This document shows, in pieces, positions 1 to 64,000 of a stretch of DNA of 64,000 nucleotides. The translations under genes and the position numbers were made by a program. The stretch is from an uncultured delta proteobacterium (GTDB lineage Bacteria > Desulfobacterota > Binatia > Binatales > Binataceae), in assembly GCA_963842085.1 (NCBI GenBank), contig CAWJET010000002.1, positions 288,001-352,000 on the forward strand. Direction: 5' to 3'. Each line of letters opens with the position of its first letter. Position 1 is the first letter of the stretch. Below the pieces are notes generated by a model. That model did not search any database. It was not told where the DNA came from and saw only the letters and a list, made by a program, of their open reading frames with translations.

Positions 1-652
1 AGGACAATATATCGACATGAGCCAGTGGGAATGCGCGATGGACCTTCTGGCAGAAGGGATTCTTGAGTATACGATGAACGGGCGCGAGCCCGAGCGCGTC
101 GGGAACCGCGATCCGCTGATGGCGCCGCACGGACTTTTCAAGTGCGTCGACTTGCCGGAGAAAATCCTCGACGTCACGATCGATCAATGGGTCGCAATAG
201 TCTGTGCCGACGACTCGGAATGGGCGCGGCTGGCGCGTGCAATAGGTAAACCCGAACTAGTCAATGACTCGCGATTCGCGACGCTCGCGGCGCGCAAGCA
301 GAACGAAGATGCGCTCGAAGCAATAGTCAGTGAGTGGACGGCGACGCGGAGGGTCGCGTACGTGGTGGAGACGCTGCAAGCGGCGGGAGTCGCGGCGGGC
401 GCCTGCGCAGATAGCAAGTACCTGTCGGAGGACCCACATCTCACGAAGCGCGAATACTTCATATATCGCGAGCATCCTGAAGTGGGTAAACGGCAGCATT
501 GCGGAATCCCGTGGCGGATGAGCGGGACGCCGTGCGCGGTGAAGTCGGCGGCGCCGCTACTCGGGCAGCATACTGACGAGGTGATGACCGGGTTGCTCGG
601 CTATAGCGCGGTGGAGGTCGAGGCGATGCGGGCGAAGGGCGCGCTGGATTAA
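1..652 (+). CDS. CoA-transferase family III (CaiB/BaiF), C-terminal part; 5' end lies outside the window
   Basis: Frame open from the window start; motifs GNRDPLMAPHGLFKC, RFATLAARKQN, DPHL..RE and APLLGQHTDEV are typical of the CaiB/BaiF C-terminus. Confidence 0.85.
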   Translation, partial: GQYIDMSQWECAMDLLAEGILEYTMNGREPERVGNRDPLMAPHGLFKCVDLPEKILDVTIDQWVAIVCADDSEWARLARAIGKPELVNDSRFATLAARKQNEDALEAIVSEWTATRRVAYVVETLQAAGVAAGACADSKYLSEDPHLTKREYFIYREHPEVGKRQHCGIPWRMSGTPCAVKSAAPLLGQHTDEVMTGLLGYSAVEVEAMRAKGALD

Positions 653-673
653 GCAGGCGAGGAACTTGATTGA

Positions 674-727
674 ATGTGAAACCCGCGGTGGGTTTCACGC
701 TTCCTTCTGCAGAGGTGACCCCTGCAC
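674..727. repeat. Intergenic repeat family A, full copy (two hairpins: GTGAAACCC/GGGTTTCAC and TGCAG-AGGTGACCC-CTGCA)
   Basis: Colinear near-identical copy at 19874-19927; partial copies at 13283-13300 (opposite strand) and 44493-44516. Confidence 0.75.
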
Positions 728-792
728 GTTAGCATTTGGATAAGAGAGGATGCGGGCTTCGCGCTGTTAGAACGGTGAAAGGGAAGATAGCG

Positions 793-1635
793 ATGCGGAC
801 GCTGAAGGTTTTAATCGACGGGCTGGCGTTTCCCGAAGGGCCGCGATGGCATGACGGGAGATTCCACTTTTCCGACATGCATGCGCATCAGGTGGTCGCG
901 GTCGATATGGCCGGTAAGCGCGAGATTGTGTGCGACGTGCCGGGGCGGCCGTCGGGGCTGGGTTGGCTGCCGGATGGACGGATGCTCGTGGTGTCGATGA
1001 CGGATAGGAAGCTGATGCGCCTCGATCGCGACGGGCTGAAGACCGTCGCGGATATGAGCAAGCTCGCGCCGTTCGATTGCAACGACATGGTGGTGGATGC
1101 GCACGGGCGCGCGTACGTCGGCAACTTTGGATTCGATCTGCACGCGGGCGAGACGCCGCGCGGAACTACGCTGGTGATGGTGGCGCCCGACGGCGTCGCG
1201 CGCGTCGTGGCCGAGGACATGATGTTCCCGAACGGGATGGTGATTACGCCGGATGGTAAGACGCTGATCGTCGCCGAGACGTTCGGGCGGCGATTGACGG
1301 CGTTCGATATCGGCGCGGATGGAGCGCTCTCGAATCGGCGCGCGTGGGCGGATTTGGGGAGTAGCCTGCCCGATGGAATCTGCCTGGATAGCGAGAATGC
1401 GATCTGGGTGGCGTGTCCCACGGCGTCGGAAGCGATCCGGGTGAAGCAGGGCGGCGAGGTCGTCGAGCGGATCAAGGTGGAGACGGATGCGTTCGCATGC
1501 ATGCTCGGCGGTCCTGACGGGCGGACGCTGTTTGTCGCGACGGCGCCGAATTCCGATCCGGAGAAGTGTCGCGCGACGCGAGGCGGAAGAATCGAAACGA
1601 CGCGAGTGGAAGTGCCGCGCGCGGGCCTGCCGTGA
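793..1635 (+). CDS. SMP-30/gluconolactonase/LRE family beta-propeller protein
   Basis: FPEGPRW, CNDMVVD, FPNGMVITPDG and PDGICLD motifs; ATG at 793 chosen over the TTG at 736. Confidence 0.9.
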   Translation: MRTLKVLIDGLAFPEGPRWHDGRFHFSDMHAHQVVAVDMAGKREIVCDVPGRPSGLGWLPDGRMLVVSMTDRKLMRLDRDGLKTVADMSKLAPFDCNDMVVDAHGRAYVGNFGFDLHAGETPRGTTLVMVAPDGVARVVAEDMMFPNGMVITPDGKTLIVAETFGRRLTAFDIGADGALSNRRAWADLGSSLPDGICLDSENAIWVACPTASEAIRVKQGGEVVERIKVETDAFACMLGGPDGRTLFVATAPNSDPEKCRATRGGRIETTRVEVPRAGLP

Positions 1636-1676
1636 GCTCTGGCATGAGCGGAGACGGCGTGGCGTAATGAATTGCG

Positions 1677-2999
1677 ATGGGCGTTGATGGGCACGGCGAG
1701 AATTTTCGCGCGCGGCGCAAGCGCATGATGGAGGCGATCGCGCCCGGCGCAACTGCGATCATACCAAGCGCGCCGGTGGCGATTCGCTCGGGCGACGTCG
1801 AGTTCGTATATCGGCAGGACAGCGACTTCTACTACCTGACGGGCTTCGCCGAACCGGAATCGGTGGCGGTGCTTTCGCCGGGGCATCCGGACGGCGAGTT
1901 CGTGATGTTCGTGCGGCCGCGCGACAAGGAGCGCGAGACGTGGACGGGCAGGCGCGCGGGAATCGAGGGCGCCATCATCGAGTACGGGGCCGACAAGGCA
2001 TACGTAATCGACGAGCTCGAAAAGATACTGCCGCGCTACCTGGAAAAGAGCGACCGCGTGCATTACCCGCTCGGGCTCAATGAGAAGATGGATGAGCGGG
2101 TGCTGAAACTGATTCGATGGGCGCAGTCGATGCGACCGCGAATCGGGGTGGGGCCCTCGTCGATAATCGATCCGCGCGACATCATCCACGAGGCGCGCCT
2201 GAAGAAGGAGCCGGTGGAGCTCGACGCGATGCGGCGCGCGATGGCGATTTCAGCGGACGCGCATAGACGCGCAATGATGAAGGCGCGCGGCGGGATGAAG
2301 GAGTGGCAAATCGAGGCGGAGGTCGATTACGCATTTCGCTCGCAGGGCGCAACCGGACCGAGCTATCCGTCGATTATCGCGTCGGGTCCGAACGCGGCGA
2401 CGCTGCATTACATCAACAACGATCGCGAGATGCGCACGGGCGAGCTGATCCTGATCGATGCGGGCGCTGAGTACGATTTCTACGCGGCCGATATCACGCG
2501 CACGTCGCCGATCGGCGCGCGCTTCACGGGCTTGCAGCGCAGCCTGTACGAAGTGGTACTCGACGCGCAGCTCAAGGCGATCGATACGATCGAGCCGGGC
2601 GCACATTTCGACCAGCCGCACGAAGTGGCTCTGCGCGTGCTGGTTGACGGCATGCGTCAGCTCGGAATCCTGCATGGCTCGGCCGACGAGATAATCGAGA
2701 AGGGCGCGTATCGGCGCTACTACATGCATCGCACGAGCCACTGGCTCGGCATGGACGTGCACGACGTCGGGCTGTACCGGGTGGACGGGGTGTCGCGAGT
2801 GCTCGAGCCCGGGATGGTACTTACGGTCGAGCCGGGTCTGTATATCAGTCCCGACGACGATGAAGTTCCGGACAGTTTTCGCGGTATCGGGATTCGAATC
2901 GAGGACGACGTGCTGGTGACCGAAGGCGGCCACGAAGTGATGACGGCGGCGACGCCGAAGTCGATCGCGGACGTCGAAGCGCTGACTACGGCGCAGTAG
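1677..2999 (+). CDS. pepP: Xaa-Pro aminopeptidase (aminopeptidase P, M24B)
   Basis: YRQDSDFYYLTGF N-domain; metal ligands in LIDAGAE, AADITRT, HWLGMDVHD, TVEPGLY and GIRIEDD. Confidence 0.93.
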   Translation: MGVDGHGENFRARRKRMMEAIAPGATAIIPSAPVAIRSGDVEFVYRQDSDFYYLTGFAEPESVAVLSPGHPDGEFVMFVRPRDKERETWTGRRAGIEGAIIEYGADKAYVIDELEKILPRYLEKSDRVHYPLGLNEKMDERVLKLIRWAQSMRPRIGVGPSSIIDPRDIIHEARLKKEPVELDAMRRAMAISADAHRRAMMKARGGMKEWQIEAEVDYAFRSQGATGPSYPSIIASGPNAATLHYINNDREMRTGELILIDAGAEYDFYAADITRTSPIGARFTGLQRSLYEVVLDAQLKAIDTIEPGAHFDQPHEVALRVLVDGMRQLGILHGSADEIIEKGAYRRYYMHRTSHWLGMDVHDVGLYRVDGVSRVLEPGMVLTVEPGLYISPDDDEVPDSFRGIGIRIEDDVLVTEGGHEVMTAATPKSIADVEALTTAQ

Positions 3000-3004
3000 T
3001 CAAT

Positions 3005-3232
3005 TCAGTAGTACAACCACGAGTGACAAGTGCTGCGGTCGGCCTCGCAAGCCGACGTGCAATTACCTATTTGATTGCGGCAATAGAATTCGTCATTACC
3101 ATGTAGTTCGCAGACTTGGTAATCGCGATTGCACTGATACTGGCATCTCGTCTGCATATAGTCGCATCGGTTCGCGCATCCCGCGGCGAACAGAGATGCG
3201 ACAGCGGTGATGAGCAAAACCTTTGCGCTCAC
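3005..3232 (-). CDS. Small cysteine-rich lipoprotein, hypothetical
   Basis: GTG start, signal peptide with lipobox FAAG-C, then 8 regularly spaced Cys; fills the gap downstream of the MaoC-like gene on the same strand. Confidence 0.65.
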   Translation of the reverse strand: MSAKVLLITAVASLFAAGCANRCDYMQTRCQYQCNRDYQVCELHGNDEFYCRNQIGNCTSACEADRSTCHSWLYY

Positions 3233-3246
3233 GAGCGGAGTCGGCG

Positions 3247-4128
3247 CTACAGTTCGAGCGCACTGGCGCTGCCGACGATGGTTTTAGTACCGTCGGCCTT
3301 GTCGCACCAGACTTCGACTTCGGCGCGTGTGCGGGCGCCTTCGGGGTGGCGCTCGACGATCAAGCCTTTCGGTCCGGTGACGTCGTTGCCCCACAGCACG
3401 TTGACCAGCCGCAGATCCATCTTGCCGCCGTAGAGGAAGCCGAGTCCGAAACGCCGCGTCATCATTTCGGCGACGAGGCATATTGAGAGCATTCCCTGCA
3501 CGACGATTTCCGGGAATCCCAGCTCGACTGCTTTCTGCCTATCGTTATGGTAATTGCGGACAGGCCCTGAAAAAGCCATGCACTTTTCTTCGGTGATCTT
3601 GCGCATCGGAGAGTCGATGGGATCGCCGCCGCGCTCGCCGATTTTGAATGAGCGCGACGAGTCTTTCTCGCGCGCGCGATCGACGACGAAGCCATGCCTG
3701 GTCTGCTCGGGGAGCAGGAAGCTCTGATGGGTGCGGCTGCGCGAGACGATTTGCCCCGACGCGTTGCTGACCAGGACTTCGTTCACCACGTACTCGCGGT
3801 CGCGCTTGACGTAACGGTCGACGATGACGGCGCGAGTCGTGAGGCGCTCGCCAACCATTACGGGTGCGAACAGGCTCCATTCCTGGCGCGCATGGAGGTT
3901 GCCGTAAATGTTCGGCAGGTACCATCCGAGCGTGTGGTAAACGGCGCTGTGGAGAATCAGCGCGGGAGCGATGGGGCCGCCGAGCGGAGAGTCGCCGCGG
4001 TACCACGGATTGTCGTCGCCGGTGCCGGCGACGTAGGTCGCGACCAGAGCGGGCGTGATGTCGTAGGTCATGCCGCCGAAGTCGCGGCCGACGTACACTT
4101 CCTTGCGGTCGAAAATTTCGTTGGCCAT
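3247..4128 (-). CDS. MaoC/FAS1-like double hot-dog dehydratase
   Basis: GTGDDNPW..P.APALILH, LHARQEW and NYHND..A...GFPEIVVQGM hydratase-type motifs in two hot-dog domains. Confidence 0.8.
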   Translation of the reverse strand: MANEIFDRKEVYVGRDFGGMTYDITPALVATYVAGTGDDNPWYRGDSPLGGPIAPALILHSAVYHTLGWYLPNIYGNLHARQEWSLFAPVMVGERLTTRAVIVDRYVKRDREYVVNEVLVSNASGQIVSRSRTHQSFLLPEQTRHGFVVDRAREKDSSRSFKIGERGGDPIDSPMRKITEEKCMAFSGPVRNYHNDRQKAVELGFPEIVVQGMLSICLVAEMMTRRFGLGFLYGGKMDLRLVNVLWGNDVTGPKGLIVERHPEGARTRAEVEVWCDKADGTKTIVGSASALEL

Positions 4129-4146
4129 CGTGGTGTCCTGCGGGCG

Positions 4147-4542
4147 CTAGTTTTTCTGCTTGGTTTTGATCCGATCGTTGAACTTGGCAGCGTCGATTAC
4201 GGCGCGCCGATGGCTCCCGGAGCCGATCTGCTCGACGTCGTCGAAAGCGCGCACGGCAAACTCGAGGCGGCGGCCTTCGACCCTGGTCACTTCGGCTTCG
4301 GCGCGAGCGCGATGGCCAGGCGGCGTCGCCGCGGTGTGACTGACTTCGATCGACATGCCGACGGAACTCTCGCCCGCGTCGAGAAACGGGCGGATGGCCT
4401 CGATGGCGGCCTGCTCCATCATCGCGACCATCGTGGGCGTGGACAGAACCGCGGCCAGCGATGGATCGAGATGGCTGGCGAGGTCGGCTGCGGCGACAGT
4501 CTTCGCGTAGCTTCCGATGGTTCCGATCGGAATTGCTTTCAT
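4147..4542 (-). CDS. Hot-dog thioesterase (fluoroacetyl-CoA thioesterase FlK-like)
   Basis: VLSTPTMVAMME and SVGMSIEVSHTAATP (Thr-Glu-His triad), G.H.RAVID. Confidence 0.88.
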   Translation of the reverse strand: MKAIPIGTIGSYAKTVAAADLASHLDPSLAAVLSTPTMVAMMEQAAIEAIRPFLDAGESSVGMSIEVSHTAATPPGHRARAEAEVTRVEGRRLEFAVRAFDDVEQIGSGSHRRAVIDAAKFNDRIKTKQKN

Positions 4543-4546
4543 CGCG

Positions 4547-4966
4547 CTACAGTACTGCAATCAAAATTTGGATCGAGAGTGCGAAGCATGCCGCTACTCC
4601 CAAGGCGTAAGAGAGCGTTCGCCATGGTTGCAGGCTGTTCAGGTACATGATCGTGTGCAGAATCCTCGCGACGACAAAGATGCTGAAGTAGATGAACGCG
4701 CCCACCGGCCAGCATCCCAGGGTGACGTAAATCATCGCGAGGAACAGGAAGATCGGAATGTTCTCCAAATCGTTGCGCCAGGCCATCGCGGCGCGCTTGA
4801 CGATCGGTAATTCGTCCGAAGCAAGTGCGGCGCCGAAGAAGCGAGCGTCTTCCGGCGTCACGAAGGTTTTCGTGCTCGTTCGGGCGCGAGCCTGAACGAT
4901 CGAGACCGCGAGCATCTTGAAAAACAGAATGACGGTTATCAGTGCATAGAACTGGTACTCGGTCAT
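4547..4966 (-). CDS. MAPEG family membrane protein (microsomal GST-like)
   Basis: NDLENIPIF and F.VARILHT motifs; four hydrophobic helices. Confidence 0.88.
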   Translation of the reverse strand: MTEYQFYALITVILFFKMLAVSIVQARARTSTKTFVTPEDARFFGAALASDELPIVKRAAMAWRNDLENIPIFLFLAMIYVTLGCWPVGAFIYFSIFVVARILHTIMYLNSLQPWRTLSYALGVAACFALSIQILIAVL

Positions 4967-4972
4967 CGGCGT

Positions 4973-5584
4973 CTATCTCCTCAGCCCCATGGCGTCGAGC
5001 TTCCTGACGACCCACTCGATGCGATCGTTGCCCCAAAACGGTTCGCCGTCGACAATGAAAGTTGGCACACCGAAGACGCCGTCGCGATCGCCGGCGGCGA
5101 ATGCCTCGGACAGTTCGCGGGGACCGTCGTGGAGCGTGTAGCGATGGAACGCGTCGGCGTCGAGGCCGGTTTCCTTCATTACGACGGCGAGCGCGGCTGC
5201 GTTTTCAATGTCGAGTTCGCGTTTGAAGAAGCGCGCGAAGACACGGTCGGAGTATGGGCGGAAGAGGCCGTGCTTGTCGGCCCACAGGCCGGACATCAGA
5301 GCGAGCTTCGAGTCGAAGATTTTCTGCGGTCCGCGGATGATCATGCCGCGCGCGTTCGCGTAGCGGCGCGCGTCGAGGTACATGTAGCGGACTTTGCGCC
5401 AATCGCGCTCGGGGCGCTGGTCGAGGTCGCCACCGAAGGCGCCGCGGATGTCGAGTTCGTGCGGGATGTAATGCAGGCGGACGCGATGCGATTCCATCAG
5501 CGCGTACGCGGGGGCCATCGCAAGATACGCGAAGGGGCTCTTGTAGTCGTAGTAGAGCTTGATGGTCAGGAGTTCGTCGGCCAT
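4973..5584 (-). CDS. DsbA-like 2-hydroxychromene-2-carboxylate isomerase / kappa-class GST family
   Basis: YDYKSPFAYLA N-terminus and GVFGVPTFIVDGEPFWGNDR C-terminus. Confidence 0.88.
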   Translation of the reverse strand: MADELLTIKLYYDYKSPFAYLAMAPAYALMESHRVRLHYIPHELDIRGAFGGDLDQRPERDWRKVRYMYLDARRYANARGMIIRGPQKIFDSKLALMSGLWADKHGLFRPYSDRVFARFFKRELDIENAAALAVVMKETGLDADAFHRYTLHDGPRELSEAFAAGDRDGVFGVPTFIVDGEPFWGNDRIEWVVRKLDAMGLRR

Positions 5585-5633
5585 ACGTGAGGATTTAGCA
5601 TCACGGGGGGAGAGAATTCGAGCGGCCAGCGGC

Positions 5634-7163
5634 TCAATCTGAATTGCGCATCCAGTCGGCGACGCGCTCTCCGATCATGATGCAGGTCAGGTTGGTGTTC
5701 GCGCGCACAATGTTCGGCATTATCGACGCGTCGACGACGCGCAGTCCTTCGACGCCGCGCACGCGGCAGTACTGATCGACCACTGCCATCGGATCGCTCT
5801 CGGGGCCCATCTTCGCGGTGCCGACCGGATGGAAGATCGTCGTGCAGTTGTCGCGCAGAAAGGTTTCGAGCGCGGAGTCCGAGTTCACGACCTCCGCAGT
5901 CAGGTTCACGAACTCCTTGAGCATCGGCGCTAACGGGCCCTCGTGCATCAAGCGCCATGCGATGCGCACGCCGTCGGCCATCCGGCGCATGTCTTCGGGA
6001 TCGTCCAGATAGTTGAGATCGATGAGCGGCGGGACGTCCGGATTGGCGCTGCGCAGGCGCAGTCGTCCGCGCGAACGGGGGCGCTGCAGACCGGGCACAA
6101 GAGCGACGCTCGGGACAGGCAGGCCGAGCGCAAGTCCCGGCGACACACTCGAGTCGAACAGCTCGAACACGTACATCTGCATGTCGTTGAACTCGGCGGA
6201 GCCCGAAGCGGTGTAGCGAATACCGATGGGATTGGTGACCTGCGGGTCGTGCGGAATTCCCGCGACCGGAGTCGCGACGACGAAAGCCATGGGATGGTCG
6301 ATCAGATTGCGGCCGACGCCCGGCAAGTTCACCTGGCATTTGATGCCCAGCGCCGCCAGCACGTCGCGCGCGCCGACTCCCGAGCGCATCAACAGAGCGG
6401 GGGATTGTATGGCGCCCGCGGAGAGCGTTACGCGACGGCCGCGCACTTGCTGGAGCGTGCCGGCGCACTCGATTTCGACACCGGCGGCGCGGCCGTTCTC
6501 GATGATAACGCGGTGCGCGTTGATGCCGGGCCGAATCGTGAGATTCAGGCGATGACGCGCGGGCGCAAGATAGCCGATGGCGGTCGAGATGCGTACCCCT
6601 TCGCGACGGTTGCGCGGCCATGGCCCGATGCCGGTGGACTCGGGATCGTTATGGTCCCAGACTTCGGCGAATCCTGCCGCGCGCGCGGCGTCAAAGAAGG
6701 CGCGATTGAGCGGCTGCCAGGTCTCGGGGCGCGGCCGCTGGATCCAGATCGGTCCGCCGACTCCGTGGAAATCGCCGCGCGCGTCGCGATCGTCTTCGAG
6801 CTTGCGATGAAACGGCAGGACCTTCTCGAAGCTCCATTCGCGATTGCCCCACGCCGCCCATTCGTCGAAGTCCTGGGGAGTGCCGCGCAGCGCGATATGG
6901 CCGTTGACGGCGGAACTGCCGCCAGTCACCTTGCCGCGCGGGTACGCGATTTCCCGGGTGGGCGTGGCCTGCGCAACCAAGCCCCAGTCATGAGGTCCGG
7001 CGGAGACCCAGGTGGTCAGCAAATCCGCGGGAGTCTGTTCAACGGCCGAGTAGTCGGGACCCGCTTCGAGCAGCAGGACGGCGCGATTCGGATCCTCGCT
7101 GAGCCGGGCAGCCAGCGCGGCGCCCGCAGAGCCCGCACCAACAACGATGTCGTCGTATTCCAT
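5634..7163 (-). CDS. GMC family flavin oxidoreductase (choline dehydrogenase/MftG-like)
   Basis: VVGAGSAG, RGKVTGGSSAVNG, VGRNLIDHP, HPVGTAKMG, LRVVDASIMP and NTNLTCIMIGER; ATG at 7163. Confidence 0.92.
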   Translation of the reverse strand: MEYDDIVVGAGSAGAALAARLSEDPNRAVLLLEAGPDYSAVEQTPADLLTTWVSAGPHDWGLVAQATPTREIAYPRGKVTGGSSAVNGHIALRGTPQDFDEWAAWGNREWSFEKVLPFHRKLEDDRDARGDFHGVGGPIWIQRPRPETWQPLNRAFFDAARAAGFAEVWDHNDPESTGIGPWPRNRREGVRISTAIGYLAPARHRLNLTIRPGINAHRVIIENGRAAGVEIECAGTLQQVRGRRVTLSAGAIQSPALLMRSGVGARDVLAALGIKCQVNLPGVGRNLIDHPMAFVVATPVAGIPHDPQVTNPIGIRYTASGSAEFNDMQMYVFELFDSSVSPGLALGLPVPSVALVPGLQRPRSRGRLRLRSANPDVPPLIDLNYLDDPEDMRRMADGVRIAWRLMHEGPLAPMLKEFVNLTAEVVNSDSALETFLRDNCTTIFHPVGTAKMGPESDPMAVVDQYCRVRGVEGLRVVDASIMPNIVRANTNLTCIMIGERVADWMRNSD

Positions 7164-7278
7164 CGATCGCTGACACTGATGTAACCAGCCGTGACTGTCA
7201 ACGCCCGCGCGCCGCAAGAGCAGTTACGATATGCGCTAACCTCAACTCCGAGGAGGCGAAGCGCGCGTGGCGAATTGC

Positions 7279-8283
7279 TCAAGTCAGAGGTTCGTGGATT
7301 GCTTCGGCGGCTTCGGACGCGGGGTGCTTGCGATGCGGGTCGGTGCCGAGGACGAGGGCCAGTACGCCGCTCACTGAAATCAGGATGCCGACGACCTCGC
7401 GGGTCGTTGCGCGCTCGCCGAGAAACATTACGGCGAACAGAATCGAGAGGATCGGGATGCCGGGCACGACCAGCGCCGTCGTCCATGCCAACGACAGCCG
7501 GTTGATCGCGCCGTACCACGTGAGCCCGCTCATAAAATAGACGAAAAACCCGGTCACCATGATGACGCCGAGCGAAGTTGGGTCGGCGAGCTGCACGAGC
7601 GAGTCGCGGCGCAACAGCAGGAGCATCGCGGTCAGAACGAGCGACGCGTAGAAAAACCGGCCGCCGGTCATCGAGGTCGGCGTCAGCGGTGGCATCAGCT
7701 TCAGACCCATCACGTGCGACGTCTGCCAGAACAGCGGAGTGGTGAAGATGATGGCCGAGGCCCATAGCGGTGAAAATGAGCCGCCGCCGGCGAACACCGA
7801 AGCGATGCCGACGAGGACGGTGGCGGTCGCGAGCATCTGGCGGGCGGACGGGCGCTCGCCGACGAAAATCGTAGAGAGCACCAGCGAATAGACCGGCTCG
7901 GTTTGCAGGAGCAACACTCCCGCGACGGCGCCGATACGGGTCAGCCCGTAGGTGAGGGTGAGGCTCGTCATCACCGTTCCCGCCGTCGCCACCCAGAACA
8001 GGCGGTCGCGATAGCGCGGGTCAACGATCATCTTCAACTCGCCGGTGAACTGCAGAACCGGGAGCGTGCAGAGGGTGGCGAAGACGACGGCGCCGGTGCA
8101 GAAGAGCAGCGGATCGAGGTGCACGGCACCCCATCGCGTTATCACGGGCTGGCCGGCGCCGATGATCGTGTTGATGATGCATAGCGTCAGGCCGACCTGG
8201 AAGGCGCGGGCGCGGCGAGCCGTTTCGTTGCCTCTCTCGTTGGCGACAGGCGGCATGGAACCCGCCGAGGGGTCGGTGGACAT
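7279..8283 (-). CDS. DMT/EamA family transporter
   Basis: About 10 hydrophobic helices in two repeats ending in VGER and LGER. Confidence 0.85.
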   Translation of the reverse strand: MSTDPSAGSMPPVANERGNETARRARAFQVGLTLCIINTIIGAGQPVITRWGAVHLDPLLFCTGAVVFATLCTLPVLQFTGELKMIVDPRYRDRLFWVATAGTVMTSLTLTYGLTRIGAVAGVLLLQTEPVYSLVLSTIFVGERPSARQMLATATVLVGIASVFAGGGSFSPLWASAIIFTTPLFWQTSHVMGLKLMPPLTPTSMTGGRFFYASLVLTAMLLLLRRDSLVQLADPTSLGVIMVTGFFVYFMSGLTWYGAINRLSLAWTTALVVPGIPILSILFAVMFLGERATTREVVGILISVSGVLALVLGTDPHRKHPASEAAEAIHEPLT

Positions 8284-8286
8284 CGA

Positions 8287-9078
8287 CTATGGCCGCGCCA
8301 GCGCGACCGCGACGACAACTGCAGCCAGCACGATTCGATAGATCGCGAAGGAGCGGTAGCTGTGGGTTCGTACGAAGTGCAGCAGGCCGACGATCGCGAG
8401 CAGCCCGAAGACCGCAGAAGCCGTAAAGCCCCATCCGAGTTGGGCGGTGAGGCCCGAGTGGAATAGCTTGCGCGTCTCTATCAGGCCGGCGCCGGCGATG
8501 ATTGGTGTCGCCATGAGGAAAGAGAAATTGGCGGCGTCGGCGCGTTCGATACCGAGGATGCGGGCGGTGGTAATCGTAGCGCCGGAGCGCGAGACGCCGG
8601 GGATTATCGCGAGCGCTTGGCTCAGCCCAATCAGAACGGCGTCGAGGATGGTGAGGTTGTCTATTTTGCGCTTTTCCGACCCCACTGCGTCAGCGGCCCA
8701 CAGAAGAAGCCCCAGGATGGCCATCGCGGGAGCGATCACCCACAGCGGGGAACGTAAAGTCGTCTCGGCTTGCTTCTCGAGCAGGACGCCGATGATGGCG
8801 CCGGGAACCGACGCGACTATCAACAGAAACAGCAACCGGCGCTGGCTACGGTCGCCATTGGCGAGCGATGAGGCCATTTCGAGCCATTCGCGCCAGTAGA
8901 AGACCACCAGCGCCAATAGCGTTCCAAGGTGAAGGACGACATCGAAGGCAAGCCCCGGATCCTCCTGCCATCGGAACAGCCAGGGGACCAATATCAGATG
9001 TGCCGAACTGGAGACAGGGAGAAACTCGGTCAAGCCCTGGATGGCGCCGAGGACGATAGCCTGAAACACAGAAAACAT
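8287..9078 (-). CDS. uppP: Undecaprenyl-diphosphate phosphatase (BacA)
   Basis: QGLTEFLPVSSSAH and PGVSRSGAT signature motifs. Confidence 0.95.
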   Translation of the reverse strand: MFSVFQAIVLGAIQGLTEFLPVSSSAHLILVPWLFRWQEDPGLAFDVVLHLGTLLALVVFYWREWLEMASSLANGDRSQRRLLFLLIVASVPGAIIGVLLEKQAETTLRSPLWVIAPAMAILGLLLWAADAVGSEKRKIDNLTILDAVLIGLSQALAIIPGVSRSGATITTARILGIERADAANFSFLMATPIIAGAGLIETRKLFHSGLTAQLGWGFTASAVFGLLAIVGLLHFVRTHSYRSFAIYRIVLAAVVVAVALARP

Positions 9079-9188
9079 AATATTTTCAGATACTTAGAGA
9101 AGAAGGAGCGTTTCGGATGCGATTGCGCCGAGCCGCGGCGATGACCACAAAAAGCGGCGATAGGGTGAATTCATGTCGAACTTGCTCC

Positions 9189-9216
9189 TTGACCGGCTGG
9201 CTACTTGGCTTAGAAT
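9189..9216 (+). promoter_or_regulatory. Candidate sigma70 promoter (TTGACC-N16-TAGAAT)
   Basis: Near-consensus hexamers upstream of the 9274 ORF in an AT-richer divergent gap. Confidence 0.5.
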
Positions 9217-9273
9217 TGGTTCATTATTATATGGGCCTAGAAGAAGAGGGTACCTCAGGAGGCTCTGTTGCCT

Positions 9274-9597
9274 ATGAATAAGCTTGCGAGAGGCAAAGTA
9301 ATTCCGTTGCGGGAAATGAGTATAGTCGAGTCCGACGGAGCACCGGACCAGTCTGCGGTGTGGGATCACGTCAATCCGGGCGAACCTCATCCATTTCCGG
9401 TTGTTTCAACTCTGCCACGTTTGCCGGTAATGATCCCTGACGAGATACTGGACTACTACGGATGGGTCTTCTGCCAAGGCGGGTTTCTCAATCTCCAGAT
9501 GACGTTCGAACAATTTCTGGCCGTAGTCGCGGCGGTGAGTCCGGCCGGGTTGAGCCCCGAATACGACGCGAGCGAGGCATCCTACCCCAACGACTGA
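9274..9597 (+). CDS. Hypothetical protein (107 aa)
   Basis: Only sizeable ORF in the gap; upstream promoter-like sequence and GGAGG; strong hairpin downstream. Confidence 0.65.
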   Translation: MNKLARGKVIPLREMSIVESDGAPDQSAVWDHVNPGEPHPFPVVSTLPRLPVMIPDEILDYYGWVFCQGGFLNLQMTFEQFLAVVAAVSPAGLSPEYDASEASYPND

Positions 9598-9624
9598 TTC
9601 CCAAGATAGTGCGAGACCGTCGTT

Positions 9625-9665
9625 TCGATGCCCGCCCGGGCGCACTCGGGCGGGCATCGACTTTC
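9625..9665. terminator. Hairpin between convergent genes, probable terminator
   Basis: Perfect 14-bp stem TCGATGCCCGCCCG/CGGGCGGGCATCGA followed by CTTTC. Confidence 0.65.
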
Positions 9666-9710
9666 GTGACATTCGATTCTCATGATTTTGGCTGGAGGAG
9701 CGCCGTGGGT

Positions 9711-10427
9711 TCAGTTGCCCCCGGAGGAACCTTTTTTCGGCTCGCTCAGCAGGGTGTTCCTGATCCAGACGCTGGTCAGACTGTCCGCGTCGGGCGATTT
9801 GAGACCATTATCCTGCGCGATTTGCCGCCAGTTGTCCTCGTTGCCCGTCGCCCGCTTGGCGAGAGCCTTCAAGTCCTCGTTAGGCAGCAGGGCGTAGTTG
9901 ACGCCGCCCTCCTTGGGTGTGCCGCCCGACGGTGGGAATTGCGCGGCCAGTTGATCTATCTTACCGAACAGGTTCAGGCGCGTGGTGGCCTGGTACTTGG
10001 AGATGTCCTGGTCGGGAATGTCCTCGGCGCGGACATTGACGATAACGCGGGAGCTGCGGGCGGTAAGCGGCACGACTTCAATCTCGTAGCGGTATTGCGG
10101 ATGCATACCGACGAGACTGCCGAGAATGCCGGGGCCGGTGTCGGCGTCCTTCCACAGCGTGACGAGCTTGTCGTCGGGCTTGACCTCAAACAGGACGCCC
10201 TCGCCGCGCAGCACATCCTGGGTCAGAACGAAGGTGTCATTCACGGTGTAGGGGACGTCGTGTTGCTGGCCCTCGGCGGCATCGGTGCCGCCGCCTGCGG
10301 CGCGGTTGGCGAAAAATGGAGCGTAGTAGCATCCCGCGCAGAGCAGGATCGAAGAGACGATCGCGATCTTTCGAAATTGCCGGAACACAGCCCGCACCAC
10401 ACTGATCACAACCGCTAAAGAAACCAT
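9711..10427 (-). CDS. Hypothetical lipoprotein with C-terminal LysM-like domain
   Basis: Lipobox LCAG-C; C-terminal Y.LLPNEDLKALAKRATGNEDNWRQIAQDNGLKSPD resembles LysM. Confidence 0.65.
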   Translation of the reverse strand: MVSLAVVISVVRAVFRQFRKIAIVSSILLCAGCYYAPFFANRAAGGGTDAAEGQQHDVPYTVNDTFVLTQDVLRGEGVLFEVKPDDKLVTLWKDADTGPGILGSLVGMHPQYRYEIEVVPLTARSSRVIVNVRAEDIPDQDISKYQATTRLNLFGKIDQLAAQFPPSGGTPKEGGVNYALLPNEDLKALAKRATGNEDNWRQIAQDNGLKSPDADSLTSVWIRNTLLSEPKKGSSGGN

Positions 10428-10535
10428 GACAGTTTCATGCGCGCAAGACGAACCAGCGGGGCTTTCTGCCCCAACGGCATCGCATGGGTCTGAGATTGCG
10501 CGACCGGCCCGCAGACGCTAATCAAATATACCCTC

Positions 10536-11897
10536 ATGGCGGACACAGAAAAGAATTCATCGCGCCACGTGATTGCCGTGGTTGGAGCCGCGACGGCGGG
10601 CTCGGAAATCGCGCGGATCCTGGCGGAGCATGGCGTGCTGGTGATCGTGTTCGAGCAGAATTCGCGTCCTTACGGAAAAATCGAAGACGGCTTGCCGCGA
10701 TGGCACGTCAAGCAGCGCCTGGATGAGTACGAGGAAATCAACAAGCGCCTCGATCATCCGAACGTCGAATACGTGCCGATGACGCGGATGGGGCGCGAGC
10801 TCGATTTCGAAGACCTGCGGACTGCGTGGGGGCTCAGTGCAATCGTGCTGACGCACGGCGCATGGCGGGATCGTCCGTTTCCGGTCGAGGGCGCCGACCA
10901 GTTCATCGATCGCGGCCTCGTCTACCAGAACAAGCTGATCTACTGGTTCAATCACTACCCGCAAAAGAACTACGACGGCCCGCGCTATGAGCTGACTCCG
11001 GGAACCATCGTCGTGGGCGGCGGACTCGCGTCGATCGACGTGGTCAAGGTCCTGCAAATCGAGACGACGCTCGCGGCGCTTACGGCGCGCGGCATCGCCA
11101 GCGACATGCTCGCGCTCGAGCGCGAGGGAATCGAGCCAGTGCTGAATGCGAGCGGGCTGAAGTACGCCGACCTCGGCGTCGCACCCTGCAAGCTGTACTA
11201 TCGCCGCCGCGTGCTCGACATGCCGCTGTCGGACATTCCCGCCGACGCGCCGGCCAAGCGCGCCGACGCGCTCAGGCAGGCGCGCGCGAAGATCCTGGAG
11301 AAGGCGCAGCGCAAGTTCCTATTCGAGTTCCAGGAATTGCGTGCGCCGAGCGGGTTGCTCGTAGAGAACGCCTTGATGGTCGGGGTGAACTTCAGCCGCA
11401 CGGAGGTCGCCGACGGGCAGGTGCGCGTCGTCCAGGCGGGTGTGGAGTCCGCGCGCGCGAAGCTGACGATAAGCTCGATCGGGAGCATCCCGGAACCAAT
11501 TCCCGGCATCCCGCAGAAGGGCGAGGTTTATACTTACGTCGATCAGAAGATCGGCCTGCTGATGGATGGTCCGACCGCGGTGTTTGCGGCCGGCAACGTG
11601 CTGACGGGCAAGGGCAATATCAAGGACTCGCTCGAAAGCGGCACCGAGATTGGAACGCTGGTGGCCGAGGCGTACCTGGGATTGTCGGATGAGAAATTGA
11701 ATATCGCGGAGGGCGCGCGCCAAGCAGCAGCGGCCGCGGGCGAGAAGATTGCGGGCGCAATGAGCGTGCGGCAAAAAATCGCGCCGGATCACGTGGTGAG
11801 ACTGATCGGGCACGTGCACAAACGCCAGCGTGCGGTCGGTTACGACGGCAACTATCGCGCATGGATCGCGAAGGTCACGCCGCCCGACTTGCGCTAG
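10536..11897 (+). CDS. FAD/NAD(P)-dependent oxidoreductase (ferredoxin-NADP reductase/GltD-like, without N-terminal Fe-S domain)
   Basis: IAVVGAATAG and IVVGGGLASIDV Rossmann motifs, YGKIEDGLP, YYRR, VFAAGNVLTGKG. Confidence 0.75.
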   Translation: MADTEKNSSRHVIAVVGAATAGSEIARILAEHGVLVIVFEQNSRPYGKIEDGLPRWHVKQRLDEYEEINKRLDHPNVEYVPMTRMGRELDFEDLRTAWGLSAIVLTHGAWRDRPFPVEGADQFIDRGLVYQNKLIYWFNHYPQKNYDGPRYELTPGTIVVGGGLASIDVVKVLQIETTLAALTARGIASDMLALEREGIEPVLNASGLKYADLGVAPCKLYYRRRVLDMPLSDIPADAPAKRADALRQARAKILEKAQRKFLFEFQELRAPSGLLVENALMVGVNFSRTEVADGQVRVVQAGVESARAKLTISSIGSIPEPIPGIPQKGEVYTYVDQKIGLLMDGPTAVFAAGNVLTGKGNIKDSLESGTEIGTLVAEAYLGLSDEKLNIAEGARQAAAAAGEKIAGAMSVRQKIAPDHVVRLIGHVHKRQRAVGYDGNYRAWIAKVTPPDLR

Positions 11898-12006
11898 AAT
11901 TTTCGCGCGCGGCCCGGCGCCTGCTTCATCCCGACTTCTTCTTCGAGTTTTGCCTCGTTGCGTTCGCGACTATAGGCTCATCGGATGACGGCAAAGGAGG
12001 TGCGGT

Positions 12007-13254
12007 GTGGACGAACTCAAGCGAACTGACCCGGAAATTTATCAGCTCATCAAGGAAGAAGAGCGGTACGAGATCGATTCGGTCCGGCTGATCGCGTCGG
12101 AGAATTACGTTTCCAAGGCCGTGCTGGAGGCGACCGGCTCGATTCTCACCAACAAATATTCCGAAGGCTATCCGGGACGCCGCTACTACGAGGGTCAGCG
12201 CAACATCGATCAGATCGAAGAGCTGGCGGTAGCGCGCGCGCGGGCGCTGTTCAAAGTCGATCACGCAAACGTCCAGCCGTACTCGGGCTCGCCGGCGAAT
12301 CTCGCAGTCTATTTCGGGCTGCTCAAGCCGGGCGACACGATCATGGGCCTGGCGCTGCCGCACGGCGGGCATCTGACGCACGGATGGCCGGTGAGCATCA
12401 CGGGCACTTTCTGGCGTTCCGCGCAGTACGTGGTGGATCGCGAGAGTCACGTCGTGGACTTCGACCAGGTCCGCGCGATGGCGCGCAAGGAGCGGCCGAA
12501 AATCATCGTGACCGGGGGCACGGCGTATCCGCGGCTGTGGGACTTCAAGAGTTTCAGCGAGGTCGCCAAGGAAGTCGGCGCGTTGCTGCTCGCCGACATT
12601 TCGCATGTCGCGGGACTGATCGTTGGCGGCGTGCATCCGGATCCCGCGCCCTACGCCGACGTGATTACGACCACCACCCACAAGACGCTGCGCGGTCCGC
12701 GCGGTGCGATGATCATGTGCCGCAACGAATACGCCGAGGCGATCGACAAGGCAGTTTTTCCCGGCTTGCAGGGCGGTCCGCACAATCATACGACGGCGGC
12801 GATCGCGGTGGCGCTGAAGGAAGCATCGACGCCGGAGTTCAAGACGTACGCAAAAAAAGTAGTGAGCAACGCCAAGACGCTCGCCGACGAATTGCTCGCG
12901 CGCGGATTCAGCCTGGTCTCGGGCGGCACCGACAATCATCTGATCCTGGTCGATTTGACGAACAAGAAAGTGATCGCCAAGAAAGGCGCGAAGGCGCTCG
13001 ACGCGGCCGGCATCGTTTGCAACTACAACACCGTCCCGTACGATCCGCGCAAGCCGTTCAGCCCGAGCGGGCTTCGCCTCGGCACGCCGGCAGTAACCTC
13101 GCGCGGAATGGGTGACGCCGAGATGCGGCAGATCGCGAAGTTCATGGACGAGGCGATCGCGCACGCGGGCGACGAGGCGGCGCTGCGGCGCATCGCAGCC
13201 GCCGTCACCGAGATGTGCCGCAGCTTCCCCGCGCCGGGAATTGCGATCAATTAG
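12007..13254 (+). CDS. glyA: Serine hydroxymethyltransferase
   Basis: LIASENY, NKYSEGYPGRRYY, GGHLTHG, TTTHKTLRGPRG and GLRLGTPAVTSRG; GTG start after GGAGG. Confidence 0.97.
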   Translation: MDELKRTDPEIYQLIKEEERYEIDSVRLIASENYVSKAVLEATGSILTNKYSEGYPGRRYYEGQRNIDQIEELAVARARALFKVDHANVQPYSGSPANLAVYFGLLKPGDTIMGLALPHGGHLTHGWPVSITGTFWRSAQYVVDRESHVVDFDQVRAMARKERPKIIVTGGTAYPRLWDFKSFSEVAKEVGALLLADISHVAGLIVGGVHPDPAPYADVITTTTHKTLRGPRGAMIMCRNEYAEAIDKAVFPGLQGGPHNHTTAAIAVALKEASTPEFKTYAKKVVSNAKTLADELLARGFSLVSGGTDNHLILVDLTNKKVIAKKGAKALDAAGIVCNYNTVPYDPRKPFSPSGLRLGTPAVTSRGMGDAEMRQIAKFMDEAIAHAGDEAALRRIAAAVTEMCRSFPAPGIAIN

Positions 13255-13282
13255 CCGGCAACCTCGAATACGTGTTATCAGT

Positions 13283-13302
13283 GGGTGCAGGGGTCACCCC
13301 TG
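13283..13302. repeat. Repeat family A, partial copy in opposite orientation
   Basis: GGGTGCAGGGGTCACCCC is the reverse complement of the GGTGACCCCTGCACCC core. Confidence 0.6.
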
Positions 13303-13304
13303 TC

Positions 13305-14387
13305 ATGGCAAAAATAAAAGTTGAACGTGGCCTTAATCTTGGGACCCCGTACACGCCTGACATGCAGGATGGCGGGAAACGCCCCGAGCCGACGTGGAGC
13401 ACGATTCGCGACCAGGTGCGCGAGGCCGATGCGCTCGGATACGACACGATTGTCGCGGTGGAAACGCAGCACGACCCGTATCTTGAACTCGCAGTGGCGG
13501 CGCAGGAACCGTCGAAGGTCGAGCTGGCGACCGGGATCGCGCTTGCATTCACCAAGAGTCCGGTCGCGACCGCGTACACCGCCTGGGATTTGCAACGCAT
13601 GAGTGGCGGGCGGCTGGTGCTCGGACTCGGCTCGCAGGTCAAAGGCCACGTGATGCGACGCTTCGGGATGCCGTGGTCGAAGCCCGCGCAGCGGATGAAG
13701 GACTACGTCGGTGCGATGCGCGCGTGCTGGCGCACCTGGCAGACTCGCGAGCCGTTCAACTTTCAGAGCGAGCACTACAATCTCTCGCTGATGACGCCGA
13801 ACTTCGCGCCACCGCCGCAGTCGAATCCGAATATCCCGGTGCTGATCGCCGCGGTGCAGGAGCGGATGCTGCAAGTCGCGGGTGAAGTGTGCGAGGGCGT
13901 GCGACTGCACGGGATCGTCACGCGTAAATATCTCGATCAGATCGCGTTCCCGAATCTGAAGAAGGGCTTCGACAAGTCCGGCAAGCGCGCTGCGGAATGG
14001 AGCAATTTTCAGATTGGCGGCGGCGGCTTTCTATGCGCCGGAAAAGACCGGGACTCGCTCGCGCGTGCGGTCAGCGGAATGAAATCGACGATCGCGTTTT
14101 ACGGCTCGACGCGCTCGTATCGTTCCAGCTTTGAAATAGACGGATGGGGCGACGCGGCCGACCAGTTGCACAAATTATCCGTGCAACAGAAGTGGCCCGA
14201 GATGGCAAAGCTGGTGACCGACGAGATGGTGCACGCGTTCGCGGCGGTCGGAACCTATGACGAGATCGCGGGAGTGATGAAGAAGCGCTTTGCCGGGGTG
14301 AACCGGCTCTCGTTCGACATGCCGGTGAAGAACGATCACGATCGCGGCGTGCTTAAAGAGATCATCCAGGACCTGCGGCGGCAGTAG
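13305..14387 (+). CDS. LLM-class probable F420-dependent oxidoreductase (TIGR03617-like)
   Basis: ETQHDP, TGIALAF.KSP, AWDLQ.MSGGR..LGLGSQVKGH..RRFG, LMTPNF and IAFYGSTRSY. Confidence 0.88.
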   Translation: MAKIKVERGLNLGTPYTPDMQDGGKRPEPTWSTIRDQVREADALGYDTIVAVETQHDPYLELAVAAQEPSKVELATGIALAFTKSPVATAYTAWDLQRMSGGRLVLGLGSQVKGHVMRRFGMPWSKPAQRMKDYVGAMRACWRTWQTREPFNFQSEHYNLSLMTPNFAPPPQSNPNIPVLIAAVQERMLQVAGEVCEGVRLHGIVTRKYLDQIAFPNLKKGFDKSGKRAAEWSNFQIGGGGFLCAGKDRDSLARAVSGMKSTIAFYGSTRSYRSSFEIDGWGDAADQLHKLSVQQKWPEMAKLVTDEMVHAFAAVGTYDEIAGVMKKRFAGVNRLSFDMPVKNDHDRGVLKEIIQDLRRQ

Positions 14388-14393
14388 CCGAGT

Positions 14394-15095
14394 TCATGCG
14401 AGCGGCGGGTTGATGTCGGACCAGAGGCGGCGCATCAACTCGATATGAGTCTCGACGGCCCATAGCGTCTCGGCCGCGGCGCTCTCGGGTATCGCGCGGA
14501 AGATCGAACCGGCGCTCGAGTCGCCGTGATCCTTGTCAACCTTGACGTGAACGCTGAAGAACAGCAGCGCGTCGTCGGAGAGCTGGTAGTGGCGGCGGAG
14601 TCCGTCGATCACGCGGACGTAGGCGTCGGGGTTGAAAAGCTCGGAGCCGAGGCTGATCCCGGCGAGCGTGACGTACCACGGTTTCGACTCGGCCAGCCAG
14701 TACATCCAATGCATCATCGCGGTCGCGTCGGCGGTCATGCGGGCGTTCAGCAATTGTGCGCGCGAGATTCCGATCGCCTCGCCGAATTCGAGGTAGAGTT
14801 CGGGATGCGATCGATTGGCGCCGGAGACGCGGCCGAGTTCCTCTTCGATTAGATTTTCGACGATCGCTTTGCGCGCTGGGAAATCGTCGCATTTCGCATA
14901 GATGAGGCCGAGGATGTTGGCGTTGTGCGCCTTGTTACCGATGAAGAGTTGCGTTGCCCAATGGCGAAGCTGGGGCATCGACAATTCGCCGCGCTCAATC
15001 TTCTCGATGGTCGGGTGCGAGCGCAGCGTGCGATTGTTGCGCTCGAGTTTTTCGATCAAGGTTTTCAGCTGGCGCGTTCCTTTTTCGACATCCAT
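14394..15095 (-). CDS. Heme-oxygenase-like diiron (HDO) enzyme, TenA/PqqC/CADD-like
   Basis: HP N-terminal motif, ENLIEEE...SH, SE and FFSVH-x3-D-x2-H ligand pattern as in CADD/PqqC-like proteins. Confidence 0.8.
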   Translation of the reverse strand: MDVEKGTRQLKTLIEKLERNNRTLRSHPTIEKIERGELSMPQLRHWATQLFIGNKAHNANILGLIYAKCDDFPARKAIVENLIEEELGRVSGANRSHPELYLEFGEAIGISRAQLLNARMTADATAMMHWMYWLAESKPWYVTLAGISLGSELFNPDAYVRVIDGLRRHYQLSDDALLFFSVHVKVDKDHGDSSAGSIFRAIPESAAAETLWAVETHIELMRRLWSDINPPLA

Positions 15096-15097
15096 GA

Positions 15098-16762
15098 TCA
15101 AGTTCCTCGTGGCGCGGCCGGTCCGGAAGCCAACGGGACGCGTTCAGCGGCGAGTTTGCCGGCAATCTCGCGGCGCAGCTCCGCTTTCCTGATCTTGCCG
15201 ACGTTGGTAAGCGGCAGTTCGCGCAGGATTTCGATTCGTTCGGGCCATTTGAATTGCGAGACGCCGCGGGCCGCAAGAAATTCGCGCACCGCGGAGAGCG
15301 CCAGAGTCTCTCCATCACGCAGAGATAAGTAGGCGCACACCTTTTCACCGAGAACGGGATCGGGCATTGCCACTACCGCGGCCACGCTGACCGCAGGATG
15401 CGCGATCAAGTGCGCTTCGATTTCCTCGGCGTTGATCTTCTCGCCGCCGCGATTGATCAGGTCCTTGATTCTTCCCTCGACGACGAGATTTCCGGACGGA
15501 CCGAGCCGCACCAGGTCACCAGTGCGGTAGAATCCGTCGGGAGTAAACGCCTCGCGGTTGCGTTCCGGCGCGCGGAAGTAGCCACGAATCGTGTACGGGC
15601 CGCGGCACCATAATTCGCCGACCGCACCGGTCGCCACCTCTGTTCCGTCAGTATCGACGATCCGGATCTCGTCGGCCGGTGAAAGTGGGCGGCCTTGTGT
15701 CGTGAATGCGACGTCGTCGCGTTCGTCCAGGCGCGTGTAGCACAACAATCCTTCAGACATGCCGAGCACCTGCTGTACGACGAGATGCGGGAAGGCGCTC
15801 TTGAGAGCGCGTGCGGCCGGCTCCTGGAGCCGTTGACCGCCAACCGTGATGACGCGCAGCGAGGCAAAACTGGCGCGTGAAGAGTGCGGGAGATCGAGGA
15901 TTGCGATTGCAACCGCCGGAACGCATGGCAGGTGAGTAATCCGTTCACGCTCGATTATGCTCGCGAGCTCCTCGGCCTTGGTGGATTGACTGAAGAACGT
16001 GCGCCCGCCGGTGAGCAGCGCGCCGAGCAATCCGGGGCATGCCAGGGGAAAGTTGTGCTCGGCGGGAAGCGCAATCAGGATGCGCGATTCGGATGTGAGG
16101 CCCGATGCGGCGGCGGACTCGCGCGCGTTATACAAATAATCCGCGTGAGTGCGCGGTATGAGCTTCGGCATTCCGGTGGTACCGCCGGAAAGCAGGAACA
16201 ATGCAACGTCGAATGGATCGCCGGCCGATGAACCAATGGCGCGCGACGAACCGTCATCCGCACGCAGCCGGACGCATCCATCAGCCGGAGCCGTCGAAAG
16301 AATGGACTTCAGAACCGGTAACCGACTTTTGAGTTCGCGCGCGAGCGCGACGTGATCGAAGCCGCGATACTCGGGTGCGATCGCGATCGCCTTGGCGTCC
16401 GAGAACGACACCAGATACTCGAGTTCGGCTCTGCGAAAGGCCGGCAGCGCCATCACGGGAAGCGCGCCGATTTCAAGACATGCGATAGTCAACGCCGCGA
16501 ATTCGATGCCATTTGGTAGTTGAATAACGACGCGATCGTTGCGCGCGATTCCGCAGCTGGAAAGGAGGGCCGCGAGCCGTCCCGCTTCACCGAGAAGTTG
16601 CGAGTAGGTGAGACTTCCAGTCGCGTCGCCGACTGCGGTTGAGTCGGGGCGCTCGCACGCAGTCCTGGCGATAGCCTGGGGGATGGTTTCGCCGCGCCAG
16701 ACTCCCGCGCGAACGTATCGCTCGGCAAAGTCTGCGGGGAATGGTGTACATCCTTCGAGCAT
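15098..16762 (-). CDS. Aryl-acid adenylating enzyme (DhbE/EntE-like 2,3-dihydroxybenzoate-AMP ligase family)
   Basis: LSGGTTGMPKLIPRTH.DY.YN, HNFPLACPG, QQVLGMSEGL, RGPYTIRGY, DLINRGGEKI and VGKI.K. Confidence 0.88.
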   Translation of the reverse strand: MLEGCTPFPADFAERYVRAGVWRGETIPQAIARTACERPDSTAVGDATGSLTYSQLLGEAGRLAALLSSCGIARNDRVVIQLPNGIEFAALTIACLEIGALPVMALPAFRRAELEYLVSFSDAKAIAIAPEYRGFDHVALARELKSRLPVLKSILSTAPADGCVRLRADDGSSRAIGSSAGDPFDVALFLLSGGTTGMPKLIPRTHADYLYNARESAAASGLTSESRILIALPAEHNFPLACPGLLGALLTGGRTFFSQSTKAEELASIIERERITHLPCVPAVAIAILDLPHSSRASFASLRVITVGGQRLQEPAARALKSAFPHLVVQQVLGMSEGLLCYTRLDERDDVAFTTQGRPLSPADEIRIVDTDGTEVATGAVGELWCRGPYTIRGYFRAPERNREAFTPDGFYRTGDLVRLGPSGNLVVEGRIKDLINRGGEKINAEEIEAHLIAHPAVSVAAVVAMPDPVLGEKVCAYLSLRDGETLALSAVREFLAARGVSQFKWPERIEILRELPLTNVGKIRKAELRREIAGKLAAERVPLASGPAAPRGT

Positions 16763-16789
16763 TGTCGTGGTGCGGCGGCGTCCGTCGGC

Positions 16790-17452
16790 TCAGCGGACCG
16801 TCAGAGTCCCCGCAATCATGCGGAAACATTCGTCCATTATGCGGCCGCGCTGCTCGTAATCGCGCGCCGGCTCGTACCAGGTATAAAACCAGTTCATCGC
16901 ACCGAACAGCAGCGAAGTGAGGATTCGCGCCTGCTCGCGGTCCAGGGTCTTGTTGCGATGCGCGGCGTAGCCTTCGAGCAATCGGCGGCAGATACGGGAG
17001 TACTCGCGCTTGAGCCGCGTGATGTCGGCGGCGTAGCGGCCGGTCAGCGAGTCAGCCTCGCGCACCAGTACCTTCATCTCGGCGAGATTGCCCATGTGGT
17101 ATTCGAGATGACTTCGGATGAAGAGCCGCAGGCGCTCTTCGGGATCGTCGGTCTCCGACATTCGCGATTCCGCGAGCGAGACCAGCTGTTCGAACGCGCG
17201 CCGCGAGATGAGGTAGAGCAGCTCTTCCTTGTTGCGGAGGTAGTAGTAGATGCGTGGAAAGGAAATTCGTGCGCGCGCGGCGATGTCGCGAATGGACGCG
17301 AGGCCGAAACTCTTCTCGGCAAAGACGGCGGCAGCGGAGCGTAAAATGTGATCGATGTTTGCATCGTAGCGCTCGTCGGGCGCCATCGCGCGCGCGGCCG
17401 GCTTGATTCGCGCGACCCGCCGAGGCGCTCCATCGAGATTCGACTTCTTCAA
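16790..17452 (-). CDS. TetR/AcrR family transcriptional regulator (KstR2-like C-terminus)
   Basis: HTH SIRDIAARA..S...IYYY..NKEELL; C-terminal GAMNWFYTWY; TTG start after GAGGTG. Confidence 0.9.
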   Translation of the reverse strand: MKKSNLDGAPRRVARIKPAARAMAPDERYDANIDHILRSAAAVFAEKSFGLASIRDIAARARISFPRIYYYLRNKEELLYLISRRAFEQLVSLAESRMSETDDPEERLRLFIRSHLEYHMGNLAEMKVLVREADSLTGRYAADITRLKREYSRICRRLLEGYAAHRNKTLDREQARILTSLLFGAMNWFYTWYEPARDYEQRGRIMDECFRMIAGTLTVR

Positions 17453-17461
17453 TTCATCACC

Positions 17462-18202
17462 TCAACTGAAACGGCGGCCAGCCGCCGGATCGGGAATGGG
17501 AATCTCGAGCTTGGTCAGCAGATTGTTGACCTCGGCGGTGAATTCATCGCGCATCTGCCCGTTGCTGCGGCGTCGCAGGCCCCATCGAACATAATCGAAC
17601 TGCCGCCTGGATCCCGATTTTCCGAACATATCGAGCCCCGCGGGGTACCACTTTGCCAGATGCTTGATCAACAGGTCGCGTCCGCGATCACCCTCACGCT
17701 GCAGGTACCTCCGGATCAGCCGATAGCCGAAGGCCGCATGGCCGAGCTCCTCTTTATGCACGCGCTCTGCGATTCGCGCGAGCGGCTCGTAGCTGCACCC
17801 GACCCACTCGTATCCCATATAGGCCCCTTGCCGGTCGGCGAAGAAACTGAAGAGGCCATATTCGAGCCAGTCCACGGCTTCGTCGCGCATTTCGAAAATG
17901 TAGATCGGCATTGGCGACGCCATGAACTTGCTGTCAACCTGGACGCCGAGATCGTCGAGCAGCTTCATCCAATAGCTCGCGTGGCGAACTTCGTCGGACC
18001 AGAACGCCGCGTACTCGGCCTTGTCCTCAGCGGTAGGCGCCAGCGCGAGCGGCTTCAGGAGCGTGCGTTCAGGAGCGAGCATGTATTCGGACTCGATGCG
18101 CGATTGGATCGACAGCATCCGGATTAGAAGATCCCGGTACTCGGCGGGAAGGCCGTCAGGTCCCGGGAAGTGGAGCTCGCTCGCGGGTGATGTGTTGCTC
18201 AT
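17462..18202 (-). CDS. PaaA/PaaC/BoxB-family ferritin-like diiron protein (acyl-CoA oxygenase/epoxidase subunit-like)
   Basis: APT..DK....DEVRH, W....F..DRQG, CSYEPLARI...EELGH, W.P..LDMFG, WGLRRRSN..MR. Confidence 0.85.
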   Translation of the reverse strand: MSNTSPASELHFPGPDGLPAEYRDLLIRMLSIQSRIESEYMLAPERTLLKPLALAPTAEDKAEYAAFWSDEVRHASYWMKLLDDLGVQVDSKFMASPMPIYIFEMRDEAVDWLEYGLFSFFADRQGAYMGYEWVGCSYEPLARIAERVHKEELGHAAFGYRLIRRYLQREGDRGRDLLIKHLAKWYPAGLDMFGKSGSRRQFDYVRWGLRRRSNGQMRDEFTAEVNNLLTKLEIPIPDPAAGRRFS

Positions 18203-18268
18203 TCGATTGTTCCGGTCCTGTCCTGGTGTTCTGAACGATAGTTCAGATACCATCGCGACCACCGGCGG

Positions 18269-19027
18269 TCAACCCGCCATGGTCAGGCCGCCGCTCACGC
18301 TGAGCACCTGGCCGGTGACAAAGTCGGAATCGGAACTCGCGAAGAATGCGACGGCGCCCGCCACGTCGGCCGGTTGCCCGAGGCGGCGAAAAGGGATGCC
18401 ACGCGCCATCGCTTCGAGAACTTTCTCGCGTCCCGCCATCGCGCTCTTGAGCAGCGCGGTGTCGGTTGGTCCGGGGCACACGACGTTGACGTTGATGTGG
18501 TTTGCCGCCAGCTCGCGCGCCAGCGTTTTCGAGAAACCGATGATAGCGGCTTTGCATCCCGCGTAGACCGCTTCGCCGCTCGAGCCAACGCGCGCGGCAT
18601 CGGAAGAGATCGAGATGATTTTGCCGGTACCGCGCGATTGCATCCGGGGCGCAATGGCTTTGCAGCAGTTGAGCATGCCGCGATAGTTGATCGCGATTAC
18701 TTTGTCCCAGAAGTCGGGAGTGCTCTCGACAAATGGCATAACGATGTCCCATCCGGCATTGTTCACCAGGATGTCGATTGGCCCGAGTTCGCGCTCGACG
18801 CGATCAGCCGCCGCGATTGCATCGTCAATTCTGGTGACGTCAAGCGCGACCGCGATCGCGGATTTACCGTGGCCGCGAATTTCCGCCGCTGCGCGCTCGG
18901 CGGAATCGTGCTGGATATCTGCCATCGCCACCTTGGCGCCCTCGTCGGCCAGGCGCGACGCGATCGCGCACCCGATTCCCTGGGCGGCGCCGGTCACGAT
19001 TGCGACTTTTCCGGTCAGGCGGGACAT
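18269..19027 (-). CDS. SDR oxidoreductase (2-hydroxycyclohexanecarboxyl-CoA dehydrogenase BadH-like)
   Basis: TGAAQGIG, NNAGWD, SSDAARVGSSGEAVYAGCK, CPGPTDT, SVSGGLTM. Confidence 0.88.
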   Translation of the reverse strand: MSRLTGKVAIVTGAAQGIGCAIASRLADEGAKVAMADIQHDSAERAAAEIRGHGKSAIAVALDVTRIDDAIAAADRVERELGPIDILVNNAGWDIVMPFVESTPDFWDKVIAINYRGMLNCCKAIAPRMQSRGTGKIISISSDAARVGSSGEAVYAGCKAAIIGFSKTLARELAANHINVNVVCPGPTDTALLKSAMAGREKVLEAMARGIPFRRLGQPADVAGAVAFFASSDSDFVTGQVLSVSGGLTMAG

Positions 19028-19036
19028 GGCGATCCT

Positions 19037-19792
19037 TCAACTCGCGATCCAACCGCCGTCGATAATGAATGGCGCTCCGGTTGCGAAGGGCGCCTCGTCG
19101 CTGGCGAGGAACAGCGCGGTGTGCGCGATTTCGTCGGCGCTGCCGACGCGGCCCAGCACCGAGCTGCGCTGGATGAACTTCGGCTGCAATCCCTCGGGCC
19201 CGGTGATTCGATCCACCATCGGGGTGTGGATTACTCCCGGGCAGATGCAGTTGACGCGAACGTTATAGCGCCCGTACTCGAGCGCCGCGACCCGTGTCAG
19301 CGAAATCACGCCGGCTTTGGCCGCGCAGTATGCGCTCGCGCCCTTGAGCCCGACGATTCCCGCGACTGACGCGGTGTTGATCACGGCGCCGCCGCTGCGT
19401 TCGACGATCCTGGGCAGTCCGTATTTCATTCCGAGCCATACGCCGCGCAGGTTGATTGCTATCACGCGGTCGAATGCCTCTTCGCTGAGCTGCGCGAGGA
19501 AGCCCGACTCGCCTTCGATTCCCGCGTTGTTGTAGAGCACGTCGAGCCCGCCGAACGCGCGGACTGTCTCCTCGACCATCGCGCGCGCATCCTCCGAGTC
19601 GGACACGTCGGCGCGCAACGAGATCGCTTCGCCGCCGGCCGCTTTGATCATCCGCGCGGTCTCGGCCGCGGACGTCTCCGTTACGTCGATCGCCGCGACT
19701 TTTGCGCCTTCGCGTGCGAACAACACGGAGGCCGCTCGTCCCATTCCAGAGCCAGCGCCGGTGATCAGCGCAACTTTTCCCTGAAGTCTCAT
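19037..19792 (-). CDS. SDR family oxidoreductase
   Basis: TGAGSGMG, NNAG, YCAAK, RVNCICPG, IDGG. Confidence 0.92.
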   Translation of the reverse strand: MRLQGKVALITGAGSGMGRAASVLFAREGAKVAAIDVTETSAAETARMIKAAGGEAISLRADVSDSEDARAMVEETVRAFGGLDVLYNNAGIEGESGFLAQLSEEAFDRVIAINLRGVWLGMKYGLPRIVERSGGAVINTASVAGIVGLKGASAYCAAKAGVISLTRVAALEYGRYNVRVNCICPGVIHTPMVDRITGPEGLQPKFIQRSSVLGRVGSADEIAHTALFLASDEAPFATGAPFIIDGGWIAS

Positions 19793-19873
19793 TGGATGCT
19801 CCCGAAGACCATTTGCTCCGAGATTAGCGCATTTCTGCGCGATGCAGTTAGTTGTCCCGGATCACTTTATTTG

Positions 19874-19938
19874 ATGTGAAACCCACCCTGGGTCTCACGC
19901 GTCCTGGGGCAGAGGTGACCCCTGCACCCAGTGTTAGG
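19874..19938. repeat. Repeat family A, full copy
   Basis: ATGTGAAACCC..GGGTCTCACGC...GCAGAGGTGACCCCTGCAC, colinear with 674-727. Confidence 0.75.
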
Positions 19939-20057
19939 ACGGGATGCGGGACGTCGTCGCTGTTTGGAAGTTCACGGGGGGAGCTGGAAATGCGAGACGG
20001 AGTCGCAGCCTGGTGGCCACGACTCCGCCTGGTTGATGGAGTTGCCGAACTAAAGTT

Positions 20058-20603
20058 CTACTCTGTCGGTGCTGAATCGCTGGGGCTGTTGCCTTGCGCG
20101 AACAGGGCGTGCAGCTCGGCGTGAATCTGGTCGAGCTTGGCCTTGGTCGCGGCGATTTGCGTGAGCTGAGCCGGCGTCAGCACGTTGCGGATGGCGATCG
20201 CGTCCTGAATCTGCTCGTTCGTCATCTGGCTCTGTATCTGGGTGAGCTGCGAAACCGGGCTGGACAAGTCGGCCGCGGCTACCGCGCCGGTTGACGTGAA
20301 CTTGGCCGCGATTGCTTCCTTGGCGGTCTTGAGCTGCTGGTACTCTGCTTTCCGCGAAGCCCATCGGGCCTTGAAGATCGCATGAATCTGCTGCCTCTGC
20401 GCGTCAGTCAGGTTGGCGGTTTTCAGCAAGAGCGGAAGCGGGAGGCCGAGCGCGTCCATGCCGCCGTGCATGCCGTGAAAACCGCGATGCCCCATCGGGC
20501 CGCCCATACCGCCCGAGTTCGATGAAGCGACATGTGCGACCGCAGCGACCAGCAGGACTGCCATAACTACGGGGACGATACCGCGAGAGAACTTCGAAAC
20601 CAT
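20058..20603 (-). CDS. Spy/CpxP-family periplasmic protein
   Basis: Signal peptide, Gly/Met/His-rich linker, LTDAQ and LTPAQ (LTxxQ) motifs; AAGGAG SD before ATG at 20603. Confidence 0.82.
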   Translation of the reverse strand: MVSKFSRGIVPVVMAVLLVAAVAHVASSNSGGMGGPMGHRGFHGMHGGMDALGLPLPLLLKTANLTDAQRQQIHAIFKARWASRKAEYQQLKTAKEAIAAKFTSTGAVAAADLSSPVSQLTQIQSQMTNEQIQDAIAIRNVLTPAQLTQIAATKAKLDQIHAELHALFAQGNSPSDSAPTE

Positions 20604-20799
20604 ATAAACTCCTTGGATGTGGAACACCACCTTCATTGGCGGCGCTCGCTCTTATTCTTAATGTACGTTAACCGAAAAATCCGGTTACGCGCCGGGTTTC
20701 CCGCGCCGACTGACTTCGGCGGCTTGCCATCAGTCGGTTCTCATCGGCGAACGTGATGCCGCCCTCCTCCAACATCGATTGGTACGTGAAATCGCGCGC

Positions 20800-23700
20800 T
20801 TAACGAAAATCGTGCGAGGGCGGGACCGTGCCGGGAATCTTAATCTCCTCGAAGCGCCGCGCGCGAATCGCGGTCACGCCGTCGACCCTTTGCAGTACGC
20901 CCTCGGCCAGCAGGATTCCGGCGCTGCGCAGCAGCAGGCGATGTTTCTGAAACAAGTCGGGCGTGACGATCAGGTTGGCGATTCCGGTTTCGTCCTCTAG
21001 CGTGATGAACAGAAAGCCCTTGGCCGTGCCGGGGCGTTGGCGCACGATTACGACGCCGGCGGTCTTCACCCACGACTGATGATTGGCGCGCGTGAGCGCG
21101 TCGGCGCTCAGGATTCCGCGCGCGGTCAAATCTCCGCGCAGATAGGTCATCAGATGAGGCCCCGTCGTGAGGCCGGTCGCCGCGTAATCTGCGAGCGTCT
21201 CATCGATCGGCGCCATCGTTGCCAGCGGAACTTCACCATCGCGCGGCCTCACACCCGCCAGCAGACTCTTTGGATCACGCTCGACGGCGGCCGCATTCCA
21301 CATCGCGTCGCGCCGCGCCAGGCCGAAGGATGCGAACGCGCCTGCGTAGGCAAGCGCATCGAGCTCGCGCCGGTTCGGTCCGACGCGCGCGGTGAGATCG
21401 GCAATCGAATCGAACTGTCGCCGCGCGCGCTCGCTTTCGATTTGAAGTCCGACTTCCTCGCGCAGGCCGGTGACGTATCGCAGTCCCATGCGCGTCGCGG
21501 GATGGCCATCAATAACTTCGATGATGCATTTCCAGCTCGAGCGGGTCACGTCGATTGGCAGCACGACGACAGCGTGACGCGCGGCATCTTTCACCAGCGT
21601 CGAGGGATGGTAGAAGCCGAGCGGGTAGCAATTCAGCATCGCGGCCAGGAACGCCGCCGGATGATGGTACTTCAGGTACGCCGACGCGTACGCGATCAGC
21701 GCGAAGCTCGCGGCGTGCGATTCGGGGAATCCATACAGCGCAAACGACGTGATCGAGCGCACGATGTCGTCGGCGACGTTGCCTTGCAGGCCGTTGCGCA
21801 ACATCCCGGCGCGCAGCCGCGCTTCGATTTTCTCCATCCGCTCGGCAGAGCGCTTGAATCCCATCGCGCGGCGCAGTTCCTCGGCCTCGCCGCCGCTGAA
21901 TCCCGCCACCGTCATCGCCATTCGCAACAACTGCTCCTGGAAAAGCGGGACGCCGAGCGTGCGCTTCAGGATCGGCTCGAGCGAAGGATGCGGATACTCG
22001 ACGGGCGCGCGACCGTTGCGGCGATCGAGATAGGGATGCACCATTTTGCCGACGATGGGGCCGGGGCGGATGATCGCGACCTCGACCACCAAATCGTAAA
22101 ATCGCTCCGGCTTCATCCGCGGCAGCGTCGCCATCTGCGCGCGGCTCTCGACCTGGAAAACGCCGACGGTATCGGCGCGCCGCAGCATCGCATACACGCC
22201 GGGATCGTCGGGCGGAATATGCGCGAGATCGATTTCGACGCCCTCGTGCGCTCGGATCATCGGAATCGCCTCTTTCAGCGCGGCCAGCATCCCGAGTCCG
22301 AGCAGATCGATCTTGATTATGCCAAGATCGGCGCAGTCGTCCTTGTCCCATTGAATCACCACGCGGCCGGGCATCGAGGCCGGCTCGAGCGGCACGATTT
22401 CGTCGAGCGGCTGCGCGGCGATCACCATGCCGCCGCTATGCTGCCCGAGATGGCGCGGCACGCTCTGAATCTTGCGCACCAGCTCGACCAGCATCCTGAT
22501 TCGCGGCGCTTCCGCATCGACGCCGCCGCGCTTGAGCAGCGACACGAGATCGTCATGATGGTCGCGGAACTCGTACACCTGGTTGAGCTTGGCCAGCCGG
22601 TCAACCTGTTCGGGCGAAAAGCCGAGGGTCTTGCCGACTTCGCGCACCGCGCTTTTGGTGCGATAGGTGATCACGTTCGCGGTCATCGCGGCCCCACGTT
22701 CGCCGTAGCGGCGATAAACGTATTGAATCGCCATCTCGCGATCGTCGCCGCTGGGCAGATCAAGATCGATGTCGGGCCATTCGCCGCGCTCTTCGGAAAG
22801 AAAGCGCTCGAACAGGAGTTCCATCTTGACCGCGTCCACCGCCGTGATCCCGAGCGCATAGCACACCGCGCTGTTGGCCGCGGAGCCGCGTCCCTGCACC
22901 ATGATCCGATTTTCGCGGCAGAACTGGACAATGTCCCATACGATCAGGAAGTAGCCGGCGAGCTTGAGCCGCTCGATGACCGCGAGCTCATGTTCGAGCT
23001 GGCGGTGCGTGCGAGCGTCGATCGCGCCGCGCCATCGCTCTCTCGCGCCGGCATAGGTGAGAACCCGCAAATAGCTGTCGGGCGTTTCTCCCGGTGGGAG
23101 CGGATAGTCGGGAAAGCGATAGCCCATGTCGCAGAGCTGGAAAGCGCATCGCTCGGCTATCGCGCGCGAGGTGGCGACGGCGCCGGGCAGCTCGCGAAAC
23201 AGCGCGGCCATCTCAGCCGGCGATTTCAGATGGCGCTGGCTGTTGATCCAGAGCGCGCGGCCGGCTTCCTCGAGCGTGGTCTTGAGCCGGATGCAGGTCA
23301 GCACGTCGAGCAATTTGCGATCCGAGCCGCCGTGGCATACGTCGTTGGTCGCGACCACCGGGATTCGCGCCGCGCCCGCAAGCGCTGCGAACTTGCGGTT
23401 AAGGCGCTCCTCGCCGGCGTCGAGATGCCGCTGCAAATCGATGTAGAAATTTCCCGCGCCGAAAATCCTCTCGAGCCGCCGGCTCAGCTCGACGGGATCC
23501 TCGCCGCGAACGAGCATGCGTGACAGCGGGCTCATCGCGCCGCCGGCAAGGCAGATGAGTCCGCGGCCGTAGCGTTCGAGTTCGTCCAGCGTAATGTGGC
23601 TCTCGCCTTTCGCGGGATAAACCGGCGGAGCAACAGAGCCGTCGCGTGCGAGCGCGCCGGGATTCAGGACGCGCATCTTCGCGTCGGTGATCATGCGGCA

Positions 23701-23970
23701 GAGATTCTGGTAGCGCTGGCGATCGGGCACGAGGACGTAGAGCCGCGAGTCGTCGTCCAGCGTCAGTTCCGCGCCCACGATTTGCCGGATTCCCGCGGCC
23801 TTCGCGGCCTGATAAAAGCGCGGTGCGCCGTAAAGTCCGTCGCGATCGCCAAGCGCCATCGCGCCATAGCCAAGTTCGGCCGCGCGCGCCGCGAGATCCT
23901 CGGGCGTACTCGCACCTTCAAGAAAGCTGAACGCGCTGCGCGCGCGCAGCTCGATGTAATCGGAGTTCAT
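20800..23970 (-). CDS. dnaE2: Error-prone DNA polymerase III alpha (ImuC/DnaE2)
   Basis: SAFSFLEGAS PHP start, GRGSAANS, PDIDLD, HSGG, FQVESRAQ, YGFPESHA, RQRPGTAKG and C-terminal SHDFR. Confidence 0.96.
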   Translation of the reverse strand: MNSDYIELRARSAFSFLEGASTPEDLAARAAELGYGAMALGDRDGLYGAPRFYQAAKAAGIRQIVGAELTLDDDSRLYVLVPDRQRYQNLCRMITDAKMRVLNPGALARDGSVAPPVYPAKGESHITLDELERYGRGLICLAGGAMSPLSRMLVRGEDPVELSRRLERIFGAGNFYIDLQRHLDAGEERLNRKFAALAGAARIPVVATNDVCHGGSDRKLLDVLTCIRLKTTLEEAGRALWINSQRHLKSPAEMAALFRELPGAVATSRAIAERCAFQLCDMGYRFPDYPLPPGETPDSYLRVLTYAGARERWRGAIDARTHRQLEHELAVIERLKLAGYFLIVWDIVQFCRENRIMVQGRGSAANSAVCYALGITAVDAVKMELLFERFLSEERGEWPDIDLDLPSGDDREMAIQYVYRRYGERGAAMTANVITYRTKSAVREVGKTLGFSPEQVDRLAKLNQVYEFRDHHDDLVSLLKRGGVDAEAPRIRMLVELVRKIQSVPRHLGQHSGGMVIAAQPLDEIVPLEPASMPGRVVIQWDKDDCADLGIIKIDLLGLGMLAALKEAIPMIRAHEGVEIDLAHIPPDDPGVYAMLRRADTVGVFQVESRAQMATLPRMKPERFYDLVVEVAIIRPGPIVGKMVHPYLDRRNGRAPVEYPHPSLEPILKRTLGVPLFQEQLLRMAMTVAGFSGGEAEELRRAMGFKRSAERMEKIEARLRAGMLRNGLQGNVADDIVRSITSFALYGFPESHAASFALIAYASAYLKYHHPAAFLAAMLNCYPLGFYHPSTLVKDAARHAVVVLPIDVTRSSWKCIIEVIDGHPATRMGLRYVTGLREEVGLQIESERARRQFDSIADLTARVGPNRRELDALAYAGAFASFGLARRDAMWNAAAVERDPKSLLAGVRPRDGEVPLATMAPIDETLADYAATGLTTGPHLMTYLRGDLTARGILSADALTRANHQSWVKTAGVVIVRQRPGTAKGFLFITLEDETGIANLIVTPDLFQKHRLLLRSAGILLAEGVLQRVDGVTAIRARRFEEIKIPGTVPPSHDFR

Positions 23971-24013
23971 GCTGATGCGTTCGAGGCAACGCCCTTATCG
24001 ATCAGCCTGGGTA

Positions 24014-24310
24014 TTATTTGCCTGAGTGGTGAGCGCGTCCTTGGCCTGAGCGAGGTGCTTTTCGCGGCCGGAGTGATGCTTCGAGGGTCTGCCGGATGTA
24101 GCGCTGGTACGGGATACCGCGGCGATGCGCGACGGCACGGACCGCGTTCAGGAGTTCTTCAGAGATTCGAAGATTGACCGACTTTTGTTTGGGCCTGAAC
24201 TCGAACTGAAATGGCGCGAAGTTTTCGGCGCTGATGTAGTCGGACAAATCCTGGTCAAGGAAGTTTTCCGCTTCCCTATCGGTTTTGAACACGGGCAATT
24301 TCTTGTTCAT
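24014..24310 (-). CDS. CopG/BrnA-type ribbon-helix-helix antitoxin
   Basis: LPVFKTD.EAE.FL..DLSDY, K..VNLRI..LL..V...A...GIPYQRYIR; overlaps the toxin gene by 35 nt. Confidence 0.85.
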   Translation of the reverse strand: MNKKLPVFKTDREAENFLDQDLSDYISAENFAPFQFEFRPKQKSVNLRISEELLNAVRAVAHRRGIPYQRYIRQTLEASLRPRKAPRSGQGRAHHSGK

Positions 24311-24596
24311 ATTTTTTAATCTCCTTCCTATGCATGTAGCGTGCGCTTATGGGCCGTATGAAGATTCCGCCGCGTGTTTGCCTCGGCGTGAAAACGACAA
24401 AGGCGTATCGCCCTTCTTCCGTCCGCCCGATCGCCAAAAAACGCGGCTCCGCGCGCGAATTCTTGAGGTCGGGCACAATCAGGGTCGCCGCGTGAACGAG
24501 AACGTGCTCCACTTCAGCGACCGAAACGCCATGTTTCTGACACTTCGAGCGGTTGGCGTTGTCCCATGCAAATCCTGAAAAAGTGACCTTCTGCAT
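24276..24596 (-). CDS. BrnT-family ribonuclease toxin
   Basis: FAWD..N..K..KHGV...E, E.RF.AIG, VVFT.R, IRPISAR. Confidence 0.88.
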   Translation of the reverse strand: MQKVTFSGFAWDNANRSKCQKHGVSVAEVEHVLVHAATLIVPDLKNSRAEPRFLAIGRTEEGRYAFVVFTPRQTRGGIFIRPISARYMHRKEIKKYEQEIARVQNR

Positions 24597-24607
24597 CCGT
24601 TGGTCTC

Positions 24608-24637
24608 AGTGTAGGCTAATGCCTATACAAATGCCAA
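24608..24637 (-). promoter_or_regulatory. Candidate TA promoter (TTGGCA-N18-TACACT) overlapping an inverted repeat operator
   Basis: TAGGC-taat-GCCTA palindrome at 24612-24625 overlapping the -10 element and spacer. Confidence 0.45.
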
Positions 24638-24653
24638 TGCACCTTGGCGACAA

Positions 24654-26378
24654 TCAGTCGTAGGCGCCGTCGAGAAACCACTTGTGCGAGTGCAGGTCGC
24701 GGAAGACGCGGTATACGCCGCCGTCTTCGAGCGCGAGTTCGTAGTAATCGCGGATGAAGCCGCATTTATCCGCGCCATTTATTTCAATTCTCGCAGCGCT
24801 TCCGTTTGCGCCATTGAGATGCGGGGCGGGCGAGGGCGCCGGCATGAGCGCGGACAGTGCCTTCAGATTTTCTGCGGATACCTGGCGCGGATGTGCTCCG
24901 AACATGCGCCCGTCATGTAGCTCCAGCCCCCGCTGCGGTGCGGAATTTTGTTTATCGGATGAATCCGCGTGCGCATCCGCGTCAGCGGTGCATCCAAGCC
25001 ACCATTCGCCGTCGCGCCGCCACGGCCCGGCGATGGAGATGACGCGCGCGCCAAGATTATCGCCGCGGACGAACTCCGGAATCTCCCGCGAGCACATCAC
25101 CTCGATCTCGCGCGCCGGACGAATCGCGCGTATCACGAGCTGCGTCACATTCTTCGCCGCCGCATTTTCGGGGAGTGGCGGCGCGGCGGGCGGTGCGAAT
25201 GGATCGAGCCGCGTCGCTTCGGGCCGATGCGAATTTTCCGCCCTCAGCATGCCGACGTTGCCGGGGCCGCATAGCGCCGCCAGCCGTGCAATCGTGGTCT
25301 GCAGCTTGTCAGGCGCCGGACAGGGAGGCAGGAACATGTCGGTCTGCGCTGGTCGTGGGACGCGCGGTGCGATCTCGATTCGAATCGATTCGACGGCGGC
25401 CTCGGGCGGCTCCGCTTCAAGACTCAGGTTGATGAGCGTGAGAATCGCGCGGACGTCGTTGGACGGCGCCGCCACCGCGACCCGCCGATTGAAACTGCGA
25501 TGACCGCTCATCCCGAATGCGAGCGTGATATCGCCGGCGACCATGCCGCGTAGCGAAAGCCGCTCGGCCAGCCGCTCGAGCATCGCGCGCATGACGAATC
25601 CCAGCGCCTCCAGGAGCTCGATGCCGTATTCAAGCTCGACGGTCTCGACAAACAACTCGGTGCGGCGGCGCGGTACGAGCGGCGCATGGCTTCCACCGCG
25701 CGCAAGGCGGACCAGCTCGACGCCGCGCCGTCCCAGCCGCGTGCCGACCGCGTCGGGATTGAGGCGCGCCAGCTCGCCCAGGCGCCGCATCCCCCACCGC
25801 GCGAGCGTGGTCTCCAGGTCGTCGCCGCGATCCGATTTCCCGAGGCTAAGCATGTCGAGCGGCAGCCAGTTCAGGAATTCGCGCTCGCGACCGGTTTCGA
25901 TCACGCGCACGCCGCCGCATCGCGCGGCCAGATGTGCCAGTTCCTTGTTGGCCGCGACGCCGGCGGCGGGCTCCATCCCGACTCGGCGCACGCATCGCAC
26001 CAGCTCGGCGGTGATCTCTTCTTCGCCATTGTAGATGCGATGCAGGCCGGCGAGATCTACCCACACGCATCCCGGCGCGCCCGACTCGACGACCGGCGAA
26101 ACCGATTCGACCGCATCGAGCAGGGCGGAATGCGCCGAGCTTTCCGCGGCGGGCGAGCGATGGACCACGACCAGGTCCGACGAGATCGCCCGCGCCTGCG
26201 CGATCGTCATGCCGGGGCGGATTCCAAGTTCACGCGCGCGCGGCGAAATGGCGTCGAGCTCGGCATGCGGCGCGAGGCTGCGGCCGATAGCCAGCACCTT
26301 GTCCGCGAGCGCGGGATTCGAGCGCACGAGCGCCGCAATAGAAAAGTCGGCGACCATGATGCACGCGATACGAGCCAT
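24654..26378 (-). CDS. imuB: ImuB, Y-family DNA polymerase-like protein
   Basis: A..LGI.PGMT..QA, SP.VE, QTDMF clamp-binding-like motif, C-terminal GPWR..GEWW...RDYY...G.YD; position between imuA and dnaE2. Confidence 0.9.
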   Translation of the reverse strand: MARIACIMVADFSIAALVRSNPALADKVLAIGRSLAPHAELDAISPRARELGIRPGMTIAQARAISSDLVVVHRSPAAESSAHSALLDAVESVSPVVESGAPGCVWVDLAGLHRIYNGEEEITAELVRCVRRVGMEPAAGVAANKELAHLAARCGGVRVIETGREREFLNWLPLDMLSLGKSDRGDDLETTLARWGMRRLGELARLNPDAVGTRLGRRGVELVRLARGGSHAPLVPRRRTELFVETVELEYGIELLEALGFVMRAMLERLAERLSLRGMVAGDITLAFGMSGHRSFNRRVAVAAPSNDVRAILTLINLSLEAEPPEAAVESIRIEIAPRVPRPAQTDMFLPPCPAPDKLQTTIARLAALCGPGNVGMLRAENSHRPEATRLDPFAPPAAPPLPENAAAKNVTQLVIRAIRPAREIEVMCSREIPEFVRGDNLGARVISIAGPWRRDGEWWLGCTADADAHADSSDKQNSAPQRGLELHDGRMFGAHPRQVSAENLKALSALMPAPSPAPHLNGANGSAARIEINGADKCGFIRDYYELALEDGGVYRVFRDLHSHKWFLDGAYD

Positions 26379-26390
26379 CGGGACACCGTG

Positions 26391-27317
26391 CTAGCTGCTT
26401 GCGGAAACTCGAACCTGCGGAGTTCCTTTTGTCATTCTGAGCGCAGCGAAGAATCCCGGATCGCGGTGCTCGTCTATGCACTCCTGCCGGGGGTTTTCGC
26501 TGCGCAGGGAATTTGGAGCTTGAATTGGATCGACGAGCGCGCGAACGCGAACGCGCCGCCCCGTCCCGCCCATCTTGTTGCGCGCGACCATCGCGTCCAC
26601 CGCCAGTCCGTCGAACATCACCGGTGAGCCGGGAGCGAGCCGGCTGAACGACGTCTCAGCGCGGCTGGCGGACAGGCTCAGCGCGGCGAACGTCCCGCAC
26701 ATCCGCCACGGCGCGATCGCGATCACGGCGGCGCCGCTGCGTTCGGCCGCGCGCGCGATTCGCAGCGCCAACGCCTGAGCGAGTGCGCGGGGCGCCTCGC
26801 CGAAATCGACGACGACCAGGCCAAAGCCGCCGGCCTCGAGCACGAGTTCCGCGGCTTTGACGATTGCGGATTGACGGCGCGCGAGCGGGCCAACTGCGAC
26901 GCGGGCGTGCGGGAGAGTCACACGCGTAATCCGCGACGCTGTCGTCGTCTTCATCGACGCCCACAGCATCCGGCGAAGCTCGACTCCGGCAGCCGCCATG
27001 CTCTCGGGGTCGAAGGCGCTCGAGGCGTCGAGCCATGCGGCGACCTCGCCGCGACGGGTAGCGAATGCGGCGAACGATGCGGCAATCGAGGTCTTGCCCG
27101 AACCGGCGCGGCCCGTAATTTCGCTGATTCGCCCGCGCGGAATCCCGCCGTCAATCAGGGCGTCGAGCTGTGCGAGTCCGGAGCTTAGGCGGCGGTCCTT
27201 GCGAGTGAGTTCATAGCCACGAAAAACCCCTGAAAATTCAAGCAGTTGTGGCCGTCTGACGACCTGAATCAGGTTTGAAGAGTCGCTCCATGAGGAAGGT
27301 TTTGGAAGAGCAGCCAC
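26391..27317 (-). CDS. imuA: ImuA/RecA-like protein
   Basis: SSGL..LD...GG.PRGRISEITG..GSGKT Walker A, AELVLEAGGFGLVVVD; start uncertain (GTG 27317 or TTG 27353). Confidence 0.85.
   Translation of the reverse strand: MAALPKPSSWSDSSNLIQVVRRPQLLEFSGVFRGYELTRKDRRLSSGLAQLDALIDGGIPRGRISEITGRAGSGKTSIAASFAAFATRRGEVAAWLDASSAFDPESMAAAGVELRRMLWASMKTTTASRITRVTLPHARVAVGPLARRQSAIVKAAELVLEAGGFGLVVVDFGEAPRALAQALALRIARAAERSGAAVIAIAPWRMCGTFAALSLSASRAETSFSRLAPGSPVMFDGLAVDAMVARNKMGGTGRRVRVRALVDPIQAPNSLRSENPRQECIDEHRDPGFFAALRMTKGTPQVRVSASS
26431..26512. repeat. REP-like family B doublet inside the imuA 3' end
   Basis: GTCATTCTGAGCGCAGCGAAGAATCCCGG plus degenerate inverted copy CCGGGGGTTTTCGCTGCGCAGGGAAT. Confidence 0.75.
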
Positions 27318-27327
27318 AAGATACGTT

Positions 27328-27343
27328 TTCGCTCTTTCTTCGC
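27328..27343. promoter_or_regulatory. Candidate SOS operator, direct repeat TTCGC-N6-TTCGC
   Basis: 11-bp-period direct repeat immediately upstream of imuA, same geometry as GTTC-N7-GTTC LexA boxes. Confidence 0.4.
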
Positions 27344-27476
27344 CATAAGTCAACGGGGATTATCCGGTGTTTGACACCGGCCTTCTCAAAATCCCCAAGT
27401 CAACTACTCGACAATCACCATAGCGTACGCATAGCAAGCCAAATCCCGCGGGGTCAGGCTGAATAGTTCCAAACCC

Positions 27477-27500
27477 TTTCATCGAAACTGAATCAGTGCC
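27477..27500 (+). repeat. 24-bp direct repeat, left copy (TTTCATCGAAACTGAATCAGTGCC)
   Basis: Matches 28360-28383 at 22 of 24 positions. Confidence 0.75.
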
Positions 27501-27538
27501 GACAAGACGTTTACTGCTCGATCACGCCGGGCTGAAAT

Positions 27539-28291
27539 TCACGGGAGCGAGCGGGCGAGCTCGCGATAGACCGCCGGATTGTAAACCAGGCCCGAGTGCG
27601 TGCCCGTCACCTCGACGTTGCGCGCGCCGGTCACGATTGACGCTTGCGGCGGAACGATCGGATCCTCGCGGCTGTAGATCGAAAGCACCGTCGTCTCCGG
27701 AGCGAGCGAAGCGCGCACGTTATCGACGAATTCGCATCCGCAATCCGGGAAGTTGCATTGAGGATCGAGAATCCGGCGCGCGGTGTTGCTCGCCTGCGCA
27801 ATCCTGCTCATCGTTGGATGCACGATTGGCGGGACGTTTCCGTGCTGCGCGAACGCCGATGCGAGCCCCACCGGCGATCCGAGCGTGATGAGATGTGACA
27901 CCCGGCGCCCAAGCCGCACGGCCAGCGCTCGCGCAAGCAGGCCTCCGCGGCTATGACCGATCAGCACGAGAGGTCGATCGTGCTGCGGCTGTTGGCGTTC
28001 GATCCATTTCTCGATGTCTGACGTGAGCCGGTCGGGACATCCCGCGTTGAGCCACAGTCCGGAGGTGCTCGCGCGAAAGCCGATGCGAGAAATCCATCGC
28101 CGCAAGGGCCAGAGATAGAAGTCGCTGCCGAAAAGTCCGGGAATGATTACGACGAGGCGTCCGTCGCCGCGCGGCACGCCCTCGCCGCGATAGATTGGAT
28201 CGCTGCGCAGCGAGGCGATCTCTCTGAAGGCGAACGCCTCGCTCGCCATCACTTGCCATCGCGATTGTTCCGCTGGCGGATGATTTTCCAT
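27539..28291 (-). CDS. Alpha/beta-hydrolase (lipase/esterase family)
   Basis: IPGLFG oxyanion loop, GHSRGG nucleophile, ITLGSP, YSREDPIV, H.GL. Confidence 0.88.
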   Translation of the reverse strand: MENHPPAEQSRWQVMASEAFAFREIASLRSDPIYRGEGVPRGDGRLVVIIPGLFGSDFYLWPLRRWISRIGFRASTSGLWLNAGCPDRLTSDIEKWIERQQPQHDRPLVLIGHSRGGLLARALAVRLGRRVSHLITLGSPVGLASAFAQHGNVPPIVHPTMSRIAQASNTARRILDPQCNFPDCGCEFVDNVRASLAPETTVLSIYSREDPIVPPQASIVTGARNVEVTGTHSGLVYNPAVYRELARSLP

Positions 28292-28359
28292 ACTGGCTAT
28301 TCCCTGCGCACGATGCTCGTGCGGCGTTTTGCCGGACTTGGCCGCCTTCCAGCGTTCCG

Positions 28360-28383
28360 TTTCATCGAGACTGAACCAGTGCC
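28360..28383 (+). repeat. 24-bp direct repeat, right copy (TTTCATCGAGACTGAACCAGTGCC)
   Basis: Matches 27477-27500 at 22 of 24 positions. Confidence 0.75.
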
Positions 28384-28436
28384 ATATTTTCCGTCAAGGC
28401 TGACATAATCCCCATGTCAGCCGGGGAGGAAGACGA

Positions 28437-29645
28437 TTACTGCTCCATCACGACGCGGGTGACGCCGTTCAGGAACGGATCGAATTGGCGTGCGAGATAG
28501 CCGGCGAGGAACATTTTCGCGAACGCGATCATCGGGGTGCTGACGATGACGCGGCTGAGGAGTGAGTTCGACAGTAGAAAGCGCGGCCCGATCTGCTGCA
28601 TGTCCTGGATCTTTACGATCTCGGGCCATCGCTCGGCCTGGATGTTACGCGCGGCGAAATCGAGCATGGCCTCATCGGAGTGCATTATGAGCGCGCGACC
28701 GAGATGGTTGGCCGCGACGACCGCGTCGCGCAGTGCGACGTTGATTCCCTGTCCTCCCACGGGCGACATCGGATGGGCAGCGTCGCCGATCAGCAGCAGC
28801 CCGGGCGCCGTCCATTCGCGCAGCCGATCGCAGATGACGTCGAGCAGGAATGGATGCGCCAAGCCGGTCTTGTTCGCGACGAGAAAATTCCGCAGGTCGG
28901 GTGACACGTGCGGCGCGATCTCGTCAATCCATCCGTCGGCACCCATCTTCCTGATGTCGCCGAAGGTGCCCTTGTCGATCACCCATCCGATCTGCATGTG
29001 CCCTTCGGGCGAAGGATAGATGATGAGCAGGTGGCCGTTGCCGATGTAGCCGCGCGCGGTGCGGCCGTCGAGAAAATGGCCGGCGACGTGGCCCCAGACG
29101 ACATCGAAGCCCTGCATGATGCGGTCTTCGGCGAGGGCGGCGCGTTTCCGAATGGCAGATGCGCGGCCGTCGCATGCGATCACGAAGTCGCCGCGAAAAT
29201 CGCGCGGACCATCGAGCGTGTCGGCATGAACGCCCACCACGCGATCTTTTTCATAGATTAGGTCGCGCACGGTTACGCCGCGCTCGAGCTTGAAGCCGGG
29301 GAATTTCGCTTTTGTTGCCTCGGCTACAATCATCTCGAGCATCGCGGGCTGCGGCACGACGCGCGGCGGCGGGTCGAGACGGTCGAGTTGAATTGCAGCC
29401 ACGCGCCGCGCGCCGCGAAAGAGCTCGACCGTTCGCATCGATAAATTTGGCAAGGCGTCGAATGGTTGACGAAGGCCGGCCTCGTGGAGCGCCGCGATTC
29501 CCGACGGCATCAGAATCTCGCCGCGGAACTCGCGCGAAAAGTCAGTCTGTCGTTCGAGCAGCGTCACCGGCACGCCGCGGCGCGCGAGCAGGTAGGCAAG
29601 CAGGGCGCCCGCCGGTCCGGCGCCTGCGACGATTGCATTCAGCAT
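28437..29645 (-). CDS. FAD-dependent monooxygenase/oxidoreductase (class A, UbiH/PheA-like)
   Basis: GAGPAG, REFRGE, IACDGRAS, IGDAAHPMSPVGGQGIN. Confidence 0.9.
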   Translation of the reverse strand: MLNAIVAGAGPAGALLAYLLARRGVPVTLLERQTDFSREFRGEILMPSGIAALHEAGLRQPFDALPNLSMRTVELFRGARRVAAIQLDRLDPPPRVVPQPAMLEMIVAEATKAKFPGFKLERGVTVRDLIYEKDRVVGVHADTLDGPRDFRGDFVIACDGRASAIRKRAALAEDRIMQGFDVVWGHVAGHFLDGRTARGYIGNGHLLIIYPSPEGHMQIGWVIDKGTFGDIRKMGADGWIDEIAPHVSPDLRNFLVANKTGLAHPFLLDVICDRLREWTAPGLLLIGDAAHPMSPVGGQGINVALRDAVVAANHLGRALIMHSDEAMLDFAARNIQAERWPEIVKIQDMQQIGPRFLLSNSLLSRVIVSTPMIAFAKMFLAGYLARQFDPFLNGVTRVVMEQ

Positions 29646-29646
29646 C

Positions 29647-30657
29647 TCAGACTTCGCGGGAGATTTGGTCGTCGATCAACGTGGCCAGGCCGTCGCGGTA
29701 GAGCGACGGTTCGAGCTGGCCGACCATCGACCGCGCGATCGCGACCTGCTCCGCGGCCAGGCGGCGTGCGGGAGCGATGATTTCCGGATCGCGCAGCAGG
29801 CCGAGTGCGCGTTCGAGTACCGCCCCTTCCATTTTCGTCCCGTTCTGAAAGAGCGCACGTAGCTCGGCGCTGCGCTCGACGCCGAGCACGACCGGCAGCG
29901 ACGGGATGCCGGCGCGCAAATCGGAGCCGACCGGTTTGCCGATTTTTTCTTCCGGCCCCAGGATGTCGAGCAGGTCGTCGACCATCTGGAAGGCCAGGCC
30001 CATCGCGGTGCCGAGTTTCGCCATCGCGTCGATCGTGCGCGCCGAGGTGCCCGCGAGGTCCGCTGCGACCTTGCCGCCGGCGTGGAACAGCGACGCCGTC
30101 TTGCGATCGATCACTCCGATATAGTCGGCCAGGGTAGCGGCCGCATTGTGACGGAATCTGCCCTCCATCACTTCGCCCTCGGTGAGGTGAATGCACGCCT
30201 GCGCCGCGGTGCGTACGAGATGCTCCTCGAAACGGCCGCATACCTCGAAGGCGCGGCAGAACAGGTAGTCGCCCGCGATCAGCGACGGGCCAAATCCGTA
30301 GCGCGCGAACGCCGACGGCTTGCCGCGGCGCAGCAGTCCGCGGTCGATGATGTCGTCGTGGAGCAAGGTCGCGGAATGGATCAGCTCGAGCGCGATTGCC
30401 GCGTCGATCGCGTCTGCGACTTTCGCCTCAGTTCCGCCGCATGCGCGGTACACCAGCATGATGAACGTCGGCCGCAGACGCTTGCCGCCCGCGTCGACCA
30501 GATAATGGCAGATTTCCGCGATGGTCGGTTCGTTCGAGTCGAGCAGGCGCGAGAGTTTTGCTTCGGCTGCCGCCAGGTCGGCTTCGACCAGGCGCGCCGG
30601 GTTCAACGCCTCGGGCGTCGACGCGGCAGCGAGTTGGGTGGCCTTGGCTCTTTTCAC
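29647..30657 (-). CDS. Polyprenyl diphosphate synthase
   Basis: GGKRLRP, LLHDDIID..LRRG (FARM), KTASLF, FQMVDDLLD (SARM), GKPVGSDL. Confidence 0.92.
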   Translation of the reverse strand: MKRAKATQLAAASTPEALNPARLVEADLAAAEAKLSRLLDSNEPTIAEICHYLVDAGGKRLRPTFIMLVYRACGGTEAKVADAIDAAIALELIHSATLLHDDIIDRGLLRRGKPSAFARYGFGPSLIAGDYLFCRAFEVCGRFEEHLVRTAAQACIHLTEGEVMEGRFRHNAAATLADYIGVIDRKTASLFHAGGKVAADLAGTSARTIDAMAKLGTAMGLAFQMVDDLLDILGPEEKIGKPVGSDLRAGIPSLPVVLGVERSAELRALFQNGTKMEGAVLERALGLLRDPEIIAPARRLAAEQVAIARSMVGQLEPSLYRDGLATLIDDQISREV

Positions 30658-30675
30658 TTTTTCACAGAAATCGTA

Positions 30676-31428
30676 TTAGCGGAATAAATCGGCTTCGGCA
30701 GGACGAATCAATATCTTCGCGCTGCCTTCGAACGGTTCGTATTTGTATCCGCGCACGACGACTGCCGGAGTGGCGCCCGCCTTTTCCATCAGGAGACCGG
30801 CGGCAGAAGCGAGCTCGTCGGCGATGGCGACGACGGTGTGATGCAATTCGCGGCCACCCAAGTCGTTGGTGCCGCGCAAGTCGAGGATCGGATTCATGCC
30901 GGCGATGCCGAGGCAGACTTCAGTAAGGCCGTCGCGCCACGGACGGCCGAAGGTGTCGGTGACCAGCACCGCGACCGTAACGCCCAGGCGGCGGCGAATC
31001 TCGTCGCGGAGACGGCGTGCGGACGCGTCGGGATCTTCGGGCAACAGTATTGCGCGCTCGTCTTCGAGGCTGTTGGATTCGTCGACGCCGGCATTGGCGC
31101 AGACCCATCCGGGTCCGGTCTCAACGATCAGCACGCCGCGATCGTTGCGGACGATTCTGCTGGTCTGGCGCAGCACGATTTCAATCGCGCGCGGATCCTT
31201 CTCCCATCGCTTGGCGTAGGCCTTGGCGAATTCGGAGGGCTCGAAATCCTTCAAATCCACGACGCGACCCTCGGCCTTCGAGACTACCTTCTGGCAAACG
31301 ACAAGAATATCGCCGGCTTCGAGCCTGAAGCCGGTGTGGTCGAGTCCCCTTGCGATCAGCGCGGCGAGATCGTCGCCCGCCCTCACCATCGGGATGCCCT
31401 CGATCGCTGTGAGACTTATCGTGCGCAT
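30676..31428 (-). CDS. cofE: Coenzyme F420-0:L-glutamate ligase
   Basis: GIP.V..GDDL, QKVVSKAEGR, ANAGVDESN, DTFGRPWR.G, ADELASAA, DLFR; no nitroreductase domain. Confidence 0.94.
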   Translation of the reverse strand: MRTISLTAIEGIPMVRAGDDLAALIARGLDHTGFRLEAGDILVVCQKVVSKAEGRVVDLKDFEPSEFAKAYAKRWEKDPRAIEIVLRQTSRIVRNDRGVLIVETGPGWVCANAGVDESNSLEDERAILLPEDPDASARRLRDEIRRRLGVTVAVLVTDTFGRPWRDGLTEVCLGIAGMNPILDLRGTNDLGGRELHHTVVAIADELASAAGLLMEKAGATPAVVVRGYKYEPFEGSAKILIRPAEADLFR

Positions 31429-31444
31429 CGGCGGCAACAGCCTA

Positions 31445-32410
31445 CTATACCTCAAGCGCCCGCAGAACCACTTCAGCCAAAGCGGCGGCGCGCTCGGGCG
31501 TGGTCATGATCGTGTCGGTCGCAATCGCGCGCATCCCAAGCCGTTCGATCGATTCGAGGTAGCGGCGATCGGTGTTGTCCAGGACGAACAGCCCGGCGAT
31601 GTCGCGATAGAGCCGGGCGACTCCGAGCGGCGAGACTTCCAATCCGAGTCCTCGGAGCATTTTATCGGCGGGGCCTTTGATCGTTTTGCCGCCGACGATC
31701 GGGCTGATGGCCGCGACGCGCGATTTCACGCGGCGCAGCGCATCTCGCACGCCGCTCAAGTGCAAAATCGGCCCGAGCGACACGAATGGATTCGATGGCG
31801 CCAGGATGACGGCGCTGGATTTGCGAATCGCCGTGAGTACCGCGAGCGTAGGACGCGCGCTGCTGATTCCACGCAGCTCGATCTTTTCGACGGCGCCGCG
31901 TGCGCGTCCGCGCACGAAATATTCCTGGAACGGGATTGCGCGCCGTCCGCGCAATTTTACGAACGTCCGCACGCGGTCGTCGCTCATCGGCAGGATCCGC
32001 GACTTGACCCCGAACGCGTGCGCGATTTCCGCGGTGACGCGGCTGAGCGACACGCCGCGGCGCATCCGCTCGGTGCGATACAGATGAGTGGCGAGATCGC
32101 GATCGCCAAGTCCGAACCACGGCTTTCCGTAGAAACGCTCGAGCGCCGGCAGCACGTTGAACGATTCGCCGTCGAGTCCCCAGCCTTGCGCGCGATTCAC
32201 CACGCCGGCGAGCGTATAGGTGACCGTGTCGATATCGGGTGAGACGTGAAGCCCGTAAAAGGTTTCGTCGTCGCCGGTGTTAACGACGACGGTCAGCCGT
32301 GCGGGATCGATACGCCGAACCAGTCCCCGGATGAACTTAGCCGCACCCACTCCCCCCGCAAGCGTGGTTATCTGCCGGGGCGGGAGAGGTCGCGATTGGC
32401 CGCGCGCCAT
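31445..32410 (-). CDS. cofD: 2-phospho-L-lactate/phosphoenolpyruvate transferase
   Basis: LAGGVGAAKF, VNTGDD, SPDIDTV, WF.LGDRD.ATH, LPMSD, FQEYFV, PSNP..S..PIL, KGPA. Confidence 0.95.
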   Translation of the reverse strand: MARGQSRPLPPRQITTLAGGVGAAKFIRGLVRRIDPARLTVVVNTGDDETFYGLHVSPDIDTVTYTLAGVVNRAQGWGLDGESFNVLPALERFYGKPWFGLGDRDLATHLYRTERMRRGVSLSRVTAEIAHAFGVKSRILPMSDDRVRTFVKLRGRRAIPFQEYFVRGRARGAVEKIELRGISSARPTLAVLTAIRKSSAVILAPSNPFVSLGPILHLSGVRDALRRVKSRVAAISPIVGGKTIKGPADKMLRGLGLEVSPLGVARLYRDIAGLFVLDNTDRRYLESIERLGMRAIATDTIMTTPERAAALAEVVLRALEV

Positions 32411-33590
32411 TGGGTGCCTTTCTTCCGTAGAGCTTCTTGTAGAGCGTGGTGCGTTCGACCGCGACGCGGCCCATCTCGCGCGCTTTTTCCTCGAACAGAT
32501 CGACCGGCACGAACTCGCCCGAGTCGCCGCCGGCCTGCGCAGTGATGCTTTCCTCCATCAGTGTGCCCGACAGATCGTTGCATCCGGCCTTGAGCGTAAG
32601 CGCCGCGAGATCGACGCCGCACTTCACCCACGAGGTCTGGATATTGTCGATCTGCCCGCGCAGGAACAGGCGCGAGAACGCGTACATCTGGAAATCCAGT
32701 TGGCCGCGCTCGACCGGCGACACCAGGCCCTTGCGATAGAGCATCGTGTTCTGATGGATGAACCTAAGCGGCACGAACTCGGTGAAGCCATGTGTCTGTT
32801 TCTGGATCGTGCGGATCAAATCGAGATGATTCACGACATGGTGCGGACTTTCGACGTGGCCGTACATCACAGTTGAGGTTGTCGGCACGCCGACCGCGTG
32901 CGCGGTGGTGATTATCTCGACCCACGCGGCGACGTCGACTTTCTTGTGACTCAGGATCTCGCGCACGCCGTCGTCAAGGATTTCCGCGGCGGTGCCCGGA
33001 ATCGAGCCGAGTCCGTGCTCCTTGAGCATCGTGATGTATTCCGGGTAGTCCATCCGCACACGCTTGGCGCCGTACATTATTTCCATCGGCGAGAACGCGT
33101 GGATGTGGATCTCGGGGAACGCACCCTTCATCGCGTCGAGCAGGTCGCGATACTTGAACGGCGGCATATCGGGGTTGATTCCGCCCTGCATGCAGATCTC
33201 GGTCGCACCGCGCGCGACCGCGTCTGCCACTTTGCGCACGATCGTTTCGTCGGAATGGTCGTAGGCGTCGGCCTCCCAGCGCTGACGCTTGAAGCCGCAG
33301 AACTGGCATCCCACGAAACAGATATTGGTGAAGTTGATATTGCGATTGACGACGTAGGTAACTTCGTCGCCGATGTCCTCGGCGCGCGCGAGGTCCGCGC
33401 ATTTGATTGTCGCGCGCAGGTCGTCACCCTCGGCGGTGTAGAGCAGCAGCCCTTCGTCGGGCGTCAGCTCTCTTTTCAGAAGAGCGTGTTCAAGCGCGGT
33501 GCGCACTGCGGGCGACGCCTTGCCGAGCAGGGCATCGACGGGAGTCGCCTCGATTTCGTCGACGTAAGTGCGCCAGTACTCCAGGTTCAT
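32337..33590 (-). CDS. cofH: FO synthase subunit 2 (radical SAM)
   Basis: NRNINFTNIC-x3-C-x2-C, EICMQGG, PGTAAEIL, TEFVPL.FIH, NIQTSWVK, GTLMEESI. Confidence 0.92.
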   Translation of the reverse strand: MNLEYWRTYVDEIEATPVDALLGKASPAVRTALEHALLKRELTPDEGLLLYTAEGDDLRATIKCADLARAEDIGDEVTYVVNRNINFTNICFVGCQFCGFKRQRWEADAYDHSDETIVRKVADAVARGATEICMQGGINPDMPPFKYRDLLDAMKGAFPEIHIHAFSPMEIMYGAKRVRMDYPEYITMLKEHGLGSIPGTAAEILDDGVREILSHKKVDVAAWVEIITTAHAVGVPTTSTVMYGHVESPHHVVNHLDLIRTIQKQTHGFTEFVPLRFIHQNTMLYRKGLVSPVERGQLDFQMYAFSRLFLRGQIDNIQTSWVKCGVDLAALTLKAGCNDLSGTLMEESITAQAGGDSGEFVPVDLFEEKAREMGRVAVERTTLYKKLYGRKAPNGARPIATSPAPADNHACGGSGCG

Positions 33591-34786
33591 GATTGGCCTC
33601 CGACAGGTCGATCCCATATCGCGCGCACTTTAGTCGCGACCGCCGGGTCGAGCCATTCATCATTGATGTATTCGTTATAAATTGCGAGCCTTTCACCAAG
33701 CGCGAAACCGGCTCGCGCGCATTGCTCGCCGAGCCTTTCGATATGCGGCCACGGCGCCTCGGGGTTCACGTAGTCCTTGCTGAGCGGCGAAATCCCGCCC
33801 CAGTCGTTGATTCCGGCGTTGAGGAACAACTCGATCTGACGCGGCGACAAGTTGGGCGGCGCCTGCACGTTCATCGACGGGCCGAGCACCAACCGCGCAG
33901 TCGCGATCGCACGCGCCATGTCGTAAGCGTCAGGCTCCGGCGCGTCGGCCATCGCGATTTCAGGCTTGGCGCGGAAGTTCTGGATGATCACTTCCTGGAT
34001 GTGACCGTGACGCTCATGCGTATCGCGAATCGCCGTCAGGCTCAGCGCGCGCTCAGCCGGAGTCTCGCCGATTCCGAGCAGGATTCCGGTGGTGAACGGA
34101 ATCCGCAGCGCGCCTGCCTCTTCGATCATCTTGATACGCAGCGCGGGATCCTTGTCCGGCGCGGCCTGATGCACTCCGCCGCGCGCGCGCAATCGCTTCG
34201 AGATATTCTCGAGCATCAGACCCATGCTCGCGTTGAGCGGACGCAGCGCGCGCATCTCGTCGGACGTCATCAGGCCGGCGTTGGTATGCGGCAGCAGTCT
34301 CTCGGTTAGCGCGATTTCGCACGCGCGTCCGACGTATTCGATCGTCGTGCGGACGCCGAGCGTCGCCAAAGTCTCGCGATACTCCTTGAACGCGACCTCG
34401 GGCTTGTCGCCGAGGCACATCAGCGCCTCTTTGCATCCGAGCTCGGCGCCGCGGCGCGACCACTGGGCGACCTCGTCGGGCATCATCGTCCACGCGCCGG
34501 GGTCGCCGGGGTCCTTGCGGAACGTGCAGTAAGTACAACGATCGTGACAAAGATTGGTTATCGGTAAAAAGACTTTGCGCGAGTAGGTCACGGCGCGCCC
34601 CTTGCCGCGATCGCGGAGTTCGGCCGCCGCGGAGAGCATCGCGTCGAGGTCGCTGTCGGGACATTCGATTAGCGCGATCGCGTCGGCGTCGCTAAGCCGC
34701 GCGCCCGCCAGGGCTCGATCGAGGATTTCGCGAATCGGGGCGTCTTCGCGGTGGTCGGGAGCGAGCGATGAATGTAGCGACGGCAT
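33587..34786 (-). CDS. cofG: FO synthase subunit 1 (radical SAM)
   Basis: TYSRKVFLPITNLC-x3-C-x2-C, LPHTNAG, SMGLMLE, PFTTGIL.GIGE, QAPPNL, DWGGISP, NPE.PWP; ATGA-coupled to cofH. Confidence 0.94.
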   Translation of the reverse strand: MPSLHSSLAPDHREDAPIREILDRALAGARLSDADAIALIECPDSDLDAMLSAAAELRDRGKGRAVTYSRKVFLPITNLCHDRCTYCTFRKDPGDPGAWTMMPDEVAQWSRRGAELGCKEALMCLGDKPEVAFKEYRETLATLGVRTTIEYVGRACEIALTERLLPHTNAGLMTSDEMRALRPLNASMGLMLENISKRLRARGGVHQAAPDKDPALRIKMIEEAGALRIPFTTGILLGIGETPAERALSLTAIRDTHERHGHIQEVIIQNFRAKPEIAMADAPEPDAYDMARAIATARLVLGPSMNVQAPPNLSPRQIELFLNAGINDWGGISPLSKDYVNPEAPWPHIERLGEQCARAGFALGERLAIYNEYINDEWLDPAVATKVRAIWDRPVGGQS

Positions 34787-34832
34787 CAATCGCGTTTATA
34801 AGCCATCAGGTACGAGGAGGCAACCTAGTTGC

Positions 34833-34863
34833 AAAAGAAAACTGCCAACATTGCCTTTGGCGG
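34833..34863 (-). terminator. Intrinsic terminator after the 40-aa small ORF, upstream of cofG
   Basis: Minus strand CCGCCAA-aggcaatg-TTGGCAG followed by TTTTCTTTT. Confidence 0.55.
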
Positions 34864-34876
34864 CAAACGCAGGCTC

Positions 34877-34999
34877 CTAGATTCCAGAAAAGTAAATCAG
34901 CACCGCCGCCAGGGCGAGCGCGATTACTATGATCGGCACGTAGTGACTCTCCTCGACCTTCGGCCACCACGGGAACCACGGGAACGGGTTCGTCTTCAT
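34877..34999 (-). CDS. Unannotated 40-aa small membrane protein (MKTNPFPWFPWWPKVEESHYVPIIVIALALAAVLIYFSGI)
   Basis: ATG...TAG in an otherwise empty gap, single C-terminal TM helix, followed by a terminator; below the ORF-track cut-off. Confidence 0.6.
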   Translation of the reverse strand: MKTNPFPWFPWWPKVEESHYVPIIVIALALAAVLIYFSGI

Positions 35000-35096
35000 T
35001 CTTCAACCTTACGCTTGCGCAGGTTGATGCGCGAATTCCGGTGGCGATTTCGCGGACGCGATATCACAATCATTTCGACTCGCAGGAGGACACGAG

Positions 35097-36023
35097 ATGA
35101 ACCCGACCGCCGATCCGCTCGTTCATACTTACTCGATCGTCGCGCGCGATCCCGACACCGGACAGCTCGGCGTCGCCGTGCAGTCGCATTACTTCTCCGT
35201 CGGCTCGGTGGTCACTTGGGCCGAAGCGGGCGTCGGCGCCGTCGCGTCGCAAGCGTTCTCCGATCCCGCGTATGGGAAGCTCGGACTCGACTTGATGCGT
35301 GCCCGGAAGAGCGCGCCTCGCGCGCTCGCAGGTCTGGTGGCCTCGGATCCGATGAAGGAAGTTCGGCAGGTGGCGATGGTCGATGCGCTGGGCCGGGTCG
35401 CGGCGCATACCGGTTCGTCGACGATTGCCGAAGCGGGGCACATCGTCGGCGAGGGATTTTCGGTGCAGGCCAACATGATGCTCAAGAACTCGGTGTGGCC
35501 CGCGATGGCGGAGGCATACCGCGGCGCCAAGGGTACCCTGGTCGATAGATTCCTCGCGGTGCTCGACGCGGCCGAGGCTGAAGGCGGCGACATCCGTGGT
35601 CGGCAATCGGCGGCGATATTGATTGTCGAGGCGAAGAGCACCGGCCGTCCGTGGTACGACACCATCTTCGATCTTCGCGTTGACGATGCGCCGGAGCCGC
35701 TCGTCGAGATTCGTCGCCTCGTCGCGGTCCGCCGCGCGTACATTCATATGCGGCTTGGCGACGAAGCGGCGTCGCGCGGCGATCTGGATGCCACCGAGCG
35801 CGAGTTCGCGGAGGCCGAGCGGCTGATCGGCGACAATCCCGAAATGCGCTACTGGCACGCGATTGCGTTGCTCGGTCTTGGCAAGATCGACGACGGTCTT
35901 GCGATATTGCGGGACGTCGGGCGCCGCGATCGCAACTGGATCGAGCTTACGCTGCGACTGCCTGCGGCCATGCTGCCGCGCGATGTTTCGCTCACTGAAA
36001 AAATTCGGAAACTGCTGGAGTGA
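35097..36023 (+). CDS. DUF1028 family Ntn-hydrolase-like protein with C-terminal TPR-like helices
   Basis: TYSIVARDP.TG.LGVAVQS, VGAVASQ, RQV..VD, QANMM, GGDIRGRQSAA, DLRVDD; GGAGG SD. Confidence 0.9.
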   Translation: MNPTADPLVHTYSIVARDPDTGQLGVAVQSHYFSVGSVVTWAEAGVGAVASQAFSDPAYGKLGLDLMRARKSAPRALAGLVASDPMKEVRQVAMVDALGRVAAHTGSSTIAEAGHIVGEGFSVQANMMLKNSVWPAMAEAYRGAKGTLVDRFLAVLDAAEAEGGDIRGRQSAAILIVEAKSTGRPWYDTIFDLRVDDAPEPLVEIRRLVAVRRAYIHMRLGDEAASRGDLDATEREFAEAERLIGDNPEMRYWHAIALLGLGKIDDGLAILRDVGRRDRNWIELTLRLPAAMLPRDVSLTEKIRKLLE

Positions 36024-36107
36024 CTGTCGCATCGGAGACAAAAGCGTTTTGCCCCGCCCATCCGCAGGAGTTAGTGTGAGTTGTATAGGCAAAGCCGGAG
36101 TACCCAG

Positions 36108-37160
36108 ATGCCCGAAACCAATGTTGCGCGCGGTTCTGTCGAGCCCGCCCCACGCGTCGAGTACGAGTTGCAGCTCTACTACTGGATGAAGCTGATTCGC
36201 GCGTTCGAGGAGCGCGTCTCGCGCCTGCATCGGCAGAACAAAATCCTCGGCGGCGTATACTCCGGCGCCGGCCAGGAGGCGATCGTCACCGGGATTTGCG
36301 CACCGCTGCACGACGGCGACTTCGTCGCGCCGCTCCATCGCGACATGGGCGTGTTCATCATGCGCGGCGTCGAGCCGGGCCGCCTGATGGCGCAGTTGAT
36401 GGGCAAGGAGACGGGCCTGTCGCGCGGCAAGGACTCGTTTCTGCACGGCGGCGACCTGGAGCACGGCGTTTTCGGATCGACCTCGATGCTTGGTTCGTCG
36501 CTGCCCGTCGCAGTCGGCGCGGCGCTCAAATTCAAAATGAAAAAGAACCCTAACGTCGCGGTTGCGTTCTTCGGCGAGGGCGCGTCCTCGCGCGGCGACG
36601 TGCATGAGGCGATGAACTTTGCCGGCGTGCACAAGCTGCCGGTCGTGTTCGTGTGCGAAAACAACCGTTACGCGTATTCGACGCCGCTCGAAAAGCAAAT
36701 GGCGATCGAAGACGTCGCGGACCGCGCGCTGGCCTACGGCTTCAAGGGTTACACCTGCTCGGGCAACGATCTGCTGTTGGTGCTCGAGCTGAGCGAGCGC
36801 CTGATCGCGCGCACCCGCGCGGGCGAAGGTCCGGTGCTGATCGAATGCAAGACGTATCGCTACCGCGGGCATAGCGAGCACGACGCGGCGCTCTACCGCG
36901 ACCAGGAAGAGCTGATCGAGTGGCAAAGCCGCGATCCGATCCCGCGCTTCGAGTTTTACCTCGAAAAGAAAGGCCACGACATCAAGCGCATCCGCGAGCA
37001 GATCGACGAGCGGGCGAACAAGACGGTGCAGGCCGCGGTGGATTTCGCCGAAAGCAGCCCGCTGCCAGAACCTAAAGAAGCACTTGAAGATATTTACGCG
37101 CCTTCCGGCGCGCCGACTTCGACCAGTTCGCCAAACCCTTCGTCCAACGGCAACCGCTAA
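36108..37160 (+). CDS. 2-oxoacid dehydrogenase E1 alpha subunit (TPP-dependent)
   Basis: GQEA, FFGEGASS.G..HEAMNFA, ENN.YAYST, TYRY.GHS.HD. Confidence 0.92.
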   Translation: MPETNVARGSVEPAPRVEYELQLYYWMKLIRAFEERVSRLHRQNKILGGVYSGAGQEAIVTGICAPLHDGDFVAPLHRDMGVFIMRGVEPGRLMAQLMGKETGLSRGKDSFLHGGDLEHGVFGSTSMLGSSLPVAVGAALKFKMKKNPNVAVAFFGEGASSRGDVHEAMNFAGVHKLPVVFVCENNRYAYSTPLEKQMAIEDVADRALAYGFKGYTCSGNDLLLVLELSERLIARTRAGEGPVLIECKTYRYRGHSEHDAALYRDQEELIEWQSRDPIPRFEFYLEKKGHDIKRIREQIDERANKTVQAAVDFAESSPLPEPKEALEDIYAPSGAPTSTSSPNPSSNGNR

Positions 37161-38141
37161 ATGGAAGTCACCTACATCAAGGCGATCAATTCCGCGCTGC
37201 ACGAAGAGATGCGCCGCGACGAGAACGTCTTTGTCATGGGCGAGGACGTCGCGGAGCTGGGCGGCGCGTTCAAGGCCACCGAAGGGTTGCTCGACGCGTT
37301 CGGCGAGGAGCGCGTCATCGACACGCCCATCTCGGAGGCGTTGATCGTCGGCGCGGGAATCGGCGCGGCGGTGCTCGGGATGCGCCCGGTGGTCGAAATG
37401 CAGTTCGCGGATTTTATCTCGTGCGGCTTCGATCAGATCGTCAACACCGCCGCGACGCTGCGCTACCGTCACGGCGGCAAGGCCGCGTGTCCGCTGGTGA
37501 TACGCGCGCCGTCGGGCGCGGGCGTTCACGGCGCGCTGTTCCATTCGCAAAATCCCGAGGCGTGGTTCACGCGCGTGCCCGGACTCAAGGTGGTCGCACC
37601 CGCAACACCGTACGACGCGAAGGGAATTTTGAAGAGCGCGATTCGCGACGGCAATCCGGTCGTCTACTTCGAGCACAAGCGGCTCTATCGCAGCATCAAG
37701 GAAGACCTGCCTGAGGGCGATTTCACCGTGCCGATCGGAGTCGCGGAGCTTCGCAAGGAAGGGGGCGACGTTTCGATAATCACTTACGGCGGCACGCTCG
37801 GGCAGTCGCTCGATGCGGCGCGAATCGTCGAGAAGGAAGACGGGCTCTCGGTCGAGGTGCTCGACTTGCGCACGCTGCTGCCGCTGGATCGCGAGGCGAT
37901 ACTCGCGACCGCGCGCAAGACCGGCAAAGTGCTGGTGGTGCACGAGGATCGCCTCACCGGCGGAATCGGCGGCGAGGTTTCCGCGATCATAATGGAGAAC
38001 GCGTTCGAATATCTCGACGGTCCGGTTCGCCGGGTCGCGGCCGCCGACGCGCACGTCGCGTTCAGCCCGCCGCTCGAGGATTTCATCCTGCCGAGCACCA
38101 ACAAAATCGTCAACGCGATCCGCAGCCTGGCGGCTTACTGA
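37161..38141 (+). CDS. 2-oxoacid dehydrogenase E1 beta subunit
   Basis: GEDV, DTPISE, EMQFADF, HSQ.PE, FEHK.LY, DLRTL.PLD. Confidence 0.94.
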   Translation: MEVTYIKAINSALHEEMRRDENVFVMGEDVAELGGAFKATEGLLDAFGEERVIDTPISEALIVGAGIGAAVLGMRPVVEMQFADFISCGFDQIVNTAATLRYRHGGKAACPLVIRAPSGAGVHGALFHSQNPEAWFTRVPGLKVVAPATPYDAKGILKSAIRDGNPVVYFEHKRLYRSIKEDLPEGDFTVPIGVAELRKEGGDVSIITYGGTLGQSLDAARIVEKEDGLSVEVLDLRTLLPLDREAILATARKTGKVLVVHEDRLTGGIGGEVSAIIMENAFEYLDGPVRRVAAADAHVAFSPPLEDFILPSTNKIVNAIRSLAAY

Positions 38142-38142
38142 A

Positions 38143-39528
38143 ATGGCGATCGACGTAACGATGCCGCAGATGGGCGAGAGTGTCGTCGAAGGCACGATCG
38201 CAAAGTGGCTGGTCAAGGAAGGCGACGTCGTCACAGAAGATCAGCCGCTCGTCGAGATTTCAACCGACAAGGTAGACACCGAGATTCCGTCGCCCGGCGC
38301 GGGACGAATCGCGAAGATTGTCGCCGCGGAGGGACAGACGCTGCCGGTTGGCGCGACGCTCGCCGTCATCGAACCGGCCGGCGCCGAGGCTCCGGCAAAA
38401 CTGCAAGTCGTCGCGCCCAAAGCCGCGTCGAAGCCGGAACCAGCGCCGGCGCAGGTGAAGCCTGCACCGCTGCCGCGGCCCGCGCCGTCACCACAGCCGA
38501 TGCAAGCGGCGGGCGCTGGCCTTCGTGAAGCAGAACCCGAAGCGGGAGGTCCGCGGCGCTTCTCTCCAGTCGTGCTGAAAATCGCGGCGGAAGAGGGCAT
38601 CGATCTGAGCCGCGTGCCGGGAACCGGAATCGGCGGACGAGTGAGCAAGCGCGACCTGCAGCGTTACCTCGATACGCTGCGCAAAGGCGGAGCACCCGGC
38701 GCCGCGCCGCAGCCGCAGACCAACGGAGCGGCGCAGAGCAGCGCGCGTCCGGCGACGACTGCTCCCACGACAACGCAACCGCAGCAATTGGGCACGGTCT
38801 TTCGGCCGCCCGTCTATCAGCCTGTCGAGGGCGACGTCGTCGAGCCGTTCACGCGCCGGCGCAAACTTATCGCCGAGCACATGGTGTACTCGAAGACGCA
38901 TTCGCCGCACGTAGGCACCGTCGCGGAAGTCGACGTCACCAAGGCGATGCGGCTGCGCGAAGCGCACAAAGACGAGTTCGCGCGGCGCGAAGGATTCAGT
39001 CTCACCTTTCTGCCGATTGCAGCGGCGGCGACCGTTCGAGCGCTCAAGGAATTTCCGCGAATGAACGCGTCGGTGGTGGGCGACTCCGTCGTGACGCGCC
39101 GCGAAATCAATCTTGGCATCGCGATGGATACCGACGAAGGCCTGCTGGTCCCCGTGATCAAGGCGGCGGAAGGGATGTCGCTGGTTGGAATTGCGCGCGC
39201 GATCGAAAGTCTGCGGCGCAAAGTCGCCGAGAAGAAGATCACCGCCGACGACCTCGCGGGCGGCAGCTTTACCGTCTCCAATCCGGGGAGAGAGGGGAAT
39301 CTGTACGGATTTGCGATCATCAATCAGCCGCAGGTCGGCATCCTGCGGATGGGCGAGGTGAAGAAGCGGCCGGTGGTCGTCGAAGTTGACGGCGCCGACG
39401 CGATCGCGATTCGCACCATGATGTATCTCGCGCTGTCGTACGACCATCGCGTCGTCGACGGCGTGCTGGGCAACAGCTTCCTCTACCGCACCGCGCGCAT
39501 CCTCGAAGAAGCCGAGTTCGAACTCTGA
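38143..39528 (+). CDS. Dihydrolipoamide acyltransferase E2
   Basis: Lipoyl domain (STDKVD), E3-binding GTG.GGRVSK.D, catalytic DHRVVDG. Confidence 0.94.
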   Translation: MAIDVTMPQMGESVVEGTIAKWLVKEGDVVTEDQPLVEISTDKVDTEIPSPGAGRIAKIVAAEGQTLPVGATLAVIEPAGAEAPAKLQVVAPKAASKPEPAPAQVKPAPLPRPAPSPQPMQAAGAGLREAEPEAGGPRRFSPVVLKIAAEEGIDLSRVPGTGIGGRVSKRDLQRYLDTLRKGGAPGAAPQPQTNGAAQSSARPATTAPTTTQPQQLGTVFRPPVYQPVEGDVVEPFTRRRKLIAEHMVYSKTHSPHVGTVAEVDVTKAMRLREAHKDEFARREGFSLTFLPIAAAATVRALKEFPRMNASVVGDSVVTRREINLGIAMDTDEGLLVPVIKAAEGMSLVGIARAIESLRRKVAEKKITADDLAGGSFTVSNPGREGNLYGFAIINQPQVGILRMGEVKKRPVVVEVDGADAIAIRTMMYLALSYDHRVVDGVLGNSFLYRTARILEEAEFEL

Positions 39529-39555
39529 GCCGCTCCGCTCCAACATCGTCAGCTA

Positions 39556-39646
39556 AGCGAAGAATCTCGCGCATAGCGCGCCTTGTAGAGCCTGGCGCAC
39601 GGCCTCGGGCGAGATTTTTCGCTGCCGCGGCCTTCGCTCAGAATGA
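39556..39646. repeat. REP-like family B inverted doublet between convergent genes
   Basis: AGCGAAGAATCTCGC ... GCGAGATTTTTCGCT...CGCTCAGAATGA. Confidence 0.65.
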
Positions 39647-39674
39647 TGGAGTGGTTCGGTCCCTACGGCCAGCG

Positions 39675-40340
39675 TCAGGCTGGGTGCGCGGGTTGTTGCG
39701 CGCGGAGTTGTTGCAGCATGTTTGCGATCTGGCCGCTCAGGTCGCCGATGGTGCGGCTTAGCGCTGCGGCGGCGTCGGTTTCGTCGCCGGGTTTGGAGGG
39801 TTGGGTCAGATTGGATTCGACGGTGTAGAGGATGTTCTTGCCGGTTGAGTCGAGGATCGTCCATTTCGCCGACAGCGTCGCGGTGCCCTGGCCGTCGGTC
39901 TCGAAGCGATAGACGTCGATCTCGACCTGCAAATCGATATGCGTGGTGTTGTACCACGGGAAGACGATGATGCGCCCGGGGCCGGCTTGTGCGGCGAGGT
40001 CGCGCTCCATCGCGCTGGTGAAACCGTTCTGCAGCGACTCGCCCCATCGATCCTCTTTCGAGAGCTCGAGACGATTGGGCGCCATGCGCGTCACTATTTC
40101 CGGGCGATCGAGGTACGGGGGCAGTTTGATCGGCCCAAGTCCGATCGTGAAATCACCGCCGGCGCTCTTGGCTGCCGCCGATGCCGGCGCCGCGGTGTCC
40201 GCAGTTGGCGTGAGGAGATAAAACTTCGAGATATCTTTCTGCGGGGCGAGAATCGCTTTGGCGAGGTATGAACAGCCCGCGAGGGAGATCGCGAGCGCGC
40301 CAGCCACGCAGGTTTTCAGGAGCACTCTGGTCAAGGTCAT
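39675..40340 (-). CDS. PqiC-family ABC transport auxiliary lipoprotein
   Basis: Lipobox LAG-C, FYLL, LPPYLDRPEIV, RW.E.L. Confidence 0.88.
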   Translation of the reverse strand: MTLTRVLLKTCVAGALAISLAGCSYLAKAILAPQKDISKFYLLTPTADTAAPASAAAKSAGGDFTIGLGPIKLPPYLDRPEIVTRMAPNRLELSKEDRWGESLQNGFTSAMERDLAAQAGPGRIIVFPWYNTTHIDLQVEIDVYRFETDGQGTATLSAKWTILDSTGKNILYTVESNLTQPSKPGDETDAAAALSRTIGDLSGQIANMLQQLRAQQPAHPA

Positions 40341-40343
40341 CGA

Positions 40344-41321
40344 TTAGTCCTGGCTGAAATCGCGCCCGCGAACGATCGCGCTTGGGTTACGCTGCAGGTA
40401 GTCCGCCAGCTCCTTGATCGAGTGCGCGGCGGCGGAGACGTCCTGCAGCGTCTGCAGCGCCTGGTAGTTGATCGGAGAGTTCGGCTCGATCGTCGTTTGC
40501 ACGGTGCCGAGCGTCACCCGCGCCTGCCTGGCGGCGGCGTCCGCCGAATTTGAGGTTTTCTGCAAGGAGTTCGAGAGCGGGGGCACCTGGCTGTTCACTG
40601 TACTGAGCGTCTGCTGCGCTCCGGCCAGCGCATGGTCGAGTTGCTCGCGGGTTTTCTCGGAATTGGCCACCACCTGCTTGATCGCGGGCGAGGTGGTGAT
40701 TTGCCTGATGGACTCCAGCATCGCGGTCATCTCGGTGAACACGGCGTTGAAGTCCACCTTGTCGAGCCTTTCGAAAATCCGCACGGCCACGGCCTGGGCC
40801 TGTTCGAGGGTGTTGGGAACGGCGGGGATTTCCTGGAGCGGAGAGCCGGGCGCCGCGACCATTGTAATCGGCGTATTCGGTAGGATGTCCAGCGCCACGT
40901 ACAACAGGCCGGTCACGAAGCTGTCCAGGCCCAGTTGCGCGCGCATGCCTTCGCGAATCAGGTTGGGAACCGTGTGCGGGTCGCTCAGGTCGATGGCGGT
41001 GCCGCCGTGGGAAACGATCTTTTCCTCATCGAGCTCGATGATCACCGGAATGCGCACGTCGGCCCGCAGCCGGCCGGTCTGGGAGTTCACCTCCTGCCCC
41101 AGGCGCAGCATAATCCGCTTGACCTGGCCTATCTCGACGCCCTTGAACTTGACCGGCGCGCCGGTCCTCAGGCCGTTGATGTCGCCGGGGAAGTAAATGA
41201 CGAATTCGTGCGTTTTGCGGAACAGGTTGCCCGAGCCGAAGACCACTATCGCGGCCAGGATCAGGCCAATCGCGCCCAGAACGAACGCACCCACGGTCGC
41301 CGGATTGATTCGCTTACCCAT
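40344..41321 (-). CDS. MlaD/MCE family protein
   Basis: VGAFVLG TM, GL..GAPVKFKGVEIGQV, GMRAQL....VTG, L.RNP.A..RG. Confidence 0.92.
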   Translation of the reverse strand: MGKRINPATVGAFVLGAIGLILAAIVVFGSGNLFRKTHEFVIYFPGDINGLRTGAPVKFKGVEIGQVKRIMLRLGQEVNSQTGRLRADVRIPVIIELDEEKIVSHGGTAIDLSDPHTVPNLIREGMRAQLGLDSFVTGLLYVALDILPNTPITMVAAPGSPLQEIPAVPNTLEQAQAVAVRIFERLDKVDFNAVFTEMTAMLESIRQITTSPAIKQVVANSEKTREQLDHALAGAQQTLSTVNSQVPPLSNSLQKTSNSADAAARQARVTLGTVQTTIEPNSPINYQALQTLQDVSAAAHSIKELADYLQRNPSAIVRGRDFSQD

Positions 41322-42168
41322 GATCCCTCGCTGATTTTTCCGATTTGTTGTCTTCCGCGCCGCGCGTCAGGAAAGTGCGCACGCGCTCGTCGGTGCAATG
41401 CGCCAGCAGGTCCTTGGGGTCGCCGTGCGCGATCATCGTCCTGCTCTCCGCGTCGAGAAAGACGCTGTTGTTGCCGATTGCAAAAATGCTGGCCAGCTCG
41501 TGAGTCACGACGACTACCGTGGCGCCGAGGTTGTCGCGCAGCTCCAGGATCAGGTCGTCGAGCAGCCGCGAACTGATCGGATCGAGGCCGGCCGACGGCT
41601 CGTCGAAGAAAAGTATTTCCGGGTCCAGCGCGATCGCGCGCGCCAGGCCCGCCCGCTTCTGCATCCCGCCGCTGATCTGGCTGGGGTAATAGCCCTCGAA
41701 GCCCTTGAGCCCGACCAGAGCCAGCTTCAGCGCCGCGACCTCTTGAATTTCTTCGTCCGACAGATCGGTGAATTCGCCGAGCGGCAGTCCCACGTTTTCC
41801 GCCAGCGTCATCGAGCTCCAGAGCGCGCCGCCCTGGTACAAGACGCCGAAATGACGGAGCATCTCCTCGCGCTCGAGCGGCTCAGCCCCGGTGAAATTGA
41901 AATCGCCGTACCAGACCTCGCCCTTGGCGGGCTCGATCAATCCGAGCATGTGGCGGAGCAGGGTGCTTTTGCCGCTGCCGCTGCCGCCCATGATTACGAA
42001 AATATCGCCGTGATTGACGGTGAAGTTTATGTCCTTCATCAGCACGAAGGTTCCGTACGCCATCGTGAGATTCTTGACTGTGATTGGCGGAGGACCGTCC
42101 TTGGGAAACCTCGTCACAGAGACCGGTTTGCCGTCGGCAGGCTTGAGCGATGAGTGCGTGGTGGCCAT
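41314..42168 (-). CDS. MlaF-like ABC transporter ATP-binding protein
   Basis: GGSGSGKS, ISGGMQKRAGLARA, FFDEPSAGLDP, VVTHE. Confidence 0.94.
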   Translation of the reverse strand: MATTHSSLKPADGKPVSVTRFPKDGPPPITVKNLTMAYGTFVLMKDINFTVNHGDIFVIMGGSGSGKSTLLRHMLGLIEPAKGEVWYGDFNFTGAEPLEREEMLRHFGVLYQGGALWSSMTLAENVGLPLGEFTDLSDEEIQEVAALKLALVGLKGFEGYYPSQISGGMQKRAGLARAIALDPEILFFDEPSAGLDPISSRLLDDLILELRDNLGATVVVVTHELASIFAIGNNSVFLDAESRTMIAHGDPKDLLAHCTDERVRTFLTRGAEDNKSEKSARDHG

Positions 42169-42224
42169 TTCAGTGATTCACTGCGCCGGGCTGTCCGGTT
42201 TGATTCTCACTCGCGGTCAAAAAG

Positions 42225-43376
42225 CTAAATTCCAATCACGTTGAAGACGAAGGCGAAGATTCCGCACGCGACGATCACGTAAACGATTCCCGTAACCACC
42301 GCCTCGGTCGCCGCATCGCCGACCGCCGACGAGCTGTCGCCGCACTGAAACCCGCGCAGGCATCCGGCGACCGCGATAATTATGCCGTAAACAGCGGCCT
42401 TGAATACGCCGCCGAAGATGTCGGTAAGTGTGACCGCTGCCTGGGTTTCGCGAAGATACGAGGCGAGCGGGATATGCAGCATCGTCGCGCTGACGAACGC
42501 GCCCCCAGCCACACCCAGGCAATCGGCGTAAACGCATAGCAGCGGGATCATCAGGAACAGCGCCAGCACGCGCGGCAACACCAGGAATTCGAGCGGCGAG
42601 ATTCCCATCGTGGTCAGCGCGTCGATTTCCTGGGTCACTTTCATCGAGCCAAGCTGAGCGGCGAACGCGGCGCCGGTGCGGCCCGCCATGATGATCGCGG
42701 CCATCATCGCGCCCATGTCGCGGCTCATCGCGATTCCAACCAGGTCGGCGACGAAGATTGACGCGCCGAACTGTTGCAGCTGTACCGCGCCCTCGAACGC
42801 GAGGATCACGCCGACCAGGAATGTGACCAACGTGACAATGCCGAACGCGCGGGCGCCGCAATCCTGGATCACGATCATCAGATCGACCTTGCGAAAACGC
42901 GCCTTGCCCACAGCCAGCTTGGCGAACGCGATCGCAACTTCGCCCAAGAAGCGCAGAAAATCATCCAATGCCTGCGCATACGATATCGCTTCGCGGCCAA
43001 GCTGTTCGATGAACGAAGAATGCGAGACCTCGGCGCGGGCGCCGGTCTTCTCCGGCACCGCCTCCGCCAGTTGAATCAGGCCCCGCGCGCCCTCGGGGAG
43101 CGGGACCCAATCCGCGGGCAGCTTGCGCTTGTGGCAGATCTCGCTGACGCCTATCAGGAACGTGAGCAGGCCGCTGTCCCAGTCACCGAGCTCAGCGGCG
43201 TCAAAGGTCAGGCTGGTGGGCTTCGGCGCGGTGTCGAGCTGTTGCTCCACGAGCTGGGGCGAAGGCAGGCCGTGACGGAGATGCCAATCGCCGGCGAGCC
43301 GGACAACCAGCGTAGTCTTATCGGCGCGCGCAAACGAAAGTTCGCCCGACTGTTCGGATTGTTTGTGCGCCTGCAT
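42225..43376 (-). CDS. MlaE-like ABC permease with N-terminal STAS-like domain
   Basis: AGRTGAAFAAQLGSMKV.QEIDAL..MG..P..FLV.PR; N-terminal WDS.L. Confidence 0.93.
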   Translation of the reverse strand: MQAHKQSEQSGELSFARADKTTLVVRLAGDWHLRHGLPSPQLVEQQLDTAPKPTSLTFDAAELGDWDSGLLTFLIGVSEICHKRKLPADWVPLPEGARGLIQLAEAVPEKTGARAEVSHSSFIEQLGREAISYAQALDDFLRFLGEVAIAFAKLAVGKARFRKVDLMIVIQDCGARAFGIVTLVTFLVGVILAFEGAVQLQQFGASIFVADLVGIAMSRDMGAMMAAIIMAGRTGAAFAAQLGSMKVTQEIDALTTMGISPLEFLVLPRVLALFLMIPLLCVYADCLGVAGGAFVSATMLHIPLASYLRETQAAVTLTDIFGGVFKAAVYGIIIAVAGCLRGFQCGDSSSAVGDAATEAVVTGIVYVIVACGIFAFVFNVIGI

Positions 43377-43486
43377 CCGTGCGGCTCAATAGAGCACGCC
43401 GATAAACGCTAGCACAATTCTTCGCCGTTATGGTTTAAGGGTCTTTGCGCAAGCCAATCGCCGGCCCACGACATATAATATCTTGA

Positions 43487-44488
43487 ATGAAGGCGATGGT
43501 GGTCGAAAAACCCGCGCCGATCGAGTCGGAGCCGCTGCACGCTATCGACGTGCCGGTTCCCGAGGCGGGGCCGGGCGAAATTCTCGTGCGCGTGCGCACT
43601 TGCGGCGTGTGCCGGACCGATCTTCACGTTGCCGAGGGCGACCTGTCGCCGCGCCATCCGCGAATCATTCCGGGTCATGAAGTAGTAGGCGTCGTGGACA
43701 AGCGCGGCGTCGGTGCGGCGCGCTTCAAGCAGGGCGAGCGGGTCGGGATCGCGTGGCTGCGCGAGACCTGCGGCGTATGCGTCTATTGCCGCCGCGGGCG
43801 CGAAAATCTCTGCCCGAACGCGCGCTTCACCGGCTACGACCACGACGGCGGCTACTGCGAATGGGCCGTCGTGCGAGAGGATTTCGCCTATGCTCTCCCC
43901 GACTCGCTCGGCGATGAGGAAGCGGCGCCGTTGTTGTGTGCGGGAATTATAGGGTTCCGCGCAATCAAGCGCGCCGAGGTCAGGCCCGGCGCGACGGTCG
44001 GACTCTACGGCTTCGGCGGTTCGGCTCATCTTGCCATCCAGGTGCTGCGCCACTGGGGATGCCGTGTGTTTGTCATGAGCCGTGGTGGGCCGCATCGCGA
44101 TCTGGCGAAGGACCTCGGCGCCGAATGGATCGGCAATGCGGAAGATGCGCCGCCCGCGCCGCTCGATGCGGCGATTCTGTTTGCCCCGGCGGGAAATCTG
44201 GTGCCGCCGGCTCTGCAAGCGCTCGATCGCGGTGGCATCCTGGCGGTCGCGGGAATTTATCTAAGTCCAGTCCCGGTCCTCGACTACGAGAAACATTTGT
44301 TCTACGAAAAAGAACTTCGCAGTGTGACCGCAAACACCCGCGCCGATGGCGAGGAGTTCCTGAAGCTCGCGGGCGAGATACCGATTCGCACGAGCACGGT
44401 GGCTTTCGGCCTGGCCGAGGCCAACGTGGCGCTCAAGATGCTTAAGCACGACGAGATCAAAGGCGCCGGCGTGCTCAGGATTTCGTGA
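43487..44488 (+). CDS. Zinc-binding alcohol dehydrogenase family protein
   Basis: CGVCRTDLH, PGHE, C-x2-C-x2-C-x7-C, APLLCAG, GFGGSAH; TATAAT 7 nt upstream of ATG. Confidence 0.93.
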   Translation: MKAMVVEKPAPIESEPLHAIDVPVPEAGPGEILVRVRTCGVCRTDLHVAEGDLSPRHPRIIPGHEVVGVVDKRGVGAARFKQGERVGIAWLRETCGVCVYCRRGRENLCPNARFTGYDHDGGYCEWAVVREDFAYALPDSLGDEEAAPLLCAGIIGFRAIKRAEVRPGATVGLYGFGGSAHLAIQVLRHWGCRVFVMSRGGPHRDLAKDLGAEWIGNAEDAPPAPLDAAILFAPAGNLVPPALQALDRGGILAVAGIYLSPVPVLDYEKHLFYEKELRSVTANTRADGEEFLKLAGEIPIRTSTVAFGLAEANVALKMLKHDEIKGAGVLRIS

Positions 44489-44492
44489 GCAC

Positions 44493-44627
44493 GGTTGACC
44501 CCTGCACCCGGTGTTAAGGGTCGGGGCGCCGAGGCGCGGGACTGTTCCGTTTTTGTGTCATTCAGAGCGAAGCGAAGAATCCCGGCCGCATCCTGGCCGC
44601 CGCAGTGCAAGTTTTGCTTCACTCAGA
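44493..44627. repeat. Composite of repeat family A core (44493-44516) and family B (44557-44585 with degenerate partner to 44627)
   Basis: GGTTGACCCCTGCACCCGGTGTTA; GTCATTCAGAGCGAAGCGAAGAATCCCGG. Confidence 0.7.
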
Positions 44628-44649
44628 GCGCTTGTTTCATTAGTCTTCG

Positions 44650-44679
44650 TTGACGCGCCGGCGCGATGCTTGCTACCCT
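44650..44679 (+). promoter_or_regulatory. Candidate sigma70 promoter for nuoB (TTGACG-N18-TACCCT with TG extension)
   Basis: Hexamer match about 45 nt upstream of the nuoB ATG. Confidence 0.45.
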
Positions 44680-44724
44680 TCAAGTGTAACGATCTAACGT
44701 ATATATCAACCGCCAGAGGCAACA

Positions 44725-45258
44725 ATGGCATTAGCTAAAAGCGGACTCGAATCTTCCAAGGGCGATGAGATTCTGCTCGGCGACACCGCCGTTCTGACCC
44801 GGCTCGACAAGGCGCTCGGCTGGGCGCGAAAATTTTCGATCTTTCCCTATCCGTTCGCGACCGCGTGCTGCGCGATGGAATATATGTCGCTCTCGATGAC
44901 CCCCTACGACATCGACCGGTTCGGCGCGCTGCTGCCGCGTTTCACTCCGCGCCAGGCAGACCTGCTGATGGTCATCGGCACCGTGACAGTTCGACAGGGG
45001 CCGATTCTGCGCCGCGTTTACGATCAGATGGCCGAGCCGAAGTGGGTGATGGCGTTTGGCGCGTGCGCCTCGACCGGCGGCTTCTACGACAATTATGCGA
45101 CCTTGCCCGGCATCGACAGGATCGTCCCGGTTGATGTCTACGTTCCCGGATGCCCGCCGCGGCCCGAAGGCGTGCTCGACGGGCTGATGGCGCTGCAGCG
45201 TAAAATCCAGGGCCAGAAGCAGAAACTGATGGCGCTCAGCGAAAAGCATCCCGCCTGA
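44725..45258 (+). CDS. nuoB: NADH-quinone oxidoreductase subunit B
   Basis: TACCAME, PRQADL, YDQM.EPKWV..FGACAS.GG, DVYVPGCPPRPE. Confidence 0.95.
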   Translation: MALAKSGLESSKGDEILLGDTAVLTRLDKALGWARKFSIFPYPFATACCAMEYMSLSMTPYDIDRFGALLPRFTPRQADLLMVIGTVTVRQGPILRRVYDQMAEPKWVMAFGACASTGGFYDNYATLPGIDRIVPVDVYVPGCPPRPEGVLDGLMALQRKIQGQKQKLMALSEKHPA

Positions 45259-45286
45259 ACCACACGACGAACGCACCGGGATTCAC

Positions 45287-46576
<1,290 letters not shown>

Positions 46577-46577
46577 C

Positions 46578-48164
46578 ATGCCGAAGCTCACCATCGACGG
46601 CAAGGAAGTTGAGGCTGGCGCCAACCTGAATGTGATCCAGGCTGCTGAGCTGGTTGGCATCGAGATACCGCATTACTGCTTCCATCCCGGCTTGTCGATC
46701 CCCGGCAACTGCCGCATGTGCCTGGTCGAGATCGAAAAAGCGCCGAAGCTGCAAATTGCCTGCAACACGCGCGTCGCCGACGGGATGGTCGTGCACACCA
46801 CAAGCGACAAGGCCAAGGCCGCGCAGAAGGCGGTGCTCGAATTCCTGCTCATCAACCATCCGATCGATTGTCCCGTTTGCGATCAGGCCGGCGAGTGCAA
46901 GCTGCAAGACTACTACATGGATTACGATCAGCAGCCGTCGCGCTTTCCGCTGCCCGAGAAAAATCACAAGGGCAAGGCGATTGACATCGGCTTGGGCGTG
47001 ATGCTCGACCAGGAGCGATGCATCCTGTGCGCGCGCTGCACGCGCTTCTTCGACGAAGTGACAAAGACCTCCGAGCTCGCGATTTTCGGGCGCGGCGACC
47101 ACAACCGCATCGACATCAATCCCGGCCAGCCGGTCAACAACAAATACGCCGGCAACGTCGTGGACATCTGCCCGGTCGGCGCGCTCACCGAAAAGGAATT
47201 TCGCTTCAGGATGCGCGTCTGGTACCTGCATCGCACGGCGTCGGTGTGCGGCGGATGCGAGCGCGGATGCACGATCGACATCCATCACCATCGCGGCCGC
47301 ATCTACCGCTTCAAGCCGCGCTTCAACCCCGGCGTCAACAGCTACTGGATGTGCGACGAGGGCCGGCACGGTTTTCCCGCGCTGCAGACCGAGAATCGGC
47401 TCACCTCGCCGCTCGTGCAATCGAAGGATCAGCTCGTGGTCGAGCCCTGGGGCGAAGGCGTCAGGCGCGCAGCGTCGATCATCGCCGACTACAAACGCAC
47501 GTACGGCCCCAATTCGATCGCGGCGGTCGTCGACGCGACCGCTACCAACGAAGAAGCGTTCGCGCTTAAGCAATTGATGAAGACCGCGATCGGCTCGGAT
47601 CGAATCGCGACGCTCAACTGGTCGCCGCCAGGCGCCAGCGGCGACGACGACTTGCTGATCCGCGCCAATAAGAATCCCAACACGCGCGGACTCGCGGCGC
47701 TGGCACTCTCGCCCGACGGCCTCGACGGGCTTGCAGCGGCAGTCGCGTCGGGCGAACTCAAGATGCTCATCGTTGTGCGCGCCGACATGGTTCGCGCACT
47801 CGGTGAAGAGGAGTTCGTCAGGCGCTTCGGCGCGCTCGACTACATGCTGGTGCTATCGACGGATGCCAACGAGACCTGCCAGATGGCCAACCAGGTCTGG
47901 CCGATCGCCGCGTATCCCGAAATCGACGGCAGCTTTACCAACTTCCAGGGCCGTGTGCAGCGAATCAACGCGGCGTTCCCGCCGCCTGGAAACGCAATCG
48001 CGGGCGTCGAGGCAATCGCGCGCCTCGGCCACGCGCTCGACGGCATCGATCGTCCGCACACGGCGGACGCGGTGTTTGCCGCGATGGCCGACGCGGAGCC
48101 GGCCTTCAAGGGCCTCAGCCTCGCGACCCTCGGCGAGCACGGCGCCGACCTCGTCACAAGCTGA
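46578..48164 (+). CDS. nuoG: NADH-quinone oxidoreductase subunit G (short, 528 aa)
   Basis: IPHYC.H..L...GNCRMC, HP.DCPVCDQAGEC.LQD, RCILC.RC.RF, DICPVGAL, C..C..GC...WMCDEGR. Confidence 0.9.
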   Translation: MPKLTIDGKEVEAGANLNVIQAAELVGIEIPHYCFHPGLSIPGNCRMCLVEIEKAPKLQIACNTRVADGMVVHTTSDKAKAAQKAVLEFLLINHPIDCPVCDQAGECKLQDYYMDYDQQPSRFPLPEKNHKGKAIDIGLGVMLDQERCILCARCTRFFDEVTKTSELAIFGRGDHNRIDINPGQPVNNKYAGNVVDICPVGALTEKEFRFRMRVWYLHRTASVCGGCERGCTIDIHHHRGRIYRFKPRFNPGVNSYWMCDEGRHGFPALQTENRLTSPLVQSKDQLVVEPWGEGVRRAASIIADYKRTYGPNSIAAVVDATATNEEAFALKQLMKTAIGSDRIATLNWSPPGASGDDDLLIRANKNPNTRGLAALALSPDGLDGLAAAVASGELKMLIVVRADMVRALGEEEFVRRFGALDYMLVLSTDANETCQMANQVWPIAAYPEIDGSFTNFQGRVQRINAAFPPPGNAIAGVEAIARLGHALDGIDRPHTADAVFAAMADAEPAFKGLSLATLGEHGADLVTS

Positions 48165-48219
48165 GCTCGCCGCTCCCGGCTGGCATACTTTCCTTTCTGT
48201 TTCTCCCGTCTGTCTTTGT

Positions 48220-48250
48220 GTCATCCCGAGCGAAGCCGAGGGACCCCGGA
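48220..48250. repeat. REP-like family B copy
   Basis: GTCATCCCGAGCGAAGCCGAGGGACCCCGGA between convergent genes. Confidence 0.65.
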
Positions 48251-48257
48251 TCCGGGA

Positions 48258-49007
48258 TCAGCCGTGGCAGTTGAAGCGGAAGCTCGACTCGCCGCTGTGA
48301 ATCTGCGCGATTCGAGTTTTGATCTTCGGCGTGATTGGCAAGTCCGGGAACGCATCGGCGAACGCCAGCAGTCCCGCCGCGGTTTTTTCCGCGTTCTCGC
48401 AGGTGCAGATTCCCGAGAGCAGTTCCGACTCGAGGCTGTCGATTTCGCCTTGCGCCTCTGAGGCGTAGTCGTCGGGGTACATGGTGCGGAATGTGATCCA
48501 TCCGCGGTAGAGAGCGACCATCAGCTTTCCGTCGAAACGCGTGCATCCCGTTTCATCGCTCTGCTGCCGGATATAGGCGGGGAACGGGCCGTTGCCGTCG
48601 GGTTCCGTGCGGGCGTAGATGGCGAAAAATGCGCGGTCCGCCTTGCTGCCCTGTTTGCGCGCGAGGCTTTTGAAGTAGTCGACGCTCGGACGCACGATTG
48701 TCTTCTCGTGCCGCACCACGATGAACCCCTGCATCTGGCGTTGGAGTTCTTGATACTGCGATTCGCTGAGATCGGGCAGGAGTGCTTGCAGCTCAGGACT
48801 GGCCTTCATGCCAGCCTCGAAGACCGGCTCGATCGGATGCTTGCCGCGCGAGCTGCGCAAGTCGTCCATCGCCGACGCATAAGCGCCCACCGAGGCCGGT
48901 ATCTCGACGCCTGCGGCGCTTACCTGGATGGCGAAGCACGAAATGAAAATCGCGGCGGCAAGTCGCACGCGGAAGAGGGCGGGAGATGGATTGATCGACG
49001 TGAACAA
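48258..49007 (-). CDS. Hypothetical secreted protein
   Basis: Signal-peptide-like RLAAAIFISCFAIQVSA followed by a protein-like helical domain with four Cys; start uncertain (TTG 49007 or GTG 48968). Confidence 0.65.
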   Translation of the reverse strand: MFTSINPSPALFRVRLAAAIFISCFAIQVSAAGVEIPASVGAYASAMDDLRSSRGKHPIEPVFEAGMKASPELQALLPDLSESQYQELQRQMQGFIVVRHEKTIVRPSVDYFKSLARKQGSKADRAFFAIYARTEPDGNGPFPAYIRQQSDETGCTRFDGKLMVALYRGWITFRTMYPDDYASEAQGEIDSLESELLSGICTCENAEKTAAGLLAFADAFPDLPITPKIKTRIAQIHSGESSFRFNCHG

Positions 49008-49075
49008 GCGGTCTCGATCGCTAGCATCGCGATCGCTCCGTGCGCAAGCACGGCTGCGCCGATGACGCGGCCGCG

Positions 49076-49390
49076 CTAGTCCTTGGACGGATGGAAGACG
49101 ATCTCGATACGGTCCAGGTAGTCGAGCAGTTGGCGCGCGAGCGTGGTGACGGCGCCGTCGTCGCGGGTCGCCGCCGCATGCTCGAGCGAGCGGCCCATCT
49201 CCGTCATCGAATCGAATCCGTAACTGGCGCCTTCGCCCTTGATCCGATGCGCGATGCGGCTGATTGCCGCGTAGTCGCGGCGCGCGACCGCCTCGAAAAT
49301 CGACATGACATCGGCACGCTTGTGCGTCAGAAAACCCGGGATCAGGTCGCTCAGATCCTCGTCCACTTCCACGATTACTCGGTCCGGCAT
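49076..49390 (-). CDS. Stand-alone Hpt (histidine phosphotransfer) domain protein
   Basis: DLIPGFL..K, AHRIKG.GASYGF; GAGGAGG SD before ATG at 49390. Confidence 0.88.
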   Translation of the reverse strand: MPDRVIVEVDEDLSDLIPGFLTHKRADVMSIFEAVARRDYAAISRIAHRIKGEGASYGFDSMTEMGRSLEHAAATRDDGAVTTLARQLLDYLDRIEIVFHPSKD

Positions 49391-49466
49391 GTTTCCTCCT
49401 CGAGTTCGGTGGCATGCGCCGCACTCAACCGCGACAACGGCGTAATGCTCGCGTCCACACCCCAAT

Positions 49467-49482
49467 AGCAAGTCCAATGCCC
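49467..49482 (-). promoter_or_regulatory. Candidate sigma54 promoter for the Hpt gene
   Basis: Minus strand GGGCATTGGACTTGCT has the GG-N10-GC spacing and TTGC of -24/-12 promoters. Confidence 0.3.
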
Positions 49483-49651
49483 TCATCGGGGCACAATTAC
49501 GATTTGCTATTGCAGGCTGAGATGGCTTTCTGTCGGCGAATTTCTATGGTGTCGCGGCGGGTGTCCCGAAATGCGTTGGTCGCGGCCAGAAATCGCGCGG
49601 CCGCAGCGGACTCAGGGGAGTCGAGCGCGGCCGCGCCCGGTCAATGCACTG

Positions 49652-50995
49652 TTACGGTGCAGCTCTGACCATTGAATCGGTGGTAAAGAAGTTACGATCG
49701 ACTGCGCCCATATTGATGTACCAGCATTCGCGCTCGGGCGTATTCTGTCCCGGCAAATAACACATTGTGCTCATGCCCGATTGCACGTCGGTCGCAGCAG
49801 CGCCGACGACGAACTCGCGTTTGAACGGATAGATCGCGACCCGCGCGTCCGGCACCGGCCGGTCCCTGTAGGTCAGCCAGTAGATATGGTTCTGCCACAG
49901 CTCGCCGTTGGCGTCATATTCGTCGACGTACGGCTCGAACCACATCTCGTTATCGATGTACAAAATCGACTTGGCGTGCAGCGCCTGCGTATTGACGGAG
50001 TTCCATCGCGGCTTGGTCTGCACGATGTACATCGAACGCAGCTCCCAGTTCTCGGGACATGCGCTCGCACCGCCGTCGGTGGCGCAGGTTATCTCCGGCG
50101 AGTGTTTGGCGTGAACCGACGCCAGCATCGTCTTCTGTCCGAGCAGCTTGTAGTCGTATTCCTCGACCTTGGCGTTGAAGCCTGAATAGTGATCGGGATC
50201 GAACGCGGTCGGATTGCCGCCGCCCACCACTGCGTCGCTCATGATGCCCTCGTCGAGCCGGCGCAGCCGGCGCGTGCCCGGCGTCCACTGCCAGATGTCG
50301 TCGCCCTTGGTGGGATTGGCATAGCGATACCGGATGAAGCCGCCACCGCGCAGATTCTCAGGCGCCAGGATCGGATACAGCGCGAACATCCAGTAGCGGT
50401 TGGTCTTCTTGAAGTCCGGATCGATCGGTATCGGATCGACCTCGGTCCGCCCGACCTCGTCGTAACCCGCGTAGTGGCCGATCTGGAAATAGTCAATTAC
50501 GTGGTACGGCTTATTCAGTCCGGTATACTCATCGTCGCAATCGTAGTAGCGCAGATCGTAGTCATCGGACGTGATCGGGCGGAAGGCAGCATCCCACATT
50601 ATCTTGGTCGCGACGCGCGGGTCGTTCGGATCGAGAAACGGAAACGGCTGTCCCGCTACGTAGTCGATCATCGTGCGGCCGTCAGGCGAAAGCCGCACTT
50701 GTTCGCCGTACTTTTCAGTGGCGTCGCGGTACGGCGGCGGCCACTGAATCATCGACGTCGGCACGATGTCCATCGTCATCCCGTGCAATACCTTGTAGTA
50801 GACGCCAGGCGATACCAGGTTCTTTACCTTGTAGGCATTCTGCACGGTAATGAAGTCGCCCGGTTTCACAGTCGGGGGTGGCGCCGTCGCCGCATCCGCT
50901 GAGGGCGGCGCCAGTGCAAATGCAATAGCAACTCCCATCAGGATCGCGAGCATTGGCGCCACGCGACGACTAGTCACACGACCTCCACTAGGCAT
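49652..50995 (-). CDS. DUF1329 domain protein (lipoprotein-sorting-like fold)
   Basis: Signal peptide, PP.Y..ATEKY..QV, YVAG.PFP..DP.DP....K, W...P..RRLRRL, WE.R; GAGGAGG SD. Confidence 0.85.
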   Translation of the reverse strand: MPSGGRVTSRRVAPMLAILMGVAIAFALAPPSADAATAPPPTVKPGDFITVQNAYKVKNLVSPGVYYKVLHGMTMDIVPTSMIQWPPPYRDATEKYGEQVRLSPDGRTMIDYVAGQPFPFLDPNDPRVATKIMWDAAFRPITSDDYDLRYYDCDDEYTGLNKPYHVIDYFQIGHYAGYDEVGRTEVDPIPIDPDFKKTNRYWMFALYPILAPENLRGGGFIRYRYANPTKGDDIWQWTPGTRRLRRLDEGIMSDAVVGGGNPTAFDPDHYSGFNAKVEEYDYKLLGQKTMLASVHAKHSPEITCATDGGASACPENWELRSMYIVQTKPRWNSVNTQALHAKSILYIDNEMWFEPYVDEYDANGELWQNHIYWLTYRDRPVPDARVAIYPFKREFVVGAAATDVQSGMSTMCYLPGQNTPERECWYINMGAVDRNFFTTDSMVRAAP

Positions 50996-51229
50996 GGTAT
51001 CCTCCTCTTGATGAAGCCGAGCTTCGTCTTGGTTATGATGCCCCAAGCGAGCCACCACGGGTCGCTCCGGAAGGGGAGTGATCAGCAGAGCGCGACTCGT
51101 CGCGAACTCTGCGTGGGCATCTTACTCTTGGACGCGGTATTTGTGCGGTATATTCAGCCGCAGCGAACTAGCGCCGATAAGAAAATCTAAAATCGATAAG
51201 CGTGCATCTAATCGACGCGTCCTGAAGAA

Positions 51230-52390
51230 TCATCCGTCAGCCAGCGCCGTCTCAAAATCCTCGAGCAGATCGTCGCTCGACTCCAGCCCGACCGACACGC
51301 GCACGAGCCCGTCGCCAATTCCCGCCCGCGCGCGCTCGGCGGCCGACATTCCCGAATGCGAAGTCGTCGCCGGTCGCGTGATCAAACTCTCGACGCCGCC
51401 CAGGCTCGGCGCGCTGATCGGTATCGTCACGCGATTCATGAAACGCCGCGCCGCCTCGACGCCACCCTCGAGCTCGAAACTCAGAACGCCGCCGAAGCCG
51501 TCGAACAGCTCGCACGCGCGCAGGTGATTCGAATGGCTTTCGAGCCCGGGGTAATTCACCCGCGCGACCGCGCGATGCTGCTCCAGCCAGCGCGCGATCT
51601 TGAGTGCGCTCTCGTTCTGATGGCGCACGCGCACCGCCAGCGTCTTGATTCCGCGATGCAGCAGGAAGCACGCGTGCGGATCGAGGATCCCGCCAAGATG
51701 GTTCAGGGTATGCGTCACGCTCGCGACCAGTTCCGCCCGCCCGATCACCGCGCCCGCCACAATGTCCGTGTGCCCGTTGAGATACTTGGTGCCGCTATGC
51801 AGCGAGAGGTCGAAGCCGATTTCCGCGGGCCTAAAATTGATCGGGCTCGCGAAGGTATTGTCGATTATCGACACCAGCCCGTTCTCGGCTGCGAAATCCA
51901 CCGCTGCCTGCAAGTCGCTCACCTGCAGCAACGGATTCGACATTGCCTCCACGTAGATGGCCTTGGTGTTCGGGCGAAGCGCCTCGCGCCAGGTCGCCGG
52001 CTCGTCGCCATCGACGAAGTCCACCTCCATCCCGTAGCGCGGGAAATCCTCGACGAACAGGTCATGGGTGCCGCCGTACACGCAGTCCTGCGCAATCAGA
52101 TGCCCTCCGCCGGCCAGTACCGTGAAGAGCGCTGTCGAAATCGCCGCCATCCCGCTGCCCGCGACCAGCGCCGCCTCAGCGTTCTCCAGCGCCGCCAGCT
52201 TGGCGTGCAGCACCGCATGATTCGGGGTGTTGCTCAGCCGGATGTAACGCAGGTCGTGGTAACTGGTCTGCCCGGCATATTCAAACGTCGACGACTGAAA
52301 GATCGGCATCGTCACCGCCCCGCCGATAAGCGGCTCCGGCTCGCCGGCGTGAACCAGCTTGGTGTCGAGCCCTTTGATAAGTCGCGCCAT
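51230..52390 (-). CDS. Cys/Met metabolism PLP-dependent enzyme (cystathionine gamma-synthase/lyase family)
   Basis: PIFQSSTF, SGMAAI, VYGGT, DNTFASP, HSGTKYLNGH.D, SLGGVESL, VRVSVGLE. Confidence 0.93.
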   Translation of the reverse strand: MARLIKGLDTKLVHAGEPEPLIGGAVTMPIFQSSTFEYAGQTSYHDLRYIRLSNTPNHAVLHAKLAALENAEAALVAGSGMAAISTALFTVLAGGGHLIAQDCVYGGTHDLFVEDFPRYGMEVDFVDGDEPATWREALRPNTKAIYVEAMSNPLLQVSDLQAAVDFAAENGLVSIIDNTFASPINFRPAEIGFDLSLHSGTKYLNGHTDIVAGAVIGRAELVASVTHTLNHLGGILDPHACFLLHRGIKTLAVRVRHQNESALKIARWLEQHRAVARVNYPGLESHSNHLRACELFDGFGGVLSFELEGGVEAARRFMNRVTIPISAPSLGGVESLITRPATTSHSGMSAAERARAGIGDGLVRVSVGLESSDDLLEDFETALADG

Positions 52391-52427
52391 GCGGCCTCCA
52401 TCGACACGACATTTATCACCCGGCGCG

Positions 52428-54002
52428 TCAGGGAAAATAGGTGTCTGCGACTTTGCCGTTGCTGCCAGCCACGTTGCCGACCACGGGTCCCTCGCCGGGC
52501 AACGCGTTGCGCCCGAAGAGCGCCGCGGTTTGATCGCTGTACAGCAGATGCCAGCGCGGGTCCTGCCGGACGATATCGGCGCCCTTGGTATGCACGCCCA
52601 TCAGCACGTAGTCATGCGGATAAGCGTCGAGCAGGCGAGCCGCGCCGTCTTGTCCGTTGAAAAAAATCGCGTAATCGCGCTCCTGCTTGTCCGTATAGAC
52701 GAGCTCGCCGCGTGGGTCGATATAAACTTTGAACGCATCCCTCATGTGCCAGAGCAGATACGAGCCCCATTCGAACTCACAAAGCACGTTCCCGTGAAGT
52801 CCGTGCTGCTTCATGAATGCGAGCGCACCGGTCGGCATCGGCTTCCAGGTTATGAGGCGATTGGAAAAAGTTCCACCCACCAGCACCAGCGCCAACGCGC
52901 AAATCGCCACCATCGCCGCCGGCGGTTCGTCGCTGACCGCAGGCTGCACGCCCATCTTGATCTCGGCGCTGCGTTCCAATGCCAAGCTCGCATGGCGCGC
53001 CAGCGGAATCGCGACCGCGATCACCCCGACCGCTACGTTGCGTGTTGCGTAGAAGGCCGCGCCGATAAAGATCGTGGCGACGGCGAGCAGGGCTGCATCC
53101 TCGAGGTCCGGGGCTATCGCAACCGCCGCGACAAACCCGGCAAACATCAACAGCGGCGCCACATCCTGCAGCAATTGCACCTTGGATTCCCGCCACATGT
53201 GCAGCATCATCGTCGGCAGTGGCACCCAGTCGGCGATTACCTGCCGAATCACCGGATCGCCGACCGAATGGGCCACTCCCGTCCACAGGCCCACTCCGAA
53301 CGGATTGATAATCGTGGCCGCCGCGCATCCGAAGGTCACCAGTGCCAGCCGCCACGCCGACGCGATGCGGCCCGCGTCGCCAAACCATCCTTGGACGAAC
53401 ATGACCGCCGACGCGACGCCCATAGCGCCAAGTCCGACGATGTAGCCGCCGTGAAAATTGGCCCACAGCGCGAACATCGGGATCAGCGGCCACCACGTCG
53501 CATCGCGCCGGTAAACCTCGAGCGCGAGCGACATCATCACCACGCTGATCATCATGAAGGTGAAGAGTTGCGGCCGAAATTGCATCTGGGTCGAGATCGC
53601 AACGGCGCTGAGAATCAGGGTCAGCCTTTGTACTCGGGCGGCGGCACCGGTCGCGGAAATCCCGATCGCCAACGCGACTATCAAGATGGTCGAGACGGCA
53701 AGTTTCAGGAGCTTGAGGCCGAATACTCCGAGGTGCGCGTAGCAGAAGGCCAGGGCCACCTGGGACAGCCATTCGTGATTGTGCCACGGCATTCCCGCCG
53801 CGCTGTAGGAGTAGGTATCAAACCGCGGAATATGGCCGGTACGGAGCGTCGTCTGACCGGTCAGCATGTGTATCCACAGATCCGGCTCGGCGAAGTTGTC
53901 AGCCGTCGCTATCGCTATCGAAAGGATCACCGTCCATCGCGACGCGGACAGTAGCGAATAGCGTGGCAGCTCAAACTCCTTCGGGTCACGCTCGGAGGAC
54001 AA
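52428..54002 (-). CDS. Conserved multi-TM membrane protein, probable GT-C-fold glycosyltransferase-like (paralog 1)
   Basis: EPDLWIH, D.YSY...G.PW.NHEWL, RPQLF, WANFHGG, INPFG, EWG.YL.W, VYID.R. Confidence 0.7.
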   Translation of the reverse strand: MSSERDPKEFELPRYSLLSASRWTVILSIAIATADNFAEPDLWIHMLTGQTTLRTGHIPRFDTYSYSAAGMPWHNHEWLSQVALAFCYAHLGVFGLKLLKLAVSTILIVALAIGISATGAAARVQRLTLILSAVAISTQMQFRPQLFTFMMISVVMMSLALEVYRRDATWWPLIPMFALWANFHGGYIVGLGAMGVASAVMFVQGWFGDAGRIASAWRLALVTFGCAAATIINPFGVGLWTGVAHSVGDPVIRQVIADWVPLPTMMLHMWRESKVQLLQDVAPLLMFAGFVAAVAIAPDLEDAALLAVATIFIGAAFYATRNVAVGVIAVAIPLARHASLALERSAEIKMGVQPAVSDEPPAAMVAICALALVLVGGTFSNRLITWKPMPTGALAFMKQHGLHGNVLCEFEWGSYLLWHMRDAFKVYIDPRGELVYTDKQERDYAIFFNGQDGAARLLDAYPHDYVLMGVHTKGADIVRQDPRWHLLYSDQTAALFGRNALPGEGPVVGNVAGSNGKVADTYFP

Positions 54003-54370
54003 AATCCGCCAACCTCAACATCGGTCCCGACCTCCGCCTTCCCCAAGTCTTTTGCGCTAAGCCGGATGGAGCGCCCGTGCGCGACTCCGCGGCCGCATCT
54101 TTGCACGATCGCGATAGAGACAGCTGCAAACCACGGCGCTACTATACATCGACTAAGTAATGATGTCCTGCAAATGGAATAGCTACTAGCATCAGTGCAT
54201 TCAAAATCGCAATCGGCACAAAGCTTCGCAACGGTGGACGGCCGACTTATGGCGGAGCCCGAATTGCCGCCGTCTAACTGATGAAACGAAGCCGCGGCTC
54301 GGCTAAGTTGGGGCGCATTGCGAGGCGGGATGACAGCATGACGGGGTGGGGGAAACCCGCATTGGCGAGC

Positions 54371-55954
54371 ATGGGGCAACGTCCGGACGCCGAGCCGGGC
54401 GAGCGGTCAGCGAGCGCCGCGCAGGCGCCCGACACGCGCTCACTCCTCAGGTATGCACCGGTCTTCGTGCTGCTTGCGGCGGTCGTGGCGGACAGCATTC
54501 AGCAGGCCGATCCTGATCTGTGGATGCATGTCCGTTTCGGTCAAATCGCGCTCCACACCGGCCGCCTGCTGCGCTGCGATATCTTTTCCTACTCGGCGCC
54601 CGGGGCGCCGTGGTTTAACCACGAGTGGCTCGCGGACGTCGTGATGGCGCTATTCTACGAAGCCGGGGGCGTGGTCGGGCTCAAGCTGATGAAGTTCTTG
54701 TGCGCGGCGGCGATCATGGTGCTGCTCGCGCTGGGCACGGCCGAAACCGGCGCGGAGTATCGGGCGCAGTTTGCCGCTCTTCTGCTGGCGGCGCTGGGAC
54801 TGCGGCTCCAGATTCAGTTCCGGCCGCAGTTGTTCGATTACATCTTCCTGAGTGCGCTACTCGTGATGCTCGCCCGCGAAAGCCGCGGCCGCCGAGCGCA
54901 CTTGTGGCTGGCGGTCCCGATGATGGCCTTATGGGTGAATCTGCACGGCGGATTTTTCATAGGGCTGGCCGTGCTCGGCCTTTACGCCGCGGTGGCGGGC
55001 GCGCAGGACCGGCTGGCCGGGCGCGGATGGCGGCGCGCAATTAAGCTTGCCGCGCTAACCTTGGCCGCGCTGATCGCGACGCTGGTCAACCCCTTCGGCA
55101 TCCGCGAATGGTATGTCGTGGTTGGCAAGTTCAGCGAACCGATCGTGGCCCTGAATCGGAACGTCGAGTTCCAGAGCCTTTTTCATCAACTGGCGACGGG
55201 CGGCAGCAGGATCGGCATGTTCTATCTCTGCGTCTTTCCCTTCGCGATAACGGCGGCTGCTGTGATCGCCTTTGCGCTCGCGCCGCGCCGCGAGGATTTC
55301 GCGCTGATGGCGGTGGCCGTGCTGATGATCTGCGCATGGCTCTATGCCATGCGCAACATGGCGTTCGCCGTGATCGCCTGCACCGCGCCGCTGGCGCGCC
55401 CTCCGGCGCTCGTCATTGCCTCGGCGAAAGGCGCGCCCGAGCGGCCGCCGCAGGATGCGGCTGCGCGCGCTCCGGGCGGGGTCCGGCTGCTCGTGTTGGT
55501 GGCGGTCGTATTCATCGCCGCGTTCGGGAAAATTTTTTCCCCGCCGCTGCCGATCTACATGGATTATCCGGTAGGGGCAGTCGCGTTCATGCAACGCAAC
55601 CGCCTGTACGGCAACATCCTGTCCACCTACGAGTGGGGCGGTTACATCGTCTGGCACGAGGTGCCGCCCTCGAAGGTGTTTTTCGACAGTTTCGACGAGC
55701 GCTATCCGCAAAGCGTGCAGTACGACTACCTGCACTTCATATCGGGCGGCTCTGCCGCCGCGCAAGTGCTCGAGCGCTATCCTCACGACTACGTGCTCGT
55801 CCCCGGCTCTTCCGGTCTGTACCTCTTGATGGCGAAGCGCAACGACTGGGCGCTCATTTACCGCGATTCGGTATGCGCGCTGTTCGCGCGCGCCGGTTCG
55901 GCGCCGGCGCCCATGCCGGTCACGGCGCCCGCCCCACCGAGCGATTTCCCATAA
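54371..55954 (+). CDS. Conserved multi-TM membrane protein, probable GT-C-fold glycosyltransferase-like (paralog 2)
   Basis: DPDLWMH, FSYSAPGAPWFNHEWL, RPQLF, WVNLHGG, VNPFG, YEWGGY..W; alternative starts at 54281 and 54338. Confidence 0.7.
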   Translation: MGQRPDAEPGERSASAAQAPDTRSLLRYAPVFVLLAAVVADSIQQADPDLWMHVRFGQIALHTGRLLRCDIFSYSAPGAPWFNHEWLADVVMALFYEAGGVVGLKLMKFLCAAAIMVLLALGTAETGAEYRAQFAALLLAALGLRLQIQFRPQLFDYIFLSALLVMLARESRGRRAHLWLAVPMMALWVNLHGGFFIGLAVLGLYAAVAGAQDRLAGRGWRRAIKLAALTLAALIATLVNPFGIREWYVVVGKFSEPIVALNRNVEFQSLFHQLATGGSRIGMFYLCVFPFAITAAAVIAFALAPRREDFALMAVAVLMICAWLYAMRNMAFAVIACTAPLARPPALVIASAKGAPERPPQDAAARAPGGVRLLVLVAVVFIAAFGKIFSPPLPIYMDYPVGAVAFMQRNRLYGNILSTYEWGGYIVWHEVPPSKVFFDSFDERYPQSVQYDYLHFISGGSAAAQVLERYPHDYVLVPGSSGLYLLMAKRNDWALIYRDSVCALFARAGSAPAPMPVTAPAPPSDFP

Positions 55955-56289
55955 ACGCGGCGCTGCCGCCGGCGAGGATCTTCGGCGTCCGTTTCGGACG
56001 CGCGGAAGAATCACCGCGCTTGCCGCGCAGACTCGTGTGCCAGTGGCACCTTCTCGGACAAGGAGAGGGTATTAGATTTGAGCGGCTTCGATTTATATCC
56101 TCAGTAACAGCGGGTTGGCGCAAACCTAAGCCCTGACTCCTTCCAATGAGTCCGCGCCTGAGCTCTCCATCACTTCGCCATCGGCGATTTCGAAGCGTAT
56201 CAATTGACTGCCGGGTTGCATCGACCGCAACAAACTCTGCTGGCTCGCCCGCGCTTTCGCCGCCTCCGACGCGCCGGTAATCTGGTTGC

Positions 56290-57432
56290 GTGAAAGCTCT
56301 CGTAATCGGCGGCGGCATAATCGGCAGCTCGGTCGCATGGCGCCTCGCGTCCGACGGCGTCGCGGTCTCCGTCTTCGAGCGCGGCCGGCTCGGGCTTGAA
56401 GCCTCATGGGCGGCGGCCGGACTCATCGGCCCGCAGGCCGAGGCGCACGAACCCGGCGCCTTCTTCGACCTGGCGCTCGCCGGCAAGCGCTCCTTCGACG
56501 CCATCGTCGAGCGCCTCGCTGCCGAGAGCGGCGTCGATCCCGAGTACGATCCTCACGGCGTTCTCTACGTCGCCTTCGACGATGCCGCCCGCGCCGAGCT
56601 GCAGTCGCGCGCGCGATGGCAGCGCGCGGCCGGCGGCGAGGTCGAGGAATTGTCCCCGCGCGAAGCCTTCAAGCTCGCGCCCGTACTCTCGGAAAAAATC
56701 ATCTTCGCGCTCCACCTGCCCAATAACCGGCGCGTCGAGAATCGCAAGCTCACCCTGGCCTACATCAACGCCGCGACTCACGCCGGCGCCGATTTCCACG
56801 AGGGCGCCCGCGTCTATTCCATCGCGGTCGAGGGCGGGCGCGCCACCGGTCTGCGGCTGGCAGACGGCTCGGTCGAGACCGGCGACATCATCATCAACGC
56901 AGCCGGCGCGTGGGCCGGCGACATCCGCGGCCTCGAGGACGATCGCATCCATTTCTACCCGGTGCGCGGGCAGATTCTATGCTTCGACGCGCGCCCCGGC
57001 CTGGTCGGCCCTTCGATTTTCTCAGGCACTGGAATCTTGGTGCCGCGGCGCGACGGCCGCATCCTGGCCGGCTCGATCTTCGAGGACGCTGGCTTCAACA
57101 AGTCCGTCACCCTCGACGGGATGGAACGAATCCTGCGCGCGGTGCGCGCGATGGTTCCCTCGATCGCCTCGGTTCCCTTTCGGGAAGCATGGGCCGGCCT
57201 GCGCCCCGCCAGCGACGACTTGCTCCCCGTGCTCGGCCCGTCGCCGACGGTCGCAAACGTGCTCTACGCCGCCGGCCACTTCCGCAGCGGCATCCTGCTC
57301 TCCGCCATCACCGGCGAAGTGATCGCCGACATGGTCAAAGGCCGCCGGCCTCCGATCGACCTTGCGCCGTTTTCCCCATCCCGCTTCCGCAACGGCACCG
57401 CCCGCTTGGTAAAACTCGCCGACATGATATGA
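56290..57432 (+). CDS. thiO: Glycine oxidase (DAO family)
   Basis: IGGGIIG, ASWAAAG.I, PVRGQ, LVPRRDG, WAGLRP, GHFRSGILL; no neighbouring thi genes, so the symbol is a family-level call. Confidence 0.82.
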   Translation: MKALVIGGGIIGSSVAWRLASDGVAVSVFERGRLGLEASWAAAGLIGPQAEAHEPGAFFDLALAGKRSFDAIVERLAAESGVDPEYDPHGVLYVAFDDAARAELQSRARWQRAAGGEVEELSPREAFKLAPVLSEKIIFALHLPNNRRVENRKLTLAYINAATHAGADFHEGARVYSIAVEGGRATGLRLADGSVETGDIIINAAGAWAGDIRGLEDDRIHFYPVRGQILCFDARPGLVGPSIFSGTGILVPRRDGRILAGSIFEDAGFNKSVTLDGMERILRAVRAMVPSIASVPFREAWAGLRPASDDLLPVLGPSPTVANVLYAAGHFRSGILLSAITGEVIADMVKGRRPPIDLAPFSPSRFRNGTARLVKLADMI

Positions 57433-57791
57433 GCAGGACAATCGCACTCGGATTAATCCGCGACTTGTTCTTCCGCGCGAAGATCGACGCGGTCGCCCAC
57501 GCCGTCGGCGCCGAGGTTGAGTACGCGTCGTCGCTCGACGCCGTAGCCTCGCGATGCGCCGCGATGCAACCCTCGATTGTTTTTACGGATCTCTCCGACG
57601 CCGCGTTCCCAGCGCTCGACACGCTGAAAAAAATCCGCGCCGCTGCCCCAAGCGCTCGCGTGATAGGCTTCGCCTCGCACGTAGATCTGAAACCGCTGAA
57701 AGCGGCGCGCGAAGCAGGCTACGAGCGAACGCTCTCGCGCAGCGAGTTCACCGCCCAACTTCCCGACTTGCTACGTCGATCGCCGCGCTGA
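57429..57791 (+). CDS. Atypical single-domain response regulator-like protein
   Basis: ATGA overlap with thiO; DLFF..KI, P.IVFTDL, IGFASHVD...AREAG; CheY-like length and pattern. Confidence 0.75.
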   Translation: MSRTIALGLIRDLFFRAKIDAVAHAVGAEVEYASSLDAVASRCAAMQPSIVFTDLSDAAFPALDTLKKIRAAAPSARVIGFASHVDLKPLKAAREAGYERTLSRSEFTAQLPDLLRRSPR

Positions 57792-57809
57792 CTGAACACC
57801 CTTCGCGCT

Positions 57810-58310
57810 TCAGCCGCGGACGCGCTCGCGGGCGAAGATGGCGCGCTCTTCGGCCGTCATCTTCTCGCGGATGCGCGAGCCCTTGCCGAGATGCCGATAC
57901 AGTCCGCCTTCCGAGAAATATTCCTCGTAGGGCTGCGCCGGGATCGGCTCCGGCGGAGCCGTGTCGGTGATCTTCACGCCCAACACCTCCTCGACCAGGT
58001 TGCTGTCGTACATCCTGACGGCATCGTAGTCCGTCAGCAGCGCGCATACTTCGACGCAGATATAACACCCGATACATTCCTGGAAGCGGTCCTGCACCGG
58101 CTGCACGCCGCGCCCCGGAACCGAGCCGGGCGCCAGGTACTCGATGCACTGAACGGGGCAGAACTCGGGGCATTTGCCGCACGGGAAGCACAGGTTCACG
58201 TCCATAAACGCGACTTCGCGCGGGCGCTTCTTCTTTTGTCCGACTTCTTCGGGAGTCTCGGGGATGCGGTCTTCCTTCAGACGGCGCTTGATGATGTCGA
58301 TGGCGCTCAT
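57810..58310 (-). CDS. 2x[4Fe-4S] dicluster domain protein
   Basis: CFPCGKCPEFCP and CIGCYICVEVC. Confidence 0.85.
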   Translation of the reverse strand: MSAIDIIKRRLKEDRIPETPEEVGQKKKRPREVAFMDVNLCFPCGKCPEFCPVQCIEYLAPGSVPGRGVQPVQDRFQECIGCYICVEVCALLTDYDAVRMYDSNLVEEVLGVKITDTAPPEPIPAQPYEEYFSEGGLYRHLGKGSRIREKMTAEERAIFARERVRG

Positions 58311-58364
58311 GCTTATATAGTCACGCTATTTGAGCGCGGCTGGTCAAGCGGCTGGGAATCGCTG

Positions 58365-59957
58365 CTACCTGACTGCGAAGATGCGGCCGGTTGAGGTGCC
58401 GACGTAGAGCATCCCCGACCGTGACGATGCGGCGGTTGTGATCTTGCCGAAGCTGCGCGTCGTCCAGACGTAACTGCCGTCGCCCGTGATTACCGCGCCC
58501 ACGTCTCCCGTCGCGGCGTCGAACACGCCGTCGTAGCCGAGCGCAGTCAGTCCGGCCTCGCCCGGTTTGAGCGTCGGATCTTTCCATCGGAGCTGTCCCT
58601 CGACGGAGACGCCGTAGATCGTGTCGGCGCCGGCGAAGATGGTTCCCGATGGAGCGACCGCCGGTCCCGCGGTTACCGCATGCGCGGCGTTGACGTGCCA
58701 GATCGGATTGCCGGTGCGCAAATCGATCGCATACAAGCCGCCGGCGGCCGAGCCTGCGTAAACGACGTCGTCCGCATAGGCAACGGCTCCCGTAAATCCG
58801 CCGTCAGGCTGGAAGGTCCAAACCACGGAGCCGTCCGACGCAAGCGCCGCGACCGCGCCGTGCGCCGTCGCCACTACGATTCCGTCCGGCGTCGTCGCAA
58901 CGGTAGTCACCGGTCCGGCATTCACACGCCAGTTGAGAGATCCGGAGGGGCTGACCGAGACGAGGTCGTCACCCGCCGATGCGTAAATCGCGCGATCGGT
59001 CGCGGCGAGCGGTCCCACGCTCTGGCCAATCTCGAGATGCCAGAGAATTGCGCCATCGGGAGCAAAGGCCGCCAACTCCGACTTCGACGACATCGCGACC
59101 ACGGTCCCGTCGGGCAATACTGCCGGCGACGAGCCGTCGGCCTCGCGGCGCATCACTTCCTTGCCCGCGGAATTCAGCTCGTGCAGCACGCCGTCACGCG
59201 TGATGAAGGATATCGAGCCGTCGTCGCCGGCCGCGATTCGCCCGCGCAGCTCCGCGCCAGGATCGAAGGTCCACATCAGAACTCCGGCACTCCGTGCCGA
59301 CGCGGCGGGCGTACTCAACGCGCCGGGCACTAAGGCGCCTTTCGGCGTCGATGTCGGAGTAGGGAGGGGCGTCGGGCATAAGAAGGCCGTATTGCTGGGC
59401 CCGCAGGTGTTGACGTCCATGTAGACGCCGACGCCAACCGGCTGACTGATCACTCCCGAACTGCTGGCGTTGACGCAGACGCATCCGGCAAATCCCGTCG
59501 TGTACATGCCGCCCTGGGGCCCGGGCGGAGGCGCTTGCAGCACGGTGTTGTCGGTCGAGGTCCAAAGTGTAGACGAGGCCGTCGTAATGTCCTGATACTC
59601 ACTCCTAGATTTCTTCTGGAGTGTACCGATTGCATTGAACGCGACCGTCCCGCCGGTCGGCACGGCGTCCGGGCCGGTGCTCGACAAGGTCGTGCTGGTT
59701 GCGGCGGGCCGCGGCGTCAGCGTGGGCGTCGGTGTCTTGGCGGGCTTCGGCGTCTTGGTCGAGGGCGGCGTCGGGGTGAACGTGGGCGAGGGCGGTGCGC
59801 CGGTTGAGATCGTGATCGAATCGAGCGAAAAGCCCGGACCGGGGGTTGCCGCGGGTGTTCCGCCGCCGCTGCCGCCGCAACTGCTCAGCAAAATCGCTCC
59901 GAAGACGAACATTACAACCGGCGCGACCACCAGCCATCTGAGCCACCGCGACAACAT
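58365..59957 (-). CDS. Lipoprotein with Pro/Thr linkers, Ig-like domain and PQQ-type beta-propeller repeats
   Basis: Lipobox LSS-C, PT-rich tracts, repeated A...DG...W blades; start uncertain (59957 or 59996). Confidence 0.8.
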   Translation of the reverse strand: MLSRWLRWLVVAPVVMFVFGAILLSSCGGSGGGTPAATPGPGFSLDSITISTGAPPSPTFTPTPPSTKTPKPAKTPTPTLTPRPAATSTTLSSTGPDAVPTGGTVAFNAIGTLQKKSRSEYQDITTASSTLWTSTDNTVLQAPPPGPQGGMYTTGFAGCVCVNASSSGVISQPVGVGVYMDVNTCGPSNTAFLCPTPLPTPTSTPKGALVPGALSTPAASARSAGVLMWTFDPGAELRGRIAAGDDGSISFITRDGVLHELNSAGKEVMRREADGSSPAVLPDGTVVAMSSKSELAAFAPDGAILWHLEIGQSVGPLAATDRAIYASAGDDLVSVSPSGSLNWRVNAGPVTTVATTPDGIVVATAHGAVAALASDGSVVWTFQPDGGFTGAVAYADDVVYAGSAAGGLYAIDLRTGNPIWHVNAAHAVTAGPAVAPSGTIFAGADTIYGVSVEGQLRWKDPTLKPGEAGLTALGYDGVFDAATGDVGAVITGDGSYVWTTRSFGKITTAASSRSGMLYVGTSTGRIFAVR

Positions 59958-60087
59958 CGAGTGATGAGCTATGACGATGCCAGCGCGCGGTGTCAAGTTG
60001 AGGCGCGAGCTGCGTGCTAAATTTACGAGTCGCTCTCAGCTCGCTCGGGTGCGGTCCCGGATATTCTCGACGATGGAGATTTGTGAA

Positions 60088-60232
60088 ATAAAAAAATGGC
60101 GGGCATCTGAAGAGGGGGGGACTCTCCAATGCCCGCCTGTTCGTAGCGGCCGTCCGCGTACGCTGCGGACGGAACCCGGTTAGTTGGGAGGAACTAACTA
60201 ACCGGGAGGGTGCCAGAGCCGTTTGCACCCAA
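60088..60232 (-). ncRNA. Candidate small RNA with four consecutive hairpins ending in an intrinsic terminator
   Basis: Stems at 60208-60230, 60175-60206, 60150-60172 and 60098-60137, followed by a U-tract on the minus strand; loops AGUUCCUCCC and UCCCCCC. Confidence 0.6.
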
Positions 60233-60335
60233 ATATTGAGACGATTCATCTCAGCGATTATTCAAAGTCGAAAAGTTTTCATTTGCACGCGCTGAGCGTC
60301 TGGCTAAACTTGCCTGTGGAGGATTCGAAAAAGCC

Positions 60336-61343
60336 ATGGAATATCGGCGATTAGGTAGAACCGGACTGAAAGTTTCGGAACTTTGCCTTGGATGCATGAC
60401 CTTTGGCCGCGAAACCGATGAAGCAACGGCGGGAAAGATTTTCGACCGGTTCATCGAGGTCGGCGGCAATTTCATTGATACTGCGAACGTTTATGCGGCG
60501 GGAGCGTCGGAGGAAATTCTCGGAAGAATTGTCGGCCAGCGGCGAAAAGACCTGATTGTCGCAACAAAAGTCCGCTTCAACGCGAACATTTTCATGGGCA
60601 AGCCGGTGGGGCCCAATCAAATTGGCCTCTCGCGCGGGCATATCATGTCGGAGGTCGAGGCCAGTTTGCGGCGGCTGAAGATGGATTACATCGATCTTTA
60701 CCAGGTGCATTCGTGGGACTTCGAGACGCCGATAGAGGAGACGATGCGTGCGCTCGACGACCTCGTGCGTCACGGCAAAGTCAGATATATCGGCGCGTCC
60801 AATTTTACGGCCTGGCAACTGATGAAGAGTCTGTGGGTCAGCGATAAACATGATTTCGCGCATTTTGACAGCCTGCAGCCGCAATACAGCCTGATCTCGC
60901 GCGAGATCGAGCGCGAGATTCTGCCGCTGTGCCGCTACGAGAGCGTCGGCGTGATTCCGTGGAGTCCGCTCGGTGGCGGCTTCCTGACCGGCAAGTATCG
61001 CTCGGGTCAGCGCCCGCCCGAGGACAGCCGCCTGGCCAGGATGGATATGTGGAATCGGCTGGCTGACGAGCGGAACTACTCGACGCTCGAAGCCGTCGAG
61101 CAAGTCGCAAAAGAACGGGGTCGTGCGATCTCGCAGGTCGCGCTCGCATGGGTGAATCAGCAGCCCGGTGTCAGCTCGGTGATTTACGGCGCCCGAACCG
61201 AAGAACAGAATGAGCAGAACCTCGGCGCTATCGGATTTCGGCTCGAGGCAGCGGAGCTCGCGGCACTCGACAAGGCAAGCGCATTGCCGGTCGAGTATCC
61301 CAACGCGATGCAGGCGCGGCTGCCCGGCTATTCGCGGCAGTAA
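60336..61343 (+). CDS. Aldo/keto reductase
   Basis: LG.TGLKVSELCLG.MTFG, IDTANVY, ATK, SLRRL..DYIDLYQ.H, YIGASN, PWSPLGGG.LTGKY. Confidence 0.95.
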   Translation: MEYRRLGRTGLKVSELCLGCMTFGRETDEATAGKIFDRFIEVGGNFIDTANVYAAGASEEILGRIVGQRRKDLIVATKVRFNANIFMGKPVGPNQIGLSRGHIMSEVEASLRRLKMDYIDLYQVHSWDFETPIEETMRALDDLVRHGKVRYIGASNFTAWQLMKSLWVSDKHDFAHFDSLQPQYSLISREIEREILPLCRYESVGVIPWSPLGGGFLTGKYRSGQRPPEDSRLARMDMWNRLADERNYSTLEAVEQVAKERGRAISQVALAWVNQQPGVSSVIYGARTEEQNEQNLGAIGFRLEAAELAALDKASALPVEYPNAMQARLPGYSRQ

Positions 61344-61391
61344 TGCAGAGAGCCTAAGCGAGGCGCGCCCGGTCGGACGCGCATCGTTCTC

Positions 61392-62237
61392 TCATCCTTG
61401 AAATGACGGTCCGATGAAGCCGCGGGGCGCTATCGCCGACGGCGACGAACTCTCGCCGTCGCGGGGCGAGAACTGGCTGCCGACGGTCAGTCCGCCGTCC
61501 ACGATCATCGCCTGCCCGGTAACGAATTCCGAATCGTCGCTGGCAAGATACAGCGCCATCCCGGCGATGTCCTCGGGATGGCCCGCGCGCGGAATCGGTT
61601 GAACCTTCGCCATCCATTGTTCCATCGCTTCTTTCACGCCGGGCTGATTGCGATGCAGGATCGGCGTGTTGATTCCGCCGGGGCAGATGCAATTGACGCG
61701 GATTTTATCCTTGGCGAATTCCAGCGCGGCCGAACGTGTCAGGTTGACCACGCCGGCCTTGGCCGCGCAGTAGGCATGCAGTCCGTTGAAGCCGCGGATA
61801 CCGGCGACGGACGCGGTCGAGATTATCGAGCCGCCGCCCGCTTTGCGCATCTCGGGTACGGCGTGTTTCATTCCGAGGAAGACTCCGCGCAGCAAAACTG
61901 CCTGGCTTCTGTCCCAATCCTCGACCGAGATTTGTTCGAGCGGTCCGACCGCGCCGCCGATGCCGGCATTGTTATAGATGACGTCGAGACGGCCGAATTC
62001 CTTAATCGCGCGCGCGATGAGCGCTTTGATTTCGGCTTCGGCGGAGACGTCGGTCTTCTGGAATACCGCGCGCCCGGCGTTCTCCTTGCAATCGCGGACG
62101 GCCGATTCGCCGCCTTCGACGTTGAGGTCTGCGATCACAACCGCCGCGCCTTCGCCCGCGAACTTGATTGCGGTCGCGCGTCCGATTCCGCTCGCCGCGC
62201 CCGTGATGACCGCCACTTTGCCCTTGAGCCTGTCCAT
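61392..62237 (-). CDS. SDR family oxidoreductase
   Basis: TGAASGIG, NNAG, YCAAK, RVNCICPGG, VDGG. Confidence 0.93.
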   Translation of the reverse strand: MDRLKGKVAVITGAASGIGRATAIKFAGEGAAVVIADLNVEGGESAVRDCKENAGRAVFQKTDVSAEAEIKALIARAIKEFGRLDVIYNNAGIGGAVGPLEQISVEDWDRSQAVLLRGVFLGMKHAVPEMRKAGGGSIISTASVAGIRGFNGLHAYCAAKAGVVNLTRSAALEFAKDKIRVNCICPGGINTPILHRNQPGVKEAMEQWMAKVQPIPRAGHPEDIAGMALYLASDDSEFVTGQAMIVDGGLTVGSQFSPRDGESSSPSAIAPRGFIGPSFQG

Positions 62238-62338
62238 TTCAGATTTCCCTCTGCATGAAAGATTGCGGTGGTACGCATCGCGCGCGACCGCATCGAACTA
62301 AGTAGCAGACTGCGACTTGAAGCGGATAGCGCCGCCGA

Positions 62339-63163
62339 TCACATCTCGAATGACGGGCCGGAGAAGCCGCTGTCGGGCAGGCCCGCCAGGCGAAAGCGCG
62401 CGTTGCCGGTGTTGATGCCGCCGTCGACGACCATCGCGCTGCCGGTGATCCACTCGGCTTCGTCGCTGGCCAGGAACAGCGCCATCGCGGCGATGTCGTC
62501 GGGTTTGCCCGCGCGCGGAATTGGCTGCATTCTCGCCATCGACTTCTCCGAGCGTTCCTCGCCGCCGGGAATCCCGCGATGTATCAGCGGCGTGTTGACA
62601 CCGCCGGGGCAGATGCAGTTGACGCGAATCCGGTCGTGGCCGACTTCGATCGCGACCGCCTGCGTCAGGTTGACGATCGCAGCCTTGGCCGCGCTGTACG
62701 CGGCCAGATAGCCGACGCCGCGGAGGCCGGCGACCGACGCGGTCGAGATAATTGAGCCGCCGCCCGCCTTGCGCATCTCGGGGATCGAGTACTTCATCCC
62801 CAGGAACGCCGCGCGCAGCAGCACTGCGATGGTGCGGTCCCAGTCGGCGGATTCCACCTTCTCGATCGGCCCGACCGCGCCCGCGACGCCCGCGTTGTTG
62901 AAGATGATATCGAGGCGGCCGTATTCTTTGACCGCGCGCGCGACCGCGGCCTTGATGTCCTGCTCGCTGGTGACGTCGGTGCGCTGAAAGACTGCGCGTC
63001 CGCCGGCGGCGGCGCATTCGGCGACCGCGGTCTCTCCGCCCTGCGCGTTCAAATCGGTAAGGACCACGCTCGCGCCTTCTTTGGCGAAGCGGAGCGCCGT
63101 CGCCCGGCCCATCCCGCTGGCGGCGCCGGTAATCACTGCGACTTTTCCCTGGATTCTGCCCAT
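62339..63163 (-). CDS. SDR family oxidoreductase (tandem paralog)
   Basis: TGAASGMG, NNAG, YSAAK, RVNCICPGG, VDGG. Confidence 0.93.
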   Translation of the reverse strand: MGRIQGKVAVITGAASGMGRATALRFAKEGASVVLTDLNAQGGETAVAECAAAGGRAVFQRTDVTSEQDIKAAVARAVKEYGRLDIIFNNAGVAGAVGPIEKVESADWDRTIAVLLRAAFLGMKYSIPEMRKAGGGSIISTASVAGLRGVGYLAAYSAAKAAIVNLTQAVAIEVGHDRIRVNCICPGGVNTPLIHRGIPGGEERSEKSMARMQPIPRAGKPDDIAAMALFLASDEAEWITGSAMVVDGGINTGNARFRLAGLPDSGFSGPSFEM

Positions 63164-63282
63164 TGCTGTTCTCCTGCGCGCATCGGTCGCGCGGTGTTCT
63201 TATGTGAATCGCAAAGTGTCAATAGCAATGATTCAGGCAAGTCGGGTAGCCCGCGCATGAGGGACGGCAACGCAAGCACGGT

Positions 63283-63558
63283 CTCTGTCACCCTGACCGA
63301 AGCGATCATTGCGAGCACAGCCTCGGTCATCCTGACGAAGCGAGCGACAGCGAGCGGATGGAAGGATCTCGGACAGCTTCGCCTCAGCGAAGCCGGTACC
63401 GCTTTCGAGTCGCTGCGTCCCCTCTGTAATCCTGACCGAAGCGATCATTGCGAGCACAGCCTCTGTCATCCTGACGAAGCGAGCAACGCGAGCGGCAGGA
63501 AGGATCTCGGACAGCTTCGCGCCAGCGAAGCCGGTACCGGTTTCGAGTCTCCGCGTCC
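63283..63558. repeat. Tandem duplication of a 139-bp unit built around a family B REP-like core
   Basis: Copies start at 63283 and 63422; each contains GTCATCCTGACGAAGCGAGC...GAAGGATCTCGG. Confidence 0.85.
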
Positions 63559-63828
63559 AACGTTTTTCCGCTCCGAGTCGGGGATGAACTATTCAGCCTG
63601 ACCCCGGCGGATTTTCTGTGCTACGCATACCGCATGACGAATAAGTCAGGCTCTCCGACGGTCGCCGCCTTCAATCCAAACATCGAGCGACGCACGCCGC
63701 CGGAAAAGCTTAATTTTGACGGAACGAAGCCAGCCCTAGTGGGCAACAGTCTCAAAACCACCACATATGGTATGAATTGCCATTTCCCGTCCCCAGCACT
63801 AGCAGGGAAACGGATCCCAGCGGCGCGA

Positions 63829-63837
63829 TGATATAAT
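63829..63837 (+). promoter_or_regulatory. Extended -10 promoter element (TGaTATAAT)
   Basis: Perfect TGnTATAAT 10 nt upstream of an ATG. Confidence 0.5.
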
Positions 63838-63847
63838 ACATGTGGCG

Positions 63848-64000
63848 ATGTTTCCTGAAGATCCCAACGAAAAACACGGTACGGACGAGACTCCGCCAGA
63901 ACCAGCCGCCAGCGAGCCTACCGGCCCTCAGTATGGCTCTTTGATCGACTATCCCAAGGGCGCGCCCGCGTACAGCGACGCTAGTCCCGAGGCGCTTGTG
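63848..64000 (+). CDS. N-terminus of a hypothetical protein running off the window (MFPEDPNEKHG...)
   Basis: 51 open codons to the window end, directly downstream of a consensus extended -10. Confidence 0.45.
   Translation, partial: MFPEDPNEKHGTDETPPEPAASEPTGPQYGSLIDYPKGAPAYSDASPEALV

Follow-up and report, generated by a model that had tools for sequence, protein, structure and literature searches.

The window analysed here, a stretch of 64,000 nucleotides from Ca. Binatus (Binataceae), an uncultured soil bacterium, carries six tightly packed ORFs on the minus strand at 14394..19792. The row described in the first-pass annotation is therefore present at its coordinates, and its features, together with a convergent neighbour, are as follows.

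19037..19792, minus strand: SDR of 251 aa, the first gene of the row (profile matches and solved relatives)
18269..19027, minus strand: BadH/FabG-like SDR of 252 aa (TIGR03206, 311.5 against a cut-off of 431.2)
18230..18247, no strand: candidate TetR operator, a perfect palindrome TCTGAAC-N4-GTTCAGA, 28 nt 5' of the ATG of the PaaA-like gene
17462..18202, minus strand: stand-alone PaaA-family ferritin-like diiron protein of 246 aa (PF05138, 73.4)
16790..17452, minus strand: TetR-family repressor with TetR_N and TetR_C_24 (profile matches, PF00440 and PF17932)
15098..16762, minus strand: DhbE/EntE-family aryl-acid adenylating enzyme (ligase) of 554 aa (TIGR02275, 537.8 against a cut-off of 723.55)
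14394..15095, minus strand: HDO, a CADD/PqqC-like heme-oxygenase-like dimetal enzyme of 233 aa (PF14518, 98)
13215..14387, plus strand: F420-dependent LLM oxidoreductase, convergent (TIGR03617, 365 against a cut-off of 278)

The ORF of the PaaA-like protein spans 17462-18262, but its homologues are 246 aa long, and translation therefore probably starts at the ATG at 18202. For the HDO ORF (14394-15101), the ATG at 15095 is the probable start, and the protein would then have 233 aa. This ATG lies 2 nt from the stop of the ligase gene, and the stop of the LLM gene lies 6 nt from that of the HDO gene.

The closest solved relative of the ligase is the salicylate-AMP ligase 5wm2 (514 bits). Its pocket signature, HNFPLACPG, has the salicylate-type Cys instead of the DHB-type Ser. 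Among the 46 ligases of a first Binataceae clade (clade 1) in which the motif was found, Cys occupies the position of DhbE Ser240 in 41. The residue is Ala or Ser in the other five and in a second clade (clade 2), and Ser in Chloroflexota; that the residue is not fixed counts against the reading preferred below. The Cys narrows the guess of the substrate, and is no proof of CoA ligation.

Both diiron proteins had been noted as appearing to keep their ligands, and all metal ligands are indeed retained in the two. In the PaaA-like protein these are the equivalents of PaaA Glu42, Glu72, His75, Asp126, Glu155 and His158 (positions as given in passages of PMC4498308). The distance between its two ExxH motifs is 81 residues, compared with 83 in PaaA and 102 in BioE, and the protein therefore follows PaaA rather than BioE. 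The AF2 model (pLDDT 93.3) matched best the folds of PaaA (TM 0.80-0.81), SSO1313 (4mud) and BoxB. PaaA and BoxB, the closest folds, are CoA-thioester ring epoxidases, and we count this for the reading preferred below. Two facts count against a PaaA-type function of this kind: Lys68, the "lysine bridge" of PaaA, is replaced by Phe, and weaker relatives of the PaaA-like protein, at 32-39% identity, adjoin unrelated genes (NorB-like, hemerythrin and OsmC). The HDO keeps the ligand set of CADD, E/H/E/HxxxDxxH (3His/3carboxylate), and its AlphaFold model superposes on CtCADD with a TM of 0.80-0.88. Tyr27 and Lys152, the residues that CADD sacrifices, are however replaced by Ile and Val.

The first-pass annotation had taken the six genes as one unit, and their synteny was examined in related loci. 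Among the 46 clade-1 loci with enough downstream DNA, the ligase and the TetR gene were each found in 45 and the HDO gene in all 46, so that the gene arrangement is non-random. The ligase and PaaA-like genes were adjacent in 45 of these loci, in 7/7 clade-2 loci and in one of four Chloroflexota loci. In one 377-aa gene call, P0106, an AMP-binding C-terminal domain is joined to a PaaA-like domain. The robust core is thus the DhbE-like ligase with the 246-aa PaaA-like oxygenase, seen in two Binataceae clades, a Chloroflexota locus and a gene-call fusion. The claim of a ligase/PaaA-like pairing that lacks a carrier protein and PaaBCE was well founded, as this pair is real and recurrent.

The six-gene set, on the other hand, is not fixed. 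The BadH-like SDR, the PDB neighbours of which are FabG-type, is kept at the same site with 76-90% identity in four genomes (G001, G002, G025 and G052) that have no PaaA-like gene, TetR gene, ligase, HDO or second SDR there. It is a resident gene located upstream of the operator and is not specific to the cassette. The first SDR was found in 44 of the 47 clade-1 loci with upstream room and is missing from the syntenic site in four cassette-less genomes; its closest solved relatives are alicyclic-alcohol/hydroxyacyl-CoA dehydrogenases (cyclohexanol dehydrogenase 4ure, BbsD 7pcs and levodione reductase). A part for the LLM enzyme had also been suggested. Its ortholog, however, is present in 108 of the 165 family genomes surveyed, as against 79 for the HDO, occurs in genera without the HDO, and keeps its place next to SHMT in the absence of the cassette. 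The LLM gene belongs to the resident SHMT block and is a neighbour rather than a consistent member.

The HDO gene also turns up without the pair beside it. Its neighbours in genus g10 are TetR and ZIP transporter genes, and over 1.5 Mb separates it from the ligase and PaaA-like genes; in two g10 genomes the order is SDR, SDR, TetR, ZIP transporter and HDO. In three further genera a lone ortholog (74-81% identity) is a single gene amid housekeeping genes: between mutS and purF-purL-purQ in g17, by rplS in g24 and by an MFS transporter in g27. The operon is therefore a mosaic and not one fixed six-gene pathway. Since the genomes are all related MAGs, the counts given here are non-independent observations. 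Of the 165 family genomes, 79 carry the HDO ortholog, 69 carry the PaaA-like gene, and all of these 69 carry the HDO ortholog as well, including those of g10, where the two are unlinked. Both genes are missing from several genomes of the same genus that are more than 95% complete. They are accessory genes and not part of the core genome.

Across clade 1, 51 of 52 loci keep the GAAC-N4-GTTC core of the palindrome, and other spacer positions vary. A perfect CTGAAC-N4-GTTCAG occurs only once in the 4.93-Mb genome; matches with one mismatch number eight, in line with the 6-13 of shuffled sequence. The palindrome, as a candidate operator, marks a putatively TetR-controlled sub-operon of the PaaA-like, TetR, ligase and HDO genes. 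The solved relatives of the TetR protein include the acyl-CoA-binding FadR 3whb. The proposal of an acyl-CoA-responsive TetR is thus supported at the sequence level, in that the protein belongs to the FadR/acyl-CoA-type subgroup and has a conserved candidate operator.

The usual partners of the enzymes are absent, as had been noted: PaaB was not found in the genome, which has only two PF05138 genes, and no gene for an aryl carrier protein lies close by. Of nine PP-binding hits in the genome, none lies inside the window. A generic AMP-ligase (C2:412,730-414,205) lies about 3.4 kb from the free-standing carrier-protein gene nearest to the window (C2:409,209). The only NRPS-PKS of the genome has its own starter of the fatty-acyl-AMP-ligase type (an AMP-binding gene before ACP-KS) and is interrupted by an IS1595 transposase. 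The genome has no isochorismate (ICS) or salicylate synthase; its sole chorismate-binding enzyme is TrpE, in a trp operon. In the operon there is no hydrolase, crotonase, thioesterase, aldehyde dehydrogenase or ring-cleavage gene, nor a transporter or a dedicated reductase. A complete catabolic route is therefore not encoded there. In clade 2, an FNR-type reductase gene lies 3' of the ligase/PaaA-like pair in two of seven loci. Literature searches gave no characterised pathway that matches the gene set.

The gene set, in which a salicylate-type ligase accompanies a stand-alone diiron oxygenase and a second iron enzyme unrelated to it, looks like an undescribed way to oxidise aromatic acids. 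Of the earlier interpretation, the recurrent ligase/oxygenase pair, the type of TetR and the lack of a known pathway match stand; the six-gene unit and a role of the LLM enzyme are not supported. We tentatively propose, with a chance a little short of even, that the locus holds a TetR-gated inducible module for the aerobic, CoA-dependent oxidation of an ortho-substituted (salicylate-like) benzoate. Starting from the gene content, metal ligands, folds, candidate operator, linkage and co-occurrence described above, we infer CoA as the acceptor, the substrate, each of the reactions and the catabolic direction. When no substrate is available, TetR would sit on the palindrome 5' of the PaaA-like gene and keep the sub-operon off, until released by the aryl acid or the corresponding CoA ester. 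The ligase would adenylate the acid and, because no carrier protein is available, transfer the acyl group to CoA. With O2, and with electrons supplied by a reductase whose gene is not in the operon, the PaaA-family diiron protein might then epoxidise or hydroxylate the aryl-CoA ring, in analogy to PaaABCE and BoxAB. The HDO may catalyse another O2-dependent reaction, on the free acid or a product, and could act alone in other genomes. The SDRs may oxidise ring hydroxyls, the resident BadH-like SDR presumably having a wider role.

It is worth considering other interpretations of these results. One is that the row is a mosaic of unrelated functions, in which an autonomous HDO makes or destroys a small metabolite, possibly metal-linked, and shares a promoter with the pair in some genera only. 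The lone orthologs of g17, g24 and g27 and the ZIP-linked, pair-distant HDO of two g10 genomes agree with this. So does the fact that the HDO is the most conserved protein in the row (77-97% identity; the ligase has 60-82%), and that CtCADD and NePabS, the nearest relatives known, act alone. Seven genomes of five genera, moreover, have the HDO ortholog in housekeeping contexts and no PaaA-like gene at all, which speaks against the TetR-gated module. The co-occurrence in 69 of 69 genomes, the start 2 nt past the ligase stop, the presence in 46/46 loci and the loss of both sacrificial residues nevertheless make an autonomous HDO unlikely, although it deserves weight. The operon might instead make, with no carrier involved, some small aryl-derived compound such as a signal, metal chelator or modified benzoate. 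This would suit a DhbE-type enzyme, typical of siderophore and natural-product pathways, the ZIP metal transporter beside the HDO in g10, and an operon without downstream catabolic genes. HDOs known to date are also mostly biosynthetic according to portions of a 2026 review (PMC13108848); in these portions, validated HDOs mostly take free fatty or amino acids, and CoA or aromatic substrates are not mentioned, a poor fit to the module. The genome, however, has no source of salicylate or DHB, the operon no amide- or ester-forming enzyme, exporter or carrier, and a FadR-like TetR within an operon would be typical of catabolic operons. Biosynthesis seems to us quite unlikely.

The substrate might also be non-aromatic, an alicyclic or fatty acyl thioester being oxidised or cleaved as by BioE or in the cyclohexanecarboxylate pathway. 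BioE, in the published description (parts of PMC12704756), is a precedent for a stand-alone diiron protein cleaving acyl-CoA, the SDRs resemble BadH, cyclohexanol dehydrogenase and hydroxyacyl-CoA dehydrogenases, and the HDOs UndA and BesC cleave aliphatic chains. This is improbable, since the ligase scores 538 bits with the DHB-AMP ligase model against 281 for cyclohexanecarboxylate-CoA ligase and 300 for a medium-chain ligase and retains the aryl-acid pocket motif, the BadH-like SDR is not cassette-specific, and the ExxH spacing is that of PaaA. Finally, the ligase could load an aryl carrier protein or an NRPS whose genes lie elsewhere, the operon merely tailoring the starter unit. Some of the nine PP-binding hits are free-standing, and an NRPS-PKS cluster exists; yet this cluster comes with an acyl-AMP ligase of its own, lacks a Cy or ArCP start and has the IS1595 interruption, the window holds no PP-binding gene, and the nearest free-standing carrier gene has a generic AMP-ligase near it. 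Loading of a distant carrier is very improbable indeed.

Among known systems, the self-sacrificial p-aminobenzoate synthases CtCADD and NePabS are the closest solved sequences and folds of the HDO (E 2e-11 to 1e-9) and share an identical ligand set; the HDO differs in its score with the CADD model (89.4, cut-off 200) as well as at the sacrificial positions. The salicylate- and 2,3-DHB-AMP ligases (5wm2, PchD 7tyb, DhbE 1md9, EntE) match the ligase over its full length at 475-514 bits with core motifs intact, and the pocket of 5wm2, HNFALACPG, resembles its own. The ligase here, however, falls below the TIGR02275 equivalog cut-off and has no aryl carrier protein, isochorismatase, ICS or NRPS partner.

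For the PaaA-like protein, BioE could be compared by its description in portions of PMC12704756: a stand-alone homodimeric ferritin-like diiron oxygenase of ~25 kDa that acts on acyl-CoA/ACP thioesters in biotin synthesis, with a ligand-responsive repressor. It is a precedent for the preferred reading as well. BioE is, however, cADO-like with another ligand spacing, one Glu of it is Asp here, and its fatty acyl substrates and MocR-type regulator are unlike the operon. SSO1313 of Sulfolobus solfataricus is likewise stand-alone and of the same size class, with a fold TM of 0.74 and 0.82, but the identity is 19% and the title of entry 4mud gives no function. BoxAB with benzoate-CoA ligase shares the combination of a ligase with a diiron ring oxygenase able to do without a structural subunit, BoxB being monomeric (in passages of PMC4498308). 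BoxB is ~470 aa, the PaaA-like protein scores 24.9 on its model (cut-off 499), and no BoxA, BoxC or BoxD lies nearby. PaaABC(D)E with PaaK likewise joins an acid-activating ligase to a ferritin-like diiron oxygenase of the same Pfam family, and Glu49 of PaaA is kept along with the six iron ligands. PaaA, however, is ~309 aa, and the PaaA-like protein scores 80.6 on its model (TIGR02156, cut-off 280); PaaB, PaaC, PaaD, PaaE, PaaG, PaaZ and beta-oxidation genes are missing from the operon; and a DhbE-type ligase and a TetR stand in place of the PaaK-type ligase and PaaX. If the proposed module is real, it would be a third lineage, beside Paa and Box, of systems in which a ligase and a diiron protein carry out thioester-dependent ring oxygenation.

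The six open reading frames on the minus strand at 14394-19792 were assigned with Pfam and NCBIfam, and the row of six genes described in the first-pass annotation was confirmed together with its named families:

14394-19792, minus strand: the whole row of six open reading frames
first gene, minus strand: SDR
second gene, minus strand: BadH/FabG-like SDR
third gene, minus strand: PaaA_PaaC-family protein (ATG at 18202, 246 aa)
fourth gene, minus strand: TetR regulator (TetR_N and TetR_C_24)
fifth gene, 15098-16762, minus strand: DhbE/EntE-type adenylating enzyme
sixth gene, minus strand: Haem_oxygenas_2 protein, CADD/PqqC-like (ATG at 15095, 233 aa)

The starts of the PaaA-like protein and of the sixth protein, a heme-oxygenase-like dimetal enzyme (HDO), were set from homologues, which leaves 2 nt between the stop codon of the ligase and the ATG of the HDO. 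None of the six proteins reached a curated equivalog cut-off. The row lies on the second contig (1.69 Mb) of a 4.93-Mb genome, 100% complete, whose nearest public relatives are Candidatus Binatus/Binataceae MAGs. It adjoins an error-prone polymerase cassette (imuA-like with a RecA fold, imuB of the Y family, and dnaE2; 20800-27353, minus strand), which is kept as a flank in related genomes. Further along the window, long open reading frames of high GC3 and without a Pfam match (E up to 1e-6) were found at 35070-38234, 38488-39546 and 52428-55954 (1054, 352, 524 and 557 aa), one of them adjoining a Mla-type ABC transporter set at 39675-43376.

The PaaA-like protein scored 73.4 bits against PF05138 (PaaA_PaaC), above the gathering score of 28.5. 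It reached only 80.6 bits against the PaaA profile TIGR02156 (cut-off 280) and 24.9 bits against the BoxB profile TIGR03225 (499.1), and its length is 246 aa as against about 470 aa for BoxB. The AlphaFold model (pLDDT 93.3) was nearest to PaaA in Foldseek, with a TM of 0.80-0.81, followed by the stand-alone Sulfolobus protein SSO1313, BoxB and PaaC. According to the available text of PMC4498308, the diiron ligands of PaaA are Glu42, Glu72, His75, Asp126, Glu155 and His158, and a lysine bridge is formed by Lys68 with Glu49, Glu72 and Asp126. The alignment showed that all six ligand positions, and Glu49 as well, are kept in the PaaA-like protein, and that Lys68 is replaced by Phe. When 1.84 billion representatives were searched with the profile, 102 clusters reached an E of 1e-30 or lower and 546 an E of 1e-10 or lower; the family size is about 100 sequence clusters at 50% identity. 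Matches in the ESM Atlas belonged to the same families only, and the only fusions in the PaaA-like family were an AMP-binding C-terminal fragment (one) and PaaX fused to a true PaaA (one). The genome carries only one other PF05138 gene, which is on the other contig, 25% identical and with its own ExxH motifs kept.

The absence of the usual partners from the operon, pointed out in the first-pass annotation, was borne out. Of PaaB, PaaC and PaaE, with which PaaA works, PaaB (PF06243) was not detected anywhere in the 100%-complete genome. The only chorismate-binding enzyme of the genome is TrpE, encoded in the trp operon, and there is therefore no isochorismate, salicylate or aminodeoxychorismate synthase. 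Nine PP-binding hits were obtained in the genome, none of them in the window; the DhbE/EntE-type ligase has neither an aryl carrier protein in the window nor an isochorismate synthase (ICS) in the genome. The sole NRPS-PKS cluster (L082; contig C1 of the window's genome, 2136916-2155700) brings an acyl-AMP ligase of its own. It is of a hybrid lipopeptide type, in the order AMP-binding starter, ACP-KS, AT-DH-KR-ACP, C, then C-A-T-C-A and TE, and a transposase of the IS1595 family interrupts it behind a condensation domain that is truncated.

The ligase itself scored 537.8 bits against TIGR02275 (DhbE/EntE), below the equivalog cut-off of 723.55. Its top solved relative is the salicylate-AMP ligase 5wm2 (514 bits). 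The pocket motif HNFPLACPG places a Cys at the position of DhbE Ser240, as in 5wm2, where the DHB enzyme 6e8o has Ser-Ser. We take this position to be the one that separates salicylate from DHB enzymes. Among the loci of clade 1 (defined below) in which the searched motif pattern matched, the residue is Cys in 41, Ala in three and Ser in two, the remaining clade-1 loci giving no match; it is Ala or Ser in clade 2 and Ser in a Chloroflexota enzyme. With Cys, Ala and Ser varying at this position, the specificity of the ligase is not fixed. As to the acceptor, we infer acyl transfer to CoA from the lack of a carrier and the CoA-type partners.

The conservation of the row was analyzed with the PaaA-like protein as a probe against the GTDB species set. 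A relative is encoded by 222 stretches, of which the best 80 were kept, and clade 1 comprises the 56 loci with a PaaA-like copy of at least 74% identity. Where at least 3.9 kb of downstream sequence was available (46 clade-1 loci), the ligase was present in 45, the TetR gene in 45 and the HDO in all 46; where at least 1.8 kb was available upstream (47 loci), the BadH-like SDR was present in 45 and the second SDR in 44. Compared with the window proteins, the HDO is 77-97% identical, the PaaA-like protein 76-93% and the ligase, which shows the lowest conservation in the row, 60-82%. The third-position GC of the ligase gene (15098-16762) is 0.68, below the 0.73-0.80 of its neighbours. A second Binataceae clade (clade 2) consists of seven loci of the genus g10, with PaaA-like proteins of 63-68% identity. 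In all seven, a ligase of 44-47% identity lies directly upstream of the PaaA-like gene; a TetR gene was found in two of the seven and an FNR-type reductase in two. Neither an HDO nor an SDR was found near the pair in these seven loci, and a small conserved reverse open reading frame there gave no family match. The pair is adjacent in one of four Chloroflexota loci, and in one Chloroflexota order the close PaaA-like subfamily occurs in two of 39 genomes and any relative in 18 of 39. One metagenomic gene call fuses an AMP-binding C-terminal domain to a PaaA-like domain. Around PaaA-like relatives at 35-38% identity, the neighbouring genes are unrelated. The ligase and the PaaA-like gene are thus syntenic in clade 1, clade 2 and one Chloroflexota locus. 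The HDO shares this synteny in clade 1; in g10 it lies apart from the pair, and in three other genera it stands alone.

A perfect palindrome, TCTGAAC-N4-GTTCAGA, was found at 18230-18247, between the stop codon of the BadH-like SDR and the ATG of the PaaA-like gene. Its GAAC-N4-GTTC core stands at the same place in 51 of 52 clade-1 loci, while the surrounding spacer differs. CTGAAC-N4-GTTCAG has a single perfect copy in the genome, and its one-mismatch copies number 8 as against 6-13 in shuffled genomes; the operator pattern revealed no further members of a TetR regulon across the genome. With its TetR_N HTH, TetR_C_24 domain and palindromic candidate operator, the regulator falls in the FadR-like subgroup of the TetR family, and its solved relatives include the acyl-CoA-binding FadR. 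The palindrome seems to mark a TetR-controlled sub-operon of PaaA-like gene, TetR, ligase and HDO, and both SDRs lie upstream of it. In clade 2, a half-site TGAAT-N4-GTTCAG upstream of the ligase in three of the seven loci was considered and discarded as too weak. A scan for sigma-70 promoters turned up none, and a consensus scan placed a GC-rich hairpin with a T-rich tail at 17472-17487 (minus strand), at the coding end of the PaaA-like gene and just ahead of the TetR start.

The two SDRs resemble FabG/hydroxyacyl-CoA dehydrogenases, cyclohexanol dehydrogenase, BbsD and levodione reductase, and the BadH-like one scored 311.5 bits against the BadH profile TIGR03206, below the cut-off of 431.2. 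At the syntenic site of four genomes that lack the cassette, we found FprA, SHMT, a BadH-like SDR (76-90% identical) and DnaE2, with Spy between the last two in two of the four; PaaA-like gene, TetR, ligase, HDO, second SDR and LLM were all absent from this site. Since it is kept at the site without the cassette, the BadH-like SDR counts as resident and is not tied to the rest of the row.

The convergent F420-type oxidoreductase gene (LLM), which had been suggested as a possible participant, was rejected as a member on its distribution. Orthologs occur in 108 of the 165 Binataceae species genomes (19 genera), including genera without the HDO: LLM versus HDO counts are 15/17 versus 1/17 in g24, 9/13 versus 0/13 in g15 and 3/3 versus 0/3 in g14. 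In g10 the LLM is unlinked from the HDO, and where the cassette is absent it still stands beside SHMT. Four adjacent genes of F420 biosynthesis by Pfam (a cofE-like F420 ligase, cofD and two radical SAM genes, one CofH-like) lie at 30676-34789 (minus strand); the organism can probably make the cofactor of this enzyme. In three of ten Chloroflexota loci (L113, L116 and L118) a PaaA-like gene of 36-38% identity stands tail to tail with an LLM gene, which recalls the arrangement in the window; the genomes concerned may be closely related, and LLM genes abound in them.

The HDO scored 98 bits against PF14518, the HDO superfamily (28.9), and shows the seven-helix fold and six ligands of the 3His/3carboxylate set, as this set is defined in the available text of PMC13108848. 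The metal ligands of both enzymes, the PaaA-like protein and the HDO, are thus kept, as had been read from the sequence. The AlphaFold model (pLDDT 88.8) is nearest to CtCADD, followed by PqqC, BesC, FlcD and UndA; the profile scores were 89.4 bits against TIGR04305 (CADD/PabS; 200) and 33.5 bits against TIGR02111 (PqqC; 240). Because TrpE is the sole chorismate-binding enzyme, a role of the HDO in PABA synthesis was weighed. CADD sacrifices the side chains of Tyr27 and Lys152 for p-aminobenzoate (available text of PMC13108848). HMMER alignments to 1rcw and 9pj4 show Ile and Val at these two positions in the HDO. As the gene is also accessory, we rejected this role for it. In the window's genome (loci concerned: C2:214410-215915 and C1:1158222-1158911), TrpE as the single chorismate-binding enzyme leaves no PabB, and neither of the two CADD-like HDOs has the sacrificial Tyr27 of CADD.

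Orthologs of the HDO, hand-counted at a best E up to 1e-60, are present in 79 of 165 Binataceae species genomes and 14 of 30 genera, and the PaaA-like gene in 69 of the 165 and nine genera; the 165 include genomes flagged unpublished (G017, G018, G101, G157, G162, G163 and G164). All 69 genomes with the PaaA-like gene have the HDO. Ten genomes have the HDO and lack the PaaA-like gene: three of these are incomplete (65-82%), and the other seven belong to five genera, g30 being represented by a single genome, G162. Were genera independent, which they are not, all nine would fall within the 14 of 30 with a probability of about 1.4e-4. Both genes are missing from several same-genus genomes of more than 95% completeness (3.4-3.7 Mb), which makes the module an accessory one. 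In two g10 genomes the HDO ends the order SDR, BadH-like SDR, TetR, ZIP transporter, HDO; in one of them, G069, the same contig carries the ligase/PaaA-like pair at a distance of more than 1.5 Mb. In genomes of g17, g24 and g27 that have no PaaA-like gene, the ortholog (74-76% identity) stands by itself, with mutS on one side and purF-purL-purQ on the other, ahead of rplS, or next to an MFS transporter. The HDO is therefore semi-autonomous. With this reserve we keep it in the pathway, on account of the nested presence pattern and the 2-nt ligase/HDO junction.

The ZIP-family gene between TetR and HDO in g10 (L104, G069:C1, 10128-10850; L108, G064:C4) hints at metal supply for the HDO; the window's genome has a ZIP homologue of 75% identity apart from the operon (C1:1875319-1876038). 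A row of aromatic-oxidation genes in a further Binataceae genome (L098, G139:C8:371001-389000) comes with a soluble diiron monooxygenase beta subunit, HpaB and a LigB-type extradiol dioxygenase, and also two HDO paralogues (one 33% identical to that of the window) and four LLM genes (one of F420 type).

The first-pass proposal of an undescribed aryl-acid pathway was thus supported in part: the recurrent ligase/PaaA-like pair stands, the BadH-like SDR is resident, and the LLM falls away. The testable core is a putatively TetR-gated ligase with a stand-alone PaaA-type oxygenase, to which a CADD-like HDO is attached. The most likely reading, which we hold tentatively and at a little under even confidence, is that the operon serves the inducible oxidation of an ortho-substituted benzoate; we infer the substrate, the acyl acceptor and every reaction. 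It is rather unlikely, although conceivable, that the ligase and the 246-aa PaaA-like protein represent a third class of aerobic aryl-CoA ring oxygenase systems that has gone unrecognised until now, one that is self-sufficient, needs neither PaaB/C/E nor BoxA, and acts on salicyl-CoA-like substrates. If true, a family of about 100 sequence clusters would gain a function, and the HDO, tied to aromatic-acid metabolism, would have a new reaction context. About a dozen HDOs of more than 10,000 have been validated, mostly on fatty or amino acids, and a term search for 'CoA', 'benzoate' and 'aromatic' gave no match in the available text of this 2026 HDO review (PMC13108848). The small gene set and the conserved candidate operator would make the system directly testable in vitro. 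Binataceae are abundant, uncultured bacteria of soil and peat, and an inducible module for aromatic acids would matter for the part they play in carbon turnover.

Neither an account of these genes occurring together nor a characterised pathway matching them was found in open-access papers and preprints. A stand-alone parallel is BioE, a homodimeric ferritin-like diiron enzyme that works on acyl-CoA and has a cADO-like fold with ligands E26, E53, H56, E125, E155 and H158 (available text of PMC12704756). From these published positions, the ExxH-to-ExxH spacing of BioE is 102 residues versus 81 in the PaaA-like protein, and cADO ranked below PaaA among the Foldseek matches of the model. A biotin/pimelate route of this kind was set aside on the ligand spacing and the aryl-type ligase. 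Two forms of aerobic 'hybrid' pathway, Paa and Box, have been described, in which aromatic rings are attacked as CoA thioesters. The operon of the window would follow the same logic. Its oxygenase falls outside both PaaA and BoxB, and its ligase is of the siderophore type. If the reading is true, a minimal stand-alone oxygenase with a siderophore-type ligase would be a third hybrid form and would widen the picture given by Paa and Box.
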